Assembly (NCBI GenBank): GCA_045579365.1
Contig: JAZNLZ010000021.1
Coordinates: forward strand, 37,794 to 101,793
Source of the DNA: Acutalibacteraceae bacterium
GTDB lineage: Bacteria; Bacillota; Clostridia; Oscillospirales; Acutalibacteraceae
DNA length: 64,000 bases
Direction: 5' to 3'
The notes beneath the pieces were generated by a model. That model was given only the letters and a program-made list of their open reading frames with translations. It was not told the DNA's origin and did not search any database. The first letter of the stretch is position 1. Every line of letters starts with the position of its first letter. Positions 1-64,000 of this stretch are shown here, piece by piece. The translations under genes were made by a program, and so were the position numbers.

Positions 1-971
1 GTGTTAATAAGTGCGATAAAATTGGTGAGACTCCTATGGAGTTTTACGAGTTTTACAATTTAGGTCTTGGAGACCCCATTGCTGTTTCTTCGGTTCACGG
101 TCATGGCACCGGCGACCTTTTGGATGCAGTTATGGAGCATATTGATGATGCTGAATTTGAAGAGACCGATGAAGATGTAATTAATGTAGCCGTTATCGGC
201 AAACCTAATGCAGGTAAATCCTCGCTTATAAACTTCATTTCGGGTGAGGAACGCTCCATTGTTTCTAACATTGCAGGTACAACCCGTGATGCTATTGACA
301 CCAAGGTTACCAAGGATGGAGTAAATTATAACTTTATCGATACTGCCGGTCTTCGTCGCAAATCAAAGGTTGAAGATAATATTGAAAAATACAGTGTTTT
401 ACGTGCAAAAATGGCTATTGACCGTGCCGATGTTTGCGTTATTATGATTGATGGTGTTGATGGTTTTACCGAGCAAGATTCCAAGGTTGCAGGTTTGGCT
501 TTGGAAGAGGGTAAGGCTTGTATTATTGCCGTTAACAAGTGGGATGCTGTTGATAAAGACGGTACCACAATGGACGCTTATCGCAAAAAGTTGATGGTAG
601 ATTTCTCCTTTATGCCTTATGCTCCCATTATCTTTATTTCGGCAAAAACAGGTCAGCGTGTGGATAGACTTTTTGAACTTATCAAATACGTTAACGAGCA
701 AAATACCATGCGTATTTCTACAGGTATGCTTAACGATATTTTGGCAGATGCTACTGCTCGTGTTCAACCACCCACAGACAAGGGAAAGAGACTTAAGATT
801 TATTATATGACTCAGGCTTCAACCAAGCCACCCACATTTGTTTGTTTTTGTAACAAGGCTGAACTTTTCCATTTTTCTTATCAGCGTTATTTGGAAAATC
901 AAATTCGTTCAACCTTTGGACTTGAGGGTACACCCGTCAGGTTTGTTATTCGCGAAAGGGGAGACAAATAA
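1..971 (+). CDS. der: GTPase Der/EngA, C-terminal part (5' end is upstream of the window)
   Basis: The frame is open from nt 3 (VNKCDK = NKxD box of G-domain 1). The second G domain shows GKPNAGKSS, DTAG and NKWD, followed by a KH-like tail. der-plsY-gpsA synteny supports the call. Confidence 0.9.
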   Translation, partial: VNKCDKIGETPMEFYEFYNLGLGDPIAVSSVHGHGTGDLLDAVMEHIDDAEFEETDEDVINVAVIGKPNAGKSSLINFISGEERSIVSNIAGTTRDAIDTKVTKDGVNYNFIDTAGLRRKSKVEDNIEKYSVLRAKMAIDRADVCVIMIDGVDGFTEQDSKVAGLALEEGKACIIAVNKWDAVDKDGTTMDAYRKKLMVDFSFMPYAPIIFISAKTGQRVDRLFELIKYVNEQNTMRISTGMLNDILADATARVQPPTDKGKRLKIYYMTQASTKPPTFVCFCNKAELFHFSYQRYLENQIRSTFGLEGTPVRFVIRERGDK

Positions 972-1609
972 TGGCTATTGCTGCTATTGTTGTTTTGGCT
1001 TATTTATTAGGAAGTATAAATTTTGCTGTAATTTTCAGTAAGATTTTTATGAAAAAGGATGTTCGTGAAGTTGGAAGCGGAAACGCAGGTACTACTAATG
1101 TTATGCGTAGTGCAGGTTTTGTCCCCGGAGCATTAACCTTTTTGTGCGATGCTTTAAAGGGCTTTGTGGCTTGTTATGTCGGAAAAATGGTGTTCCAAAC
1201 TTTAAGCGATGTTCGTGGTGATGATTTAGGAGTTTTGGGCGCTTATATATGTGGTTTACTTTGTATGATAGGCCATGTGTTCCCGGTATTCTTTAAATTT
1301 AAGGGTGGTAAAGGCGTTGCCACAAGTGTTGGCATTTTCTCCGTTTGTGCGCCTATTGCCATCGTTTTGGGACTTGCTGTTTTTGCAGTTATAACCTTAA
1401 CCACAAAATATGTCTCCTTGGCTTCTCTCAGTGCAACCGTTGTGGTTGTTGTGACTTCGGTTATATTCAGACTCACCGATGGATATTTGGTTTGGCAAAT
1501 TGTTTTGGCTGTTTGTATGGGACTTGTTGTCTTTTTAAAGCACGGTGACAATATTAAAAGACTTTTAAACGGTACCGAGAACAAGGTTGGAGGTAAAAAG
1601 CATGGCTAA
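971..1609 (+). CDS. plsY: Acyl-phosphate:glycerol-3-phosphate acyltransferase PlsY
   Basis: Polytopic 212-aa protein with the GSGNAGTTN motif. Its ATG overlaps the der stop (TAATG). Confidence 0.9.
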   Translation: MAIAAIVVLAYLLGSINFAVIFSKIFMKKDVREVGSGNAGTTNVMRSAGFVPGALTFLCDALKGFVACYVGKMVFQTLSDVRGDDLGVLGAYICGLLCMIGHVFPVFFKFKGGKGVATSVGIFSVCAPIAIVLGLAVFAVITLTTKYVSLASLSATVVVVVTSVIFRLTDGYLVWQIVLAVCMGLVVFLKHGDNIKRLLNGTENKVGGKKHG

Positions 1610-2585
1610 AATAACTGTTTTAGGTTCAGGTGGTTGGGGCATGGCCTTGGCTATGTCTGCTTTTGACAAAGGTTGCGATGTTACTCTTTGGTCTCCTTTC
1701 AAAGAGGAAGTTGAGAATTTAAAGAGTACTCGTACCAATGAAAAACTTTTAAAAGGTATATATTTGCCCGAAGATATCAATATTACTGACGATTTATCGG
1801 TTGTTGAGGGAGATACTTTAACTATTATTGCAACTCCATCAACGGCAGTTCGTGAAGTTGCGAGAAAACTTAAAGAATATAAAGATTTTGGAATTGTTGT
1901 CAATGTTTCAAAGGGTTTTGAAAAGGGAAGTTTGAAAAGACTTTCCGAAGTTGTTTCGGAAGAAATCCCCGATACTCCCATTGTTGCACTGACAGGACCT
2001 TCCCACGCCGAAGAAGTGGCAAGAAAAATGCCCACATCCATCGTTGCAGCGTCTAATTCTTTGGCTGCAGCTCAGGTAGTTCAAAACATAATGTCAAGTC
2101 AATATCTCAAGATTTACACATCGGGAGATATTATCGGCGCCGAACTTGGTGGAGCGCTTAAAAATATTGTTGCCATTGCTGCCGGTGTTTGTGGTGGTTT
2201 AGGTCTTGGCGATAATACAAGGGCTGCCTTAATTACAAGAGGTATGACCGAAATGGCAAGACTTGGTGTTTGTATGGGCGCTAAAGGCCAGACTTTCACA
2301 GGTCTTACCGGAATAGGTGACTTGATAGTTACCTGTATGTCTGACCACAGCCGTAATAACCGTTTTGGAAAGAAACTGGGTCAAGGTGTTTCGGTTAAGG
2401 ATGCTCTCGAGCAGGTTGGAACGGTTGAGGGATATTATGCTGCCGAAATGGCGCATAATTTATCTATAAAATATGGCATTGAATTACCGATTATAAGTGC
2501 TTGTTATAAGGTAATGTATGAAGGCAAAGATATTAAACAAGCCTTGTTTGATTTAATGGAACGCCCCGGAAGAAGCGAACATTAA
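1602..2585 (+). CDS. gpsA: NAD(P)H-dependent glycerol-3-phosphate dehydrogenase
   Basis: N-terminal Rossmann motif ITVLGSGGWG and GLGDNT/ALITRG motifs. I chose the ATG at 1602 because GGAGGT lies 8 nt upstream. The ORF-track start at 1587 is less likely. Confidence 0.9.
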   Translation: MAKITVLGSGGWGMALAMSAFDKGCDVTLWSPFKEEVENLKSTRTNEKLLKGIYLPEDINITDDLSVVEGDTLTIIATPSTAVREVARKLKEYKDFGIVVNVSKGFEKGSLKRLSEVVSEEIPDTPIVALTGPSHAEEVARKMPTSIVAASNSLAAAQVVQNIMSSQYLKIYTSGDIIGAELGGALKNIVAIAAGVCGGLGLGDNTRAALITRGMTEMARLGVCMGAKGQTFTGLTGIGDLIVTCMSDHSRNNRFGKKLGQGVSVKDALEQVGTVEGYYAAEMAHNLSIKYGIELPIISACYKVMYEGKDIKQALFDLMERPGRSEH

Positions 2586-2602
2586 ATTTTTTAAAAAAAT
2601 AC

Positions 2603-2631
2603 TTGATTTTTGATACTCTTTGTGGTAATAT
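2603..2631 (+). promoter_or_regulatory. Sigma-A type promoter for rpmB
   Basis: TTGATT, a 17-nt spacer, then TAATAT preceded by TGg (extended -10). Confidence 0.4.
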
Positions 2632-2698
2632 AGTTTTTGCTATGCGACCGACGGGTATAAAAATCGTAAGGTACGCAAAACAAAAGGAGGTGCAGACC

Positions 2699-2887
2699 AT
2701 GGCTAAATGTGATATCTGCAACAAAGAAATTGCTTTCGGTATTAAGGTTTCTCACTCACACAGACGTAGTAACAGAACTTGGAAGCCAAACGTTAAGAAG
2801 GTTAAGGCAATCGTAAACGGTTCGCCTCGCCGTATCAATGTTTGCACCCGTTGTTTACGTTCAGGTAAGGTTACCAGAGCTATCTAA
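2699..2887 (+). CDS. rpmB: 50S ribosomal protein L28
   Basis: MAKCDICNK...SHSHRRSNRTWKPNV is the L28 signature. AAGGAGG lies 9 nt upstream of the ATG at 2699. The longer ORF-track start is not supported. Confidence 0.92.
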   Translation: MAKCDICNKEIAFGIKVSHSHRRSNRTWKPNVKKVKAIVNGSPRRINVCTRCLRSGKVTRAI

Positions 2888-2904
2888 TATTTCTTGCAAA
2901 ATGA

Positions 2905-2935
2905 CCCTCAGCTTTGGCTGGGGGATTTTTGTTTT
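2905..2935 (+). terminator. Rho-independent terminator after rpmB
   Basis: CCCTCAGC-TTTG-GCTGGGGG stem (one G.U pair) followed by ATTTTTGTTTT. Confidence 0.7.
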
Positions 2936-2952
2936 AAGAAAGGATGTTTAAA

Positions 2953-3612
2953 ATGATAAAAGCCTTATTGTTCGATTTGGACGGAACGCTGGTTAATTCT
3001 CTTTTCGATTTAAGTTGCAGTACAAATTTTGCACTCACTAAAATGGGCTTCCCAACCCACGAAACCGAAAAGTTTAAATATTTTGTTGGGGACGGTATGT
3101 CCAAACTCATAGAACGTGCCTTGCCCGAGGAAAAAAGGAACAACGAAACCATAAAAACCACATTGGATATTTTTATGGACCATTATAGAGAACATTTTGT
3201 TGATAAAACTGTGGCTTATGATGGAATTTCAGAATTGCTCGATAGCTTATCCGATTATAAAATGGCTGTGGTTTCTAACAAAATTCAGGAAATGGCAACC
3301 GTTGTAACCGAAAAACTTTTAGGTGATAAATTTCAAATAGTTTGTGGCAAAAGGGAAGGCTACCCCACAAAACCCGACCCCACACTTACCCTTGAAATTA
3401 TAAACGAGTTGGGTGTTAAGCCCGAAGAATGCTTGTTTATCGGCGATTCGGGAATGGATATGGCAGTGGCAAAAAACGCATCTTGCGTTGGCGTTGGTGT
3501 TCTTTGGGGATTTAGAAAAGAAGATGAATTGCGTGAAAACGGCGCCGATTATATTGTGTCGGCTCCTTATGATATACTAGGCATTTTAAAGGAAATTAAT
3601 AATGAAAAATAA
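2953..3612 (+). CDS. HAD-superfamily hydrolase, phosphoglycolate-phosphatase-like
   Basis: DLDGTLVNS (motif I), VSNK (motif II) and GDSGMD (motif IV). I preferred the ATG at 2953 because of its spacing to GAAAGG. Confidence 0.8.
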   Translation: MIKALLFDLDGTLVNSLFDLSCSTNFALTKMGFPTHETEKFKYFVGDGMSKLIERALPEEKRNNETIKTTLDIFMDHYREHFVDKTVAYDGISELLDSLSDYKMAVVSNKIQEMATVVTEKLLGDKFQIVCGKREGYPTKPDPTLTLEIINELGVKPEECLFIGDSGMDMAVAKNASCVGVGVLWGFRKEDELRENGADYIVSAPYDILGILKEINNEK

Positions 3613-4780
3613 TTTTCGCATAACAAAATTTGTTTGTTATATCGGTTTTGTTGTTCAGGCCATTATCAATAATTTTTTACCCATACTTTTCGTTTGTTTG
3701 CAGGATAATTATGGACTGAATTATGAAAAGTTGGCTCGACTTATTGTTGTGAATTTCGGCGCTCAAATGGGTGTTGATTTGCTGACCCCTAAAATCACAA
3801 AACATTTAGGATACAGGGCAACGGCCTTTCTTTCACAGTTTACGGCAGCCATGGGTCTTGTTATGATGTCTGTCTTGCCTAATGTTATGGTGAATAAATA
3901 TCTTGCCATAAGCATTTCGGCAGTTATGTACGCCTGTGGCAGTGGCCTTATGGAGGTTGTTTTAAGCCCTATGGTGGAAATCTTGCCTTCGGATAATAAG
4001 CGTGGAAGTATGCAAATTCTTCACTCGTTTTATTGTTGGGGACAGGCCTTTACGATTATCGGAACAACCATTTTAATAGGTCTTTTAGGTTCAAAAAACT
4101 GGAGTTTTGTTCCACTTGTTTGGGCCATAATTCCATTTGTTAATGCCTTTTGTTTCTTAAAGGTGCCAATAATAACACCACCTGCCGACCAAAAGTTGGC
4201 AAGTCTTGGCAGTCTTTTGAAAAGAAGACAGTTCAGAGGATATATGATAATGATGCTTTGCGCCGGTGCAGCCGAGGTTACCATGGCTCAGTGGGCCTCC
4301 CTTTTTGCTCAAAGAGGTTTGGGAGTTAGCAAGGTTATAGGCGATTTAGCAGGTCCTTGTGCCTTTGCTTTGTTTATGGCATCGGGCAGGGTGATTTACG
4401 GCATTAATGCTAAAAAAATTGACTTTAAAAAGGCAATGCTGACCCTTAGTATTTTTTCGGCTGTTTGCTATTTAGGTGTTGCTATCACACAAAACGCAAT
4501 ACTTTCTTTGTGTTTTTGCGCCCTTTGTGGTTTAACGGTTAGCATTTTTTGGCCTGCAATTTATTCCCAAGGTGCCATTGATTTTAGCGATGGTGGTATG
4601 GTAATGTATAGCGTCTTTGCCATGTGTGGAGATGTGGGATGTGCGTTGGGTCCTTGGATTTTAGGAATTGTTGCCGATAGTTTCGGTTTGAACTTAGGTT
4701 TTGGTGTAACAAGTGTATTTTCAATTTTGATGTTAATTTGCACCCTTACCTTTGTGAAATCAAAAAAATATTGCAAATAG
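3602..4780 (+). CDS. MFS-type transporter (substrate unknown)
   Basis: 392 aa with about 12 predicted hydrophobic helices in two halves. The start overlaps the upstream stop. Confidence 0.65.
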   Translation: MKNNFRITKFVCYIGFVVQAIINNFLPILFVCLQDNYGLNYEKLARLIVVNFGAQMGVDLLTPKITKHLGYRATAFLSQFTAAMGLVMMSVLPNVMVNKYLAISISAVMYACGSGLMEVVLSPMVEILPSDNKRGSMQILHSFYCWGQAFTIIGTTILIGLLGSKNWSFVPLVWAIIPFVNAFCFLKVPIITPPADQKLASLGSLLKRRQFRGYMIMMLCAGAAEVTMAQWASLFAQRGLGVSKVIGDLAGPCAFALFMASGRVIYGINAKKIDFKKAMLTLSIFSAVCYLGVAITQNAILSLCFCALCGLTVSIFWPAIYSQGAIDFSDGGMVMYSVFAMCGDVGCALGPWILGIVADSFGLNLGFGVTSVFSILMLICTLTFVKSKKYCK

Positions 4781-4819
4781 ACAAAAAATAATATAAAATA
4801 CCTTTATGAGGTGAAGAAT

Positions 4820-5299
4820 ATGAAGAGACAGGAATATTTAAGTTGGGATGAATACTTTATGGGTATTGCCGTTTTGTCGGCAAAAAGAAGTAAAGACCCT
4901 TCAACCCAAGTTGGCGCTTGTATTGTAAATAAGGATAAGAGAATTTTATCAATGGGTTATAACGGAATGCCCCGTTGTTGCAGTGATGATGAATTCCCTT
5001 GGGATAAAAATGATAATCCTTTGGATTCTAAATATCTTTATGTTTGCCACGCTGAACTTAATGCAATTTTAAATTGTGACCGTGGAAATGTTAGAGATTG
5101 CATTGTTTACACAACCCTTTTCCCTTGTAACGAATGCGCTAAAGCTATTATTCAGTCGGGTATTTCCGAGGTTGTTTATATGGAAGATAAATATTCCGAT
5201 TCTGACAGTGTAATTGCTTCTAAAAGAATGTTTGACACTGCAGGTGTTAAATATCGCCTTTATAATAAAAGTGATAAAAAGTTGGAAGTTTCTCTTTAA
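4820..5299 (+). CDS. comEB: Deoxycytidylate (dCMP) deaminase, ComEB family
   Basis: Zinc-deaminase motifs HAELNA and PCNECAKAI. GAGGTG lies 7 nt upstream of the ATG at 4820. Confidence 0.85.
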   Translation: MKRQEYLSWDEYFMGIAVLSAKRSKDPSTQVGACIVNKDKRILSMGYNGMPRCCSDDEFPWDKNDNPLDSKYLYVCHAELNAILNCDRGNVRDCIVYTTLFPCNECAKAIIQSGISEVVYMEDKYSDSDSVIASKRMFDTAGVKYRLYNKSDKKLEVSL

Positions 5300-5320
5300 A
5301 AATTGTTTACAAAATTTTCC

Positions 5321-5349
5321 TTGCATATTTTTTGAGGATGTCATATAAT
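5321..5349 (+). promoter_or_regulatory. Sigma-A type promoter for the riboswitch/ATPase transcript
   Basis: TTGCAT, a 17-nt spacer, then TATAAT. Confidence 0.55.
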
Positions 5350-5355
5350 ATGATT

Positions 5356-5473
5356 AATAAGGGAGTAGTCGGCAAATTTATTTGCGATGGTATCAACATC
5401 AAGTGGCTTATCCACTGGTATCATATGAAACGGCGAGACTTATCGAAATTTAGGCGATAAGTCTCGCTTTTTG
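5356..5473 (+). promoter_or_regulatory. Candidate yybP-ykoY (Mn2+) riboswitch with an intrinsic-terminator expression platform
   Basis: The 5' AUAAG-GGGAGUAG and the 3' GCGAGAC-CUUAU are complementary outer strands that flank the two conserved loop motifs of the family. The 3' strand overlaps the 5' arm of a 13-bp terminator (GCGAGACTTATCG...CGATAAGTCTCGC+TTTTT, 5433-5473). The downstream gene is a P-type cation ATPase, a known regulon member. Confidence 0.55.
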
Positions 5474-5489
5474 ATTTAGGAGTTGTTTT

Positions 5490-8096
5490 ATGAAAAATTT
5501 TGCAAAACCCCAAGACGAACTTTTAAAAGAGTTGTGTGTTGACCCTAAGGTTGGTTTAAGTGCCACTCAGGTTAAGGAAAGACTTGAGAAATACGGCGAA
5601 AACCGATTAAGGGAAAAGAAAAAGAAGAGCGCTTTGGCTCGCTTTTTCGACCAATTTAAGGATGTAATGATTATTATTTTAATCATTGCTGCAATCATTT
5701 CTTTTGCAGTGGTGGTTGTGGAGAAAAATTGGGGCGAACTTTTTGAACCTGCCCTTATTTTGCTGATAGTAATTTTAAATGCCGTTATGGGTGTTTACCA
5801 AGAAGGTAAGGCCGAAAAGGCCCTTGATGCCCTTAAAAATATGTCGGCGCCCCACGCCCGAGTTTTGCGTGATGGTGTTGAGACTGTTATAGATGCTTCC
5901 CAGTTGGTTGTGGGTGACATTATTCGCCTTGAAGCAGGTGATTTTGTTCCTGCTGATGCCCGTTTGCTATTCTCGGCAGGTCTTAAAAGCGAGGAGTCGG
6001 CCTTAACAGGTGAATCGGTGCCAAGCGAGAAAGATTACTCGGCCCAGATTGATGAAAACGCACCTTTGGGCGACCGTAGCAATATGGTATTTTCGGGTTG
6101 TAGCATCACTTACGGTACTGCAACTGCTGTGGTAACTGCTACCGGTATGGATACCGAAATGGGTAAAATCGCCGGTCTTTTAGAGGGTGAAAAAAACACC
6201 CAAACCCCTTTACAGAGAAAGTTGGCACAACTTGGTAAATACTTAGGTATTGTGGCTTTGGGTGCTTGTGCGGTTATCTTTGTTGTGGGTCTTTTAAATG
6301 ATATCCCACCCCTTGAAATATTTATGACATCGGTTTCCTTGGCTGTGTCGGCAATTCCTGAAGGTTTGCCTGCAATTGTAACCATCGTTTTATCAATCGG
6401 CGTTCAGCGTATGGCATCTAAAAATGCCCTTATTCGCCGTTTGCCTGCCGTTGAAACTTTGGGTAGCGCATCGGTAATTTGTTCCGATAAAACAGGAACA
6501 CTTACTCAAAACCGTATGACCTTAGTTAAGGCTTATGTTGAGGGTGGAGAAGTGGAAGAAATCACCACTGAAAACTCGGCTAACATTAGAAAACTCCTTG
6601 ACTTTGCAACCCTTTGTTGCGATGGTAATGTTATCTTTAGCGATGAGGGTGAGGAGCATATCGGAGACCCTACTGAAACTGCAATCATCGTGGCATCCCA
6701 CAAAAACGGTAGTGAAAAGTCGGCTTTAAATGAAAAATATCCCCGTTTGGGTGAAATTCCTTTCGATTCCGACCGAAAGTTGATGACAACGGTTAATAAT
6801 ATTGACGGTAAAATTACCGTTATCGTTAAGGGTGCATTTGATATGCTTGCCGACCGTTGTGTTGCAGGTGATATGGCAAAAGCCAAAGAAATCACCGAAA
6901 ATATGAGTGCCGATGCATTACGTGTTTTGGCAGTGGCTTATAAAATTATTGATGAAGTACCTTCCGAATTTGCAACCGAAGATTTGGAAAAAGACCTTAC
7001 ATTTGTGGGTCTTATGGGTATGATAGACCCTCCGAGACCTGAAGCTAAAAAGGCCGTTGAGGAGTGCTTAAAGGCCGGTATTAAGCCTGTTATGATAACC
7101 GGCGACCACGTTATTACTGCTTCGGCTATTGCTAAGGCTTTAGGCATTATGAAGGATGGAGATATGGCTATTACAGGCGCCGAACTTGATGCTATGAGCG
7201 ATGATGAGTTAGACTCGAAAATCTCTAAAATTTCGGTTTACGCCCGTGTTTCCCCCGAAAACAAAATCCGTATTGTAAAGGCTTGGCAAAGAAAAGGTCA
7301 GGTTGTTTCAATGACGGGTGACGGTGTTAACGATGCTCCTGCATTAAAGGCAGCAGACATTGGTTGCGCAATGGGTATTACGGGTACCGACGTTGCAAAA
7401 AGCGCTTCGGATATGACCCTTACTGACGACAACTTTGCAACAATTGTTGATGCAGTTAGAGAGGGTAGAGGTATCTACGCTAACATTAAAAAGGTTGTTT
7501 CTTTCTTGCTTGGTACAAACATCGGTGAGGTTATTACTGTGTTTGTGGCAATGCTTTTGTGGCATAAAACACCTTTACTTTCAATGCAACTTTTATGGAT
7601 TAACCTTGTAACCGACTCGCTTCCTGCAATTGCTCTTGGTATGGAGCCTGTTGAAAAGGATATTATGAACTACAAACCTCGTCCCAAAACCGAAGGAATT
7701 TTTGCTCACGGTTTAGGTATTAAGGTTGTTTTACAGGGTATGATGTTCGCCCTTTTAACCTTGGTTGGCTTTAAATATGGCGAAGCCGTTACCGGTAGTT
7801 TGGCTGGTGGTCAAACCATGGCGTTTATCGTTTTGGCACTTTCTCAGGTTATTCAAAGCTTCAATATGCGTTCTGATTACTCGCTTTTCAAAATCGGTGC
7901 TTTCACCAACAAAAAGTTAAACGGAGCAGCAGCAATTTCTACTTTACTTGTTTTACTCGTATTGTTTACTCCTGCTCGTGTAGCATTTGGTCTTGAACTT
8001 TTACCCTTGGGACTTTACGTTATGGCTTTAGCCCTTGTTTTTGTTCCCTTGGTTGTAATGGAAATTGCAAAACTTATCGGTTCTAAAAAGAATTAA
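5490..8096 (+). CDS. P-type (P2-class) cation-transporting ATPase, Ca2+/Mn2+ exporter type
   Basis: TGES, DKTGTLT (phosphorylation site), TGDGVNDAPALK, and about 10 TM helices over 868 aa. Confidence 0.9.
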   Translation: MKNFAKPQDELLKELCVDPKVGLSATQVKERLEKYGENRLREKKKKSALARFFDQFKDVMIIILIIAAIISFAVVVVEKNWGELFEPALILLIVILNAVMGVYQEGKAEKALDALKNMSAPHARVLRDGVETVIDASQLVVGDIIRLEAGDFVPADARLLFSAGLKSEESALTGESVPSEKDYSAQIDENAPLGDRSNMVFSGCSITYGTATAVVTATGMDTEMGKIAGLLEGEKNTQTPLQRKLAQLGKYLGIVALGACAVIFVVGLLNDIPPLEIFMTSVSLAVSAIPEGLPAIVTIVLSIGVQRMASKNALIRRLPAVETLGSASVICSDKTGTLTQNRMTLVKAYVEGGEVEEITTENSANIRKLLDFATLCCDGNVIFSDEGEEHIGDPTETAIIVASHKNGSEKSALNEKYPRLGEIPFDSDRKLMTTVNNIDGKITVIVKGAFDMLADRCVAGDMAKAKEITENMSADALRVLAVAYKIIDEVPSEFATEDLEKDLTFVGLMGMIDPPRPEAKKAVEECLKAGIKPVMITGDHVITASAIAKALGIMKDGDMAITGAELDAMSDDELDSKISKISVYARVSPENKIRIVKAWQRKGQVVSMTGDGVNDAPALKAADIGCAMGITGTDVAKSASDMTLTDDNFATIVDAVREGRGIYANIKKVVSFLLGTNIGEVITVFVAMLLWHKTPLLSMQLLWINLVTDSLPAIALGMEPVEKDIMNYKPRPKTEGIFAHGLGIKVVLQGMMFALLTLVGFKYGEAVTGSLAGGQTMAFIVLALSQVIQSFNMRSDYSLFKIGAFTNKKLNGAAAISTLLVLLVLFTPARVAFGLELLPLGLYVMALALVFVPLVVMEIAKLIGSKKN

Positions 8097-8103
8097 AACC
8101 AAT

Positions 8104-8134
8104 AAAAAAGAGTAGCTTTCGCTACTCTTTTTTG
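8104..8134. terminator. Bidirectional terminator between the convergent ATPase and nadE genes
   Basis: AAAAAA-GAGTAGC-TTTC-GCTACTC-TTTTTT. Confidence 0.8.
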
Positions 8135-8866
8135 TTATATTTCGGGTTTGAAACTTGGCATTAATTCAAGTTTAAATAGGTTTGCTTTGTGTTTTTTATC
8201 AATAAGTTCTTTTGTTTCAGGGTCATCGCAAATGCCTGTGCGAATGTATTTATCAAGGACAGCGTAGGTGAAACCTAAATTTTCTTCATCGGTCTTGTCG
8301 CAAAGACCGTCAATGGGAACCTTTTCAACTAAATCTTGGGGCAACCCTAAAATATGGCCGATTTGTTTTACCTCGGCAACGGTTAAGTGTGAGAGGGGAG
8401 AGAAATCGCCCACCGAGTCGCCGTAACGGGTGGAATAACCAACCCAGTCCTCGGACAAGTTGCAGGTATTAACAACACGTCCGTTGTTACTTTGGCTGAT
8501 GGCATAAAGAACGGTCATTCTAACCCTTGGGGGAATGTTTGTAACCGTTTGGGTTGTAATCTCCATACCCTCGGGTAAAGCGGCCGTTAAAGCCTTAATT
8601 GTTTCCTCAATATTTACAGTGTAATTTTTAATTCCGAGATGATTTACAAGTTTAATCGAACAGTCAATATCGGCTTGTTTTCCTTTTGGCATAAGCACAC
8701 CGATAACTCGGTTTTTGCCTAAAGCTTCAACACAAAGAGCAGCAGCAACCGAACTGTCCTTACCACCCGAAATGCCGATAACTGCGTTGCAATCGGGACC
8801 ACTTTTTTCAAAAAAATCTCTAATCCATTTTACACAATCATTTTTAATTTTTAATGCGTCAAACAT
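8135..8866 (-). CDS. nadE: NH3-dependent NAD+ synthetase
   Basis: PP-loop motif GISGGKDSSV and a 243-aa short NadE architecture. Confidence 0.88.
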   Translation of the reverse strand: MFDALKIKNDCVKWIRDFFEKSGPDCNAVIGISGGKDSSVAAALCVEALGKNRVIGVLMPKGKQADIDCSIKLVNHLGIKNYTVNIEETIKALTAALPEGMEITTQTVTNIPPRVRMTVLYAISQSNNGRVVNTCNLSEDWVGYSTRYGDSVGDFSPLSHLTVAEVKQIGHILGLPQDLVEKVPIDGLCDKTDEENLGFTYAVLDKYIRTGICDDPETKELIDKKHKANLFKLELMPSFKPEI

Positions 8867-8947
8867 ATTAAACCTCCGACTTGGGATATGTATATTTTAA
8901 GGCTTTTTTAAATGTTTGTCAATCTGTTAAAAAATAAATATATTTGC

Positions 8948-8976
8948 TTGAAAATTTGGGTCATTTGTGGTACAAT
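8948..8976 (+). promoter_or_regulatory. Sigma-A promoter for miaB-ricA(-mutSL)
   Basis: TTGAAA, a 17-nt spacer, then TACAAT with an upstream TGg (extended -10). Confidence 0.45.
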
Positions 8977-9019
8977 AAATCAATAATGGCGTTGTTATGT
9001 TTTAAAAGGAGAATAACAC

Positions 9020-10246
9020 TTGGAAAACCTTGAATTTAGCAATATTTTCCCCCGTGTTCAATGGGATTATATACACAAAATTTCAGCCCTTTTACCCTCG
9101 GTTTACGGGGATAATCCAAAGGCTTGTGTGGTAACCTTCGGCTGTCAGCAAAATGTCAGCGACTCGGAGAAATTAAAGGGTATGCTTTTTGCCTGCGGTT
9201 ATACTATTACCGAGGAGCGACAGGAAGCAGATTTTATAATTTTCAACACCTGCGCTGTTCGTGGCCATGCTGAAGATAGAGTGTATGGAAATATTGGCGA
9301 AATTAAAGCCTTGAAAAAGGCAAACCCAAACCTAATTGCTGCCATTTGTGGTTGCATGGCGCAACAACAAAGCGTGGCCGATAAAATTAAAAAAAGTTAT
9401 CCGTATATGGATATTGTTTTTGGAACCCAAATGTTCCACCGTTTGCCCGAGTTTATTTATAAAAGATTAACGGGCAGTAAACGAATTTTTGAACTTTCCC
9501 TTGAAAACAAACCCATTATTGAGGAAATTCCGGTTAAAAGGGATAGGGTAACTACAGGATGGCTTCCCATAATGTACGGTTGCAACAATTTTTGCACCTA
9601 CTGTATTGTGCCTTATGTAAGGGGCAGGGAACGTTCCCGTGCACCCGAAAAGGTTTTGGCCGAGGCTCGGGAAATGATAGCAAACGGTTGCAAAGAAATC
9701 ACCTTGCTTGGTCAAAATGTTAATTCCTACGGTAAGGGAGAAGCCCACGGCGTGAACTTTGCAAAACTTTTAAGGCAAATTAACGACCTTGAGGGTGATT
9801 TTGAAATTAAGTTTATGACCTCCCACCCAAAAGATTGCAGTTTGGAATTGCTTGATGCTATTCGTGATTGCAAAAAGGTGAGCCGTCATTTGCATTTGCC
9901 CTTCCAGTCGGGTAGCAGCCGAATTTTAAAACTTATGAACCGCTACTACGATAGAGAACAGTATTTGGAATTGGTGCGTGAGGCTAAAAAACGAATTCCT
10001 GACATTAAACTTACAAGCGATGTTATTGTAGGTTTCCCGGGTGAGACTTATGAAGATTTCAAAGAAACTTTAAGTTTGATTAAAGAGGTTGAGTTTGAAT
10101 CTTTATTCACCTTCATCTTCTCTCCAAGAGGGGGAACTCCGGCAGCCCAGATGCCCGACCCCATATCCCGAGAAGAAAAAGGAAAATGGTTTGATGAGCT
10201 TTTAGAGCTTCAAGATAATATACAAAATAAAAAAAGAGGTATTTAA
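9020..10246 (+). CDS. miaB: tRNA-i6A37 methylthiotransferase MiaB-like (UPF0004 + radical-SAM domains, no TRAM domain)
   Basis: The N-terminal MTTase domain has TFGCQQN...NTCAVR...GC. The radical-SAM motif is CNNFCTYC. The start is TTG. The position upstream of ricA-mutS-mutL matches B. subtilis ymcB. Confidence 0.8.
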   Translation: MENLEFSNIFPRVQWDYIHKISALLPSVYGDNPKACVVTFGCQQNVSDSEKLKGMLFACGYTITEERQEADFIIFNTCAVRGHAEDRVYGNIGEIKALKKANPNLIAAICGCMAQQQSVADKIKKSYPYMDIVFGTQMFHRLPEFIYKRLTGSKRIFELSLENKPIIEEIPVKRDRVTTGWLPIMYGCNNFCTYCIVPYVRGRERSRAPEKVLAEAREMIANGCKEITLLGQNVNSYGKGEAHGVNFAKLLRQINDLEGDFEIKFMTSHPKDCSLELLDAIRDCKKVSRHLHLPFQSGSSRILKLMNRYYDREQYLELVREAKKRIPDIKLTSDVIVGFPGETYEDFKETLSLIKEVEFESLFTFIFSPRGGTPAAQMPDPISREEKGKWFDELLELQDNIQNKKRGI

Positions 10247-10247
10247 A

Positions 10248-10652
10248 ATGGATGTAATTAAGGCTGTTAGAGAACTTGGCAAAGCAATTCAACAAGATGA
10301 ACGTTTTATTCGCTATGCTAAGGCTCGTTTAGAAAATGATAATAACGAAGAACTCCAAGCTGCTATCGGTAAGTTCAATATTATCCGTATGGATATGGAT
10401 AGAATTATGAACTCCGAAGACAAGGATGAAAACAAGATTAAGGAGTTAAACGAAGAACTTCGCCGTGTTTATGGTGAAATTATGTCGGCTCCTGCAATGG
10501 TTGAGTATAACACTGCAAAGGTTGACCTTGACCAGATGATGAGCGAAATTAACACAGTTATCACAAAAACATTAGAGGGCGAGGACCCCGAAACTTGTGA
10601 GACTGCTGCAGCTTGTACCGGCAGTTGCTCCACTTGTGGTGGTTGCCACTAA
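10248..10652 (+). CDS. ricA: YlbF/YmcA-family protein (RicA-like), Cys-rich C-terminus
   Basis: Helical 134-aa protein located between miaB and mutS, as ymcA is in B. subtilis. The C-terminus reads CETAAACTGSCSTCGGCH. Confidence 0.65.
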   Translation: MDVIKAVRELGKAIQQDERFIRYAKARLENDNNEELQAAIGKFNIIRMDMDRIMNSEDKDENKIKELNEELRRVYGEIMSAPAMVEYNTAKVDLDQMMSEINTVITKTLEGEDPETCETAAACTGSCSTCGGCH

Positions 10653-10684
10653 TTTTAAGTAAAAAACTTTAAGGAGGTTTAAAA

Positions 10685-13282
10685 ATGGCAGAATTGTCCC
10701 CAATGATGAGACAGTATTTTGAAATAAAATCACAAATGGAAGATAGTATTCTCTTTTTCAGAGTGGGCGATTTTTACGAAATGTTTTTCGAAGATGCCAA
10801 AATATCCTCCGAAGAGTTAGATTTGGTTTTAACGGGTAAAGATTGTGGACAGGCTGAACGTGCCCCAATGTGTGGCGTACCTTTCCACAGTTGTGATGCT
10901 TATATAAGCCGATTGGTTGCCAAGGGTTACAAGGTTGCAATTTGCGAACAGGTTGAAAACCCTGCCGAAGCCAAGGGAATTGTAAGGCGTGAGGTTGTTA
11001 GAATTATCACCCCCGGTACCGTTATTGAAGATAATATGCTGGATGAAGGTCTTAACAACTATTTGGCTTGTTTGTGCGTTGCCGATGGGAATTACGGTTT
11101 TTGTTTCACCGATGCTTCAACAGGTGAGTGCTTTGTAATTGAGCTTGGTGTTGAGAATGTCCAAAATCGCATTATCGAGCAAATTAACCGTTTCAAGCCC
11201 AGCGAACTTCTTATAACCGAAAATCAAATTAAAACCCATAAAGGTTTGGATTCCTTCTTAAAGGAAGGTTACACAGGAACTGTAACCGTAAGGGCTGAGA
11301 ATGCAATTTCTCCCGAATATACCCGTGAACTCATATTAAAACATTTTGCCGTTGTCAGCACCGAGAATTTAGGACTTAGAGAAAACAGTGCCGTTGCAGG
11401 TGCTTTGGGTGGAATTATAACCTACCTTTACGAAACCGGTGTTAGTGGCAATATTTCGGTTAAAAAGGTTGACATTTACTCCGAGAGCGAATATATGCGC
11501 CTCGATATGACTGCTATCAGAAATCTTGAACTTACCGAAACAATGCGTTCGGGTTCTAAAAAAGGTTCGCTTTTGTGGGTTATGGATAAAACCCGTACCC
11601 CAATGGGTAAAAGACTTCTCAGAAACTGGATTGAAAAGCCTTTGCTTTCAATTCCTCAAATAACCCTTCGCCAAAATGCAGTGGATGAACTTATTTCCAA
11701 CGAAATTTTGCTTGGTGAACTAAGAGAAGCTTTAAGTGGAATTAAAGATATTGAGCGCACAATGACCAAGGTGGTTTACGGTTCGGTTAAGCCAAGAGAA
11801 CTGAATTTACTTGCCGAAACAATATCTCATTTTCCTGCAATAAAGCAGTTGCTTTCAAACAGCGAGTGCCGACTTTTAAAGGAAATCTACCGAGATATTG
11901 ATGAACACGCCGAGGTTCGTGAATTGATTGAAACTGCAATTCACGACAGTCCCAAAAATACCGTTCGTGAGGGTGGTATTATTAAGGATGGTTACAACGA
12001 AGAACTTGACAAAATAAGAGCCTTAATGCAAGGAAGCACCGATTTCCTTTCGGAAATTGAAGCAAGAGAGAAAGAAAAAACCGGCATTAAGACCTTAAAG
12101 GTAAAATATAACAAGGTTTTCGGTTACTATATTGAGGTTACAAATTCCTTCCTCGATAAAGTGCCAGAAGATTATGTAAGAAAACAAACCCTTACCAATG
12201 CCGAGCGTTTCATCACCGATGAATTAAAAGAAATCGAGCGACAAATGCTTTCGGCTAAAGACAGGGTGGTAACCCTTGAGTATCAACTTTTTGATGAGGT
12301 AAGACAAAGAACGGCTGCCGAAATTGAACAGTTCCAAAAAACTGCTTCGGCTATTGCTAAACTTGATACCCTTTGTTCCTTAGGTTTGGTAGCAGTAAAC
12401 AATCGTTATTGCCGACCCTTGGTTGATACAAGTGGATGTATTAACATTAAGGATGGTCGCCATCCCGTTGTTGAACAAATTAGCAAAATGCCCTTTGTGG
12501 CTAACGATACTTTGCTTGATATGAAGGCAAACCGTTGCGCCATTGTAACAGGCCCTAATATGGCAGGTAAATCAACATATATGAGACAAACTGCCATCAT
12601 AACCCTTTTGGCTCAAATCGGTTCCTTTGTTCCTGCAACAAGCGCAAAAATCGGTTTGGTAGATGCAATTTTCACCCGTGTTGGCGCTTCGGACGATTTG
12701 GCTTCGGGTCAGTCAACCTTTATGGTGGAAATGAGCGAGGTTGCCGATATTTTGAAATACGCAACCAAAAAGAGTTTGCTGATTTTAGATGAAATCGGTC
12801 GTGGAACATCCACCTTTGATGGTATGTCTATCGCCCGTGCAGTACTTGAATTTGTTGCCGATAAGAAAAAACTTGGCGCAAAATCACTTTTCGCAACCCA
12901 TTACCACGAGTTAACCTCAATGGAAAACGAACTTGACGGAATTAAGAATTATAACATCGCCGTTAGAAAAAGAGGGGATGACATTACCTTCTTACGTCGT
13001 ATCGTTCCCGGTCCTGCCGATGACAGTTACGGTATCGAGGTTGCAAAACTAAGTGGTATTCCCGATTCGGTTATCGAACGTGCAAAAGAAATTTTAAAAC
13101 AAACCGAGGAAGAGGGAATTGTAACCTATAAATCGGTGGAAAGTTCTGATATGCAAATGCCTTTGGAAATGCAAAGTGCAGGGGATATCTTAAAGGAACT
13201 TCAAAGTGTGGATGTGAACACACTAACGCCTATCGAGGCAATGCAAATCTTGTTTGATTTGTGTAATAAAGCAAAAAATTAA
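10685..13282 (+). CDS. mutS: DNA mismatch repair protein MutS
   Basis: N-terminal FYEMF mismatch-binding motif, Walker A GPNMAGKST, and DEIGRGTST. Confidence 0.95.
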   Translation: MAELSPMMRQYFEIKSQMEDSILFFRVGDFYEMFFEDAKISSEELDLVLTGKDCGQAERAPMCGVPFHSCDAYISRLVAKGYKVAICEQVENPAEAKGIVRREVVRIITPGTVIEDNMLDEGLNNYLACLCVADGNYGFCFTDASTGECFVIELGVENVQNRIIEQINRFKPSELLITENQIKTHKGLDSFLKEGYTGTVTVRAENAISPEYTRELILKHFAVVSTENLGLRENSAVAGALGGIITYLYETGVSGNISVKKVDIYSESEYMRLDMTAIRNLELTETMRSGSKKGSLLWVMDKTRTPMGKRLLRNWIEKPLLSIPQITLRQNAVDELISNEILLGELREALSGIKDIERTMTKVVYGSVKPRELNLLAETISHFPAIKQLLSNSECRLLKEIYRDIDEHAEVRELIETAIHDSPKNTVREGGIIKDGYNEELDKIRALMQGSTDFLSEIEAREKEKTGIKTLKVKYNKVFGYYIEVTNSFLDKVPEDYVRKQTLTNAERFITDELKEIERQMLSAKDRVVTLEYQLFDEVRQRTAAEIEQFQKTASAIAKLDTLCSLGLVAVNNRYCRPLVDTSGCINIKDGRHPVVEQISKMPFVANDTLLDMKANRCAIVTGPNMAGKSTYMRQTAIITLLAQIGSFVPATSAKIGLVDAIFTRVGASDDLASGQSTFMVEMSEVADILKYATKKSLLILDEIGRGTSTFDGMSIARAVLEFVADKKKLGAKSLFATHYHELTSMENELDGIKNYNIAVRKRGDDITFLRRIVPGPADDSYGIEVAKLSGIPDSVIERAKEILKQTEEEGIVTYKSVESSDMQMPLEMQSAGDILKELQSVDVNTLTPIEAMQILFDLCNKAKN

Positions 13283-13301
13283 TTAAAAGGGAGGGAACAA
13301 G

Positions 13302-15197
13302 ATGCCAAGAATTAATCTATTACCAAAAAATGTGGCCGAATTAATTGCTGCAGGTGAGGTTGTTGAACGACCTGCTTCGGTTATAAAGGAACTTGTGGAA
13401 AATTCCATCGATGCCAAGGCCACACAAATCACTGTGGAAATTCAGCGTGGTGGTATTACATATATTCGCATTACCGATAATGGTATTGGTATTGAGGCAG
13501 AAGATGTTCCCACTGCCTTTTTGCGCCATGCCACCAGTAAAATTAAAACCCAAGTAGATCTTGACAGTATTGCTACTTTGGGCTTTAGAGGTGAGGCTTT
13601 GGCTGCCGTTTCTTCGGTTGCAAGGGTTGAAATGTTAACCTGTAGCGAGAATAGCAACGAAGGCACCCATTATGTTATCGAAGGCTCTGAGGAGAAACTA
13701 AATGAATTTGCAGGTTGTCCAAGGGGCACCACAATTATAATCAGGGATATTTTTTACAATACCCCTGCTCGTATGAAATTCCTTAAAAAGGATGTTTCTG
13801 AAGGTAATGCTTGTGCATCGGTGGTGGAAAGAATTGCCCTTTCTCACCCTGAAATCGCTTTTAGGTTAATAAGGGATGGAAAAACCGTTCTTACCACATC
13901 GGGTAACGGAGACACTAAGGCTTGTGTTTACTCGGTTTTGGGTAGAGATTTCTCCAATTCCTTAATTGATGTAAAAGATGAAATTAACGGAATTAAGGTT
14001 TCGGGGTTGACCTGCAAACCCTTTGCTTGTAAAGCCACAAGAAACGGACAATACACCTTCCTAAACGGCCGTTTGGTTCGTTCGGGTACCGTTATTGCTG
14101 CTGTGGAACAAGCCTATAAAAACAGTGCAATGGTTGGCAAATTCCCCGCCTTTGTGCTTTATTTGGAAATTCCTTTTGATACGGTGGATGTTAACGTTCA
14201 TCCTGCCAAGACCGAGGTTAGATTTTCCGATGAAAAACGCATTTTTGATGCAGTTTATGCTTCGGTTAAAAACGCCTTGGCTGCAGGGGATACACGCCCC
14301 GAAATTAAAATGAATAAGGCTCCTTTTAATCCTTTCCAAAGGGTGACGGCCAGTGAATATCGCCAACAGGCTATAACCGAGCCTGTAATTCAAAAAACCG
14401 AGCCCGTTAAAACAGAGCCGGTTCAAAAACCTGTTATTATTCAAAAAAGCGAACCTGCTCCCATAAAGAAGGAAACGGTGCTTGAATCTAAGCCTGATTT
14501 TGAGTTTATGGATAGATATGCCTTGGCAAATGAAAAGGGAGAAAAAGTGGAACCCACAGCCCAAAAGAAAACCGATTTGGACGTGGTAATTGAGGTGGAG
14601 GAAACAAAACCCCAACCCATAATTTCGGATGAACCTGAAATTATAATTATCGGCGAGGCTTTTTCAACCTATATTGTGGCTCAAATGAAGGACAGCGTAT
14701 TTATGATAGATAAACACGCAGCCCATGAGAGAATTCTTTTCAACAAACTTAAATCGGAAGAAAAAACCGAAATCCAAGCCTTGCTAACGCCCATCACCGT
14801 TACCCTTTCAAGTGCTGAGTATGATGGCATTATAAACCACTTGGAATTACTCGAAAAAAGTGGTTTTGAGGTTGAGGATTTTGGGAATTCAACCGTAATT
14901 GTTCGTGGACTCCCCACATTTTTAACGGGAGAAAATATAAACAATCTTTTATCCGAAATCGCCGAAGGTTTAATCACAACCGGCAAGGTTTCGACTGCGA
15001 GAGAGGATAATGTTTTTCACACTGTTGCTTGTCGTGCTGCCGTTAAAGCAGGCAACAGCATCAGCCGTTTTGAAATGCTTGATTTAGCCAAAAAGGTATT
15101 GCTTGATAAAGAGGTAATGTATTGTCCTCACGGTCGCCCTGTGGCTTTTGAGATTAAAAAACGGGAACTTGAAAAACAGTTTGGTAGAATACAATGA
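13302..15197 (+). CDS. mutL: DNA mismatch repair protein MutL
   Basis: GHKL N-terminus (AAGEVVERPASVIKELVENSIDA, DNGIGI) and the C-terminal endonuclease motif DKHAAHERI. Confidence 0.95.
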   Translation: MPRINLLPKNVAELIAAGEVVERPASVIKELVENSIDAKATQITVEIQRGGITYIRITDNGIGIEAEDVPTAFLRHATSKIKTQVDLDSIATLGFRGEALAAVSSVARVEMLTCSENSNEGTHYVIEGSEEKLNEFAGCPRGTTIIIRDIFYNTPARMKFLKKDVSEGNACASVVERIALSHPEIAFRLIRDGKTVLTTSGNGDTKACVYSVLGRDFSNSLIDVKDEINGIKVSGLTCKPFACKATRNGQYTFLNGRLVRSGTVIAAVEQAYKNSAMVGKFPAFVLYLEIPFDTVDVNVHPAKTEVRFSDEKRIFDAVYASVKNALAAGDTRPEIKMNKAPFNPFQRVTASEYRQQAITEPVIQKTEPVKTEPVQKPVIIQKSEPAPIKKETVLESKPDFEFMDRYALANEKGEKVEPTAQKKTDLDVVIEVEETKPQPIISDEPEIIIIGEAFSTYIVAQMKDSVFMIDKHAAHERILFNKLKSEEKTEIQALLTPITVTLSSAEYDGIINHLELLEKSGFEVEDFGNSTVIVRGLPTFLTGENINNLLSEIAEGLITTGKVSTAREDNVFHTVACRAAVKAGNSISRFEMLDLAKKVLLDKEVMYCPHGRPVAFEIKKRELEKQFGRIQ

Positions 15198-16117
15198 GCA
15201 AAAAGGTTGTTTTTATTGTAGGTCCTACTGCCTCGGGTAAAACTGCTTTAAGCATTTCTTTGGCAAAGAAATTCGGGGGAGAAATTATTTCGGCCGACTC
15301 AATGCAAATTTATAAAGGTATTCACATTGCTTCGGCCTGTCCCGACAGGGAAGAGATGGAGGGAATACCCCACCATTTGCTTGAATTTTTGGAACTTGAC
15401 GAACAGTTTTCGGTTGCCGATTATGTTAAATTGGCAAGGGAGAAAATTGAGGAAATATCGGCCCGTGGAAAATTACCTATCGTGGTCGGTGGAACAGGTC
15501 TTTACATTTCGGCATTGATGGATAACACCAAGTTTACCGAAATAGAAACCGACCAAGATTTGCGCAAAGAATTGGAAGAGGAATTTGACCGTTTGGGCGG
15601 CGAAAAAATGTTGGAACTCTTAAGGGAGTTTGACTCTGAAAGCGCCCAAAGACTTAAAGCCGCCGATAAGCGAAGAATTGTTCGTTGCTTTGAAATTTAT
15701 AAACTAACAGGTCAAACATTAACCGAGCAAAATGCTTTGTCCCACCTTGAAAAGGCCGATTTTGAAGTCTTGTGCCTTGGGGTGAATTACCTTGACCGTG
15801 AAAGGTTATACGAAAGAATAAATAAACGTGTGGATATAATGCTGGAAAACGGACTTTTGAAAGAAGCTCGTGAAACCTTTGAAAACCAAAATGGCAAAGG
15901 TGGTTTTCAGGCAATAGGCCACAAGGAATTATACGGATTTTTTAAGGAAGAGTGTTCTTTAGAAGAAGCTACCGAAAACCTTAAAAGACAAACAAGGCGT
16001 TATGCAAAGCGCCAACTTACTTGGTTTAGGAGAGACCAAAGAATTAATTGGATTTATGCCGATAGTGACCTTGATGTTATCGGCGAGGCAACCAAATTAA
16101 CCGAGAGTTTTTTATAA
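15194..16117 (+). CDS. miaA: tRNA dimethylallyltransferase
   Basis: P-loop GPTASGKT, DSMQIYKG, and 4-nt start/stop overlap (ATGA) with mutL. Confidence 0.92.
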   Translation: MSKKVVFIVGPTASGKTALSISLAKKFGGEIISADSMQIYKGIHIASACPDREEMEGIPHHLLEFLELDEQFSVADYVKLAREKIEEISARGKLPIVVGGTGLYISALMDNTKFTEIETDQDLRKELEEEFDRLGGEKMLELLREFDSESAQRLKAADKRRIVRCFEIYKLTGQTLTEQNALSHLEKADFEVLCLGVNYLDRERLYERINKRVDIMLENGLLKEARETFENQNGKGGFQAIGHKELYGFFKEECSLEEATENLKRQTRRYAKRQLTWFRRDQRINWIYADSDLDVIGEATKLTESFL

Positions 16118-16135
16118 AAAGGAGGGGAAACAGGT

Positions 16136-17341
16136 ATGAAAAGTTCAAAGGCAATCAAGATTATTTTAGGATTAATAGTTGCGATTTTTATAATTAATCA
16201 ACTTGTTTCCTCTTTGTATATGCCCATAAAGACCGAGAACGCAGTTTTCTTTACTGCTAATGATGGTTTTAAAATCACAGGTCATATTATTCGAAATGAA
16301 ACCTATGTTACTGCTAAAACCGATGGAGTTTTGCATTTCGTTACCGAAGATGGTTCTCGTGTTGCTAAAGATGGTGTTATTGCTAACATTTACGGGAATG
16401 CAAACGCTTCTATTACCGTTTCGGAAATAGAGGTCTTAAAATCCCAAATTGCCGATATTGAGGATATTTTGAGTTATAACGATATTGAGGCGGCAAACTT
16501 AGACCTTATAAATTCCAGGATTTCAAACAACTTAGGCGACTTCATTTTTGAAGGTGCTTCGGGCAATTTTGAAAATGCAGATGAACTTTCTAAAGAATTA
16601 CTTGCCGCAAACAACCGTAAACAGGTGGCTTTGGGTGTGGCAACAGGTCTTAGCGAAAGATTAGAAGACTTAAAATTAAAACTCGCAAAACTTGAAAATT
16701 CTTTACCTTCGGTTAAGGGTAGCATTTCAGCCACCCAATCGGGATATTTTGTTTCCAAAACCGATGGTTACGAAAATGTGTTCCCAAATGATGATTTAAA
16801 CCAAATTACACCCGAATTCTTGTCTTCGGTTAAACCCAAAGAAAAGGGCAAGAACGTAATTGGTAAAATTGTTTCGGATTATGAGTGGTATATAGCAGCT
16901 GTTTTACCTCTTAACGATTCTTTAAAATACAAAGAAGATCAAGAATTAAAACTTTTAACCACAATAAAATCTTCTCCCACACTTTCGGTTACGGTTAAAC
17001 AAATAAATATTTCGGAAGAAACCGAAAATGCAGTAATTATTTTTGCTTGTAACGATATGAATAGTGAATTGGCAACCATTAGAACTGCCAGTATGACGGT
17101 CGTTGACAAGGAATATAGCGGTTTGAGAATACCTAAAAAAGCTTTGCGTGTTGTGGATTCTCAAAAGGGCGTTTATGTTCAATCGGGAATGCAAATCAGT
17201 TTTGTTCCGGTTCAAATTGTTTATCGACAAGATGACTATATTATTTGCGAAAAGAAAAACGAAAACGGCAACTTCTTGAAACTTTACGATAAGGTTGTTG
17301 TGAAAGGAAAAAATCTTTATGATGGAAAAATTGTCGGCTAA
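16136..17341 (+). CDS. Membrane-anchored HlyD/membrane-fusion-like protein (function unknown)
   Basis: N-terminal TM helix, a central coiled-coil-like segment and a beta-rich C-terminus. The call rests on overall architecture only. Confidence 0.4.
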   Translation: MKSSKAIKIILGLIVAIFIINQLVSSLYMPIKTENAVFFTANDGFKITGHIIRNETYVTAKTDGVLHFVTEDGSRVAKDGVIANIYGNANASITVSEIEVLKSQIADIEDILSYNDIEAANLDLINSRISNNLGDFIFEGASGNFENADELSKELLAANNRKQVALGVATGLSERLEDLKLKLAKLENSLPSVKGSISATQSGYFVSKTDGYENVFPNDDLNQITPEFLSSVKPKEKGKNVIGKIVSDYEWYIAAVLPLNDSLKYKEDQELKLLTTIKSSPTLSVTVKQINISEETENAVIIFACNDMNSELATIRTASMTVVDKEYSGLRIPKKALRVVDSQKGVYVQSGMQISFVPVQIVYRQDDYIICEKKNENGNFLKLYDKVVVKGKNLYDGKIVG

Positions 17342-18029
17342 GGAGTTTGACACTAATTTAGCCGAAGTGACAAATCGCCTTGAAAACGCTTTGCAAAAGG
17401 CAGGCAAAAAAAGGGAAGATGTTATTCTTCTTGCTGCCACTAAAACGGTTGATATCGAGACTATTAATTATGCCTTGTCTAAGGGAATTGATTATATTGG
17501 TGAAAACAAGGTGCAGGAATTTCTTTCCAAGGAAGAGGGAATCGGTTCTTGCCATCGCCATTTTATCGGTCATCTTCAAACAAACAAGGTTAAGGATATT
17601 ATAAACCGTGTGGAAATGATACACTCGGTAGATTCTTTAAAACTCGCAAAAGAAATTTCTAAACAGGCTGTTAAAAATAATAAGACAATGGAAATTCTTT
17701 TGGAAATTAATGTGGGTGATGAGGAGTCTAAATGGGGATTTGAAGCCGAGAATTTAGAGGAAAATTTAAGGGAAATTGCAAAACTTCCCAACCTTAAAAT
17801 TAAAGGTTTAATGGCAATTCCACCCATTTGTGAAAAAAGCGAAGAAAATAGAAAATATTTTAAGGAAATGAAAAAACTGTTTATTGACATTAGCCTTAAA
17901 AACATAGATAATGTAAGTATGGATATTCTCTCAATGGGGATGTCGGATGACTTTGATATTGCTGTCGAAGAAGGTGCCAATTTAATCCGTTTGGGAACGG
18001 CGCTTTTCGGCAAAAGAATATATATTTAA
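17319..18029 (+). CDS. ylmE: PLP-binding protein YggS/YlmE family
   Basis: LLAATKT (PLP lysine), HFIGHLQTNK, SMGMSDD, and a position upstream of sepF. Confidence 0.88.
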   Translation: MMEKLSAKEFDTNLAEVTNRLENALQKAGKKREDVILLAATKTVDIETINYALSKGIDYIGENKVQEFLSKEEGIGSCHRHFIGHLQTNKVKDIINRVEMIHSVDSLKLAKEISKQAVKNNKTMEILLEINVGDEESKWGFEAENLEENLREIAKLPNLKIKGLMAIPPICEKSEENRKYFKEMKKLFIDISLKNIDNVSMDILSMGMSDDFDIAVEEGANLIRLGTALFGKRIYI

Positions 18030-18042
18030 AAGGAGAATTAAA

Positions 18043-18498
18043 ATGGGAATTTTCGACAATTTAAAGGGTTATTTTAATGCTTTCGATGAGGAAGAAATAG
18101 AAGAAGAGCTTTTCGAAGAAGGAAATGAGAAAAAAGAGGTTCGTCGTGAGGAACCTAAAAAGGTGGATACATTCCCCAAAATTATTCCGGGTAGAGCAAA
18201 GACTACCACTTCTACTCCTGCTCAAATGCAGGTTGTGTTGGTTAAGCCTGAAAGATATGAGGATGTTACCTCTATTGCTGACCACTTAAACGATAAAAAG
18301 ACTGTTGTTTTAAATCTTGAATCGGCCGATAGAGACCTTTCTCGCCGTATTGTTGACTTCTTAAGTGGCGCTACATACGCTAACCACGGCAACATTAAAA
18401 AGATTTCTAAAGCAACCTTCTTGATTGTACCCAGTGGTGTGGATATGATGGGCGAATTAATGTTAGAGGATTTTGAGGAAGGCAGAATGTACTTCTAA
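18043..18498 (+). CDS. sepF: Cell division protein SepF
   Basis: 151 aa with an acidic linker and a conserved C-terminal domain (VVLVKPERYEDV...VVLNL). ylmE-sepF-ylmH-divIVA synteny supports the call. Confidence 0.88.
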   Translation: MGIFDNLKGYFNAFDEEEIEEELFEEGNEKKEVRREEPKKVDTFPKIIPGRAKTTTSTPAQMQVVLVKPERYEDVTSIADHLNDKKTVVLNLESADRDLSRRIVDFLSGATYANHGNIKKISKATFLIVPSGVDMMGELMLEDFEEGRMYF

Positions 18499-19232
18499 TG
18501 GAAATCGACCTTTTAAAGGACAGGGTTTTTGATACGGTTGGGATTTGTCAAAAAACTGACCGACCGAAATTCTTGGGATTTTTATCCCTTGAAGAAACTG
18601 CCTTTGTGGAAAATACAGTTTCTAAACTCAAAGCAAACTATAAATTTTTCGGTGGATACGAAGATGCTCAAAGGGTGATTTTCGGTTGCTTTCCTGAATG
18701 GGAAAGTGAGTGGGAATTCCCGATTTCGGGAGTGACTTTAACCTTTCGGAAAAGTGATAGTTTAACCCATAGAGATGTGTTAGGTTCCCTTATGTCTTTA
18801 GGGCTTAAAAGGGAAGCCGTTGGGGATATACTTGTTGAAGAGGCAAGAGCAGTTGTGTTTTTAACCGATGAAACCACCGATTATGTCTTAAACCAAATCA
18901 CAAAAGTTGGTCGTGTTGGGGTGGAAATTACCAAAGGTTTTAAAATGCCTTTGCCAATCGCCGGTGTTTTATCCGATTTCAGTTCAACCGTTTCAAGCGA
19001 ACGGCTTGACTGTGTGGTTGCTGCTTTAATAGGAGCGTCTAGGAAAACGGCCTGTGAAAAAATTGAACAAGCCTTGGTAACGGTAAACTCGGTTATCTCG
19101 CAAAAACCCACCCTTAAAATTAAGGCAGGGGATGTTGTGACCGTTCGTTCAAAGGGCAAGTTTATAGTCCAGTCTATTGAAGATAAGACTAAAAAAGACC
19201 GATTAATATTACGATATAAAAAATATGTTTAG
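18498..19232 (+). CDS. ylmH: YlmH-family RNA-binding (S4-domain) protein
   Basis: C-terminal S4-like segment (RLDCVVAALIGASRKTACEKIEQALVTVN) plus synteny. Confidence 0.8.
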   Translation: MEIDLLKDRVFDTVGICQKTDRPKFLGFLSLEETAFVENTVSKLKANYKFFGGYEDAQRVIFGCFPEWESEWEFPISGVTLTFRKSDSLTHRDVLGSLMSLGLKREAVGDILVEEARAVVFLTDETTDYVLNQITKVGRVGVEITKGFKMPLPIAGVLSDFSSTVSSERLDCVVAALIGASRKTACEKIEQALVTVNSVISQKPTLKIKAGDVVTVRSKGKFIVQSIEDKTKKDRLILRYKKYV

Positions 19233-19242
19233 GGGGATTTTT

Positions 19243-19968
19243 ATGTTAAGCATAGCCGAAATTAGAGATATTAAATTCTCAAGAGCAGTTGGTGGCTATA
19301 AACCTGATGATGTTGATGTATTTCTTGATAAAATCGAGGCTGATTACGCAGCATTTGACCGTATTATTAAGGAATACGAATTAAAGGTTGAAACCCTTAA
19401 TTCTGAAATTGAGGGCTTTAAAAACTCCCAAAGCAGCATACAAAGCGTACTTGTTAGCGCTCAAGGTTTGGCCGATAGAATTGTTAAAGAAGCCAAGGAA
19501 AAAAGCGAGGAAATTATTAAACAGGCTCAGTCTAATATTGAGGCTATCACAGCCCACGAAAAAGAGCTTTCCACTGCTTTTGAACTAAAAGCGCAAGAGC
19601 AAAAGAGTGCTTTGGAAAAAGAACTTAAAAGTATGATAGAAAATGCAAAGAAAAAGGCTGACGATATAACAGCAGTGGCCGAAGAGCGAGTTAAACATCA
19701 ACAAATGTTGTTTGACAAATTAAAACTTGAAATCGCTGCTTTTAAATCTGATGTTTCGGCAAAATATAAGGAACATTTGGAGTTGTTAACTAAAATTCCT
19801 GATAGTGTTCCTGCTTCTCCCGAGTATGTGGCACAGGTTTTGTCGGCTTCTTATGATAAGATTGAGGCAGCAGTTAGCAAAACTCAAACTGAAGATGTTT
19901 CTTCCACATCCGGTGAGTCAAAAGAAGGCTTTGTTGTTGAAACGTCTGAAACCGAGGAGGATGAATAA
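19243..19968 (+). CDS. divIVA: DivIVA-domain cell-division protein
   Basis: N-terminal IRDIKFSRAVGGYKPDDVDVFLD followed by a long coiled coil. AGGGGG lies upstream of the ATG at 19243. Confidence 0.88.
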   Translation: MLSIAEIRDIKFSRAVGGYKPDDVDVFLDKIEADYAAFDRIIKEYELKVETLNSEIEGFKNSQSSIQSVLVSAQGLADRIVKEAKEKSEEIIKQAQSNIEAITAHEKELSTAFELKAQEQKSALEKELKSMIENAKKKADDITAVAEERVKHQQMLFDKLKLEIAAFKSDVSAKYKEHLELLTKIPDSVPASPEYVAQVLSASYDKIEAAVSKTQTEDVSSTSGESKEGFVVETSETEEDE

Positions 19969-20460
19969 TTGCTTTCATATATCTTGGCAATTATAATTTC
20001 GGTTTTAACCCTTTTGGCTGATCAATATACAAAGTATTTTATTTCATCGAATTTCCGGTTGGGTGAAGGAACAAACTTTTTAAAAGGATTTATTGACATT
20101 GTTTATATACATAACACGGGTGGCGCTTGGGGACTGCTTAGTGGAAGCACCTATATTCTTTTAGGGCTTACCTGTGTTATAATAGCCTTCTTAATAGTTT
20201 ATTTTGTGAAGTACGGGCGAAAAAGTAAACTGCTTTTTTGGGCAATAAGCCTTGTAATATCAGGTGGACTTGGCAATATGATTGACCGAGTTTTCAGAGG
20301 TGGCAAGGTTGTTGATTTTCTTCACTTTGAATTTTATCCAACCTTCCCGGTTTTTAATGTCGCCGATATTGGGGTAGTTGTTGGAGCAGGACTTTTGATT
20401 TTGTATTTTGTTTTGGACACACTCAAGGATATTAGAAAGGGTGCTGCCAAAAATGAATAA
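19969..20460 (+). CDS. lspA: Lipoprotein signal peptidase II
   Basis: 163 aa with 4 TM helices, GNMIDR and FNVADIGV motifs, and a TTG start. Confidence 0.88.
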   Translation: MLSYILAIIISVLTLLADQYTKYFISSNFRLGEGTNFLKGFIDIVYIHNTGGAWGLLSGSTYILLGLTCVIIAFLIVYFVKYGRKSKLLFWAISLVISGGLGNMIDRVFRGGKVVDFLHFEFYPTFPVFNVADIGVVVGAGLLILYFVLDTLKDIRKGAAKNE

Positions 20461-21355
20461 ATTCGAGTTGGAATTTTGCGAAACTTCCCCCAAAAGAATG
20501 GATACTTTTGTGAGCCTTGGGGCTGAGGTTTCAAGAAATAGAGCTTGTGAACTTTTGGAAGAAGGTTTGGTGCTTGTAAATGGCGCCAAAGCCACCAAAA
20601 AAACCAAACTTAAAATAGGGGATAGGGTTGAGATTACTTTACCCGACCTTGTGGAATATGAGGCTTTGCCTCAAGACATCCCACTTGACATTGTTTACGA
20701 GGATGACAGCCTTTTGGTGGTAAACAAACCAAAAGGAATGGTGGTTCATCCTGCTGCAGGTAATTATACCGATACATTGGTAAACGCTTTGCTTTTTCAT
20801 TGCAAGGATAGTTTATCGGGTATAAATGGTGTAATGCGACCGGGCATCGTTCATAGAATTGATAAAAACACCAGTGGTCTTTTAATGGTGGCTAAAAATG
20901 ATAATTCCCATAACTTTTTAGCCGAGCAAATAAAGGAACATTCTTTTAAAAGGGAATACGAAGCTGTGGTTTATGGCAATGTTAAGAACGATTCGGGAAC
21001 CGTTAACGCTCCCATCGCCCGTCACCCTGTTAAACGCAAACAAATGGCAGTGGCTGTGGGTGGAAGAGAGGCTGTTACCCATTACGAGGTTTTGGAAAGG
21101 TTTGACGGATTTACCCATTTGAAATTAAAACTTGAAACGGGTAGAACTCATCAAATCAGGGTGCATATGGCTTATATGGGGCATCCCGTTGCAGGTGATG
21201 ATGTTTACGGTCCTAAAAAGGTTATAACCTCCTTAAACGGTCAATGTCTTCACGCCAAGGTGTTGGGATTTATTCATCCCGATACCAAGGAATATATGGA
21301 ATTTGATTCTCAGTTGCCTGAGTATTTCAAAGGATTTTTAAAAAAACTTAAATAG
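20453..21355 (+). CDS. rluD: RluA-family 23S rRNA pseudouridine synthase (RluD-like)
   Basis: S4 domain followed by the HRIDKNTSGL catalytic motif and RTHQIRVH. The ATG at 20453 overlaps the lspA end. Confidence 0.88.
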   Translation: MNKFELEFCETSPKRMDTFVSLGAEVSRNRACELLEEGLVLVNGAKATKKTKLKIGDRVEITLPDLVEYEALPQDIPLDIVYEDDSLLVVNKPKGMVVHPAAGNYTDTLVNALLFHCKDSLSGINGVMRPGIVHRIDKNTSGLLMVAKNDNSHNFLAEQIKEHSFKREYEAVVYGNVKNDSGTVNAPIARHPVKRKQMAVAVGGREAVTHYEVLERFDGFTHLKLKLETGRTHQIRVHMAYMGHPVAGDDVYGPKKVITSLNGQCLHAKVLGFIHPDTKEYMEFDSQLPEYFKGFLKKLK

Positions 21356-21406
21356 TTAGCAATTGACTTTGGTCATTAATATAATTATTTCGAAAGGAAT
21401 GGTAAA

Positions 21407-22246
21407 ATGGACGCAGCAATTATTAAAGAGTTGCAAATTACTGCTTGTAAGGCAAGAATTAGTATTATTGAGGGGGTACATGCTGCAAAGGCTGGACATC
21501 CGGGTGGTTCACTTTCTTGCGTTGATATTTTAACATATCTTTATTATAAAGAGTTAAATGTTGACCCCAAAAATCCCGATATGGAGAATAGAGACCGTTT
21601 TGTTCTTTCAAAAGGTCATGCAGCACCTGCACTTTATGCAGTGTTGGCCGAAAAAGGATTTTTCGATAAATCTTTAATCAAAACCCTTCGTCAAATCGGA
21701 AGCATTTTACAAGGACATCCCGATATGAAGAAAATCCCCGGTGTTGATATGTCCACTGGTTCTTTAGGTCAAGGAATTTCTTGTGCTGTTGGTATGGCAC
21801 TATCTTCCAAACATTTTGGCTCAGGCTTTAATGTTTATACCGTTTTGGGTGACGGTGAAATTGAGGAAGGTCAAGTTTGGGAAGCTGCTATGTTTGCAGG
21901 CAACAAAGGTCTTTCTAATTTAACTGCGTTTGTTGATTACAATAACCTTCAAATTGACGGAACTGTTGAAGAGGTTAACTCTCCTGCTCCTATTGACAAG
22001 AAGTTTGAAGCTTTCGGTTGGCACACCATTATTATTGATGGTCACAACTTCGAAGAAATTGAAAAAGCTTTAGCTGAGGCTAAAACTGTTGATAAGCCTG
22101 TTTGCATTATTGCAAAAACCGTTAAAGGTAAGGGCGTTTCTTATATGGAGAACGCTGTTAACTGGCATGGTGCTGCTCCTAATGATGAGTTGGCAGCTCA
22201 GGCTTTAGAAGAATTAAAACAACAACTTAAAGAACTTGAAGCGTAA
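21407..22246 (+). CDS. Transketolase, N-terminal (TPP-binding) subunit
   Basis: GHPGGSLS and GDGEIEEGQVWEA motifs in a split-tkt arrangement. Confidence 0.9.
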   Translation: MDAAIIKELQITACKARISIIEGVHAAKAGHPGGSLSCVDILTYLYYKELNVDPKNPDMENRDRFVLSKGHAAPALYAVLAEKGFFDKSLIKTLRQIGSILQGHPDMKKIPGVDMSTGSLGQGISCAVGMALSSKHFGSGFNVYTVLGDGEIEEGQVWEAAMFAGNKGLSNLTAFVDYNNLQIDGTVEEVNSPAPIDKKFEAFGWHTIIIDGHNFEEIEKALAEAKTVDKPVCIIAKTVKGKGVSYMENAVNWHGAAPNDELAAQALEELKQQLKELEA

Positions 22247-22262
22247 AGGGGAGGGAATAGAA

Positions 22263-23210
22263 ATGTCAGAAATTAAAACAGTTGCAACCAGAGTAGGTTT
22301 TGGTACTGCACTTAAAGAATTAGGTCACGAGCGTGAGGATTTCATCGTAATGGATGCTGACCTTGCTGCTGCTACCCAAACCGGTTCTTTCAAAAAGGAA
22401 TTCCCCGATAGATTTTATAATTGTGGTATTGCTGAGCAAAATATGATTAGTATTGCTGCCGGTATCGCTGCTACCGGTAAGAGAGTAATTTGTAGTTCTT
22501 TTGCTATGTTTGCTGCAGGCAGAGCTTTCGAGCAAATTAGAAACTCTGTAGGCTATCCTCACCTTAATGTTATTATCGGCGCAACCCATGCCGGTATTTC
22601 GGTTGGTGAAGACGGTGCTACCCATCAATGCAATGAAGACATCGCTGTTATGCGTACCATTCCCGGCATGACAATTATCAATCCTGCCGATGAAACCGAG
22701 GCTAGACTTGCTGTTCATGCTGCTATGGATCATGATGGTCCTGTTTATATGAGATTTGGCAGACTTGCTGTTCCTGTTGTTTTCGGTGACGATTACAAAT
22801 TTGAAATCGGCAAGGGTGTCGAACTTAAAGAGGGTAACGATGTTACCATTATTGCTACCGGTCTTATGGTTAACGAGGCTTTACAAGCTCACGAATTATT
22901 GAAGGCTGAAGGCATTAATGCCAGAGTTATTAATATGGCAACAATTAAACCCTTGGATGCTGAAATTGTTATCAAGGCTGCTAAGGAAACCGGCGCTATT
23001 GTTACTGCTGAAGAACACTCGGTTATCGGTGGTTTAGGAAGTGCTGTATCCGAAGTTTTGGCTGAGGAATATCCTGTTCCTGTTGTTAAACTCGGTGTTA
23101 ACGATGAGTTCGGCCATTCAGGTCCTGCTGTTAAACTTTTGGACGAGTTTGGCTTAAGAGCAGTTAACATTGTTGAAAAGGTTAAAAAAGCAATTTCTCT
23201 TAAAAAATAA
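22263..23210 (+). CDS. Transketolase, C-terminal (pyrimidine-binding) subunit
   Basis: GIAEQNMISIAAG motif. AGGGGAGGGA lies upstream of the ATG at 22263. Confidence 0.9.
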   Translation: MSEIKTVATRVGFGTALKELGHEREDFIVMDADLAAATQTGSFKKEFPDRFYNCGIAEQNMISIAAGIAATGKRVICSSFAMFAAGRAFEQIRNSVGYPHLNVIIGATHAGISVGEDGATHQCNEDIAVMRTIPGMTIINPADETEARLAVHAAMDHDGPVYMRFGRLAVPVVFGDDYKFEIGKGVELKEGNDVTIIATGLMVNEALQAHELLKAEGINARVINMATIKPLDAEIVIKAAKETGAIVTAEEHSVIGGLGSAVSEVLAEEYPVPVVKLGVNDEFGHSGPAVKLLDEFGLRAVNIVEKVKKAISLKK

Positions 23211-23315
23211 ATGTGACTTTGGATGCAAAAATTGTAGAAAAAGTTGATTTTATAATTGAAACTTGAACGTTTTTTGGGATATTGTTAAATTTTTCTCAAT
23301 ATTTCAATAAATGTG

Positions 23316-23344
23316 TTGCTTTTTAACCGATTTTAAGATATAAT
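23316..23344 (+). promoter_or_regulatory. Sigma-A promoter for PEPCK
   Basis: TTGCTT, a 17-nt spacer, then TATAAT. Confidence 0.5.
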
Positions 23345-23384
23345 ATATCAGGAAAATTCAGATTTTATAAAGGAGAAAAGTAAA

Positions 23385-25169
23385 ATGACCAAAAACCCTA
23401 CTTTGATTAAATGGCTTGAAGAAATGCAAGCACTCTTAACACCTGATAAGGTTGTTTGGATTGATGGCAGCGATGAGCAACGTGAAGAGCTTCGCAAATT
23501 AGCTGTTGAACTCGGCGAGTTGACCGAGCTTAACCAAGATGTTCTTCCCGGTTGTTACCTCCATCGTACAAACCCCAACGACGTTGCTCGTGTTGAGGAC
23601 CGTACTTTTATTTGTTCTAAAACAAAAGAGAATGCAGGCCCCACCAACAACTGGTGTGATCCTGATGAAATGTATGAGAAACTTTACAAGATTGCAAGAG
23701 GCAGCTACAAGGGCAGAACCATGTATGTAATTCCTTACTCCATGGGCCCCATCGGTTCACCTTTAGCAAAAATCGGTATTGAGATTACCGACTCTGTATA
23801 TGTTGTTCTCAACATGCTTATTATGACAAGAGTAAGCACCAAAGTTCTTGAAGTATTAGGAGATAGCGATGACTGGGTAAGAGGTTTACACTCTCGTTGT
23901 GACATTGATCCCGAAAATCGTTACATCTGCCACTTCCCTGAGGATAACACCATTATCTCTGTTAACTCCGGTTACGGCGGAAACGTACTTTTAGGTAAAA
24001 AATGTTTCGCTCTTCGTATCGCTTCTTACCAAGGTTGGAAAGAAGGCTGGATGGCTGAGCATATGCTCATCTTAGGTTTAGAGAATCCTAAGGGCGAGGT
24101 TAAATATGTTGCTGCCGCTTTCCCCTCTGCTTGCGGAAAGACCAACTTGGCAATGCTTATTCCTCCCGAGTATTTACGCAAGAAGGGTTATAAGATTTGG
24201 ACCGTAGGCGATGATATCGCTTGGATGAAGATAGGTCCTGATGGCAGACTTTATGCTATCAACCCCGAAAACGGCTTCTTCGGTGTTGCTCCCGGTACCA
24301 ACGAGCACTCTAACTTCAATGCTTTAGAGAGCACCAAGAAAGATACCATTTTCACCAACGTTGCTTTAAATCTTGACACTAACACTGTTTGGTGGGAAGG
24401 TCTTGATAAGAATCCTCCCGAGAACGCTATTGAGTGGAAGGGTAATCCTTGGAATCCTTCGATGTTTGTTAAGGCTGACAAGTCCACCTACGCTGCTCAT
24501 CCAAACTCTCGTTTCACAGCTCCTGCTGAGAATTGCCCCTGCATTTCTGACGAGTTTAACAAGGGTGCAGGCGTTCCCATTAGCGCTATTATCTTCGGTG
24601 GCCGTCGTGCTAAGTGTGCACCTCTTGTTTACCAATCAAAAGATTGGGTTAACGGTGTGTTCGTAGGTTCTGCAATGGCTTCTGAGACTACTGCTGCTGC
24701 TGCAGGTGCAGTTGGTGTTGTTCGTCGTGATCCTATGGCTATGCTTCCTTTCTGTGGTTACCACATGGGCGACTACTTCAAGCACTGGCTTGAAATGGGC
24801 GAGAAGCTTGGCGACAAGGCTCCTAAGATCTTCAATGTTAACTGGTTTAGAACCGATGATGATGGCAACTTCTTATGGCCTGGTTTCGGCGACAATATGA
24901 GAGTTCTTAACTGGATTGTTGACCGTTGCGAAGGCAAGGCTGATGCTACCGAAACTGCTATCGGTTATGTTCCAATGCCTGAAGATATCGACCTTACCGA
25001 CTTAGATATGGATATGGATACCTTGAAATCCATCCTTAAGGTTGACAAGGATGTTTGGACCAAGGAAGCTGCTGAAATCGAAGAGCACTACAAGAAATTT
25101 GGCGACAGATTACCTGATGCTCTTAAGGATCAACTTGCTACTCTTAAAGAAAATCTTAATAAAATGTAA
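23385..25169 (+). CDS. pckG: Phosphoenolpyruvate carboxykinase (GTP)
   Basis: 594 aa with FPSACGKTN (kinase-1a/P-loop) and GDDIAWM motifs typical of GTP-PEPCK. Confidence 0.92.
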   Translation: MTKNPTLIKWLEEMQALLTPDKVVWIDGSDEQREELRKLAVELGELTELNQDVLPGCYLHRTNPNDVARVEDRTFICSKTKENAGPTNNWCDPDEMYEKLYKIARGSYKGRTMYVIPYSMGPIGSPLAKIGIEITDSVYVVLNMLIMTRVSTKVLEVLGDSDDWVRGLHSRCDIDPENRYICHFPEDNTIISVNSGYGGNVLLGKKCFALRIASYQGWKEGWMAEHMLILGLENPKGEVKYVAAAFPSACGKTNLAMLIPPEYLRKKGYKIWTVGDDIAWMKIGPDGRLYAINPENGFFGVAPGTNEHSNFNALESTKKDTIFTNVALNLDTNTVWWEGLDKNPPENAIEWKGNPWNPSMFVKADKSTYAAHPNSRFTAPAENCPCISDEFNKGAGVPISAIIFGGRRAKCAPLVYQSKDWVNGVFVGSAMASETTAAAAGAVGVVRRDPMAMLPFCGYHMGDYFKHWLEMGEKLGDKAPKIFNVNWFRTDDDGNFLWPGFGDNMRVLNWIVDRCEGKADATETAIGYVPMPEDIDLTDLDMDMDTLKSILKVDKDVWTKEAAEIEEHYKKFGDRLPDALKDQLATLKENLNKM

Positions 25170-25177
25170 TCATTTTG

Positions 25178-25207
25178 AAAGCCACCTCGTATGAGGTGGC
25201 TTTTTTA
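25178..25207 (+). terminator. Rho-independent terminator after PEPCK
   Basis: GCCACCTC-GTAT-GAGGTGGC followed by TTTTTT. Confidence 0.85.
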
Positions 25208-25283
25208 TTGCAAAAATATACAAAAATTCATAGCAAAAACTGTCACTTTTTTTGTAAAAAGTGTTTCCAAATTTGGACAAATG

Positions 25284-25292
25284 TGCTATAAT
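25284..25292 (+). promoter_or_regulatory. Extended -10 promoter element for the hydrogenase operon
   Basis: TGcTATAAT lies about 80 nt upstream of hydC. The -35 region (TTTCCA) is weak. Confidence 0.45.
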
Positions 25293-25371
25293 ATAAGAGT
25301 ATACGTATATCCCTATAAATGTATGAAGATTTAGAGGATATAAGTTAGAAAATTACAGGAGGAAAAGATTA

Positions 25372-25866
25372 ATGCAAAAGAAAATCAGTAAGCTTCCCTT
25401 TAAGGGTACTGCCGAGCAGGAGCAACAGCTCAAGGAAATAATCGCAAGCAGCAAGCACGATAAAAGTTTGCTTATGTCTGTTATGCAACAGGCTCAAGAT
25501 ATTTATGGTTATCTTCCTATTGAAGTGCAGACTATGATTGCTGAGGGAATGGAAGTTCCCCTTGAGAAGGTGTACGGTGTCGCTACCTTCTACGCTCAGT
25601 TCTCACTTTCTCCCAAGGGCGAGTATAACATCTCGGTTTGCTTGGGTACTGCTTGTTACGTTAAAGGTTCAGGCGATATTTTCGATAAGTTTAGCGAAAA
25701 GTTAGGCATCGGCGCTGATGAATGTACCGAGGATGGTAAGTTCTCTCTTACTGCCTGCCGTTGCATCGGTGCTTGTGGTTTGGCTCCCGTACTTACAGTT
25801 AATGAAGAAGTATATGGAAGACTTACCGTTGACGATGTTGATGACATTTTAGCTAAATATATGTAA
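25372..25866 (+). CDS. hydC: NuoE-like [2Fe-2S] subunit of the electron-bifurcating [FeFe]-hydrogenase (HydC)
   Basis: Thioredoxin-like [2Fe-2S] pattern C..C(Y)...C...C (VCLGTACYV...CRCIGACG). Confidence 0.88.
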   Translation: MQKKISKLPFKGTAEQEQQLKEIIASSKHDKSLLMSVMQQAQDIYGYLPIEVQTMIAEGMEVPLEKVYGVATFYAQFSLSPKGEYNISVCLGTACYVKGSGDIFDKFSEKLGIGADECTEDGKFSLTACRCIGACGLAPVLTVNEEVYGRLTVDDVDDILAKYM

Positions 25867-25898
25867 CCAAATTTTGTCCGAAAGGATAAGTTGAGTTT

Positions 25899-26255
25899 AT
25901 GAAAATCAGTACTATTAAAGATTTACTTAAAGCTGAGGTTATTTGCTGTGAAGACAGTATAGGCCTTCACGTATATTCTGCCTGTGGCAGTGATATGATG
26001 AGTGATGTTTTGGCCTATGTTAAAGACCAAGCCGTTTTACTTACAGGTTTGGTTAATTCACAGGTTATAAGAACAGCCGAGATGATGGATATGAAATGTA
26101 TCGTCTTTGTTCGCTCAAAAATGCCTACTGCCGAAATGATTGAGTTAGCAAAGGAAAGCAATCTTGTTTTACTTGCCACTTCAAAAAGAATGTACGAGGC
26201 TTGTGGTATTTTATATAGCAACGGCCTTGTAGGAAACAGGGTTAAAAATGGCTGA
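25899..26255 (+). CDS. DRTGG-domain protein 1
   Basis: 118-aa single domain with the core VLLTGL...IRTAEMMDMKCIVFV, which resembles the DRTGG fold. Its end overlaps the next start. Confidence 0.6.
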   Translation: MKISTIKDLLKAEVICCEDSIGLHVYSACGSDMMSDVLAYVKDQAVLLTGLVNSQVIRTAEMMDMKCIVFVRSKMPTAEMIELAKESNLVLLATSKRMYEACGILYSNGLVGNRVKNG

Positions 26256-26673
26256 GGCGCTAAGCTTTAAGTTTGATGTTGACGGCGAAGATTTTACCTG
26301 CGCCGGACAGGCATCGGTTATTGTTAAGAAAAACCTAAGGCAGTTAGGTTTACCACCTGAAATTATAAGACGTGTTTCTATCGCCATGTATGAAGGTGAA
26401 ATTAATATGGTTATTCACGCCGGTGGAGGCACAGCCGAAGTTAAGGTATATGAAGACTGTATTGAAATCATACTCATCGATAAAGGCCCCGGAATTAAGG
26501 ATATTGAACAGGCAATGCAGGAAGGATTTTCCACTGCTACCGACACTATCCGTTCCTTAGGCTTTGGCGCAGGTATGGGTCTTCCCAATATGGATCGTTA
26601 TACCGACTATATGAACATAGAATCTCAGGTTGGTGTGGGTACCACAATTACAATGAAGGTCAATTTGACTTAA
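26248..26673 (+). CDS. Small GHKL ATPase, SpoIIAB/RsbW-like serine-kinase fold
   Basis: N box (AMYEGEINMVIHA), G1 (DKGPGI) and G2 (GFGAGMGL). It has no sensor or DHp domain. Confidence 0.7.
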   Translation: MAEALSFKFDVDGEDFTCAGQASVIVKKNLRQLGLPPEIIRRVSIAMYEGEINMVIHAGGGTAEVKVYEDCIEIILIDKGPGIKDIEQAMQEGFSTATDTIRSLGFGAGMGLPNMDRYTDYMNIESQVGVGTTITMKVNLT

Positions 26674-26692
26674 ATAAAGTAAGGTTGATTTT

Positions 26693-27964
26693 ATGAATAC
26701 TTACGAGCATTCGGTATATTTAGATGTTGAAAAATGTAACGGATGTACTACCTGTCTTAAACATTGTCCCACAGAAGCTATCAGAATTCGCAACAATCAC
26801 GCTGTTATAAATCAAGAGCGTTGCATTGATTGTGGTGAATGTATAAGAGTTTGTCCCCATTCGGCAAAAAAAGCAGTTTGCGATAAATTGTCCGATATGG
26901 ATAAATTTAAGTACAAAATAGCTTTACCTGCTCCGACACTTTATGGTCAGTTTGATAACCTAGATGATGTTGACTATGTTTTAAACGGACTTTTAAAATT
27001 AGGATTTGATGATGTTTTTGAAGTTTCTGCTGCTGCAGAATTAGTTTCGGTTTACACTAGAAACTACCTTAAAAAAGAAGGCATTAAAAAACCACTTATA
27101 AGCTCGGCTTGTCCGGTTATAATGCGCCTTATTTGTTTAAGGTTCCCCTCTTTGAAAGAGAACATAATCCCAATGCTTCCTCCAATGGAGGTTGCAGCAC
27201 GATTAGCTCGTGAAAGGGCACTTAAAAATCATCCCGAACTTTCGCCCGAGGATATAGGCGTTTGCTTTATAACTCCTTGCCCTGCTAAGAGAAGTTATGT
27301 ACATAACGGTTTTGCAGGTTACGAAAGTTTTGTTGATGTGGTTGTATCCATAAAGGATGTTTACTTTAAGCTTATTTCGAAAATGAAATACGGCGAAGAA
27401 ATGCAAAGCCTTTCTTCTTCGGGTATTATAGGCATTGGTTGGGCTTCTTCGGGTGGCGAGTCAACTGCAATTTTTAATGACAGTTACTTGGCTGCCGATG
27501 GAATTAACAACTGCAATAAGGTTTTAGACCAAATTGAAAACGGCAATATACCACCGTTGGAGTTTATTGAGCTTAACGCTTGTACCGGTGGTTGCGTTGG
27601 TGGAGTTTTGACAATTCAAAATCCCTTTATCGCCAAGGCTCGTCTTCAAGGGTTGAGACATTACTTGCCCATTTCTTTGAACTTTGTTCCTAAAACGGAA
27701 GAACAGTTGCCTGACAGTGTGATGTTTAGTGATATGCCTGAATATAAGCCGATTTCCAGACTTAGCGACAGTATGGCTGAATCAATGCGAATGCTTTCGG
27801 AAATTCAAAAGCTTAAAGCTGAACTTCCGGGTATTGACTGTGGCTCTTGTGGAGCACCAAATTGCCGTGCCTTTGCTGAGGATGTTGTTAAAAAAGAGTG
27901 CGACTTGGAAAATTGCCTTATAAGACAAAGATACAAGAAGGTGAGTGACAGTAATGACGGTTAA
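26693..27964 (+). CDS. HydS-like [FeFe]-hydrogenase paralogue (2x[4Fe-4S] ferredoxin domain + H-cluster domain + C-terminal Cys motif), putative sensor
   Basis: Ferredoxin motifs: CNGCTTCLKHCP and CIDCGECIRVCP. H-domain motifs: SSACP, TPCPAK and ELNACTGGCVGG. Tail: CGSCGAPNCRAF...C.....C. Confidence 0.75.
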   Translation: MNTYEHSVYLDVEKCNGCTTCLKHCPTEAIRIRNNHAVINQERCIDCGECIRVCPHSAKKAVCDKLSDMDKFKYKIALPAPTLYGQFDNLDDVDYVLNGLLKLGFDDVFEVSAAAELVSVYTRNYLKKEGIKKPLISSACPVIMRLICLRFPSLKENIIPMLPPMEVAARLARERALKNHPELSPEDIGVCFITPCPAKRSYVHNGFAGYESFVDVVVSIKDVYFKLISKMKYGEEMQSLSSSGIIGIGWASSGGESTAIFNDSYLAADGINNCNKVLDQIENGNIPPLEFIELNACTGGCVGGVLTIQNPFIAKARLQGLRHYLPISLNFVPKTEEQLPDSVMFSDMPEYKPISRLSDSMAESMRMLSEIQKLKAELPGIDCGSCGAPNCRAFAEDVVKKECDLENCLIRQRYKKVSDSNDG

Positions 27965-28280
27965 TGAAATTTCAAAGGTTAACGGTTTTGAGTCTGTTAT
28001 TTTGCCCGATGGTGACCGTGAGGTTACAGGTGTTTACATAGGCGATTTGCTTAGTTGGGTTATGGGAAAAGCAAATAGTGGCGATGCGTGGATTACCATT
28101 ATGTCTAATATTAATATTTTGGCAGTGGCTTCGCTTACCGATTGCAGTTGTATCATTTTAAGTGAGGGTGTAACCCTTTCGGAAGATGTAATATCCACTG
28201 CAAAGGATAAGGAAATTAACATCCTTGCCTTTTCGGGTAGCAGTTATGATGCAGCCGTTTGTTTGAATGGTATAATATGA
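27954..28280 (+). CDS. DRTGG-domain protein 2
   Basis: About 108 aa, similar in size and pattern to the first DRTGG protein (NILAVASLTDCSCIILSEG). GGTGAG lies 8 nt upstream of the ATG at 27954. It overlaps both neighbouring genes. Confidence 0.55.
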   Translation: MTVNEISKVNGFESVILPDGDREVTGVYIGDLLSWVMGKANSGDAWITIMSNINILAVASLTDCSCIILSEGVTLSEDVISTAKDKEINILAFSGSSYDAAVCLNGII

Positions 28281-29008
28281 AAAAGTATTACTACGATTTG
28301 CATATACACTCGTGTCTTTCTCCTTGTGGAGATGATGACTCAACTCCAAATAGTATTGCAGGTATGGGGGAGTTGAACGGGCTTCAAATAATGGCCCTTA
28401 CCGACCATAACACCTGCAAAAACTGTCCTGCTTTTTTTAAGGCCTGTAAAAACCACGGGATTTTACCTGTGGCAGGAATGGAACTTACAACTGCTGAAGA
28501 TATTCACGCTGTGTGTTTATTCCCGAATCTTGAAAAGGCAATGGAGTTTGACGAGTATATAACTTCAAGGCGAATACTTATTCCAAATAGAGTGGATATT
28601 TTCGGTAATCAGCTGATTTGCGACAGTGAAGATAACGTTATTGGGAGCGACGAATATTTGCTTTCTAACGCTACCGACATTTCTATCGATGAAGCGCCAA
28701 AACTGATTGAGAGTTTTGGTGGGATTTGTTTCCCGGCTCATATCGACCGTGATTCTAACGGAATAATCGCTGTTTTGGGTACTTTCCCCGAAACCCCGAT
28801 TTTCACCACGGCAGAATTTCACGATGGCGCAAAGATAGATGATTACACCGAGAAATATTCCTTGGAAAACAAGTTTAAAATTATAGACTCCGATGCTCAC
28901 TTTTTGTGGGACATTAAGGAGGCTACCGATTTCCTTGAGTTAGAGGAAATCACAAACCCTGACAAAACAGGGGAGAGCATAATCAAGTTTTTGAGGGAAG
29001 GCAAATGA
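28277..29008 (+). CDS. PHP-domain phosphoesterase
   Basis: YDLHIHS...LTDHN...AHIDR metal-binding motifs. ATGA overlap with the upstream gene. Confidence 0.75.
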   Translation: MKKYYYDLHIHSCLSPCGDDDSTPNSIAGMGELNGLQIMALTDHNTCKNCPAFFKACKNHGILPVAGMELTTAEDIHAVCLFPNLEKAMEFDEYITSRRILIPNRVDIFGNQLICDSEDNVIGSDEYLLSNATDISIDEAPKLIESFGGICFPAHIDRDSNGIIAVLGTFPETPIFTTAEFHDGAKIDDYTEKYSLENKFKIIDSDAHFLWDIKEATDFLELEEITNPDKTGESIIKFLREGK

Positions 29009-29550
29009 AAGAATTATCACTTAATATTCTTGATATTGCAGAAAATTCGGTTAAGGCAAAGGCAAGTTTGACCGAGATTTCTATAGAAGAAACCGAGGAC
29101 AAATTAGTCCTGACTTTTACCGATGACGGAACAGGTATGACCGAAGAAACTTTAAAAACCGTTACCGACCCATTTTACACAACCCGAACAACCAGAAAGG
29201 TTGGAATGGGTTTGCCACTACTTAAGTTAGAGGCTGAAATGACCGGTGGCAGTTTGGAGGTTACTTCGAAACATATCAGTGAAGATAGTGTAAATCACGG
29301 CACGACTGTTCGTGCAGTGTTTTATAAAAACCATATCGATTTTACTCCCTTGGGGGATGTAATTGAGACGGTTGCCACTTTAATTCAAGGTCATCCCGAT
29401 ACCGATTTCCTTTTTACCCACAAGATGGAAAACAAGGAAATCTCGCTTGACACAAGAGAACTTCGTGTGGTGCTTGAGGGGGTTCCCCTTAACACTTATG
29501 AGGTAATAAAGTGGATTAGAGAGTTTCTCAAAGAACAGTATATAAATTAG
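29005..29550 (+). CDS. Small GHKL ATPase (histidine-kinase-like ATPase domain only) of hydrogenase operons
   Basis: N box LDIAENS, G1 DDGTGM and G2 GMGLPL. ATGA overlap with the PHP gene. Confidence 0.7.
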   Translation: MKELSLNILDIAENSVKAKASLTEISIEETEDKLVLTFTDDGTGMTEETLKTVTDPFYTTRTTRKVGMGLPLLKLEAEMTGGSLEVTSKHISEDSVNHGTTVRAVFYKNHIDFTPLGDVIETVATLIQGHPDTDFLFTHKMENKEISLDTRELRVVLEGVPLNTYEVIKWIREFLKEQYIN

Positions 29551-29571
29551 ATTGAAATAGGAGGAAAAAAG

Positions 29572-29940
29572 ATGAAATCATTGGCTGAATTACAGGCAAT
29601 AAAGGACAAAATGAAAAACAAGGTTGTTCTTCGTGAGGGTACCAACGAACTCCGTATAGTTGTTGGTATGGCTACCTGTGGTATTGCTGCCGGTGCACGC
29701 CCTGTGCTTAACACCATTGTTGAAGCCGTTAACGAAGGTGGCCTTGCTGATAAGGTAACCGTTTCTCAAACCGGCTGTATTGGTCTTTGCCAATTTGAGC
29801 CTATCGTGGAAGTTCACGAAGCAGGCAAAGAAAAGGTGACCTATGTTAAGGTTGATTCCGATAAGGCAAAACGCATTATTGAGGAACATATTAAAGGCGG
29901 AAAAGTGATTGCTGAATTCACTCTTTCTGACTTAAAGTAA
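29572..29940 (+). CDS. Thioredoxin-like [2Fe-2S] ferredoxin (HydD-type small subunit)
   Basis: CGIAAG...GCIGLC Cys pattern in a 122-aa protein. Confidence 0.8.
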   Translation: MKSLAELQAIKDKMKNKVVLREGTNELRIVVGMATCGIAAGARPVLNTIVEAVNEGGLADKVTVSQTGCIGLCQFEPIVEVHEAGKEKVTYVKVDSDKAKRIIEEHIKGGKVIAEFTLSDLK

Positions 29941-29957
29941 TATTGGAGGATTAGTTT

Positions 29958-31775
29958 ATGGTTCGTTCACATGTATTAATATGCGGTGGTACCGGCTGTA
30001 CTTCTTCCGGTAGTGTTGCAATTCAAGAAGCATTTAAAACTAATATCGAGGCTTTCGGTCTTGGTGAAGAAGTTAAGGTTGTTGAAACCGGATGCTTTGG
30101 TCTTTGCGCATTAGGGCCCGTTGTTATCGTTTATCCTGACGGCACTTTCTATAGCCGTGTTACTCCTGAAGATGTTAAAGAAATCGTTGAAGAGCATCTT
30201 CTCAAAGGCAGAAAGGTTGAGCGTTTAATTTACAGCGACACAGGCGAAGAGGTTGCCGATGTAACTGCAGTAGCACTTAGCGATACTGCTTTCTACAAAT
30301 CTCAAAACCGTGTTGTTCTTCGTAACTGTGGTGTTATCGACCCCGAAAGCATTGACGAGTATATCGCAATGGATGGTTACGAGGCTTTAGGTAGAGTTCT
30401 TACCGAAATGACACCTGAGGATGTTATTAAAATCGTTTCCGACTCAGGTTTAAGAGGCCGTGGTGGCGGTGGCTTCCCCACAGGCTTCAAATGGTCTTTA
30501 TGTGCTCCTAATAAGGCAGACCAAAAATATGTTGTTTGTAACGCTGACGAAGGCGACCCCGGTGCATTTATGGACCGTTCCGTTTTGGAAGGTGACCCCC
30601 ACTGCTTAGTTGAAGCAATGGCTATCGCTGGTTACGCTATCGGCGCTACCGAAGGTTACGTTTACGTTCGTGCTGAGTATCCTATCGCTGTTAAGCGTTT
30701 GCAAAAGGCTATTGACGATGCTCGTGAGTACGGTCTTTTAGGTAAAAACATCTTCGGTTCAGGTTTTGATTTTAATCTTCACATTCGTCTTGGCGCAGGT
30801 GCTTTCGTATGTGGTGAGGAAACAGCACTTATGACCTCTATCGAGGGTAACCGTGGTGAGCCCAGACCTCGTCCTCCTTATCCTGCTGTTAAGGGTCTTT
30901 TCGGCAAACCTACCGTTGAAAACAACGTTGAAACCTTCGCAAATATTCCCCAAATTATTCTTAGAGGTGCCGATTGGTTCGCTTCCATGGGTACCGAGAA
31001 ATCTAAGGGTACCAAGGTATTCGCACTAGGTGGTAACATTAACAATACCGGTCTTGTTGAAATTCCTATGGGTACAACTCTTCGCCATATCATTTATGAT
31101 ATTGGTGGCGGTATCCCCGGTGGCAAGGCATTCAAGGCTGCTCAAACAGGTGGTCCTTCCGGTGGATGTATCCCTGCATCTTTAATTGATACCGAAGTTG
31201 ATTACGATAACCTTACTGCTATCGGCTGTATGATGGGTTCCGGTGGTCTTATCGTAATGGATGAAGATACCTGTATGGTTGATATGGCTAAATTCTTCCT
31301 TGAGTTTACCGTTGATGAGTCTTGTGGTAAGTGTACTCCTTGCCGTGTTGGTACCAAGAGACTTCTTGAGTTACTTGATGATATTACTAAGGGCAAGGGC
31401 ACATTAGAGGATATTGACCGTCTTGAGTGGCTTTGCAACTATATTAAGCAAAACTCACTTTGTGGTCTTGGACAAACTGCTCCTAACCCCGTTCTTGCAA
31501 CACTTAAGTTCTTCCGTGAGGAATATGTTGCTCACGTTGTTGACAAGAAGTGTCCTGCAGGCGTTTGTAAGGATTTACTTACCTTTACAATTGATAAGGA
31601 TAAATGTATCGGTTGTGGATTGTGCGCTAGAAACTGTCCCGTTAACGCAATCGTTAAGACCGATTACATTGCTCCCGGCCACAAGTTGGCTTCTTACACC
31701 ATCGATGCTGAAAAATGTATCAAATGTGGTGTTTGTATGGGTAACTGTAGGCCTAAAGCAATTGAGAAGATTTAA
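29958..31775 (+). CDS. hydB: NuoF-like flavoprotein subunit of the bifurcating hydrogenase (HydB)
   Basis: N-terminal [2Fe-2S] domain, GRGGGGFPTG (FMN), the NADH site, the CGKCTPCR [4Fe-4S] motif, and a C-terminal 2x[4Fe-4S] domain (CIGCGLCARNCP / CIKCGVCMGNC). Confidence 0.92.
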   Translation: MVRSHVLICGGTGCTSSGSVAIQEAFKTNIEAFGLGEEVKVVETGCFGLCALGPVVIVYPDGTFYSRVTPEDVKEIVEEHLLKGRKVERLIYSDTGEEVADVTAVALSDTAFYKSQNRVVLRNCGVIDPESIDEYIAMDGYEALGRVLTEMTPEDVIKIVSDSGLRGRGGGGFPTGFKWSLCAPNKADQKYVVCNADEGDPGAFMDRSVLEGDPHCLVEAMAIAGYAIGATEGYVYVRAEYPIAVKRLQKAIDDAREYGLLGKNIFGSGFDFNLHIRLGAGAFVCGEETALMTSIEGNRGEPRPRPPYPAVKGLFGKPTVENNVETFANIPQIILRGADWFASMGTEKSKGTKVFALGGNINNTGLVEIPMGTTLRHIIYDIGGGIPGGKAFKAAQTGGPSGGCIPASLIDTEVDYDNLTAIGCMMGSGGLIVMDEDTCMVDMAKFFLEFTVDESCGKCTPCRVGTKRLLELLDDITKGKGTLEDIDRLEWLCNYIKQNSLCGLGQTAPNPVLATLKFFREEYVAHVVDKKCPAGVCKDLLTFTIDKDKCIGCGLCARNCPVNAIVKTDYIAPGHKLASYTIDAEKCIKCGVCMGNCRPKAIEKI

Positions 31776-31792
31776 GAAAGGAGCCTAGTATA

Positions 31793-33544
31793 ATGGATAT
31801 GTTAAATGTAAAAATTAACGGTATTTCCGTAAGTGTACCCAAGGGCTCTACTGTTTTAGATGCTGCCCGAAAAGCCGGTATCGAAATTCCTACCCTTTGT
31901 TTTATGAAAGAAAAGAACGAAATCGGTGCTTGTAGAATTTGTATGGTTGAGGTTAACGAGGGAAGAGGTTTCCGTATGGTTACTGCCTGCGTTTACCCCT
32001 GCTCCGAAGGTATGGAAGTTTTAACCAATACCGAGAAGGTTCAAAAGTCAAGAAGAACAACCTTAGAGCTTATTCTTTCAACCCATGAAAAGAAATGTCT
32101 CTCTTGCGTTCGTTCAACCAACTGCGAGCTTCAAAAACTTTGCCGTGACTACGGCGTTGAGGAATCTGCTTTCGGTGGTTTCAGACCCGAGTATGAGCTA
32201 GACAATTCCACACCTCACCTTGTGAGAGATAATAACAAGTGTGTTCTTTGCCGTCGTTGTGTTGCTGTTTGTGAAGAACAGTATGTAGGCGTTATCGGCG
32301 CTAACAACCGTGGTATTGATACCAATATTGGCACTCCTTTCGAGGTTGGCCTTTCCAAAGTTCCTTGTATTTCTTGTGGTCAATGTACTGCTGTTTGTCC
32401 CACAGGCGCTTTGGTTGAAAAGGATGACACTGCTAAGATTTGGGAAGCTTTGGCTGACCCCAGCAAGCATGTTGTTGTTCAAACTGCTCCTTCTATTCGT
32501 GCAACACTCGGTGAGTGTTTCGATATGCCTATCGGCACCAATGTTGAGGGCAAGATGGTTGCTGCTTTAAGAAGACTCGGTTTTGACAAGGTATTTGATA
32601 CCGACTTCTCAGCCGACCTTACCATCGTTGAAGAAGCAAACGAATTGGTTGAGCGTATCAACAATAACGGCGTTCTTCCTATGATTACTTCTTGCTCACC
32701 CGGTTGGGTTAAGTTCTGTGAGTACTATTATCCCGATATGTTGGCTCACTTATCTTCTTGTAAGTCTCCTCAACAAATGGCAGGTGCTGTAATTAAGACC
32801 TACTATGCTGAGAAGGCTGGCATTGACCCCAAGGATATCGTTTGTGTATCCGTAATGCCTTGTACTGCTAAGAAGTTCGAAATTGGTAGAGATGACCAAT
32901 CTGCTGCAGGTGTTCCTGATGTAGATATCGCAATCACCACCCGTGAACTTTCTCGTATGATTATGCGTGCAGGTCTTAACTTCACTGCTTTGCCTGATGA
33001 AGAGTTTGACTCTCCCTTGGGCGAGGATACCGGTGCTGCTGTTATCTTCGGTGCTACCGGTGGTGTTATGGAAGCTGCTCTTAGAACTGCTAACGACTGG
33101 CTTACCGGTAAGGACAATACTGAAATTGACTTTACTGCTGTTCGTGGCACAATGGGTCTAAAACAAGCTACCGTTAATATTAACGGCGCTGACATTAAGG
33201 TTGCTGTTGCCAGTGGTGCTGCAGCTGCTAAGGTTGTTATGGATAGAATGAAGGCTGGCAACCCCGACGGTTGGACCTTTATTGAGATTATGGGATGCCC
33301 CGGTGGTTGTGTAAACGGTGGTGGCCAACCCATTCAACCTCAGAGCGTTCGTGATACCGTTGACCTTAAGGCTGTTCGTGCAAAGGCTCTTTATGACCAA
33401 GATGCTGCAATGACCTTGAGAAAATCTCACGAATCTCCTGTTGTTAAGAAGCTTTATGAAGAGTGGTACGATGGTTTCGGTGGCCATAAGGCTCATCACG
33501 ACCTCCACACAAGCTACGTAGCAAGAGAAAAATATTCTAAATAA
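31793..33544 (+). CDS. hydA: [FeFe]-hydrogenase catalytic subunit (HydA, trimeric/bifurcating type)
   Basis: N-terminal plant-type [2Fe-2S] domain, a His-ligated cluster and 2x[4Fe-4S]. H-cluster motifs are TSCSPGW, MPCTAKKFE and EIMGCPGGCVNGGGQP. Confidence 0.92.
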   Translation: MDMLNVKINGISVSVPKGSTVLDAARKAGIEIPTLCFMKEKNEIGACRICMVEVNEGRGFRMVTACVYPCSEGMEVLTNTEKVQKSRRTTLELILSTHEKKCLSCVRSTNCELQKLCRDYGVEESAFGGFRPEYELDNSTPHLVRDNNKCVLCRRCVAVCEEQYVGVIGANNRGIDTNIGTPFEVGLSKVPCISCGQCTAVCPTGALVEKDDTAKIWEALADPSKHVVVQTAPSIRATLGECFDMPIGTNVEGKMVAALRRLGFDKVFDTDFSADLTIVEEANELVERINNNGVLPMITSCSPGWVKFCEYYYPDMLAHLSSCKSPQQMAGAVIKTYYAEKAGIDPKDIVCVSVMPCTAKKFEIGRDDQSAAGVPDVDIAITTRELSRMIMRAGLNFTALPDEEFDSPLGEDTGAAVIFGATGGVMEAALRTANDWLTGKDNTEIDFTAVRGTMGLKQATVNINGADIKVAVASGAAAAKVVMDRMKAGNPDGWTFIEIMGCPGGCVNGGGQPIQPQSVRDTVDLKAVRAKALYDQDAAMTLRKSHESPVVKKLYEEWYDGFGGHKAHHDLHTSYVAREKYSK

Positions 33545-33552
33545 GAATAACA

Positions 33553-33591
33553 AAAGGGCTTACCGATTTTTCGGTAAGCCCTTTAAGTTTT
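33553..33591 (+). terminator. Rho-independent terminator of the hyd operon
   Basis: AAAGGGCTTACCGA-TTTT-TCGGTAAGCCCTTT followed by AAGTTTT. Confidence 0.85.
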
Positions 33592-33654
33592 GTCATATAT
33601 ATTTGAACTTTTACATATTAAATCACACCAAGGTGTGATTGTGATTTCGGTTTG

Positions 33655-33691
33655 AATAAAACAAAGCATTGCGAAAGCAATGCTTTGTTTT
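33655..33691 (-). terminator. Terminator downstream of ssrA
   Basis: 14-bp stem AAACAAAGCATTGC/GCAATGCTTTGTTT with a GAAA loop. On the minus strand it is followed by UUUUAUU. Confidence 0.75.
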
Positions 33692-34036
33692 TGGTGGAGG
33701 TGGGGGGAATTGAACCCCCGTCCGAAAATCTATTCATATAGGCATCTCCGAGTGCAGATGTTCTTTTAAATTCCCTCAATATTCGCCGAACATCAGGCTA
33801 ACATATTGGAAAGTCCCTACTGCGTGACCGAAAAGGGGACAATTCTCAGTTCACGTTCACCGCTAAAATGACACCCGTATCGGCTCGCGGTACTGCCGAC
33901 TTGGATGAGCAGCCAAATTAGGCTGCTAAAGCAACTTTATTGTTGTTAGTTAATTTTTTATGCAGATTTTAAAGTGGTTCTGCACCACTACTCGCTTCCT
34001 ATACTGCAAAATCCCCGTCGAAACCTTTACACCCCC
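33692..34036 (-). ncRNA. ssrA: tmRNA (SsrA)
   Basis: - 5' end on the minus strand: GGGGGUGUAAAGGUUUCGACGGGG.
- 3' end: GGGGGUUCAAUUCCCCCCACCUCCACCA.
- The acceptor stem has the G3.U pair.
- An internal frame ends ...NNNKVALAA-UAA.
- It lies adjacent to smpB. Confidence 0.92.
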
Positions 34037-34074
34037 ATATATGAAGTAAGAAGTAAAAGGGAAGAGGTAAGAAG

Positions 34075-34533
34075 TTAGCGGTTTTGTTCCTTCATTGCCC
34101 TGTCAATAGTGCGCATTGCATCACGCTTTGCAGCAGTTTCACGCTTATCGTGAAGCTTTTTACCTTTGCAAAGACCAAGTTGCACCTTAACAAGTGAACC
34201 CTTAAAATAAAGGGAAAGGGGAACAAGAGCCAAACCTTCTTGTTTTACTGTACCCAAAAGTCGCATAATTTCTCGCTTGTGGAGTAAAAGTTTGCGATTT
34301 CTCATGGGTGGTTTGTTAAATCTATTACCGTGGTCATAAGGGCTGATGTGCATTTGTTTAATAATCATTTCGCCATCATCAATGCTGCACCAAGCATCCT
34401 TTAAATTCACCCCACCTTGTCTGATAGACTTAACCTCAGTACCCGAAAGGGCGATTCCACACTCAAAACTTTCAAGAACAAAATATTCATGAAAAGCTTT
34501 TTTATTTGTTGTAATGTTCTTAATGTTTTCCAC
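34075..34533 (-). CDS. smpB: SsrA-binding protein SmpB
   Basis: 152 aa with NKKAFHEY...GTEVKS...ISPY motifs and a GTG start preceded by GGAG. Confidence 0.92.
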   Translation of the reverse strand: MENIKNITTNKKAFHEYFVLESFECGIALSGTEVKSIRQGGVNLKDAWCSIDDGEMIIKQMHISPYDHGNRFNKPPMRNRKLLLHKREIMRLLGTVKQEGLALVPLSLYFKGSLVKVQLGLCKGKKLHDKRETAAKRDAMRTIDRAMKEQNR

Positions 34534-34584
34534 GAAACCACTCCTTTCAATAGTTTACCACAAGGTGTTTAAAAATAGTGTCGA

Positions 34585-34620
34585 AAAAAGGTGCCATTAC
34601 TCGAGGTAAAGGCACCGCTT
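34585..34620 (-). terminator. Terminator downstream of the ferredoxin gene
   Basis: GGTGCC...GGCACC stem. On the minus strand it is followed by TTTTTT. Confidence 0.6.
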
Positions 34621-34643
34621 TTTCATCTTAACAGGATTGTTAA

Positions 34644-34814
34644 TTAGTCCTCAACGATAGCCTCAACGGGGCAACCGCTAGCACAAGCGCCACAGCTGAT
34701 GCAAGCATCTGCATTAATCTCGAATTGAGTATCACCCTCAGCAATAGCTTCTACAGGGCAAGCACCTGCACATGCACCACAGCTGATGCAAGCGTCAGTA
34801 ATTTTATAAGCCAT
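34644..34814 (-). CDS. fdx: Clostridial 2x[4Fe-4S] ferredoxin (56 aa, absent from the ORF track)
   Basis: My hand translation gives MAYKITDACISCGACAGACPVEAIAEGDTQFEINADACISCGACASGCPVEAIVED. It has two CxxCxxCxxxCP motifs, and GGAGGTG lies upstream of the ATG. Confidence 0.9.
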   Translation of the reverse strand: MAYKITDACISCGACAGACPVEAIAEGDTQFEINADACISCGACASGCPVEAIVED

Positions 34815-34862
34815 CTAAAACACCTCCATAATACGGAATTTTAAGCTTACTGCTTATTTCTC

Positions 34863-34890
34863 ATTGTATCACAATTTATCGAAAAAGCAA
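34863..34890 (-). promoter_or_regulatory. Sigma-A promoter for the ferredoxin gene
   Basis: On the minus strand: TTGCTT, a 16-nt spacer, then TACAAT with TGa (extended -10). Confidence 0.45.
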
Positions 34891-34923
34891 GTAAAATATT
34901 AACTATTGTTAAAAATAACATTT

Positions 34924-35766
34924 TTAGTCTTGATTATTGTTCTTGAAATTTTTCCCTTTGTAACTTAAAAGTTTAACATCATCACGATGAACTTTGAAGG
35001 GCATAGACTCGGTATCGGTGAGTTTTACAATGAGATTTCCACTAATAAGATTAGAGTCAATAACGGTAGCCTTGCCATCACGAGTCTTAACAATTGCGCC
35101 TACACGAGGGGTGAAGGAAGCCAAATGCTCGTAAGCGTCCTGCTCGTATTTAAGGCAACACATAAGTCTTCCACAACTGCCCGAAACCTTTGTGGGATTA
35201 AGGGAAAGTCCTTGTTCTTTAGCCATTTTAATCGAAACGGCCTCAAAATCGTTTAAGAACTGTTTACAGCAATAAGGCTGACCACAAATTCCAATGCCAC
35301 CAAGCATTTTTGCTTCATCACGAACCCCGATTTGGCGAAGTTCGATTCGGGTGTGGAATTCGGCAGCTAAGTCTTTAACAAGTTCACGGAAATCTACACG
35401 GCCATCGGCAGTGAAGAAGAAAACGATTTGACTTGCATCAAAAGAATATTCAACCTTGGTGAGTTTCATGTCAAGATTATGCTCGGCGATTTTTTTCTCG
35501 CAAACTGTGAAAGCTTCGGCTTCCTTTTTGCGATTTTCTTCAAGACGGGCAAAATCCTTTTGGTTTGCAAAACGCACCATTTTTCTTAAAGGTTGCACAA
35601 TTTTATCTTCAGGCACCAAATGGTTATCTTCGCTAACGGTGGCAAGTTCTTTGCCTCGTTGCATTTCAACAATAACCTTATCGCCAATTTTAACCTTATT
35701 ACCGTCGGGGTCGAAGAAATAATCTTTTCCACCACTTTTAAATCTGATTGATATAACTTCTGTCAT
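34924..35766 (-). CDS. ricT: PSP1-domain protein YaaT/RicT
   Basis: PSP1 domain containing the Cys cluster GICGQPYCC...GSCGRLMCCL. It sits downstream of holB, as in B. subtilis. GGAG lies upstream of the second ATG. Confidence 0.85.
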   Translation of the reverse strand: MTEVISIRFKSGGKDYFFDPDGNKVKIGDKVIVEMQRGKELATVSEDNHLVPEDKIVQPLRKMVRFANQKDFARLEENRKKEAEAFTVCEKKIAEHNLDMKLTKVEYSFDASQIVFFFTADGRVDFRELVKDLAAEFHTRIELRQIGVRDEAKMLGGIGICGQPYCCKQFLNDFEAVSIKMAKEQGLSLNPTKVSGSCGRLMCCLKYEQDAYEHLASFTPRVGAIVKTRDGKATVIDSNLISGNLIVKLTDTESMPFKVHRDDVKLLSYKGKNFKNNNQD

Positions 35767-35790
35767 ATAAATCTCCATTCTGAAAAATTG

Positions 35791-36717
35791 CTAACTAATA
35801 TATTCCTTTGCAGTGGCTGTAAGGTCGGCAAACAGCAAAGATAATGTAACGTTTGTTACAAGACTTTCTTCAAAGGATGGGAGCTTATTATAAAATTTAA
35901 GTAGGGAAGGTGCCCTAACCGATGAAGGATTTTTCTTAATTTCATTAGCAACTAAAATTTTTAAATCCTTTATAAGTCGGTCAGCCTCAATACGGCTGTT
36001 CTCAAAGGGAGTAAGGCAGGTAAGCATTCCCCATTGATCGCCAGACAGGGCAAACTTCAAAAACTCTTTGGAAGCCTCGCTAACCTTAGGCGTAGCATTT
36101 CCGTTTAAAAACATAAGTGCTCTGCCAATATTGTTGCGAGAATTTTGAAGAGCAGTTTCAATATCGTTTTTATCAAACTGACTGTTTTTCTCTAAATATT
36201 CCGAAGCCTCGGTGAAACTTGGAACATTAAGGCTTAAAACAACACATCTTGAAATAATTGTATCCAAAAGGGAAGCTTTGCTTTCGGCAATTAAGATAAA
36301 CAAAGTGTTTTCAGGGGGTTCTTCTAAAACCTTAAGAAGTGCATTTTGGCACTGAGGGGTTAAACTTTGGGCAGGGTCGATTATGAAAACTTTATTCTTT
36401 GCTTGATGTGGTTTAATGTAAGCATTGTTTTTAAGTTCTCTAATTTGGTCAACAGCAAAGTTTTTCTTGTCCTTCTCGGGTGTTAAAAAACTAATATCGG
36501 GGTGATTTTCGGTTTGTGCCATATGGCAGTTGTTACACCTGCCACAAGGAATGTTATCATCACCACAAACCATGGCGCAAGCCAAGAAGTTTGCTAATGT
36601 GTGTTTTCCGGTTCCGGTATCACCGTCAATTAAAATTGCGTGGGGAATACGGTGCTCTTTTAAAGCATTTTCCAGTGAAGGCTTAATTTTACTGTTGCCG
36701 ACAAGGGGAAATGTCAT
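35791..36717 (-). CDS. holB: DNA polymerase III delta' subunit
   Basis: AAA+-like GDTGTGKHT, Zn-module CGRCNNC, and SRC motif (IISRC). Confidence 0.85.
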   Translation of the reverse strand: MTFPLVGNSKIKPSLENALKEHRIPHAILIDGDTGTGKHTLANFLACAMVCGDDNIPCGRCNNCHMAQTENHPDISFLTPEKDKKNFAVDQIRELKNNAYIKPHQAKNKVFIIDPAQSLTPQCQNALLKVLEEPPENTLFILIAESKASLLDTIISRCVVLSLNVPSFTEASEYLEKNSQFDKNDIETALQNSRNNIGRALMFLNGNATPKVSEASKEFLKFALSGDQWGMLTCLTPFENSRIEADRLIKDLKILVANEIKKNPSSVRAPSLLKFYNKLPSFEESLVTNVTLSLLFADLTATAKEYIS

Positions 36718-37724
36718 AGAACAAAACCAACCTTTTTCATAGCTTTAAAATAAGTTTTGCGTGCAATTCTTTCGGCCTTGCGAGAACCTTCACGATAAAG
36801 TTCCTCCAATGCCTTTTTGTCCTTAATAATCTCTTCGTAACGAGCCTTAATGGGAGCGAGCTCATCAGCAACGGCCTCGCCAACGGCAAGTTTAAAGTCG
36901 CCGTAACCCCTGCCTTCAAACTCTTTCTCGATTTCCTCTACTGTTTTACCGGTAACGGCCGAGTAAATGGTTATAAGGTTGGAAATTCCGGGTTTATCTT
37001 CGCTCATTCTAACTACCGAGTCGGAATCGGTAACAGCACGCTTAAACTTACGGATAATGGTATCTCTATCATCCAAAATTGCAACCCAAGCATTGGGGTT
37101 TTCATCTGATTTAGACATTTTCTTGCTGGGGTCTTGTAAAGACATAACCCTAGCACCGGTTTTTGGGATATAAGGCTCGGGGATGGTGAAAACATCGCCG
37201 TATTTGTTGTTGAAACGAACAGCGATATCACGAGCAATTTCCAAATGTTGCTTTTGGTCGGCACCAACGGGTACAAAGTCAGGATTATAAAGTAAAATAT
37301 CGGCTGCCATAAGAACAGGGTAGGAGAAAAGACCAACATTTATATTCTCGGGGTGTTTTGCCGATTTGTCTTTAAATTGGGTCATTCTTGACATTTCACC
37401 AAACTGTGTGTTACAGGATAAAAGCCAAGAAAGTGCAGTATGCTCAGGCACATGGGATTGAATGAAAACAGTGTTCTTTTCGGGGTCAAGTCCCAAAGCT
37501 AAAAGCAATGCATAGGTAGAAAGAATTTGTTGTTTTAATTTTGCAGGTTCTTGGCGTACTGTAATAGCATGAAGGTCGGCTACAGCAAAGGTGCAGTCAA
37601 ACTCATCCTGCATTTTAATCCAGTTTTTAAGGGCGCCAAGATAGTTGCCTAATGTTAGCATGCCACTGGGTTGAATACAACTTAAAACCCTTTTTTTATT
37701 TTCACAAATATTTTGTTCACACAT
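36714..37724 (-). CDS. trpS: Tryptophan--tRNA ligase
   Basis: Class-I motifs (GNYLG in HIGH-region context and KMSKS), 336 aa. Confidence 0.92.
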   Translation of the reverse strand: MCEQNICENKKRVLSCIQPSGMLTLGNYLGALKNWIKMQDEFDCTFAVADLHAITVRQEPAKLKQQILSTYALLLALGLDPEKNTVFIQSHVPEHTALSWLLSCNTQFGEMSRMTQFKDKSAKHPENINVGLFSYPVLMAADILLYNPDFVPVGADQKQHLEIARDIAVRFNNKYGDVFTIPEPYIPKTGARVMSLQDPSKKMSKSDENPNAWVAILDDRDTIIRKFKRAVTDSDSVVRMSEDKPGISNLITIYSAVTGKTVEEIEKEFEGRGYGDFKLAVGEAVADELAPIKARYEEIIKDKKALEELYREGSRKAERIARKTYFKAMKKVGFVL

Positions 37725-37777
37725 TTAAATCAAGTCCTTAAACAGAATAAAATAATCATACCACAAAATCATATATT

Positions 37778-38932
37778 TTACAAGTGTTGTTCGTTGGCTT
37801 TCTTGGCATTTGAGAAATCAATCATTTCCTTGAGTAAGGTGTAAATTACAGCAACGGTAGGAACGCCGATTAATGCACCTAAAACTCCACCGATATTTCC
37901 ACCAACCAAAACGGCACTAACCACTAAAACACCGGGTAGGCCCACAGCCTTTCCCACAACCTTGGGGTATATGAAATTGCCTTCGATTTGTTGCAACACA
38001 ATAAAGAAAACAACAAAGAAAACGGCTTTGATTGGGTTGGTGATTACAATAAGTAAAAATCCGATTAAAGCGCCAACGGTTGGACCAACAATGGGCACTA
38101 AAGATGTAACGCAAACTAAAACCGAGATTATAAGGGCGTTGGGGAAACCGAAAATTTTCATACCAATAAAACAAAGGGTACCTAAAATTACCGATTCTAA
38201 CAACTGTCCACCAATAAAGCGGGAGAAGGATTCGTTGGTTTTTTCGGCAATGTGGCTTATGAAAGAATTTGTTTTGGTATTCAAAAATGCACCTAATGCG
38301 CTTTTAACGAATCTTCCAATTTTTTCTTTACTTGCTAAGATGTAGATAGAAATTACAATGCTAAAAACTGCATCAAAAACGCCTGCGAAAACAGAGGTTG
38401 TAATATTAACTGCGCTGTCAACAAGTTTGCCCGAAGAACCTGAAATCCAAGCAATAATGGTATTGGCAGCAGATTTCCAGTTGATTGTAATATCGGGGAT
38501 GTTGGCTTGTTCAATGTTAAAACGGTTAAGAAGATGGTCTAACCAATTTTTGGCATCCAACATAAACCCGGGCATTTTCTCAGCTAAATAGGAGATGGTT
38601 TCAACAATGTCAGGTATAATAACTAAAATCAAAAGGGAAACGATGCCGAAGGCCAAAATATAGGTAAGCAACAAGCAAACAGGTCTTTTTAATTTAAGAA
38701 TAAATTTTTTCTTTGCTTTGTCCCAAAATTTAAAGACTTTAGTTTCAAAAGCAGTTAAGGGTATGTTTAAAACAAAGGCAATACAAAGGGCAGCGATAAC
38801 GGGTGTAAAAAAGCCGATTACCGTTTTAATACCTTTAAAAACCAAACCTAAATTTTGAAAGCCGGTGAAAATAAGTGCTCCCAAAAAAATTATAAGTAAA
38901 ATCTTTTTTATGTTTTTAGAATTAAGTTCCAT
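37778..38932 (-). CDS. AI-2E/PerM-family membrane transporter
   Basis: About 8 TM helices and a conserved C-terminal GxxGxxxGxP region. The strong RBS AAGGAG lies upstream of the internal ATG at 38932. Confidence 0.7.
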   Translation of the reverse strand: MELNSKNIKKILLIIFLGALIFTGFQNLGLVFKGIKTVIGFFTPVIAALCIAFVLNIPLTAFETKVFKFWDKAKKKFILKLKRPVCLLLTYILAFGIVSLLILVIIPDIVETISYLAEKMPGFMLDAKNWLDHLLNRFNIEQANIPDITINWKSAANTIIAWISGSSGKLVDSAVNITTSVFAGVFDAVFSIVISIYILASKEKIGRFVKSALGAFLNTKTNSFISHIAEKTNESFSRFIGGQLLESVILGTLCFIGMKIFGFPNALIISVLVCVTSLVPIVGPTVGALIGFLLIVITNPIKAVFFVVFFIVLQQIEGNFIYPKVVGKAVGLPGVLVVSAVLVGGNIGGVLGALIGVPTVAVIYTLLKEMIDFSNAKKANEQHL

Positions 38933-39074
38933 ATTTTTCTCCTTAAAAGAGATTAGAGAGTATAAACTCGCAAGTATATTATAATACATTTAGAGAGTTT
39001 AGTAAACAAATTTCTTATAAATTTAGTATTATTTACACTTAAGTAATATCTAATGAAAATTATAAGATATTTAG

Positions 39075-39103
39075 TTGACTTTACTCGGTGATTAATGTAA
39101 AAT
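39075..39103 (+). promoter_or_regulatory. Sigma-A promoter for pyrH-frr
   Basis: TTGACT, a 17-nt spacer, then TAAAAT. Confidence 0.55.
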
Positions 39104-39136
39104 GTTTATAGTATATTATAGTGATAGGAGAAAGTT

Positions 39137-39841
39137 ATGAAACCTATTTATAAGCGTTTATTACTTAAACTTAGTGGCGAGGTACTTGCAGGCGAAAAAG
39201 GTGTTGGAATCGATTTCGAAAAGGTGCTTGAAGTTTGCGAAAGCATTAAAGAATGTGTTGATATGGGCGTTCAAGTTGCTATCGTTGTTGGTGGAGGAAA
39301 CTTTTGGAGAGGCAGAAGTTCCGGCAAAATGGACCGTACAAGAGCCGACCATATGGGAATGCTCGCAACCTCAATAAATTCTTTGGCTTTGGCTGATGCT
39401 TTGGAACAGTTAGGTGTTACTGCAAGAGTGCAAACCGCTATCGAAATGCGTCAGATTGCAGAGCCTTATATCAGAAACAAGGCTGTTCGTCATTTAGAAA
39501 AGGGAAGAGTTGTAATCTTTGGTTGCGGAACAGGTAACCCCTTCTTCTCAACCGATACTGCTGCTGCACTTAGAGCTGCTGAAATTGGTGCAGATGTTAT
39601 TTTCAAAGCAACTAATGTTGACGGCGTTTATGACAGCGACCCCAAATTAAATCCCGACGCTAAGAAATATGACACACTTTCTCATATTGATGTTTTACAA
39701 CAGGGACTTCACGTTATGGATAGCACTGCCGCTTCTCTTTGTATGGATAACGGCATTGAAATTTTGGTATTTAATCTTGATAACCCCAAAAATATTGTTT
39801 CTGCCGTTACAGGCGCAACCATCGGCACAGTAGTTAAGTAA
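39137..39841 (+). CDS. pyrH: UMP kinase
   Basis: LLKLSGE and [10 protein letters not shown] motifs. Confidence 0.93.
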
Positions 39842-39852
39842 GGAGAATATTT

Positions 39853-40407
39853 ATGAACGAACTTATTAAGAATACAGAAGAAAAAATGAATAAAACCATT
39901 GCGGTTTTGGAAAGAGATTATAAGGCTGTAAGAGCAGGCAGAGCAAATGCTTCGGTGCTTGACAGAATTTCTGTTGATTATTACGGTGTTCCCACTCCCA
40001 TTCAGCAGATGGCAGCTGTTTCCATTCCCGAACCCAGAGTTTTAATGATTCAGCCTTGGGACGCTTCAACAATTAAAGATATTGAAAAGGCAATTTTAAT
40101 TTCCGATATCGGAATTAATCCCCAAAATGACGGTCGTGTTATTCGTCTTGCTTTCCCACCCCTTACCGAGGAACGCCGTAAGGAAATTGTAAAAGATGTT
40201 AAAAAACTTGCCGAGGAAAATAAAGTGGCAGTTAGAAACACCCGCCGTGATGCTTTGGAAAAACTAAAGGCACTTAAAAAGGCAAACTCTATTACTGAGG
40301 ATGACCAAGCAAACGGAGAAAAGAAAATTCAAACCCTTACCGATAAGGCTTGCAAAGAAATTGACGAACTTTGCGCTTTCAAGGAAAAGGAAATTCTCGA
40401 TATCTAA
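39853..40407 (+). CDS. frr: Ribosome recycling factor
   Basis: 184 aa with RAGRANASVLD and PLTEERRKE motifs. Confidence 0.93.
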   Translation: MNELIKNTEEKMNKTIAVLERDYKAVRAGRANASVLDRISVDYYGVPTPIQQMAAVSIPEPRVLMIQPWDASTIKDIEKAILISDIGINPQNDGRVIRLAFPPLTEERRKEIVKDVKKLAEENKVAVRNTRRDALEKLKALKKANSITEDDQANGEKKIQTLTDKACKEIDELCAFKEKEILDI

Positions 40408-40417
40408 GATTTTACGC

Positions 40418-40441
40418 AGGCTCGATGGTACCATCGAGCCT
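40418..40441 (+). terminator. Hairpin/terminator after frr
   Basis: Perfect palindrome AGGCTCGATGG-TA-CCATCGAGCCT. The U-tract is weak. Confidence 0.5.
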
Positions 40442-40504
40442 AAATTCACATTTTGGGCGGTGGTTTAAATTAATATTTTTAAGAAAAAACCTAGAAACAG
40501 AATA

Positions 40505-41182
40505 TTGCCTCAGCATATAGCAATTATTATGGACGGTAACGGCAGATGGGCAAAAAAACGCTCACTACCTCGTAGTGCAGGTCATGTTGCGGGGGCTAAA
40601 ACCTTCAAGAATATTGCAAGATATTGCAACAAAATTGGACTTAAATATTTAACTGTTTATGCCTTTTCTACCGAGAATTGGAAGCGTCCTGCCGATGAAG
40701 TTAAAGGCATAATGAATTTGCTTAGAGATTATCTTAAGGATGCCGAAAACTTTAAGGATGAAAATATCTGTGTTAATTTTATTGGCGACCGCACACCCCT
40801 TGATGATGATATTAAGGCTTTGATGGAGAAGAACGAAAAGGCATCGGCAAATGCCACAGGTCTTACCCTTAATATTGCTATTAACTATGGTGGTCGTGAT
40901 GAAATTAAGTCTGCCGTTCAAAAAATTGTAAGCTCAGGAATTAAGGCCGAGGATATTACCGAGCAAGTAATAACCGATAATTTATACACAGCCGGTATGC
41001 CTGACCCCGATTTTATTATAAGACCAAGTGGGGAGTATCGACTTTCCAATTACTTAATTTGGCAGTCGGCCTATGCTGAATATTGGTTTTCCGATATTCT
41101 TTGGCCCGACTTTACCGAAAAGCATTTAGAAAAAGCAATAGATGATTATAATCATAGAAACCGTAGATTTGGAGGAGTTTAA
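40505..41182 (+). CDS. uppS: Undecaprenyl-diphosphate synthase
   Basis: HIAIIMDGNGRWA and ENWKRP motifs. The start is uncertain: it is TTG, with no obvious RBS. Confidence 0.85.
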   Translation: MPQHIAIIMDGNGRWAKKRSLPRSAGHVAGAKTFKNIARYCNKIGLKYLTVYAFSTENWKRPADEVKGIMNLLRDYLKDAENFKDENICVNFIGDRTPLDDDIKALMEKNEKASANATGLTLNIAINYGGRDEIKSAVQKIVSSGIKAEDITEQVITDNLYTAGMPDPDFIIRPSGEYRLSNYLIWQSAYAEYWFSDILWPDFTEKHLEKAIDDYNHRNRRFGGV

Positions 41183-41315
41183 GATTTTGTTTAACAACAA
41201 AATCAACGAATAGTGAAAAGTGAAGAGTGAATAGTTAATGTGTCGGTTGTGCCGACAATATATCAAAACTTTCTATTCGGTTTTAAGGAATATATAATTT
41301 TGGAGTGATAAATTA

Positions 41316-42149
41316 ATGAAGACACGAATTATTTCAGGAATTGTTATGGGCGCTATCGTAGCCTGTGTTTTAGCAGTAGGTTTTTTATGGAACACTGCAG
41401 TTATTACAGTGGCACTTGCTTTACTTGCTGCCGTGGCAATTTATGAACTTTTACACAACGCTGCAAAGATAGACTCGAAATACACACTTATTGGCGCCGT
41501 GGTTTATGTGTTTTTAAATACATTGTTGCCACTGGAAATACCCACATATATACTTTCAAGTTATTTATTACCTCCAAGCGTTTCTTATAAAAGCTTGGCG
41601 CTTGGTGTGCTCTACTTTATTTTTGCGGCTGTAGGCACACTTAAAAATAATAAAAACTTCTCATTGGGTCATATTTGCGCTTCATGCTTTGGACCTATGA
41701 TTTTAAGCACTGCGTTTGTATTTTTGAACTTTGTAATAATATCTAGAGAGAGTTTATATTATTTACTACTCCTCTTTAACTTCTCATCAGTTTGCGATAT
41801 GGGTGCATATTTCAGCGGTGTAACTTTAGGAAAACACAAGCTTTGCCCTTCGATTAGTCCTAAGAAAACTGTTGAGGGTGCAGTGGGAGGTATTCTTTCA
41901 AGTATTGTTGTAACCCTTATTCTTTCGCTTTGCTTTAAGAAAGCAATACTTTTGCCAATGCTTTTAACCGTTCCTTTCTGCATTTTAGGAATGATAGGCG
42001 ACCTTTTTGCATCGGCAATTAAGAGAAGTGTTGATTTAAAGGATTACGGCAACTTAATCCCCGGTCACGGTGGAATTTTGGACCGACTTGACAGTATCTT
42101 AATGATTTCACCCTTGTTGGCCTTGGTTATGGCAATAGGTATTATCTAA
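41316..42149 (+). CDS. cdsA: Phosphatidate cytidylyltransferase
   Basis: Polytopic protein with the C-terminal signature SAIKRSVDLKDYGNLIPGHGGILDRLDS. Confidence 0.9.
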   Translation: MKTRIISGIVMGAIVACVLAVGFLWNTAVITVALALLAAVAIYELLHNAAKIDSKYTLIGAVVYVFLNTLLPLEIPTYILSSYLLPPSVSYKSLALGVLYFIFAAVGTLKNNKNFSLGHICASCFGPMILSTAFVFLNFVIISRESLYYLLLLFNFSSVCDMGAYFSGVTLGKHKLCPSISPKKTVEGAVGGILSSIVVTLILSLCFKKAILLPMLLTVPFCILGMIGDLFASAIKRSVDLKDYGNLIPGHGGILDRLDSILMISPLLALVMAIGII

Positions 42150-43285
42150 TGAAAGATTTAATCATTTTAGGTTCCACCGGTTCAATTGGCACCCAAAGTT
42201 TAGAGGTTGCTCGAGAACAGGGTTATTCAGTTTCGGGTTTGGTTGCAGGTTCTAATATTGACCTTTTGGAGAAACAAGCAAGAGAGTGGAAGCCCAAAAC
42301 CGTTGCCGTTTTCAACGAGCAAAGTGCAAAGGATTTAAAACTTAGACTTGCCGACACTGATGTTAAAGTTTTGTCGGGTAGTGAAGGGGTTTGTCAGGTG
42401 GCTTCGGGCGAAGGTGACACTGTAATTAATGCTATTGTTGGTATTGCAGGTTTAAAACCCACTCTTTCGGCCATCGAGTCGGGTAAAACCATTGCCCTTG
42501 CAAACAAGGAAACCTTGGTAACAGGTGGCGAAATTGTAAACCGTAAGGCTAAAGAAAAAGGTGTTAAAATTCTACCCGTTGATAGTGAACACTCGGCAAT
42601 TTTCCAATCTTTGCAGGGTGCTCCCGAGGGAAGCCTTAAGAAGATTTTGCTAACAGCTTCGGGTGGTCCTTTTTTTGGTAAAAAGAAAAGCGATTTGGAA
42701 AATGTAACCGTAAAGGAAGCCCTTAACCATCCCAACTGGTCCATGGGTGCTAAAATTACTATTGACTCGGCCACCCTTATGAATAAAGGGTTAGAGGTTA
42801 TCGAAGCAGTGCATTTATTCGGTATCCCTGCCGATAATATTGAGGTTTTGGTTCATAGACAAAGCATAATCCACTCGGGCGTTGAACTTTCGGATGGCGC
42901 CGTTATTGCTCAACTTGGAACCCCCGATATGCGACTTCCAATTCAGTATGCTTTAACCTATCCCGAAAGAAGCAATTACGCTTTTGAAAAACTTGATTTA
43001 TTCAAGGTTGGCACTCTAACCTTTGAGAAACCTGATACCGACACCTTCCGTTGTTTGCCATTGTGTATTAAAGCAATTAACGAGGGTGGTATTTTACCAA
43101 CTGTGGTTAACGGTGCTAACGAAGAAGCAGTAAGACTTTTCCTTGACGGTAAATGCAAGTTCTTGCAAATTGCCGAACTTGTGGAAAAAGCCTTAAATTC
43201 AGTAAATAATATTAAAGATTTTACTTTAGACGATATCTTTGCTGCCGATAAATTGGCCCGTGAAATCGTCAGAAAAGGTGATTGA
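42149..43285 (+). CDS. dxr: 1-deoxy-D-xylulose-5-phosphate reductoisomerase
   Basis: ILGSTGSIG, LANKE, DSEHSA and NHPNWSMG motifs. Confidence 0.93.
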   Translation: MKDLIILGSTGSIGTQSLEVAREQGYSVSGLVAGSNIDLLEKQAREWKPKTVAVFNEQSAKDLKLRLADTDVKVLSGSEGVCQVASGEGDTVINAIVGIAGLKPTLSAIESGKTIALANKETLVTGGEIVNRKAKEKGVKILPVDSEHSAIFQSLQGAPEGSLKKILLTASGGPFFGKKKSDLENVTVKEALNHPNWSMGAKITIDSATLMNKGLEVIEAVHLFGIPADNIEVLVHRQSIIHSGVELSDGAVIAQLGTPDMRLPIQYALTYPERSNYAFEKLDLFKVGTLTFEKPDTDTFRCLPLCIKAINEGGILPTVVNGANEEAVRLFLDGKCKFLQIAELVEKALNSVNNIKDFTLDDIFAADKLAREIVRKGD

Positions 43286-44327
43286 TATTTTAAACTTTTT
43301 AAATAATGTTTGGCCATACGTTGTGGCAGTGCTATTATTTTTAATTCTCATTTTAATACACGAGTTTGGCCATTTCATTTCGGCAAAACTTTTGGGTGTT
43401 AGGGTAAACGAGTTTGCCATCGGTTTTGGTCCCACTTTGTTTTCAAAACAGGGCAAGGAGACTCTTTACTCCTTTAAACTTATTCCCTTGGGTGGTTATT
43501 GCGCCATGGAGGGTGAGGATGAAAGCAGCACCGATGATAGAGCATTTTGCAACAAAAAGGCTTGGAAAAGATTTATTATCGTTGTAATGGGAGCGATTTT
43601 CAATCTTTTACTCGGTCTTATTATTGTGGCTGTTATTTTGGCACCTTCAAAAATGTTTGCGACCACAACCATTGCCAAATTTGCCGAAAATGCTAAAAGT
43701 TATGAAAGTGGTCTTAAAGAGGGCGACACTATTCTTTATGTAGATGGCCGAAAGATATTTACCACTTATGATTTAAGTTATGCCTTTACAAATGTGGATG
43801 ACGGCAAAATTGATATTACAGTTTTGAGAAAAGGCGAGAAAAAACTTTTAAAGAATGTGGAATTTGAATCGGAAACCTACGAAGGCATTAATTTTTTGAA
43901 TGTTGATTTCAATGTTTATGGCGAGAAAAAGACGGTAGGTTCCTATATTAAGCAAACCTTTAAAACAGCCGTTTCCTATTGTGCTGTAATTTGGCGAAGT
44001 TTAATTGATTTACTCGCTGGCAAATATGGTATTAGCGCTGTTTCAGGTCCTGTGGGTGTTACCGTTACGGTGGCAAACGCAGCAAAACAAAGTTTGCAAA
44101 ACCTACTTCCCATAATGGCACTTATAACCATAAATTTGGGAATTTTTAATCTGCTCCCAATTCCTGCTTTGGATGGTGGAAGACTTTTATTCATTCTCAT
44201 TGAAATGATAACAAGAAAGCCGGTGCCCCAAAAATATGAATCGGTAATTCATACTGTGGGATTTGTGGCTTTGTTCGGATTTATGATATTGGTAATGTTT
44301 AAGGATATTTGGACACTTATTTTTTAA
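43278..44327 (+). CDS. rseP: RIP metalloprotease RseP/RasP (site-2 protease)
   Basis: HEFGH zinc motif, a PDZ segment, and NLLPIPALDGG. I chose the GTG at 43278, which overlaps the dxr stop. The ORF-track start at 43239 lies inside dxr. Confidence 0.85.
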   Translation: MIDILNFLNNVWPYVVAVLLFLILILIHEFGHFISAKLLGVRVNEFAIGFGPTLFSKQGKETLYSFKLIPLGGYCAMEGEDESSTDDRAFCNKKAWKRFIIVVMGAIFNLLLGLIIVAVILAPSKMFATTTIAKFAENAKSYESGLKEGDTILYVDGRKIFTTYDLSYAFTNVDDGKIDITVLRKGEKKLLKNVEFESETYEGINFLNVDFNVYGEKKTVGSYIKQTFKTAVSYCAVIWRSLIDLLAGKYGISAVSGPVGVTVTVANAAKQSLQNLLPIMALITINLGIFNLLPIPALDGGRLLFILIEMITRKPVPQKYESVIHTVGFVALFGFMILVMFKDIWTLIF

Positions 44328-44333
44328 GGTGAT

Positions 44334-45389
44334 ATGATGTTTACAAATGATAAGACAAGAAAGGTAAAGGCAGGCGACCTTTATATAGGTGGCTCAAGTG
44401 AAATTTCGGTTCAGTCTATGTTGTCTGTACCTGTTCACGATATTGAGGGTAATGTTTTACAGGCCCGTCGCTTGCAGTCGGCAGGCTGTGATATTGTTCG
44501 TGTTACCGTACCCGATAAAGAGGCTTTAAAAACGGTAGAAGCGTTAAAGAAAAGCATAACCATCCCGTTGGTTGCTGATATTCATTTTGATTATAAATTG
44601 GCTATTGATAGCGTTTCGGCCGGTGTGGATAAGGTTAGAATTAACCCCGGTAACATCGGTGATGACGAAAAGGTAAGACTTGTGGCAAATGCTTGTAAAA
44701 ATGCAGGTGTTCCCATTAGAATTGGCGTTAATTCAGGCTCACTTGAAAAGAATATCTTGGCTAAATACGGTGGCGTTACCCCCGAGGCTTTGGTGGAAAG
44801 TGGTCTTTACCATATTTCTCTTTTGGAAAAGTTTGATTTTGATGATATCGTTTTGTCCCTTAAATCATCCGACCCTCAAATAATGTATAAGGCCTATGAA
44901 TTAGCAGCCGAAAAATGCTCCTATCCCTTGCATTTGGGCGTAACCGAGGCAGGCACCGAAAATATGGGTGTCATAAAATCCTCGGCTGCCATTGGTGGTT
45001 TGCTTTTAAGGGGAATAGGTGATACTATTCGCATTTCCTTAACCGATGACCCTGTTAAAGAGGTTGAGGCAGGAATTAAGTTGCTCAAAGCCTTGTCTAT
45101 TCGCAAGGGTGGTATTAAATTTGTTTCTTGCCCCACTTGTGGAAGAACCCAAATTGACCTTATCGGTATTGCGAAAGAGGCTGAAAAACGCCTTGAAAAT
45201 GTTAATAAGGACATAACCGTTGCAATAATGGGTTGTGTTGTAAATGGCCCGGGTGAAGCATCGGCAGCCGATATTGGAATTGCCGGTGGCGACGGCTGTG
45301 GCGTCCTTTTTAAAAAGGGCAAGATACTTAAAAAATTAAATGAAAATGAACTTTTAAATGCGTTGTGTGAAGAAATAGAAAAGATGTAA
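44334..45389 (+). CDS. ispG: 4-hydroxy-3-methylbut-2-enyl-diphosphate synthase
   Basis: RINPGNIG and the [4Fe-4S] Cys motifs CPTCGR...GCVVNGPGE. Confidence 0.92.
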   Translation: MMFTNDKTRKVKAGDLYIGGSSEISVQSMLSVPVHDIEGNVLQARRLQSAGCDIVRVTVPDKEALKTVEALKKSITIPLVADIHFDYKLAIDSVSAGVDKVRINPGNIGDDEKVRLVANACKNAGVPIRIGVNSGSLEKNILAKYGGVTPEALVESGLYHISLLEKFDFDDIVLSLKSSDPQIMYKAYELAAEKCSYPLHLGVTEAGTENMGVIKSSAAIGGLLLRGIGDTIRISLTDDPVKEVEAGIKLLKALSIRKGGIKFVSCPTCGRTQIDLIGIAKEAEKRLENVNKDITVAIMGCVVNGPGEASAADIGIAGGDGCGVLFKKGKILKKLNENELLNALCEEIEKM

Positions 45390-45403
45390 TGGAGTTGTAA
45401 AAA

Positions 45404-48400
45404 ATGTCAAAACCCAGTTACAGTGATATTTTCGGTAAATTCCCAGAAGCGGACATCGGAAATTTAATCGACAGCTGTACAGTAGTTAAATGTGCATTAA
45501 ATATTGAAGATAGAATTATAGATTTAAATTTAGAGGCAAAGGAATATATTCCTTTGGCAGTTAGAAGACAGGTAGTAACCCACATAAAATCAACCTTGCA
45601 ACTAAAGGATTGTAAGGTTTGTTTCACTTTTTCTAAAGATGCTTTTTGCGTACAAGCATTAATGGATGTATCCGAAGAAATCAGATATAAAAACACCTTG
45701 ATTAACGGATATTTAAATGGCGCTGATTATCTCGTAGAAGGCGATAATGTTAAAATCTCACTAAAACACGGTGGCTTTAAGAAAACCTGTGAATGTGGAT
45801 TTGAAAAGTTGTTTAAACTTCGTGTCAAAGAACTTTTCGGAAGGGATATTGTGTTGAGTTTTGATGGACAACTTGAGGATGTGGAAATGCCCCTTCCTGA
45901 GCCTCCAAAACCGGCACCTAAACCTGCGCCCAAAAAAGAGGCACCCAAGGAGACTAAAATTTCCTTTGAAAAGAGGGATGAAAGACCTCAAAACGGCATT
46001 GTATATTTAGATGACCCCAAACTTTTTTACGGTAGAAGAATTGATAACAACACTAAACCTATGATTGAGGTTAGTGATGAAGATACCGAAATTGTTTGTT
46101 GGGGTGAGGTTTTTGATACCGATAGCCGTACAATCAATACAAAACGTGGCGAAGCAGTTATTTTCAATTTTTCCTTTAGCGATTACACGAACTCATTGAC
46201 TGCATCTATGTTTATGGACCCAAAACGAATGGGGGATATTGCGCCCATTAAAAAGGGTAGTTTCATTTTGGTTAACGGTGGTTATGAGTTCGATAACTAT
46301 AAAAAAGAGTTTATCGTAAAACCCCGTTCAATCGCTTTACTTCAAAAATATACCGAGACCGATGATTATGAGGGTCTTAAGAGGGTTGAACTTCATTGCC
46401 ATACCAATATGTCTTCAAAGGATGCCGTAAGTTCGGCTGAGGATATTATTAATCAGGCTTATAAATGGGGTCATAAGGCTGTTGCTATTACCGACCACGG
46501 TGTTGTTCAAGCTTATCCTGCTGCAGCAGGTGCTGTTAAGGGTATTCGTAAATCGGGTGGAGATTTCAAGGTTATTTACGGTGTTGAAGCCTATTTCGTG
46601 GATGATAGTGTTCATAAGGTTGATGGCTTGGGCGCCAAAGAACTTTCAAAACTTCGCCACCACCAAATTATCTTGGTTAAGAACCTTACAGGTCTTAAAA
46701 ACCTTTATAAATTGGTTTCCGAAGCCCATTTAAAAGACTTTAAGGGCAAACCTTTAACCCTTCGCTCTAAACTTGAAGAATTGCGTGAAGGTTTGATTAT
46801 CGGTTCGGCTTGTGAACAGGGTGACCTTTACCAAGCAATTATTGAAGAAAAGCCTCACGAAGAACTTGTGAGAATTGCTTCATTTTACGATTATTTGGAA
46901 ATTCAGCCCCTTGGCAATAACCAGTTTATGGTTAGAGAGTCTTCGGCTCCTGATAGAACTGATAAGAAGACAGGCGCAGTTATACCAAACAAATTCCGTA
47001 AGGTAAAAAGTCTTGATGTTATTAAGGACTTTAATCGCAAGGTTGTAGAATTGGCTGATGAACTTGGCAAACCTGTTGTGGCAACGGGTGACGTTCACTT
47101 CCTTAAAAAGAGCGATGACATAATCCGTAAAATTTTAATGGCAGGTCAAGGTTTTGATGACTTTGACAATCAAGCACCTTTGCACCTTAAAACAACTGCC
47201 GAAATGCTTAATGATTTTGCATATTTTGGCGACCGTGCAAAAGAGTTTGTTATTGATAATCCTAATAAAATTGCCGATATGGTGGATGGGGATGTTATCC
47301 CTGTGCCCGATGGCAACTTCCCACCTGTGATTGAGGGTTCGGATGATTTACTTAGAGAAATTTGTTGGGATAACGCTCATAAGCGTTATGGCGAAAAGGT
47401 TCCCGAAATAGTTGAAAAGCGTCTTGAAAAGGAACTAAACTCAATTATTAACAACGGCTTCTCCATAATGTATATTTCGGCTCAAAAGCTTGTGGCTTAT
47501 AGTGAGGAACACGGCTACTTGGTTGGTTCCCGTGGTTCGGTTGGCTCTTCCTTCGTTGCAACAATGGCAGGAATTTCCGAGGTTAACCCCTTGGCGCCCC
47601 ACTATGTTTGTCCTAAGTGTCAGTATAACGAATTTTTCACAAAAGGTGAGGTAGGCTCAGGCTTTGACTTGCCAGAAAAGAAATGTCCTGTTTGCGGCGA
47701 AATGCTTGACCGTGACGGTCACGACATTCCTTTCGAAACCTTCTTAGGGTTTAAGGGCGACAAGGTTCCTGATATCGACCTTAACTTCTCCAACGAATTC
47801 CAAACCGAGGTTCAAAAATATACCGAAAGTTTATTCGGTAGCGAAAACGTGTTTAAGGCAGGTACAATTACAACTATTGCCGAGAAAACTGCCTTCGGTT
47901 TTGCAAAGGCCTATGCCGAGAAAAAGGGAATTACCTTGAGTTCAGCCGAACTTAACCGTTTGGCAAAACTTGTGGAAAAGGCAAAGATTAAGCAAACAAC
48001 AGGTCAGCACCCTGCAGGTATGATTGTAGTGCCAAGAGATAAGGAAATTTACGATTTTTGCCCTGTGCAACATCCTGCCGATGATGTTAATTCCGATGTT
48101 ATAACAACCCACTTCGACTTCCATTCTATCCATGATACTATTTTAAAATTGGATGAACTGGGTCACGTTATTCCTACAACATATAAGTACTTGGAAGAGT
48201 ATTCGGGAATACCTGTAAGCAAGGTTTCCATGAGCGACCCCAAGGTTTATAGTTTGTTTACCTCCACCGAGGCTTTGGGCGTTACTCCCGAGGAGATTGA
48301 GTCCCAAACCGGAACCTACTGTATCCCCGAGTTTGGAACATCCTTTGTTAGAGGAATGCTTGCCGACTGTAAACCCAAAAACTTCTCCGACCTTTTGCAA

Positions 48401-49219
48401 ATTTCGGGTCTTTCCCACGGCACCGACGTTTATCTTGGTAACGCGAAAGATTTGATTGATAACGGTACCTGTACCATTTCCGAAGTTATCGGTACCCGTG
48501 ATAATATTATGGTGTATCTAATTCACCAGGGTATGGAAGAAGGTAGAGCCTTTAAGATTACCGAGACCGTTCGTAAAGGTTTGGTTGCAAAAGGCAAGGT
48601 TTCCAAGGAAGATTGGGAGGCAATGGAGGAAGATATGCGCAAGGTTGGTGTGCCTGAGTGGTATATCGGCAGTTGCTATAAGATTAAGTATATGTTCCCC
48701 AAAGCCCACGCTGCAGCCTATGTTACTGCTGCAATAAGGGTTGCTTGGTACAAGGTTTACAGACCTCTCGAATTCTACTGTGCGTACTTCACAGCCCGAC
48801 CTGAAGATGTTGATGTTCCCGTGCTTATGGGTGGTAGAACGGCTGTCCAAAAATATCTTAGAGATATTAAGGCAAAGGGCAAAGAAGCCACCAAAAAGGA
48901 ACTTGATGTATATGAAAATATGCTCATTTTCAACGAGATGATGGCAAGAGGAATTGAAGTATTGCCTATCGATATAAACAAATCCCACGCTATGAAATAT
49001 GTGCCAGAAGATGGCAAAATGCGTTTGCCTTTTGGTGCTTTGGGTGGCGTTGGCGAAAAGGCTGCTTACTCCATTTACGAGGCGGCCCAAAAAGGAAACT
49101 TTGTTTCTAAAGAAGATTTCCAAATTGAAGCAGGTGTTTCCAAAACCATCATTCAAAATCTTGCCGATTTAGGCGCTTTGAATGACCTTCCCGATACAAA
49201 CCAAATGTCTATGTTTTAG
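45404..49219 (+). CDS. polC: DNA polymerase III PolC-type, without the inserted 3'-5' exonuclease domain
   Basis: OB domain, PHP motifs (HCHT, TDHG, GVEAY, GSACEQG, TGDVHF), Zn finger CPKC...CPVCG, palm PDIDLNF and KAHAAAY. The protein is 1271 aa. I found no DxE, NxxFD or HxxxxD exonuclease motifs. Confidence 0.9.
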   Translation: MSKPSYSDIFGKFPEADIGNLIDSCTVVKCALNIEDRIIDLNLEAKEYIPLAVRRQVVTHIKSTLQLKDCKVCFTFSKDAFCVQALMDVSEEIRYKNTLINGYLNGADYLVEGDNVKISLKHGGFKKTCECGFEKLFKLRVKELFGRDIVLSFDGQLEDVEMPLPEPPKPAPKPAPKKEAPKETKISFEKRDERPQNGIVYLDDPKLFYGRRIDNNTKPMIEVSDEDTEIVCWGEVFDTDSRTINTKRGEAVIFNFSFSDYTNSLTASMFMDPKRMGDIAPIKKGSFILVNGGYEFDNYKKEFIVKPRSIALLQKYTETDDYEGLKRVELHCHTNMSSKDAVSSAEDIINQAYKWGHKAVAITDHGVVQAYPAAAGAVKGIRKSGGDFKVIYGVEAYFVDDSVHKVDGLGAKELSKLRHHQIILVKNLTGLKNLYKLVSEAHLKDFKGKPLTLRSKLEELREGLIIGSACEQGDLYQAIIEEKPHEELVRIASFYDYLEIQPLGNNQFMVRESSAPDRTDKKTGAVIPNKFRKVKSLDVIKDFNRKVVELADELGKPVVATGDVHFLKKSDDIIRKILMAGQGFDDFDNQAPLHLKTTAEMLNDFAYFGDRAKEFVIDNPNKIADMVDGDVIPVPDGNFPPVIEGSDDLLREICWDNAHKRYGEKVPEIVEKRLEKELNSIINNGFSIMYISAQKLVAYSEEHGYLVGSRGSVGSSFVATMAGISEVNPLAPHYVCPKCQYNEFFTKGEVGSGFDLPEKKCPVCGEMLDRDGHDIPFETFLGFKGDKVPDIDLNFSNEFQTEVQKYTESLFGSENVFKAGTITTIAEKTAFGFAKAYAEKKGITLSSAELNRLAKLVEKAKIKQTTGQHPAGMIVVPRDKEIYDFCPVQHPADDVNSDVITTHFDFHSIHDTILKLDELGHVIPTTYKYLEEYSGIPVSKVSMSDPKVYSLFTSTEALGVTPEEIESQTGTYCIPEFGTSFVRGMLADCKPKNFSDLLQISGLSHGTDVYLGNAKDLIDNGTCTISEVIGTRDNIMVYLIHQGMEEGRAFKITETVRKGLVAKGKVSKEDWEAMEEDMRKVGVPEWYIGSCYKIKYMFPKAHAAAYVTAAIRVAWYKVYRPLEFYCAYFTARPEDVDVPVLMGGRTAVQKYLRDIKAKGKEATKKELDVYENMLIFNEMMARGIEVLPIDINKSHAMKYVPEDGKMRLPFGALGGVGEKAAYSIYEAAQKGNFVSKEDFQIEAGVSKTIIQNLADLGALNDLPDTNQMSMF

Positions 49220-49248
49220 TTGACAAGAGGTAAAATTCGGTGTAAAAT
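49220..49248 (+). promoter_or_regulatory. Consensus-like sigma-A promoter upstream of tRNA-Arg
   Basis: TTGACA, a 17-nt spacer, then TAAAAT, immediately after the polC stop. Confidence 0.55.
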
Positions 49249-49253
49249 ACAAG

Positions 49254-49283
49254 GGCTGACAGTTTCCTGTCAGCCTTATATTT
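49254..49283 (+). terminator. Hairpin (possible polC terminator) between the promoter and the tRNA
   Basis: GGCTGACAG-TTTC-CTGTCAGCC followed by TTATATTT. Confidence 0.45.
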
Positions 49284-49358
49284 GCCCGTATAGTTCAACG
49301 GATAGAATAAGGTCCTCCTAAGACTTAGATGCAGGTTCGATTCCTACTACGGGTGCCA
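49284..49358 (+). tRNA. tRNA-Arg (anticodon CCU), CCA encoded
   Basis: I folded the cloverleaf by hand. Acceptor stem is GCCCGTA/TACGGGT, anticodon loop is CT-CCT-AA, and the T-loop is TTCGATT. It has a G1.U72 pair and one C-A mismatch in the T stem. Confidence 0.75.
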
Positions 49359-49362
49359 AAAA

Positions 49363-49400
49363 ACATCTATCACTTTTAATTTGGTGATAGATGTTTTTTA
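49363..49400 (+). terminator. Terminator after tRNA-Arg
   Basis: ACATCTATCAC...GTGATAGATGT (11 bp) followed by TTTTTT. Confidence 0.75.
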
Positions 49401-49458
49401 TTTTCAAGTCTTAATTGACAAAGAATTTTTTCTATGTTACACTGTAGGTGGTTAAATT

Positions 49459-50301
49459 TTGGAAAGGGTTGATTGTGTGAAAATTGAAAAAATCAACTTA
49501 TTAAATGAAAATACTGAACATGGATTTATGCCCACTCTTACGGCTTACCTTGTTGATGGGAATCCTGATGTAACCGAAATGCGCCCGGCAGTGGTAGTAA
49601 TTCCCGGTGGTGGATATGGTTATGTTTCCTATCGTGAGGCAGAAAGAATTGCTTTGTTTTATAACGCTGCCGGTTTCCACAGCTTTATACTTGATTATTG
49701 CACTGCACCACATAAACATCCACTTCCCATAATGAATGCGGCAAAGTCTATTAAAATTATTCGTGAAAATGCAGCCAACTGGAAGGTTGACCCCGAAAAA
49801 ATTGCCGTTTGTGGTTTTTCAGCAGGTGGACATTTGGCTGCTTCCATTAGCACCATGTGGAACGATGAAGAAATTTTTGGGAGTGACAAAGAAAAGAATT
49901 TGCTTCACAAACCAAATGCCACAGTTCTTTCTTATCCTGTTATCACTTCGGGTGATTATGCTCATAAGGGTTCTTTTAAAAACCTTATTGGAGAGCCTGA
50001 AAACGAACTTTGGGAGAAATATTCTCTTGAAAATAGAGTTGATAAGGACACTCCACCTGCATTTTTATGGCACACCTATGATGATACAGTTGTTCCTGTG
50101 GAAAATAGTTTGCTTTATGCAAGCGCTTTAAGGAAGTTTGAAATCCCATTTGAAATGCATATATATCCTGACGGTCAGCACGGAATGTCACGTGTTTCTA
50201 ACGAAACATATTGGGCTGCACCTAAATACACAAGAAAATACCCTTGGATGGAAACATCGGTGGAATGGCTTTATTTGCAGTTTGGAATAACAAAATTTTA
50301 A
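49459..50301 (+). CDS. Alpha/beta-hydrolase (esterase/lipase, acetyl-esterase-like)
   Basis: PGGGY oxyanion region and nucleophile elbow GFSAGGH. Late Asp and His residues are present in the C-terminal part and could complete the triad. The start codon is uncertain. Confidence 0.75.
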   Translation: MERVDCVKIEKINLLNENTEHGFMPTLTAYLVDGNPDVTEMRPAVVVIPGGGYGYVSYREAERIALFYNAAGFHSFILDYCTAPHKHPLPIMNAAKSIKIIRENAANWKVDPEKIAVCGFSAGGHLAASISTMWNDEEIFGSDKEKNLLHKPNATVLSYPVITSGDYAHKGSFKNLIGEPENELWEKYSLENRVDKDTPPAFLWHTYDDTVVPVENSLLYASALRKFEIPFEMHIYPDGQHGMSRVSNETYWAAPKYTRKYPWMETSVEWLYLQFGITKF

Positions 50302-50305
50302 ATTT

Positions 50306-50338
50306 AAAACCCCTGAACAATTTCGTTCAGGGGTTTTC
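50306..50338. terminator. Bidirectional terminator between convergent genes
   Basis: AAAA-CCCCTGAAC-AATTTC-GTTCAGGGG-TTTT. Confidence 0.85.
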
Positions 50339-50339
50339 T

Positions 50340-51122
50340 TTATATATTCTTTTTTGAGAAATAATGGGAAGTGAAGGATAAAATAAATAATCCCAAAGCG
50401 AAAACAAATAAATTTCCCATAAGCGAAATGTGGGGATAAGCGCCAATTTTTGAAATGCTTATTACAATGTTTGGAACCGAAAAGGCAAAACAAAGAATAA
50501 CCGAACTAAGGCCGAAGGATAAGATGTTTTTAAAACATTTATCGTTATCAATGCCGATATAAAGTTTTGAGTAATACAAGAAGAATATCATTGCAAGGCA
50601 ATAGATTGCGATAAGTATTATATTATCCGAAATAAGCGCTAATTTTGAAATGGTTGTAAAGTCGCAAATGATTCGTGAGATTAGATAAAAAGTGGGAATT
50701 ACCGAAAAAAAGGAAGAAATTTCGAACTTGAAAAATTGAGATGCTGCTAAAGCGAAAAGATACAAGCCAAACAACAAACTAAACACATTAAATAATAATA
50801 GTTGCCAAGGAAGTACCGAGTAATCGGAACTAAACACAAAGCGTTCGGCTAAAACGATTGTGCCTAAAATTATAGAAAAAACGGATGTAAGAATATTTTT
50901 CTTGGGTAAACTTTCGGGCCTTTTAAAACTTAAAGTTGCAAATAGTCCTACCGACAATGCGCAAAGCAAAATCAAACATAAAAAAGCTCTTCCGTATCCG
51001 ATGGTGTAACTATGATAAAATCCGGTTTTGGCATCTATTGTAAAGTAAAGTTGCAAAAAGCGAAATATTATACATGCCGGAAGGGTTAAATAAAACAAAA
51101 ACCAAATTCTGCCGAGTTTCAT
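50340..51122 (-). CDS. Polytopic membrane protein, unknown function
   Basis: 260 aa with about 8 hydrophobic segments and no motif I recognise. Confidence 0.5.
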   Translation of the reverse strand: MKLGRIWFLFYLTLPACIIFRFLQLYFTIDAKTGFYHSYTIGYGRAFLCLILLCALSVGLFATLSFKRPESLPKKNILTSVFSIILGTIVLAERFVFSSDYSVLPWQLLLFNVFSLLFGLYLFALAASQFFKFEISSFFSVIPTFYLISRIICDFTTISKLALISDNIILIAIYCLAMIFFLYYSKLYIGIDNDKCFKNILSFGLSSVILCFAFSVPNIVISISKIGAYPHISLMGNLFVFALGLFILSFTSHYFSKKNI

Positions 51123-51210
51123 ATTATATCTCCATACATTAAATCAAGGTTAATTTCATATAATTAATTGTATTACTATGCAATTAAAAAGTCAACAAAA
51201 AGGTGAGATT

Positions 51211-52170
51211 ATGAGGAAAATGCTTGGTGTGGCTGCCATAATTACGGCATTTATGTTGTTGGTGCCTTTGGCAGTATTGGGAGAGGGAAAAGAAGAAAAT
51301 GAAAAAGCTATTCAAACAGTAGTTTTGCAAAACAAAAAGGAAAAGAAAGAGGATATATTTAAAGTTTATAATCACGAAACTAAAGAAATTACCGAAATGA
51401 GTGCCGAAGATTATATTTTTTGCGTTGTGGCTGCCGAAATGCCTGCCTTGTATGAGGAGGAGGCCTTGAAGGCGCAGGCAGTTGCATCCTATACATACGC
51501 CTGTTACAAACGGGAGGAAAATAAAGGCGAGGAATACGATATTTCCACCGACTTTAATGCCGACCAAAGTTTTAAAACGCCTGAAAAAGCAAGGGAAGAC
51601 TGGGGCGAAAATGCCGACCTGTATGTGGAAAAAATCAAAAAAGCCGTTAAAAGTGTAATAGGACAAAAAATCACATATAAAGGTGAAACAATTTTGGCAG
51701 TTTATCACGCTGTTTCTTGTGGAGAAACATATAGCGCAAAGGATGTTTGGGGCAAGGAGATAAAATATCTTCAAAGTGCCGATTCAAAGGGTGATGAAAC
51801 GGCCAAGAATTATATGCAAACCTTTCAGTTTAAAGAAAGCGAATTGGCAGAAAAATTAGAACCCTTAATAACGAGCAAAAAAGGAAACACCCCACTTTTA
51901 GGTCAAATGGTCTTTAAGAAAAACGGTTTGGTGGAAAGTGTGAATATATACGGTCAAAAGGTGTCGGGCAGTGAAATTAGAACGGCTTTGGGTTTGGCTT
52001 CTTCAAACTTTAAGTTTGAAAAGATAGATGGTATATATGTTTTCACTACCTTGGGTTACGGACATGGGGTTGGTATGAGTCAAAAGGGTGCCGATTGTTT
52101 GGCAAAAGAGGGTATGAACTATAAAAAAATTCTAAAACATTATTATAAAGGGACTGCCATTACAAATTGA
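51211..52170 (+). CDS. spoIID: SpoIID/LytB-domain protein (stage II sporulation protein D-like)
   Basis: Signal/anchor helix, and EALKAQAVASYTY...YHAVSCGET...GHGVGMSQKGA motifs. AAAGGTGAG lies upstream of the ATG at 51211. Confidence 0.85.
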   Translation: MRKMLGVAAIITAFMLLVPLAVLGEGKEENEKAIQTVVLQNKKEKKEDIFKVYNHETKEITEMSAEDYIFCVVAAEMPALYEEEALKAQAVASYTYACYKREENKGEEYDISTDFNADQSFKTPEKAREDWGENADLYVEKIKKAVKSVIGQKITYKGETILAVYHAVSCGETYSAKDVWGKEIKYLQSADSKGDETAKNYMQTFQFKESELAEKLEPLITSKKGNTPLLGQMVFKKNGLVESVNIYGQKVSGSEIRTALGLASSNFKFEKIDGIYVFTTLGYGHGVGMSQKGADCLAKEGMNYKKILKHYYKGTAITN

Positions 52171-52257
52171 GGTTGTTAACAGATTGTTAAAAAAATGTTG
52201 TATTTAGTCGAAAAATATGGTAAAATACTAGTATCAATTATGAATTTAGGAGATATT

Positions 52258-53100
52258 ATGAGAGCTGACGGAAAAAGATTAAAACATGTTGATCCTATGT
52301 ATACAATCGTTCCTCATATAATGGATAAGCGTTATGATGCAATGAATATGATTACCATTGACATCCCTTATGATTCTGTGCAAAATTATTTGAATGAAAA
52401 GCGCAAAGAGGGAAGCCCAATGAGTCATATGGCTGTTATTATTGCAGCATACTTGAGAACCTGCGCTAAATATCCTGCTTTAAACCGTTTTATTATGAAT
52501 AAAAAGGTTTATGCCAGAAATCATTACGCTGTTTCAATGGTTGTTTTAACTCCCGGTACCGATGGCGCTGAAACTATGTCTAAGATGTATTTCGAGCCTA
52601 CCGATACAATTTTTGATGTTAACAACAAAATTAACGAGTTTGTTGAGAAAAACCGTAACGCACCTCAAGAGAATAATATGGAAAAGTTTATGAGTGCTCT
52701 TTTAAGTGTACCCGGTTTGTTGACCGTTGGCATTGGTCTTATTAAGATTTTGGATAAATGGGGCCTTTTGCCAAGATGGATAATCGACCTTTCTCCTTTC
52801 CATAACAGTATGGTAATTTCAAACTTAATTTCCATTAGAACCAACCATATCTACCACCATGTTTACGAATTTGGTACAACCGGTGTGCTTATTACTATGG
52901 GTAATTTCCGTGAAGTTGCAAAACGTAAGGGTGGCGAGGTTGTTTTTGAAAAAACAATTCCTTTGGGTGTTGTAATGGATGAAAGAATTTGCTCGGGTTA
53001 CTATTTCTCAAAAGCATTTAGAGAATTGCAAAAATATGTAAAAGACCCAAGCCTTTTGGAAGTGCCACCCGAAGAGGTTGTAAAAGACCCTGCATTATAA
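52258..53100 (+). CDS. Stand-alone 2-oxoacid-dehydrogenase E2/CAT-like acyltransferase domain protein
   Basis: Its size and pattern resemble the E2 catalytic domain. The active-site region reads VMDERICSG instead of DHRxxDG. AGGAG lies upstream of the ATG at 52258. Confidence 0.5.
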   Translation: MRADGKRLKHVDPMYTIVPHIMDKRYDAMNMITIDIPYDSVQNYLNEKRKEGSPMSHMAVIIAAYLRTCAKYPALNRFIMNKKVYARNHYAVSMVVLTPGTDGAETMSKMYFEPTDTIFDVNNKINEFVEKNRNAPQENNMEKFMSALLSVPGLLTVGIGLIKILDKWGLLPRWIIDLSPFHNSMVISNLISIRTNHIYHHVYEFGTTGVLITMGNFREVAKRKGGEVVFEKTIPLGVVMDERICSGYYFSKAFRELQKYVKDPSLLEVPPEEVVKDPAL

Positions 53101-53104
53101 AAAT

Positions 53105-53132
53105 AAAACGCTCCTTTTGGGAGCGTTTTTTT
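53105..53132. terminator. Bidirectional terminator
   Basis: AAAA-CGCTCC-TTTTG-GGAGCG-TTTTTTT. Confidence 0.8.
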
Positions 53133-53310
53133 ATTTGAAAATTGTTTGAACACCGTCAACCATTTCGCCAACAGCCTTTACAAGTTTGGCCGAACCTTTG
53201 CTGATGTTTTTTTGGTCTTTTAACACCATTTTACCAACGGTTATAACGGCAGCGCCTGCAATCATACCTGCGCCCATACCTTTTAAAAATGACATTGAAT
53301 TGTTTTGCAT
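53131..53310 (-). CDS. 59-aa small membrane protein (absent from the ORF track)
   Basis: My hand translation gives MQNNSMSFLKGMGAGMIAGAAVITVGKMVLKDQKNISKGSAKLVKAVGEMVDGVQTIFK. AAGGAG lies 8 nt upstream of the ATG. The gene is bracketed by terminators. Confidence 0.6.
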   Translation of the reverse strand: MQNNSMSFLKGMGAGMIAGAAVITVGKMVLKDQKNISKGSAKLVKAVGEMVDGVQTIFK

Positions 53311-53368
53311 ATTAATTCTCCTTAAATTTGGTTTGCAAAACTATTATGCCCCGAAAAAAATTAAATAT

Positions 53369-53401
53369 AAAAAAGAGAGGTTTTAAAACCTCTCTTTTTT
53401 T
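53369..53401. terminator. Bidirectional terminator (ends the fhs transcript)
   Basis: AAAAAA-GAGAGG-TTTTAAAA-CCTCTC-TTTTTTT. Confidence 0.8.
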
Positions 53402-53403
53402 AT

Positions 53404-53600
53404 AATGGTTATGCTTAGTCGAAACATTCTTGTTTCGACACAAAATCTTTGATTTTGCAACAAATTTCTTTTGAAATTTGTTCATATCCATTGAAATGAA
53501 TGTTGTGCAAAATCAAATCATATAATTTGATTTTGCCGAAGCCACTTGTAAAGTGGCTTGCCGAAGCGCCTTTCAGCGTTTCGACAAACCACAATCATTA
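53404..53600. repeat. Cluster of five consecutive AT-rich stem-loops with shared arm motifs, downstream of fhs
   Basis: Hairpins lie at 53418-53439, 53441-53457, 53459-53482, 53507-53536 and 53539-53559. The motifs TTTGATTTTGC, GTCGAAAC and GCCGAAG recur. Confidence 0.6.
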
Positions 53601-55277
53601 TTAGAATAAACCGGTTATTTTACCGTTTTCATCAATATCAATACGCTCAGCAGCAGGAGCTTTTGGTAAACCTGGCATAGTCATTATATCGCCTGTAAGA
53701 GCAACAATAAATCCTGCACCTGCAGAAATCTTAAGATTTCTAACGGTTACTGTAAATCCGTTTGGAGCGCCCAATTTTGTTTGGTCATCTGAGAAACTGT
53801 ATTGAGTTTTAGCCATACAAATAGGACAGTTGCCAAAGCCCATCTCGGTAAGCTTTTGAGCCTGTTTCTTAGCGTTAGGTGTTAAAACAACACCATCTCC
53901 ACCGTAAACATTTTTAACAATGGCATCAATTTTTTCTTCGATAGTACCATCCAACTCATAAGAGAAGGTAAAGTCGCCCTTTTCTTCTTCGCAAAGTCGA
54001 ACAACTTCACGAGCCATCTCCTCGCCGCCTTTACCACCTTCGGCCCAAACATTTGAAAGAACAACATTAACGCCTAAGTCTTTGCACTTTTCAATAATGA
54101 AGTCAATTTCATTGTCAGTGTCGGTGGGGAAACGGTTAACTGCAACAACGCAGGGGAGTTTGTAAACATTTTTAATGTTAGAAACATGGCGTAAAAGATT
54201 GGGGATACCTTTCTCTAAAGCCTCAAGATTTTCTTCGCCCAAAGCCTTTTTGTCAAGACCACCGTGCATCTTTAATGCTCTAACGGTAGCGACCATAACA
54301 ACGGCGCTAGGAGTAAGACCGGCCATACGGCACTTAATGTCAAGGAACTTTTCAGCACCCAAGTCAGCGCCGAAACCTGCTTCGGTAATAGCATAGTCGC
54401 CAAGCTTAAGTGCGAGTTTGGTTGCAGTAACACTGTTACAACCGTGAGCGATGTTAGCGAAAGGACCACCATGTACTAAAGCAGGGGTGCCTTCAAGGGT
54501 TTGAACCAAGTTGGGTTTAATAGCATCCTTCAAAAGGGCAGCCATTGCACCTGCAGCGTTTAACTGACCTGCAGTAACGGGTTCTTCATTAAAGGTATAA
54601 CCAACAATGATGTTGGATAAACGCTTTTTAAGGTCGGCAATATCACTTGCTAAGCAAAGAACAGCCATGATTTCACTGGCAACGGTAATGTCAAAACCAT
54701 CTTCACGGGGAACACCGTTAATTCTGCCACCTAAACCATCGGTAACAAAACGAAGTTGACGGTCGTTCATATCAACACAGCGTTTCCAGGTGATACGGCG
54801 AGTGTCAATTCCTAAAGCGTTTCCTTGGTGGATGTGGTTGTCAAGCATTGCAGCGAGAAGGTTGTTGGCAGCGCCGATAGCGTGGAAGTCACCTGTAAAG
54901 TGAAGGTTAATATCCTCCATAGGAACAACCTGAGCATAGCCACCACCAGCAGCGCCACCCTTGATACCGAAAACGGGACCCAAGGAAGGCTCACGCAAAG
55001 CAACACAAACATTTTTGCCAATTCTTGCCATACCGTCAGCAAGACCGATAGTGGTAGTAGTCTTACCCTCACCGGCAGCAGTGGGGGTAATGGCTGTTAC
55101 CAATATTAATTTACCATTGGGTTTAGTATTTTCTTTAACTAGGGAAAGGTCAATTTTAGCTTTATAATTACCGTATTGCTCAAGATATTTACGGTCGATA
55201 CCGGCTTTATCAGCAATTTCGGTAATGGGTTTCATTTGGCATTGTTGCGCAATTTCAATATCGGTTAAAAAAGCCAT
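53601..55277 (-). CDS. fhs: Formate--tetrahydrofolate ligase
   Basis: 558 aa with [13 protein letters not shown] (P-loop) and [13 protein letters not shown] motifs. Confidence 0.95.
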
Positions 55278-55297
55278 TTAAAACTTCCTCCTAATAA

Positions 55298-58200
55298 TTA
55301 TTTAAAGTATTTTACTGCAGATTTGAACATCTTAATGTCATAATCGCCGTAAACATTTTTATAAAGGCCGTTGTTCCAACGTTCACTGTGACCCATCTTA
55401 CCAAATACTCTACCATCAGGAGAGGTGATACCCTCAATAGCATACATAGAGTCGTTGGGGTTAAAGTGAACATCGCTTGTTGCGTTGCCGGCTAAATCAA
55501 CATATTGAGTTGCGATTTGTCCGTTCTTTGCCAATTCCATAATGAGTTTTTCATCAGCCAAGAAACGACCTTCACCGTGGGAAATGGGCACATTGTAAAT
55601 GTCGCCAACATTTGTACTGCTAAGCCAAGGAGACTTGTTAGAAGCAATACGGGTTTGAACGATTCTGGATTGGTGGCGACCAATGGTGTTAAATGTAAGG
55701 GTTGGGCAGTTTTCATCGGTATCGATAATCTTACCGTAAGGAACAAGACCTAACTTAATAAGCGCTTGGAAACCATTACAAATACCACACATAAGACCAT
55801 CTCTATTATCAAGAAGGTCGGTAACTTGTTCTTTAATAGCGCCGTTACGGAAGAAAGCAGTAATAAACTTACCACTACCGTCTGGCTCGTCACCACCCGA
55901 GAAACCACCGGGAACGAATATCATTTGAGCACCCTTAACCTTGTTTGCAAACTCTTCAACCGAACGGGCAATACCGTCGGATGAAAGGTTGTTAATAACA
56001 AAGATTTCAGGGTCGGCACCTGCATCACGCATAACCTTAGCAGAATCAAATTCGCAGTTGGTACCGGGGAATACAGGGATAAGCACCTTAGGAGTTGCAA
56101 CCTTAATTGCAGGAGCAACACGGCTCTCGGCATTGTAAGAGAAGTTCTCCATAGGAGTCTTACGGTCTTCAATGTTGCACTTGAATACGCTTTCAAGTTT
56201 GTTTTCGTAAGTGTTAAGAAGGTCGCTTAAAGCAACGCTTTCATCACCTAATACTAATTTGCCACAATCGCAAACAGTACCGATAGCGATAGCATCTTCA
56301 ACGTCTTCAGTAACCTCTAAAATAAAGCTACCGTAGTTGTAACCGAAGATGGCCTTGTTATCCATATTATCATCAAACTTAAAGCCAAATCCGTTACCGA
56401 AGCACATCTTCATAACAGCTTCGCCAATACCACCATAGGTGGGAGTGTAAGCAGCAAGAACCTTGCCCTCGCGCATAAGTTGGGTTACACGGTTGAAAAT
56501 TCTGATTTGTGATTCGGGGTTGGGAAGGTTGGTGTCAGCATCATAAATGGGGCTTAAAAGAACAACCTTATTTCCGGCCTTTTTGAATTCAGGAGAAATG
56601 ATGTTTCCAACCTTATCGGTTGTAACAGCAAAGGAAACGAGGGTGGGAGGAACATCTAAATCCTCGAAACTACCACTCATAGAGTCCTTACCACCGATAG
56701 AACCGATTGAGAAGTCTTTTTGAGCCTTAAATGCGCCAAGCAATGCAGACAAAGGTTTGCCCCAACGCTTGCCATCTTTACCGGGACGCTCAAAATACTC
56801 TTGGAAGGTGAGATATACATCTTCAAAACTGCCACCGGTAGCAACAAGTTTTGCAACCGATTCAACAACTGCCAAGTAAGCACTGTGGAAGGGGCTTCTC
56901 TCAGCAATGTAGGGGTTGTATCCCCAAGACATAAGGGAGCAATCATCGGTGTGTTTCTTTTCAACCGAGATTTTTTGAACCATTGCTTGAATTGGGGTTA
57001 ATTGATATTTGCCACCGAAAGGCATAAGTACAGTGCCGGCACCGATGGTGGAGTCAAATTGCTCGGAAAGACCACGCTTGGAACAAGCATTAAGGTCATC
57101 GGCTAAATGCTCCATATTCTCCTTAAAGCCACCCTCAATAATTCTTTCATAATCCTTGGGAGCTTCGGGAGTGATATCAATGTGCTTTTCAGCACCGTTA
57201 GAATTTAAAAATTCACGGCTAATGTCAACAATAGTGTTGCCGTTCCAAATCATGGTAAGGCGAGGTTCAGCAGTAATGTCAGCCACCTTAACAGCCTGCA
57301 AGTTTTCAGCGTTTGCAAGTTCTAAGAAACGGTCAACATTTTCTTTCTCAACAACAACAGCCATTCTCTCTTGAGACTCACTAATAGCAAGTTCAGTACC
57401 GTCAAGACCGTCATATTTCTTGGGAACAGCGTTAAGGTCAATAAGAAGACCGTCAGCCAATTCGCCGATAGCAACCGAAACGCCACCTGCACCAAAGTCA
57501 TTACAACGTTTGATTAAGAGGCTGGCTTCTTTGTTTCTGAATAATCTTTGAAGTTTTCTTTCTTCAGGAGCATTACCCTTTTGAACTTCAGCACCACAAC
57601 TCTCTAAAGATTCTAAAGTGTGGGACTTGGAAGAACCGGTAGCACCACCACAACCGTCACGTCCGGTAGAACCACCAAGAAGAATTACAACATCACCGGG
57701 GCAGGGAACTTCACGGCGAACGTTTTCAGCAGGAGCAGCAGCAATAACAGCGCCGATTTCCATACGCTTTGCAGCATAGCCATCGTGGTAAAGTTCATCA
57801 ACAATACCGGTAGCAAGACCGATTTGGTTACCGTAAGAAGAATAACCGTCAGCAGCAGTTGTAACAATCTTTCTTTGGGGTAATTTACCCTTTAAGGTTT
57901 CGCTAACGCTCTTTAAGGGGTTAGCAGCACCGGTAACACGCATAGCACCGTAAACATAACTTCTACCCGAAAGTGGGTCACGGATGGCACCACCGATACA
58001 GGTAGCAGCACCACCAAAGGGTTCAATTTCGGTGGGGTGGTTATGGGTTTCGTTCTTGAAGAGGAGTAACCAATCTTCCGAAACACCATCAACATCTACC
58101 TTGATTTTAACGGTACAAGCATTAATTTCTTCGGATTCATCAAGTTTGGGGAGTTTGCCCTCTTTTTTGAGGTAACGAACAGCCAAAGTGGCAATATCCA

Positions 58201-58990
58201 TAAGGCAAACAGGCTTTGTGCGACCTAATTCCTTACGGGTTGCAATATAATCTTCGTAGGTTGCCTGTAAAAGTTCATCCTCGAAGGTGCAGTTATCAAT
58301 ATTAGTTAAGAATGTGGTATGACGGCAGTGGTCGGACCAATATGTATCAATCATACGAATTTCGGTGATGGTAGGATTGCGATTCTCGCTCTTGAAGTAA
58401 TCTTGGCAGAATTTAATATCATCGTTATCCATTGCAAGACCGTAACTCTTAACGAAATCAGCAAGACCGTTTTCGTCAAGGTCAATAAAGCCCTCAAGGG
58501 TTTCAACAGTAGTAGGGATATCATACTTTGTTTCAAGGGTTTCGGGCTTTTCAAGTGTTGCAATTCTAGCTTCAACAGGGTTTACAACATATTTCTTAAT
58601 TTCAGCAAGTTCAGCCTCGGTAATGTTACCGTAAAGCATATAAACCTTTGCAGTGCGAACTCTTGGGCGTTCACCTTGAGAGATGATTTGAATACATTGA
58701 GCAGCCGAGTCAGCTCTTTGGTCAAATTGACCGGGAAGGAACTCAACAGCAAACATAGCATTGCTATCATCAACCAAATCGGTGTAGGTAACATCCAACT
58801 GAGGCTCTGAGAAAACAGTGCCAACGGCGTAATCAAAGAGTTCTTTTTCAATCTTGTCAACATCATAACGGTTAATTATTCTAACATTTTCAACCGATTT
58901 GATTTGCAAAAGACCTCTAATATCTTTAAGAAGACCACGAGCTTCGTTACGTAGCTCAGGCTTTTTTTCAACAAATATACGATAAACCAT
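55298..58990 (-). CDS. purL: Phosphoribosylformylglycinamidine synthase, single-chain large type
   Basis: 1230 aa: a PurS-like N-terminus, duplicated PurM-like FGAM domains, and a C-terminal glutaminase (GICNGFQ, HGEG). Confidence 0.93.
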   Translation of the reverse strand: MVYRIFVEKKPELRNEARGLLKDIRGLLQIKSVENVRIINRYDVDKIEKELFDYAVGTVFSEPQLDVTYTDLVDDSNAMFAVEFLPGQFDQRADSAAQCIQIISQGERPRVRTAKVYMLYGNITEAELAEIKKYVVNPVEARIATLEKPETLETKYDIPTTVETLEGFIDLDENGLADFVKSYGLAMDNDDIKFCQDYFKSENRNPTITEIRMIDTYWSDHCRHTTFLTNIDNCTFEDELLQATYEDYIATRKELGRTKPVCLMDIATLAVRYLKKEGKLPKLDESEEINACTVKIKVDVDGVSEDWLLLFKNETHNHPTEIEPFGGAATCIGGAIRDPLSGRSYVYGAMRVTGAANPLKSVSETLKGKLPQRKIVTTAADGYSSYGNQIGLATGIVDELYHDGYAAKRMEIGAVIAAAPAENVRREVPCPGDVVILLGGSTGRDGCGGATGSSKSHTLESLESCGAEVQKGNAPEERKLQRLFRNKEASLLIKRCNDFGAGGVSVAIGELADGLLIDLNAVPKKYDGLDGTELAISESQERMAVVVEKENVDRFLELANAENLQAVKVADITAEPRLTMIWNGNTIVDISREFLNSNGAEKHIDITPEAPKDYERIIEGGFKENMEHLADDLNACSKRGLSEQFDSTIGAGTVLMPFGGKYQLTPIQAMVQKISVEKKHTDDCSLMSWGYNPYIAERSPFHSAYLAVVESVAKLVATGGSFEDVYLTFQEYFERPGKDGKRWGKPLSALLGAFKAQKDFSIGSIGGKDSMSGSFEDLDVPPTLVSFAVTTDKVGNIISPEFKKAGNKVVLLSPIYDADTNLPNPESQIRIFNRVTQLMREGKVLAAYTPTYGGIGEAVMKMCFGNGFGFKFDDNMDNKAIFGYNYGSFILEVTEDVEDAIAIGTVCDCGKLVLGDESVALSDLLNTYENKLESVFKCNIEDRKTPMENFSYNAESRVAPAIKVATPKVLIPVFPGTNCEFDSAKVMRDAGADPEIFVINNLSSDGIARSVEEFANKVKGAQMIFVPGGFSGGDEPDGSGKFITAFFRNGAIKEQVTDLLDNRDGLMCGICNGFQALIKLGLVPYGKIIDTDENCPTLTFNTIGRHQSRIVQTRIASNKSPWLSSTNVGDIYNVPISHGEGRFLADEKLIMELAKNGQIATQYVDLAGNATSDVHFNPNDSMYAIEGITSPDGRVFGKMGHSERWNNGLYKNVYGDYDIKMFKSAVKYFK

Positions 58991-58992
58991 TT

Positions 58993-60255
58993 TTATTCTC
59001 CTTTTAAAGCTTTGGCACCAATGTCTTTACGGTAAAAAGCATTTGCAAAGTTTACTTTTTTAACATTTTCATAGGCCTTGTTAAGAGCAGTTTTCAAATC
59101 AGCAGCAGTGTCGGTCACGCCTAAAACACGGCCACCGGCAGTTTTAAGAACGCCATCTTCGATTTTAGCACCTGCAACATAAACCTTGTCAGCAACGCTA
59201 TCGTCGATGTTTAATTCAAAACCACTTTCATATTTTTGGGGATAGCCACCCGAAGCCATAACAACACAAGCAGCAGCACCAGAAGAAAACTTAACTTCGG
59301 TTTTGTCTAATGTGCCATTGGTTGTTGCCTTCATAATTGTAAGCAAATCACTTTCAAGCAAGGGGAGAACAACCTGAGTCTCGGGGTCGCCAAAACGGCA
59401 GTTGTATTCAATAACCTTAGGGCCGTTAGGAGTAAGCATAAGGCCAAAATAGAGACAACCTTTGAAACTTCTGCCTTCCGAGTTCATAGCGTTGATGGTA
59501 GGAATGAAAATGGTTTCCATACACTTTTTAGCAATATCCTCGGTGTAGTATGGATTTGGAGCAATAGTACCCATACCACCGGTGTTAAGACCCTTATCGC
59601 CATCTAAAGCACGTTTGTGATCCATGGAAGAAACCATGGGAACAACGGTTTTACCGTCAGTAAATGAAAGAACGGATACTTCGGGACCGGTTAAAAACTC
59701 TTCAATTACAATATTGCTTCCACTTTCGCCAAATACCTTGTCTTCCATCATGGAAATAACAGCTTCCTTAGCAGCTTCACGGGTTTCGGCAATAATAACG
59801 CCTTTACCCAAAGCCAAACCATCAGCCTTAATAACTGTTGGAATAGGAGCAGTTTCAAGATACTTCAAAGCATCGTCTTTGTTTGAAAATACTTCGTATT
59901 CTGCTGTGGGAATATTGTATTTCTTCATAAGGTTTTTAGAGAAAACCTTACTTCCTTCAATAATTGCGGCCTTTTTGTTAGGGCCAAAACAGGGAATACC
60001 TGCATCGGTTAAAGCATCAACAGCACCTAAAACCAAGGGGTCATCGGGTGCAACAACAGCATAGTCAATGCCGTTTGCCTTTGCAAATTCAACCTGAGCA
60101 TCAATATCTTTAGCGCCAATATTAACAAGGGTAGCATCATTTTGCATACCACCGTTACCGGGGAGAGCAAAAATCTCGGTTATTTCCTTGTTTTCTTTTA
60201 ATTTCTTAATTATGGCGTGTTCACGGCCACCGCCGCCTACTACCATTACTTTCAT
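58993..60255 (-). CDS. purD: Phosphoribosylamine--glycine ligase
   Basis: MKVMVVGGGGREHA and an ATP-grasp core. Confidence 0.94.
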   Translation of the reverse strand: MKVMVVGGGGREHAIIKKLKENKEITEIFALPGNGGMQNDATLVNIGAKDIDAQVEFAKANGIDYAVVAPDDPLVLGAVDALTDAGIPCFGPNKKAAIIEGSKVFSKNLMKKYNIPTAEYEVFSNKDDALKYLETAPIPTVIKADGLALGKGVIIAETREAAKEAVISMMEDKVFGESGSNIVIEEFLTGPEVSVLSFTDGKTVVPMVSSMDHKRALDGDKGLNTGGMGTIAPNPYYTEDIAKKCMETIFIPTINAMNSEGRSFKGCLYFGLMLTPNGPKVIEYNCRFGDPETQVVLPLLESDLLTIMKATTNGTLDKTEVKFSSGAAACVVMASGGYPQKYESGFELNIDDSVADKVYVAGAKIEDGVLKTAGGRVLGVTDTAADLKTALNKAYENVKKVNFANAFYRKDIGAKALKGE

Positions 60256-60279
60256 TTTAAAGCTCCTTAAATTTTACTT

Positions 60280-61518
60280 TTAATAAATGGGGAAGTTAGC
60301 ACAAAGAGCCTGAACTTCTTCGGTAATTTGGTCCTTTTTAGCATCGAAATCATTAATTGCAAGGGTAATCCAGTTTGCAATTTTAGCCATCTCACCCTCT
60401 TTAAAGCCACGGGTTGTAACAGCAGGAGAGCCAAGGCGCACACCACTTGTGACAAATGGGCTTTGTGGGTCGTTGGGGATAGTGTTCTTATTAGCAGTAA
60501 TATGAACTTCATCAAGGCGATGCTCTAATTCTTTACCGGTAATGCCGGTGCCAAGAAGTTTCAAGAGCATTAAGTGGTTATCGGTACCACCTGAAACGAT
60601 ATCAAAACCGTTAGCCTTTAAGCCATCGCAAAGTGCAGCAGCGTTTTTGATAACCTGTTTTTGGTATTCCTTAAACTCGGGGGATAATGCCTCGCCAAGT
60701 GCCACAGCCTTGGCGGCAATAATGTGCATCAAAGGACCACCTTGGGTTCCGGGGAATACAGCCTTGTTTATCTTTAAATAAATTTCTTCGTCGTTGCAAA
60801 GAATCATACCACCACGAGGACCTCTTAAGGTCTTGTGGGTTGTGGTTGTAACAACGTGAGCATAAGGAACGGGAGAGGGATGAACACCTGCAGCAATTAA
60901 ACCTGCAATGTGAGCCATATCAACCATTAAATATGCTTGGACTTCGTCGGCAATTTCACGGCACTTTGCAAAATCAATAATTCTTGAATATGCCGAAGCA
61001 CCAACAACGATTAATTTAGGTTTGCACTCGAGGGCGATTTTACGCATCTCATCGTAATCAATGGTCTCGGTATCATCAGCAACACCGTAAGGAACGATAT
61101 TGAAGTATTTACCCGAAATGTTAACGGGTGAACCGTGAGAAAGGTGACCACCTTGTTGCAAGTTCATACCCATAACGGTATCACCGGGATTTACAAGTGC
61201 AAAGAAAGCAGCAAGGTTAGCGTTAGCGCCCGAATGGGGTTGAACGTTTGCAAAATTGCAACCAAAAAGTTCACAAGCTCTTTTTCTTGCAATTTCTTCA
61301 ACAATATCAACACATTGGCAACCACCGTAATAACGCTTGGAAGGGTAACCTTCAGCGTATTTGTTGGTGAGAACGCCACCTGCAGCTAATAACACTGCTT
61401 TAGAAACAATGTTTTCAGAAGCAATAAGCTCGATATTGTGTTGTTGTCTTTGAAGTTCTTTATCACAAGCTTCAAAGATTTCAAAATCATAGTTTTTAAG
61501 TTCGTCAAAAAAGTTCAT
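60280..61518 (-). CDS. glyA: Serine hydroxymethyltransferase
   Basis: [14 protein letters not shown] (PLP lysine) and LIASEN motifs. Confidence 0.95.
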
Positions 61519-61533
61519 TTTAAATACCTCGCA

Positions 61534-62718
61534 TTAATGGTGGAACAATCTCATTCCGGTAAATGCCATAGCAATTCCGTATTTGTTGCAGCAGTCAATA
61601 ACTGCATCATCACGGATAGAACCACCTGGTTCAGCAATGTAAGAAACACCGCTTCTGTAAGCTCTTTCAATGTTGTCATCGAAGGGGAAGAAAGCATCGG
61701 AGCCTAAAGCCACACCACTGATGGTAGCAAGGTAAGCCTTGATTTCATCATCGGTAAGGGGAGCAGGTTGGGTTGTGAAGTATTTTTGCCAATTTCCATC
61801 AGCGCAAACATCTTCTTCGTTACGGTTAATGTAACCATCAATAACATTATCACGGGTAGGTCTTGCAATGTCAGCCTTGAAGGGAAGGTTTAATACCTTG
61901 TCATGTTGACGCAAGAACCAAGTATCAGCCTTGCTACCAGCAAGACGGGTACAGTGAATTCTGGATTGTTGACCTGCACCAACGCCGATGGCTTGACCGT
62001 CAATAGCAAAGCAAACCGAGTTGGATTGGGTGTATTTTAAGGTGATAAGAGAAATTATAAGGTCTCTCTTGGCCTCGTCAGGTAAAACCTTGTTTTCGGT
62101 AACAATGTTAGAAAGTAATTCTTCGTTAATTTCAAAGTTGTTACGACCTTGCTCGAAGGAAATACCGTAAACCTGTTTGGTTTCGGTGGGAGCAGGCACA
62201 TAGTTGGGGTCGATTTTAACGATATTGTAGTTTCCGTTTCTCTTGGATTTTAAAATCTCCAAAGCTTCGGGGTCATAGTCGGGAGCGATAACGCCATCCG
62301 AAACCTCACGCTTAATGAGTAAAGCAGTGGTAACATCGCATTTATCAGATAAAGCAACCCAGTCGCCGAAGGAACACATACGGTCGGTACCACGAGCACG
62401 AGCATAAGCACAAGCAAGGAGAGACTCGTCAAGACCCTCAATGTCATCAACAAAACAAGCTTTTTTGAGCTTGTCGGACAAAGGAGTACCAACAGCAGCA
62501 CTTGTGGGGCTTACGTGTTTAAAAGAGGTAACAGCAGGAAGACCCAAAGCCTCTTTAAGTTCTTTAACTAACTGCCAAGAGTTAAATGCATCAAGGAAGT
62601 TGATGTAACCGGGACGGCCACAAAGAATTTCAATAGGTAACTCGCTGCCATCAGCCATAAAGATTTTGGAAGGCTTTTGGTTGGGGTTACAGCCGTATTT
62701 AAGTTCAAATTCTTTCAT
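61534..62718 (-). CDS. purH: AICAR formyltransferase (PurH C-terminal domain only; no MGS-like IMP cyclohydrolase domain)
   Basis: 394 aa starting directly with KYGCNPNQ, and ending in EPGGSIRD...GMRLFHH. Confidence 0.88.
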   Translation of the reverse strand: MKEFELKYGCNPNQKPSKIFMADGSELPIEILCGRPGYINFLDAFNSWQLVKELKEALGLPAVTSFKHVSPTSAAVGTPLSDKLKKACFVDDIEGLDESLLACAYARARGTDRMCSFGDWVALSDKCDVTTALLIKREVSDGVIAPDYDPEALEILKSKRNGNYNIVKIDPNYVPAPTETKQVYGISFEQGRNNFEINEELLSNIVTENKVLPDEAKRDLIISLITLKYTQSNSVCFAIDGQAIGVGAGQQSRIHCTRLAGSKADTWFLRQHDKVLNLPFKADIARPTRDNVIDGYINRNEEDVCADGNWQKYFTTQPAPLTDDEIKAYLATISGVALGSDAFFPFDDNIERAYRSGVSYIAEPGGSIRDDAVIDCCNKYGIAMAFTGMRLFHH

Positions 62719-62729
62719 TACAGTTCTCC

Positions 62730-63455
62730 TTATTTGTTTTTGTTGATAATGATTTCGGTAGGTTCGCTGCCATCAAGTGGGATAGCACGAACGAAAAGGG
62801 AAACCTTATTGTCTTCATTTAGGTTGTTCCAGCAAAGGTCAGCCAATTCCTCGGCAGTGTTGGGAAGAGCAATCTCTTCGGGTTCGCCGTAAAAACTGGG
62901 GATGGGGTTGCCATCGCATTTATAGGTGTGGATGAAATGACCGATACCATCTTCGGGAACATAGTTGTAGAAATAACGGTTGCAAGCTTCGGGGCGACCG
63001 TTTGCACTCTTTAAGATAGAGAGTTTATATGTAAATAAGCCCTTGTTGAAACCATAGTATAAAGCACCGGATATACGAGGTGTAAAGTTAGGTGCATCAG
63101 GTTCAAATTCACGAGTGTAAAGAGCCTCTTCAAAGGTTTTGCCTTCTTTAAGGAAATCGTAAATGGTGTTTGTTTGGTCACCGTTGGTAATAATATCGGT
63201 ATCGCCCAATTTTAAGTAGGGATTATAAATTATAAGGGATGGGTCGGAAAGTTTGCTTTCGTCAAAAGCCTTGGTTCTCATACCATCTTCGAAACGCTCA
63301 AAAATTCTGTTTCGGCTGTTTTCGCTTCTGCCCATAATAAAGTAAGCGATCATTGCGTTTTTGCCGTCAGCCGATTTGCCAACAACAATACCTCTACCGG
63401 GATAGGAATTTTCGCTTAAAAGAGTTTTTAAATCATATAAAGCCATTTTATTCAC
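62730..63455 (-). CDS. purO: PurO-type (archaeal-like) IMP cyclohydrolase
   Basis: YPGRGIVVG...MGRSENSRNR...IYNPY...NGDQT...TPRISG parallels archaeal PurO. Confidence 0.78.
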   Translation of the reverse strand: MNKMALYDLKTLLSENSYPGRGIVVGKSADGKNAMIAYFIMGRSENSRNRIFERFEDGMRTKAFDESKLSDPSLIIYNPYLKLGDTDIITNGDQTNTIYDFLKEGKTFEEALYTREFEPDAPNFTPRISGALYYGFNKGLFTYKLSILKSANGRPEACNRYFYNYVPEDGIGHFIHTYKCDGNPIPSFYGEPEEIALPNTAEELADLCWNNLNEDNKVSLFVRAIPLDGSEPTEIIINKNK

Positions 63456-64000
63456 CTTCGTTTATAATTTCGCTGCAAACCTTTTCTAATGAAAGGGGTA
63501 AAATTTTCCATTCGGCTTCCTCCATAACCCTCTTTTGAAGGATTTCGGGAGTGTCACCCTCTTTAATTTCCACAGCCTTTTGCATTATGATTTTACCACC
63601 ATCGGGAATTTCGTTTACAAAATGCACTGTAGCACCTGTAACCTTAACTCCGTATTTCAAGGCTTCTTCGTGAACTTTGAGTCCGTAAAATCCTTTGCCA
63701 CAAAAAGAGGGGATAAGGGAAGGATGGACATTAATTATTCTATCAGCATATTTGGTTGTGAAATTTTCACTTAAAATGCACATAAATCCTGCAAGAACAA
63801 TAACATCGGTCTTGTTTTCTTCCAAAAGTTTAATTAATTCACCTTCGAAAGCTTGACCCAATTCCTTTTTATTGCAAACAGCAGTTTTAATGCCTGCATT
63901 TTTAGCACGTTCTAAAGCGTAAGCACCGGGGTTGTTGGAAATAACAAGACTTATTTCACCACTTTTAATGATGCCACTTTTTTGAGCATCGATTAAAGCC
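63448..64000 (-). CDS. purN: Phosphoribosylglycinamide formyltransferase (N-terminus lies beyond the window end)
   Basis: NVHPSLIP and ATVHFV motifs. The frame stays open to nt 64000 (..ISLVISNNPGAYALERAKNAG..). Confidence 0.9.
   Translation of the reverse strand, partial: ALIDAQKSGIIKSGEISLVISNNPGAYALERAKNAGIKTAVCNKKELGQAFEGELIKLLEENKTDVIVLAGFMCILSENFTTKYADRIINVHPSLIPSFCGKGFYGLKVHEEALKYGVKVTGATVHFVNEIPDGGKIIMQKAVEIKEGDTPEILQKRVMEEAEWKILPLSLEKVCSEIINEGE

Follow-up and report, generated by a model that had tools for sequence, protein, structure and literature searches.

The polC gene of the analysed DNA from an Acutalibacteraceae bacterium (a stretch of 64 kb, hereafter the window) encodes a PolC-type DNA polymerase III alpha subunit that carries no DnaQ-type exonuclease (Exo). 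The protein is probably a functional PolC from which the DEDDh domain was precisely and secondarily lost, and its proofreading is then most likely done by the metal centre of the PHP domain. It belongs to a class of Exo-less PolCs that has already been published and is a rediscovered architectural variant, not a new kind of system. The novelty implied in an earlier note on this DNA therefore does not stand, as Exo-less PolCs of Clostridia and Negativicutes were described by Timinskas et al. in 2014.

The polC gene and its polymerase features

The gene was found behind cdsA, dxr, rseP and ispG, so the canonical rseP-ispG-polC position claimed in the earlier note is borne out (Table 1). Its product scored 1392.6 bits against the NCBIfam equivalog NF001688 (cutoff 873) and 1268.8 bits against TIGR01405 (cutoff 1043.45); the best stretch of the NF001688 match joins PolC residues 418-1271 to profile positions 614-1444. 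Pfam searches (E<=10) recovered PHP (329-495), DNA_pol3_alpha, DNA_pol3_finger and HHH_6, and residues 222-1271 align to the PolC of G. kaustophilus (Gka; 3f2b) in a single stretch that includes the OB region. The N-terminal domain gave no Pfam match, and we infer its presence from the 220 residues ahead of the OB fold and from the full-length NCBIfam match. The order of the domains is that of PolC, with OB N-terminal to PHP, followed by the Pol3 core with its zinc finger, HhH and the C-terminal clamp motif.

Table 1. Positions of polC, its parts and neighbouring genes in the 64-kb window
Feature	Position	Strand	Remark
mutS and mutL, mismatch repair	10685..15197	+	Pfam
holB, clamp-loader delta' subunit	35791..36717	-	
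cdsA, dxr, rseP, ispG, upstream neighbours, canonical polC neighbourhood	41316..45389	+	NCBIfam
polC, 1271-aa PolC-type DNA polymerase III alpha subunit, short Exo-less form	45404..49219	+	intact ORF
Segment aligned to residues 12-109 of Gka PolC construct 3f2b	46067..46363	+	approximate boundaries
PHP N-terminal part, residues 329-401, ligands H331, H333, D340, H365, E395	46388..46606	+	Pfam PHP
17-residue linker S402-R418, SVHKVDGLGAKELSKLR, at the DnaQ-like exonuclease site of canonical PolC	46607..46657	+	
PHP C-terminal part, residues 419-640, ligands H420, C470, D563, H565	46658..47323	+	
Codon of C470, PHP ligand Cys in GSACEQG	46811..46813	+	aligns to Gka 'GSGCDKG'
D563-V-H565 (TGDVHF), last two PHP ligands	47090..47098	+	Asp -> Asn in Bacilli PolC
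Four-Cys zinc finger CPKC...CPVCG, residues 736-765	47609..47698	+	Cys positions conserved in clade
Palm motif PDIDLNF, two catalytic Asp	47768..47788	+	invariant in 197/197 clade sequences
KLDELGH motif	48146..48166	+	invariant in 197/197 clade sequences
Beta-clamp-binding motif QMSMF, C-terminal	49202..49216	+	clade variants QISMF, QMSMF, QMSLF

The motifs CPKC, CPVCG, PDIDLNF and KAHAAAY, described before as intact, were all located in the ORF. By analogy with D555 of E. coli in 'FDFLGL', we take KLDELGH to hold the putative third catalytic Asp. At the position of the C-terminal clamp motif, other PolCs have QIELF, QLSLF or QMTFF, according to a table in Timinskas et al. (NAR 2014). Since the polymerase active site, the zinc finger, the OB fold and the clamp tail are kept, the protein most likely remains active at the replication fork, presumably as a part of the replisome.

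These features bear on another reading, raised by Timinskas et al. and combinable with any proofreading scenario, in which DnaE1 is the bulk replicase, the Exo-less PolC is auxiliary or specialised, and selection for its proofreader was relaxed. Clostridial DnaE1 has all features of a self-sufficient replicase, DnaE1-only Clostridia exist and the Exo-less PolCs are all clostridial (Timinskas et al. NAR 2014). No dnaE was found in the 64-kb window nor in 80 related loci, and DnaE1 with all nine ligands of the PHP site is present in two Acutalibacteraceae MAGs (GCA_036309125.1 and GCA_051877215.1), which places it in the family of the host. However, 45 % of the Pol3-core positions are invariant across the family, none of the catalytic, zinc-finger and clamp motifs is disrupted, and the canonical housekeeping neighbourhood is kept. 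Moreover, in C. thermocellum one altered PolC ligand is enough to make mutations about 30-fold more frequent genome-wide; much of the DNA of that species must therefore be made or edited by PolC. We consider an auxiliary role rather unlikely.

Absence of the exonuclease domain

Canonical PolC carries an exonuclease of about 190-210 aa at the site of the linker, and this domain is absent from the window PolC. The Glu and His ligands on the two sides of the site have 24 residues between them, compared with 203-224 residues in most long forms (about 212). The alignment to the full-length PolC 9qpc breaks at the linker junction and restarts at chain residue 639, whereas the engineered delta-exo Gka construct 3f2b aligns in one piece with no break at the junction. 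No Pfam match to RNase_T (PF00929) was obtained in PolC even at E<=10, and a bespoke Exo-domain HMM made from 90 PolC inserts found no match in the window PolC with filters off (E<=10). Regex searches of the polC ORF for Exo I (DxE), Exo II (NxxxD/NxxFD) and Exo III (HxxxxD) were empty as well. The earlier note had thus placed the 17-residue linker exactly, and was right about the length of 1271 aa and the lack of the three motifs; the profile search and the alignment to reference PolCs that it proposed gave, respectively, no hit and a clean in-frame gap.

The linker sequence is variable in the clade, with 0 % of its positions invariant, and AlphaFold models it as a loop plus a one-turn helix between two barrel strands (block pLDDT 85-87). 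A divergent or cryptic exonuclease, either in these 17 variable residues or in the rest of PolC, was rejected given the negative motif and HMM searches.

The exonuclease could also be a separate DnaQ/epsilon-like protein that binds the window PolC, in an arrangement like that of E. coli. Bacteria commonly encode DEDDh proteins of the stand-alone kind, more than 3 per proteome (2026 survey), and at one related locus (L027) an RNase_T+BRCT gene follows polC at a distance of 5 kb. However, such a nearby gene occurs in only 1/80 related loci, so its linkage to polC is not conserved, and the 64-kb window has no RNase_T-family gene. Among its likely-gene ORFs of at least 120 aa, Pfam recovered neither a second C-family polymerase nor a dnaQ, and searches of six-frame ORFs of at least 50 aa with the Exo HMM and the PolC core gave nothing further. 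C. thermocellum is stated to be without an epsilon proofreading subunit (published mutator study), and the short variable loop of PolC is unlike a conserved docking site. Such a partner therefore seems quite improbable to us. The 1230-aa ORF at 55298-58990 encodes PurL and no polymerase.

The PHP domain and its metal ligands

All motifs to which the earlier note had assigned the nine PHP ligands (HCHT, SSKDAV, TDHG, GVEAY, RHHQ, GSACEQG and TGDVHF) are present. The resulting ligand string, HHDHEHCDH, is complete (9/9) and invariant in 200/200 clade sequences. In 197 distinct sequences (>=66% identity) all nine ligands are invariant, compared with 29 % of positions overall (P ~1.5e-5), which suggests that the PHP site is under purifying selection in the clade. 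The counterparts of C470 are C670 in Gka and C669 in C. thermocellum. The PolC of B. subtilis 168 has HHDHEHCNH, with Asn at the penultimate ligand as stated in the earlier note, and the Gka and Enterococcus PolCs read ATGNVHY. The Gka and B. subtilis enzymes, both with this Asn, depend on Exo for proofreading. The motif given for the ligands of PHP proofreading is HHDHEH[C/H]DH (2026 survey). All PHP domains with demonstrated exonuclease activity carry the same nine-ligand set, and the Gka PHP domain is without such activity (PMC5636811).

The AlphaFold model of the PHP domain has a pLDDT of 91.8 and a pTM of 0.91. Its best PDB match in Foldseek was the engineered delta-exo Gka PolC 3f2c, co-linear over 319 columns at 2.8 A, and DnaE PHP domains matched at TM 0.65-0.69. 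The model points to a PHP barrel without interruption, in which a loop like that of DnaE lies beside the active site. The Exo insertion site is a loop adjoining the PHP active site that has 18 aa in Taq and 29 in Mtb (PMC5636811), and in order-level DnaE1 proteins the same Glu and His ligands are separated by 19-20 residues, compared with 24 in the window PolC. About 19 extra residues in the C-terminal half of PHP were considered as compensation for the loss of Exo, but this was rejected because they are clade-specific and uncorrelated with the Exo state (p=0.25).

The short form among relatives

The earlier note asked whether relatives share the short form, and they do. The best 120 database homologs are all short (120/120; 1267-1285 aa, no PF00929), and so are 79/79 polC genes from 80 species-representative loci, in which 18-24 residues separate the Glu ligand from the His ligand. 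The loci come from MAGs named Acutalibacteraceae, Ruminococcaceae, Oscillospiraceae or Clostridia at 97-64% identity. Across these sequences, gut Clostridia of one family-level lineage, the Acutalibacteraceae with their relatives, carry the short PolC as a fixed trait. The idea that the short gene arose from a deletion during assembly or sequencing, or that it is a pseudogene in decay, was rejected and has next to no probability: the same architecture recurs in all 200 related sequences, which were drawn from ENA, NCBI, JGI and Logan and include many independent assemblies, the frame of 1271 codons is intact, the functional motifs are invariant, and the composition of polC is native.

For a broader view we surveyed 135 complete representatives of PolC diversity at 50%-identity, found with residues 72-1271 as the query. 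The intact HHDHEHCDH string was found in 38/41 PolCs without a recognisable Exo, a class made up of short forms and decayed inserts, and in 58/94 Exo-bearing ones (Fisher p=1.6e-4). In the PolC tree (neighbour-joining on the shared regions only, with weak deep resolution) the short forms are interspersed among long forms, and the nearest relatives outside the window clade are long. Parsimony required 15-20 changes in every bootstrap replicate, a count that overestimates the number of independent losses because of the kind of tree and its weak deep resolution. Linker lengths vary among lineages from 11 to 38 aa. A few short PolCs elsewhere (P0224, P0264, P0180, P0254 and P0269) have a degenerate PHP site, so PolC is able to exist without any recognisable proofreader.

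Taken together, the survey suggests that the loss of Exo was secondary, happened many times and is associated with an intact PHP site. Ancestral absence, with PolC predating the Exo insertion, is unlikely since the short forms are scattered among Exo-bearing ones and their linkers differ, as far as a neighbour-joining tree can tell. We put forward more tentatively, at somewhat less than even chances, that the DEDDh domain was repeatedly discarded in anaerobic Clostridia, by deletion or by decay to motif-less relics of 142-291 aa, and almost only where PHP was intact. If this is true, such PolCs would represent natural 'reversions' of a PolC replicase to proofreading by PHP alone, and the window PolC would offer a clean natural system in which to demonstrate PHP proofreading in PolC.

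How the window PolC may proofread

In the explanation that we favour, Exo would have been deleted exactly from the PHP loop that carries it in canonical PolC, leaving an uninterrupted PHP barrel. The trinuclear metal centre, held by H331, H333, D340, H365, E395, H420, C470, D563 and H565, would then do the 3'-5' proofreading, like that of DnaE1 in Mycobacterium and of Pol III alpha in Thermus. Fidelity would gain further from mismatch repair (mutS/mutL) and from DnaE1, which at the family level has an intact PHP site of its own. Because clostridial PolCs generally carry both proofreaders, losing one of them would be tolerable. The takeover by PHP is plausible in view of the ligand invariance, the association between loss of Exo and intact PHP, and the mutator phenotype of the Cys-ligand mutant in C. 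thermocellum, where the PolC change C669Y alone is sufficient for the roughly 30-fold effect (published mutator study). C669Y could act by destabilising the adjacent polymerase or Exo domains instead of through PHP catalysis, and it is no clean test of PHP-only proofreading because this PolC keeps its Exo.

Most Exo-bearing clostridial PolCs also have an intact PHP site (2026 survey), with C. thermocellum and Ethanoligenens among such long forms. The ligands may therefore be conserved for other reasons, such as folding, stability, pyrophosphatase activity or the sensing of metal. The same observation qualifies the suggestion in the earlier note that proofreading moved to PHP. Proofreading by PHP remains plausible, but relocation does not fit, as 58/94 long forms are already PHP-intact; a redundant proofreader would have been lost and no function relocated.

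The main competitor is a PolC of the window lineage with no intrinsic proofreading, in which the PHP site is structural or catalyses something else and fidelity comes from selectivity, mismatch repair and/or the PHP of DnaE1 acting in trans. The presence of mutS and mutL in the window and of DnaE1 with an intact PHP in Acutalibacteraceae MAGs fits this, and so does the trans proofreading reported between the two polymerases of B. subtilis, as cited in the 2026 survey. It is favoured also by the retention of PHP ligands in Exo-bearing PolCs, which is not specific to the loss of Exo, and by the few short PolCs elsewhere that are without both proofreaders. However, loss or decay of Exo is strongly enriched where all nine ligands are kept, these ligands are invariant in about 200 sequences of the clade, and they are the set found in every PHP with demonstrated exonuclease activity. 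Moreover, the C. thermocellum mutant is a mutator despite having both an Exo domain and DnaE1. We regard the lack of intrinsic proofreading as unlikely, though it deserves more weight than an auxiliary PolC or a separate exonuclease.

Significance

Antibiotics such as ibezapolstat and similar compounds target PolC, which is also the textbook case of a DEDDh proofreader built into a replicase. Exo-less PolCs in nature show that this domain is dispensable where the PHP site is intact, and they are ready-made enzymes in which PHP proofreading can be tested with no competing exonuclease. They bear on a question raised in 2014, that of PHP-based proofreading in replisomes with both PolC and DnaE1, and on mutation rates in abundant uncultured gut Clostridia. 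By extension from work on Mtb, replication fidelity in such Clostridia might depend on the supply of zinc or manganese.

Comparison with known systems

The closest match is the Exo-less class of Timinskas, Balvociute, Timinskas & Venclovas (NAR 2014), which has the same NTD+OB+PHP+Pol3+HhH architecture as the window PolC. The class makes up about 6% of PolCs, is restricted to Clostridia and Negativicutes, and is always accompanied by DnaE1 and a 9/9 PHP site (Timinskas et al. NAR 2014). One example from that paper is Acidaminococcus fermentans YP_003399045, with 1191 aa. The window PolC shares with the class the HHDHEHCDH ligands (9/9), the C-terminal clamp motif, the clostridial host and the presence of DnaE1 in the host family. 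It differs in coming from Acutalibacteraceae gut MAGs, which do not appear among the genomes of 2014 so far as their table shows, and in both the length and the sequence of its linker, which fits a separate deletion event.

Canonical PolCs (B. subtilis, S. aureus, G. kaustophilus, E. faecium; 3f2b, 9qpc) are 41-55% identical to the window PolC outside the insert and have the same order of OB, PHP, palm, zinc finger, fingers and HhH, with the same catalytic and clamp motifs. The difference lies in the DnaQ-like exonuclease of about 190-210 aa, and in the eighth PHP ligand, which is Asn in Bacilli and Asp in the window PolC. The latter is thereby a natural mimic of the engineered delta-exo crystallisation construct 3f2b/3f2c.

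M. tuberculosis DnaE1 (5lew/7pu7) and Thermus Pol III alpha (2hpi/4iqj) likewise have an uninterrupted nine-ligand PHP barrel with a short loop (18-29 aa), and their PHP domains are about 22-26% identical to that of the window PolC. They belong to the DnaE subfamily, whereas the window PolC has an N-terminal OB fold, a zinc finger and no tau-binding C-terminal domain. Their PHP exonuclease activity is demonstrated, whereas that of the window PolC is a predicted one. The PolC of C. thermocellum (Clo1313_1219) is also clostridial, has intact HHDHEHCDH ligands and comes from an organism with both PolC and DnaE1, but at 1442 aa it retains the Exo domain that the window PolC has lost.

Absence of the exonuclease domain from the window PolC

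The polC product greatly exceeded the curated cutoffs of two NCBIfam PolC equivalogs (NF001688, 1392.6 bits vs 873; TIGR01405, 1268.8 bits vs 1043.45), and Pfam recognised PHP (residues 329-495), DNA_pol3_alpha, DNA_pol3_finger and HHH_6 domains in it. No RNase_T/DnaQ domain was found by Pfam even at E<=10, an HMM of 90 exonuclease inserts from other PolCs returned nothing at E<=10 with all filters off, and regexes detected none of the Exo I, II and III motifs. The earlier note had described a PolC without the DnaQ-type DEDDh exonuclease (Exo) normally inserted in the PHP domain, joined by 17 residues, with its other motifs intact and in the canonical rseP-ispG-polC position. This observation is confirmed in full: the linker (S402-R418) occupies exactly 46607-46657, every motif named is present, and cdsA, dxr, rseP and ispG lie upstream. 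The Asn that the note gives for B. subtilis PolC also agrees with the ligand string HHDHEHCNH in the supplementary table of Timinskas et al. (2014).

The top-scoring NF001688 segment (profile positions 614-1444) covered residues 418-1271, and the alignment to 9qpc, a full-length Enterococcus PolC structure, broke at the junction and restarted at chain residue 639. The alignment to 3f2b, a G. kaustophilus (Gka) crystallisation construct with the exonuclease taken out by engineering, was a single uninterrupted stretch (residues 222-1271). GC content around the gene is flat, and a tRNA-Arg(CCT) gene lies 65 nt 3′ of the stop codon.

Two further segments differ from other PolCs or vary among them. 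The Pro/Lys-rich spacer PLPEPPKPAPKPAPKKEAPKETK lies in a region that is highly variable within the clade. In its C-terminal half, the PHP domain has about 19 residues more than in Gka and Enterococcus PolC and most others, and the spacing from the YLE motif to ATGDVH is 60 residues vs a median of 41. Outside the window's clade only a few others share this segment, and its presence showed no correlation with the loss of Exo (p=0.25).

Features of the window and of loci in Acutalibacteraceae MAGs (L027, L081, L082)
Feature	Position	Strand	Remarks
polC	45404-49219	+	ORF; 1271-aa product
Low-complexity spacer	45890-45958		PolC residues 163-185; between N-terminal domain and OB fold
Extra PHP segment	46916-46984		PolC residues ~505-527
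tRNA-Arg(CCT)	49284-49358	+	
[FeFe] hydrogenase cluster	25372-33544		electron-bifurcating type; NuoE-like, NuoF-like, HydA-like subunits
Stand-alone PHP protein	28259-29008		within the hydrogenase cluster
tmRNA	33692-34036	-	Rfam RF00023, 170 bits
smpB	34075-34533	-	adjoins tmRNA
One-carbon and purine biosynthesis genes	53601-63861	-	
RNase_T + BRCT exonuclease	L027:10831-11808	+	5 kb downstream of short-form polC; Acutalibacteraceae MAG
dnaE, DnaE1 type	L081:10001-11481		PHP 9/9; conserved hprK-glk(ROK)-murB-(rapZ)-whiA-dnaE neighbourhood
dnaE, DnaE1 type	L082:8220-10182		as for L081

Conservation and structure of the short form

The short form proved to be shared by relatives. Of the database homologs, the best 120 (from ENA, NCBI, JGI and Logan assemblies, at 75-99 % identity) were all 1267-1285 aa and lacked PF00929. 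Scanning one genome per GTDB species yielded 436 relatives. The best 80 loci (64-97 % identity) come from human and ruminant gut MAGs named as Acutalibacteraceae, Ruminococcaceae, Oscillospiraceae or Clostridia; the polC ORF was recovered in 79 and agreed. The Glu-His ligand spacing flanking the insertion site was 18-24 residues in all 200 jointly aligned sequences. The Exo-less PolC is a trait of the lineage and no artefact.

Beyond the lost Exo, the protein is strongly constrained. Among 197 distinct full-length clade sequences, with identity down to 66 %, PDIDLNF and KLDELGH were invariant, KAHAAAY was kept in 196, the zinc-finger cysteines were conserved and the C-terminus was always a clamp-type motif (e.g. 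QISMF, QMSMF, QMSLF). All nine PHP metal ligands (H331, H333, D340, H365, E395, H420, C470, D563 and H565; HHDHEHCDH) were invariant, while only 29 % of positions were so overall (P ~1.5e-5 for nine random positions). The linker had no invariant position.

In the AlphaFold model of residues 320-640 (pLDDT 91.8, pTM 0.91), the linker is a loop with a one-turn helix bridging two barrel strands. Among PDB structures the delta-exo Gka PolC matched best, with a co-linear alignment of 319 columns at 2.8 A. Alignments to full-length PolC, which have to bridge the exonuclease, took 478-511 columns, and next in rank came the PHP domains of DnaE from Thermus, M. tuberculosis and E. coli. The window PolC is almost certainly a natural, secondarily Exo-less yet functional enzyme.

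Exonuclease loss across PolC diversity

Searching 1.84 billion cluster representatives recovered 150 PolCs, and the 135 that have both PHP domain and polymerase core in full were classified. A recognisable Exo was present in 94, with the PHP site intact in 58 and not in 36. The short class comprised 30 representatives with 11-61 residues at the site (PHP intact in 27). The remaining 11 (P0141, P0145, P0153, P0168, P0171, P0174, P0176, P0177, P0182, P0215 and P0231) carry a relic insert of 142-291 aa without Exo I/II/III motifs, with nil or weak similarity to the Exo HMM (below 60 bits) and an intact HHDHEHCDH site in every case. Pfam found no RNase_T match (E<=1) in any of the six among these 11 that were run against it, and the inserts look like decaying exonuclease domains. 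A remark in a 2026 survey (PMC12926913) that in Pol III alpha PHP, not DnaQ, is inactivated fits poorly with the relic class.

The full nine-ligand site was found in 38 of 41 PolCs without recognisable Exo vs 58 of 94 others (p=1.6e-4, or p=1.3e-3 with two more degenerate short forms added, both uncorrected for phylogeny). Degenerate ligands (e.g. HRSLE-SDQ, HHDSERCNR) occur in the short PolC-like proteins P0224 (1178 aa), P0264, P0180, P0254 and P0269, which leaves these few without any recognisable proofreader. Three of the five begin right at the PHP domain, with NTD and OB absent; they could be fragments or represent a distinct mini-PolC.

In an NJ tree (878 shared columns, 60 bootstrap replicates) short forms were dispersed among long and relic forms, and parsimony required 17 changes (15-20 across replicates). 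Linkers differ in length and sequence from lineage to lineage. P0121 and P0122 fall into the clade of the window PolC, whose nearest relatives outside it are long-form Oscillospiraceae-type PolCs. These patterns argue that Exo loss is secondary and recurrent, the number of events being inflated by weak deep resolution of the tree.

Candidate proofreaders

We lean towards the PHP metal site as the proofreader of the window PolC. In M. tuberculosis DnaE1 the replicative proofreader is a trinuclear zinc centre on nine PHP ligands; every PHP domain for which exonuclease activity is reported carries the full set, and Gka PolC, with one ligand mutated, has no such PHP activity (Banos-Mateos et al. 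2017, PMC5636811). The loop that receives the PolC exonuclease adjoins the PHP active site (29 aa in Mtb, 18 in Taq, 9 in E. coli; PMC5636811), so the PHP domain of the short PolC is uninterrupted and DnaE-like. Its flanking Glu-His spacing is 24 residues vs 22 in Taq, counted from the structure alignment, and vs 19-20 in Oscillospirales DnaE1. In C. thermocellum, which has an Exo-bearing PolC and DnaE1 without epsilon, PolC C669Y alone suffices for a ~30-fold mutator (bioRxiv 10.1101/2021.07.30.454558). C669 is the metal-ligand Cys equivalent to Gka C670 and window C470. This is the best evidence available that the clostridial PolC PHP site matters for fidelity; the evidence is indirect, since C669Y might have its effect through structure.

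No second C-family polymerase was found in six frames of the 64-kb window or the 80 related loci (1.55 Mb). The only stand-alone RNase_T protein there was the RNase_T + BRCT gene of L027, for which neither the window nor the other 79 loci have a counterpart at the corresponding position. Two Acutalibacteraceae MAGs encode a DnaE1 with a 9/9 PHP site, an observation at the family level. The window also holds mutS, mutL and holB.

In the hydrogenase cluster, the PHP protein is small, lies between two histidine-kinase-like ATPase-domain proteins and had no NCBIfam match at E<=1e-10. The tmRNA was found by Rfam and not called by ARAGORN. The biosynthetic run includes fhs, purL (1229 aa, fused form), purD, glyA and AICARFT/IMPCHase-family, IMP cyclohydrolase-like and formyltransferase genes.

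Comparison with published PolCs

The window PolC is an architectural variant already known and published in 2014. Timinskas et al. found Exo-less PolCs only in Clostridia and Negativicutes, save for a single additional copy in Thermotogae, and in each case the genome had a PolC+DnaE1 system. The group's 2026 survey takes the nine-residue motif as its criterion for an 'active' PHP and describes three candidate proofreaders as usual for Clostridia (PHP of PolC, PHP of DnaE1 and DnaQ of PolC). The mechanism preferred in the earlier note, proofreading by the PHP domain, is one that the literature already implies. What retains value is the question of PHP proofreading in Exo-less PolCs and the apparent repeated loss or decay of DEDDh where PHP is intact. 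The closest precedent is the Acidaminococcus fermentans PolC in the table of Timinskas et al. (1191 aa; NTD+OB+PHP+Pol3+HhH; HHDHEHCDH, 9/9; clamp motif QIELF), with which the window PolC, in a clostridial host, shares architecture, ligand string and type of C-terminal motif.
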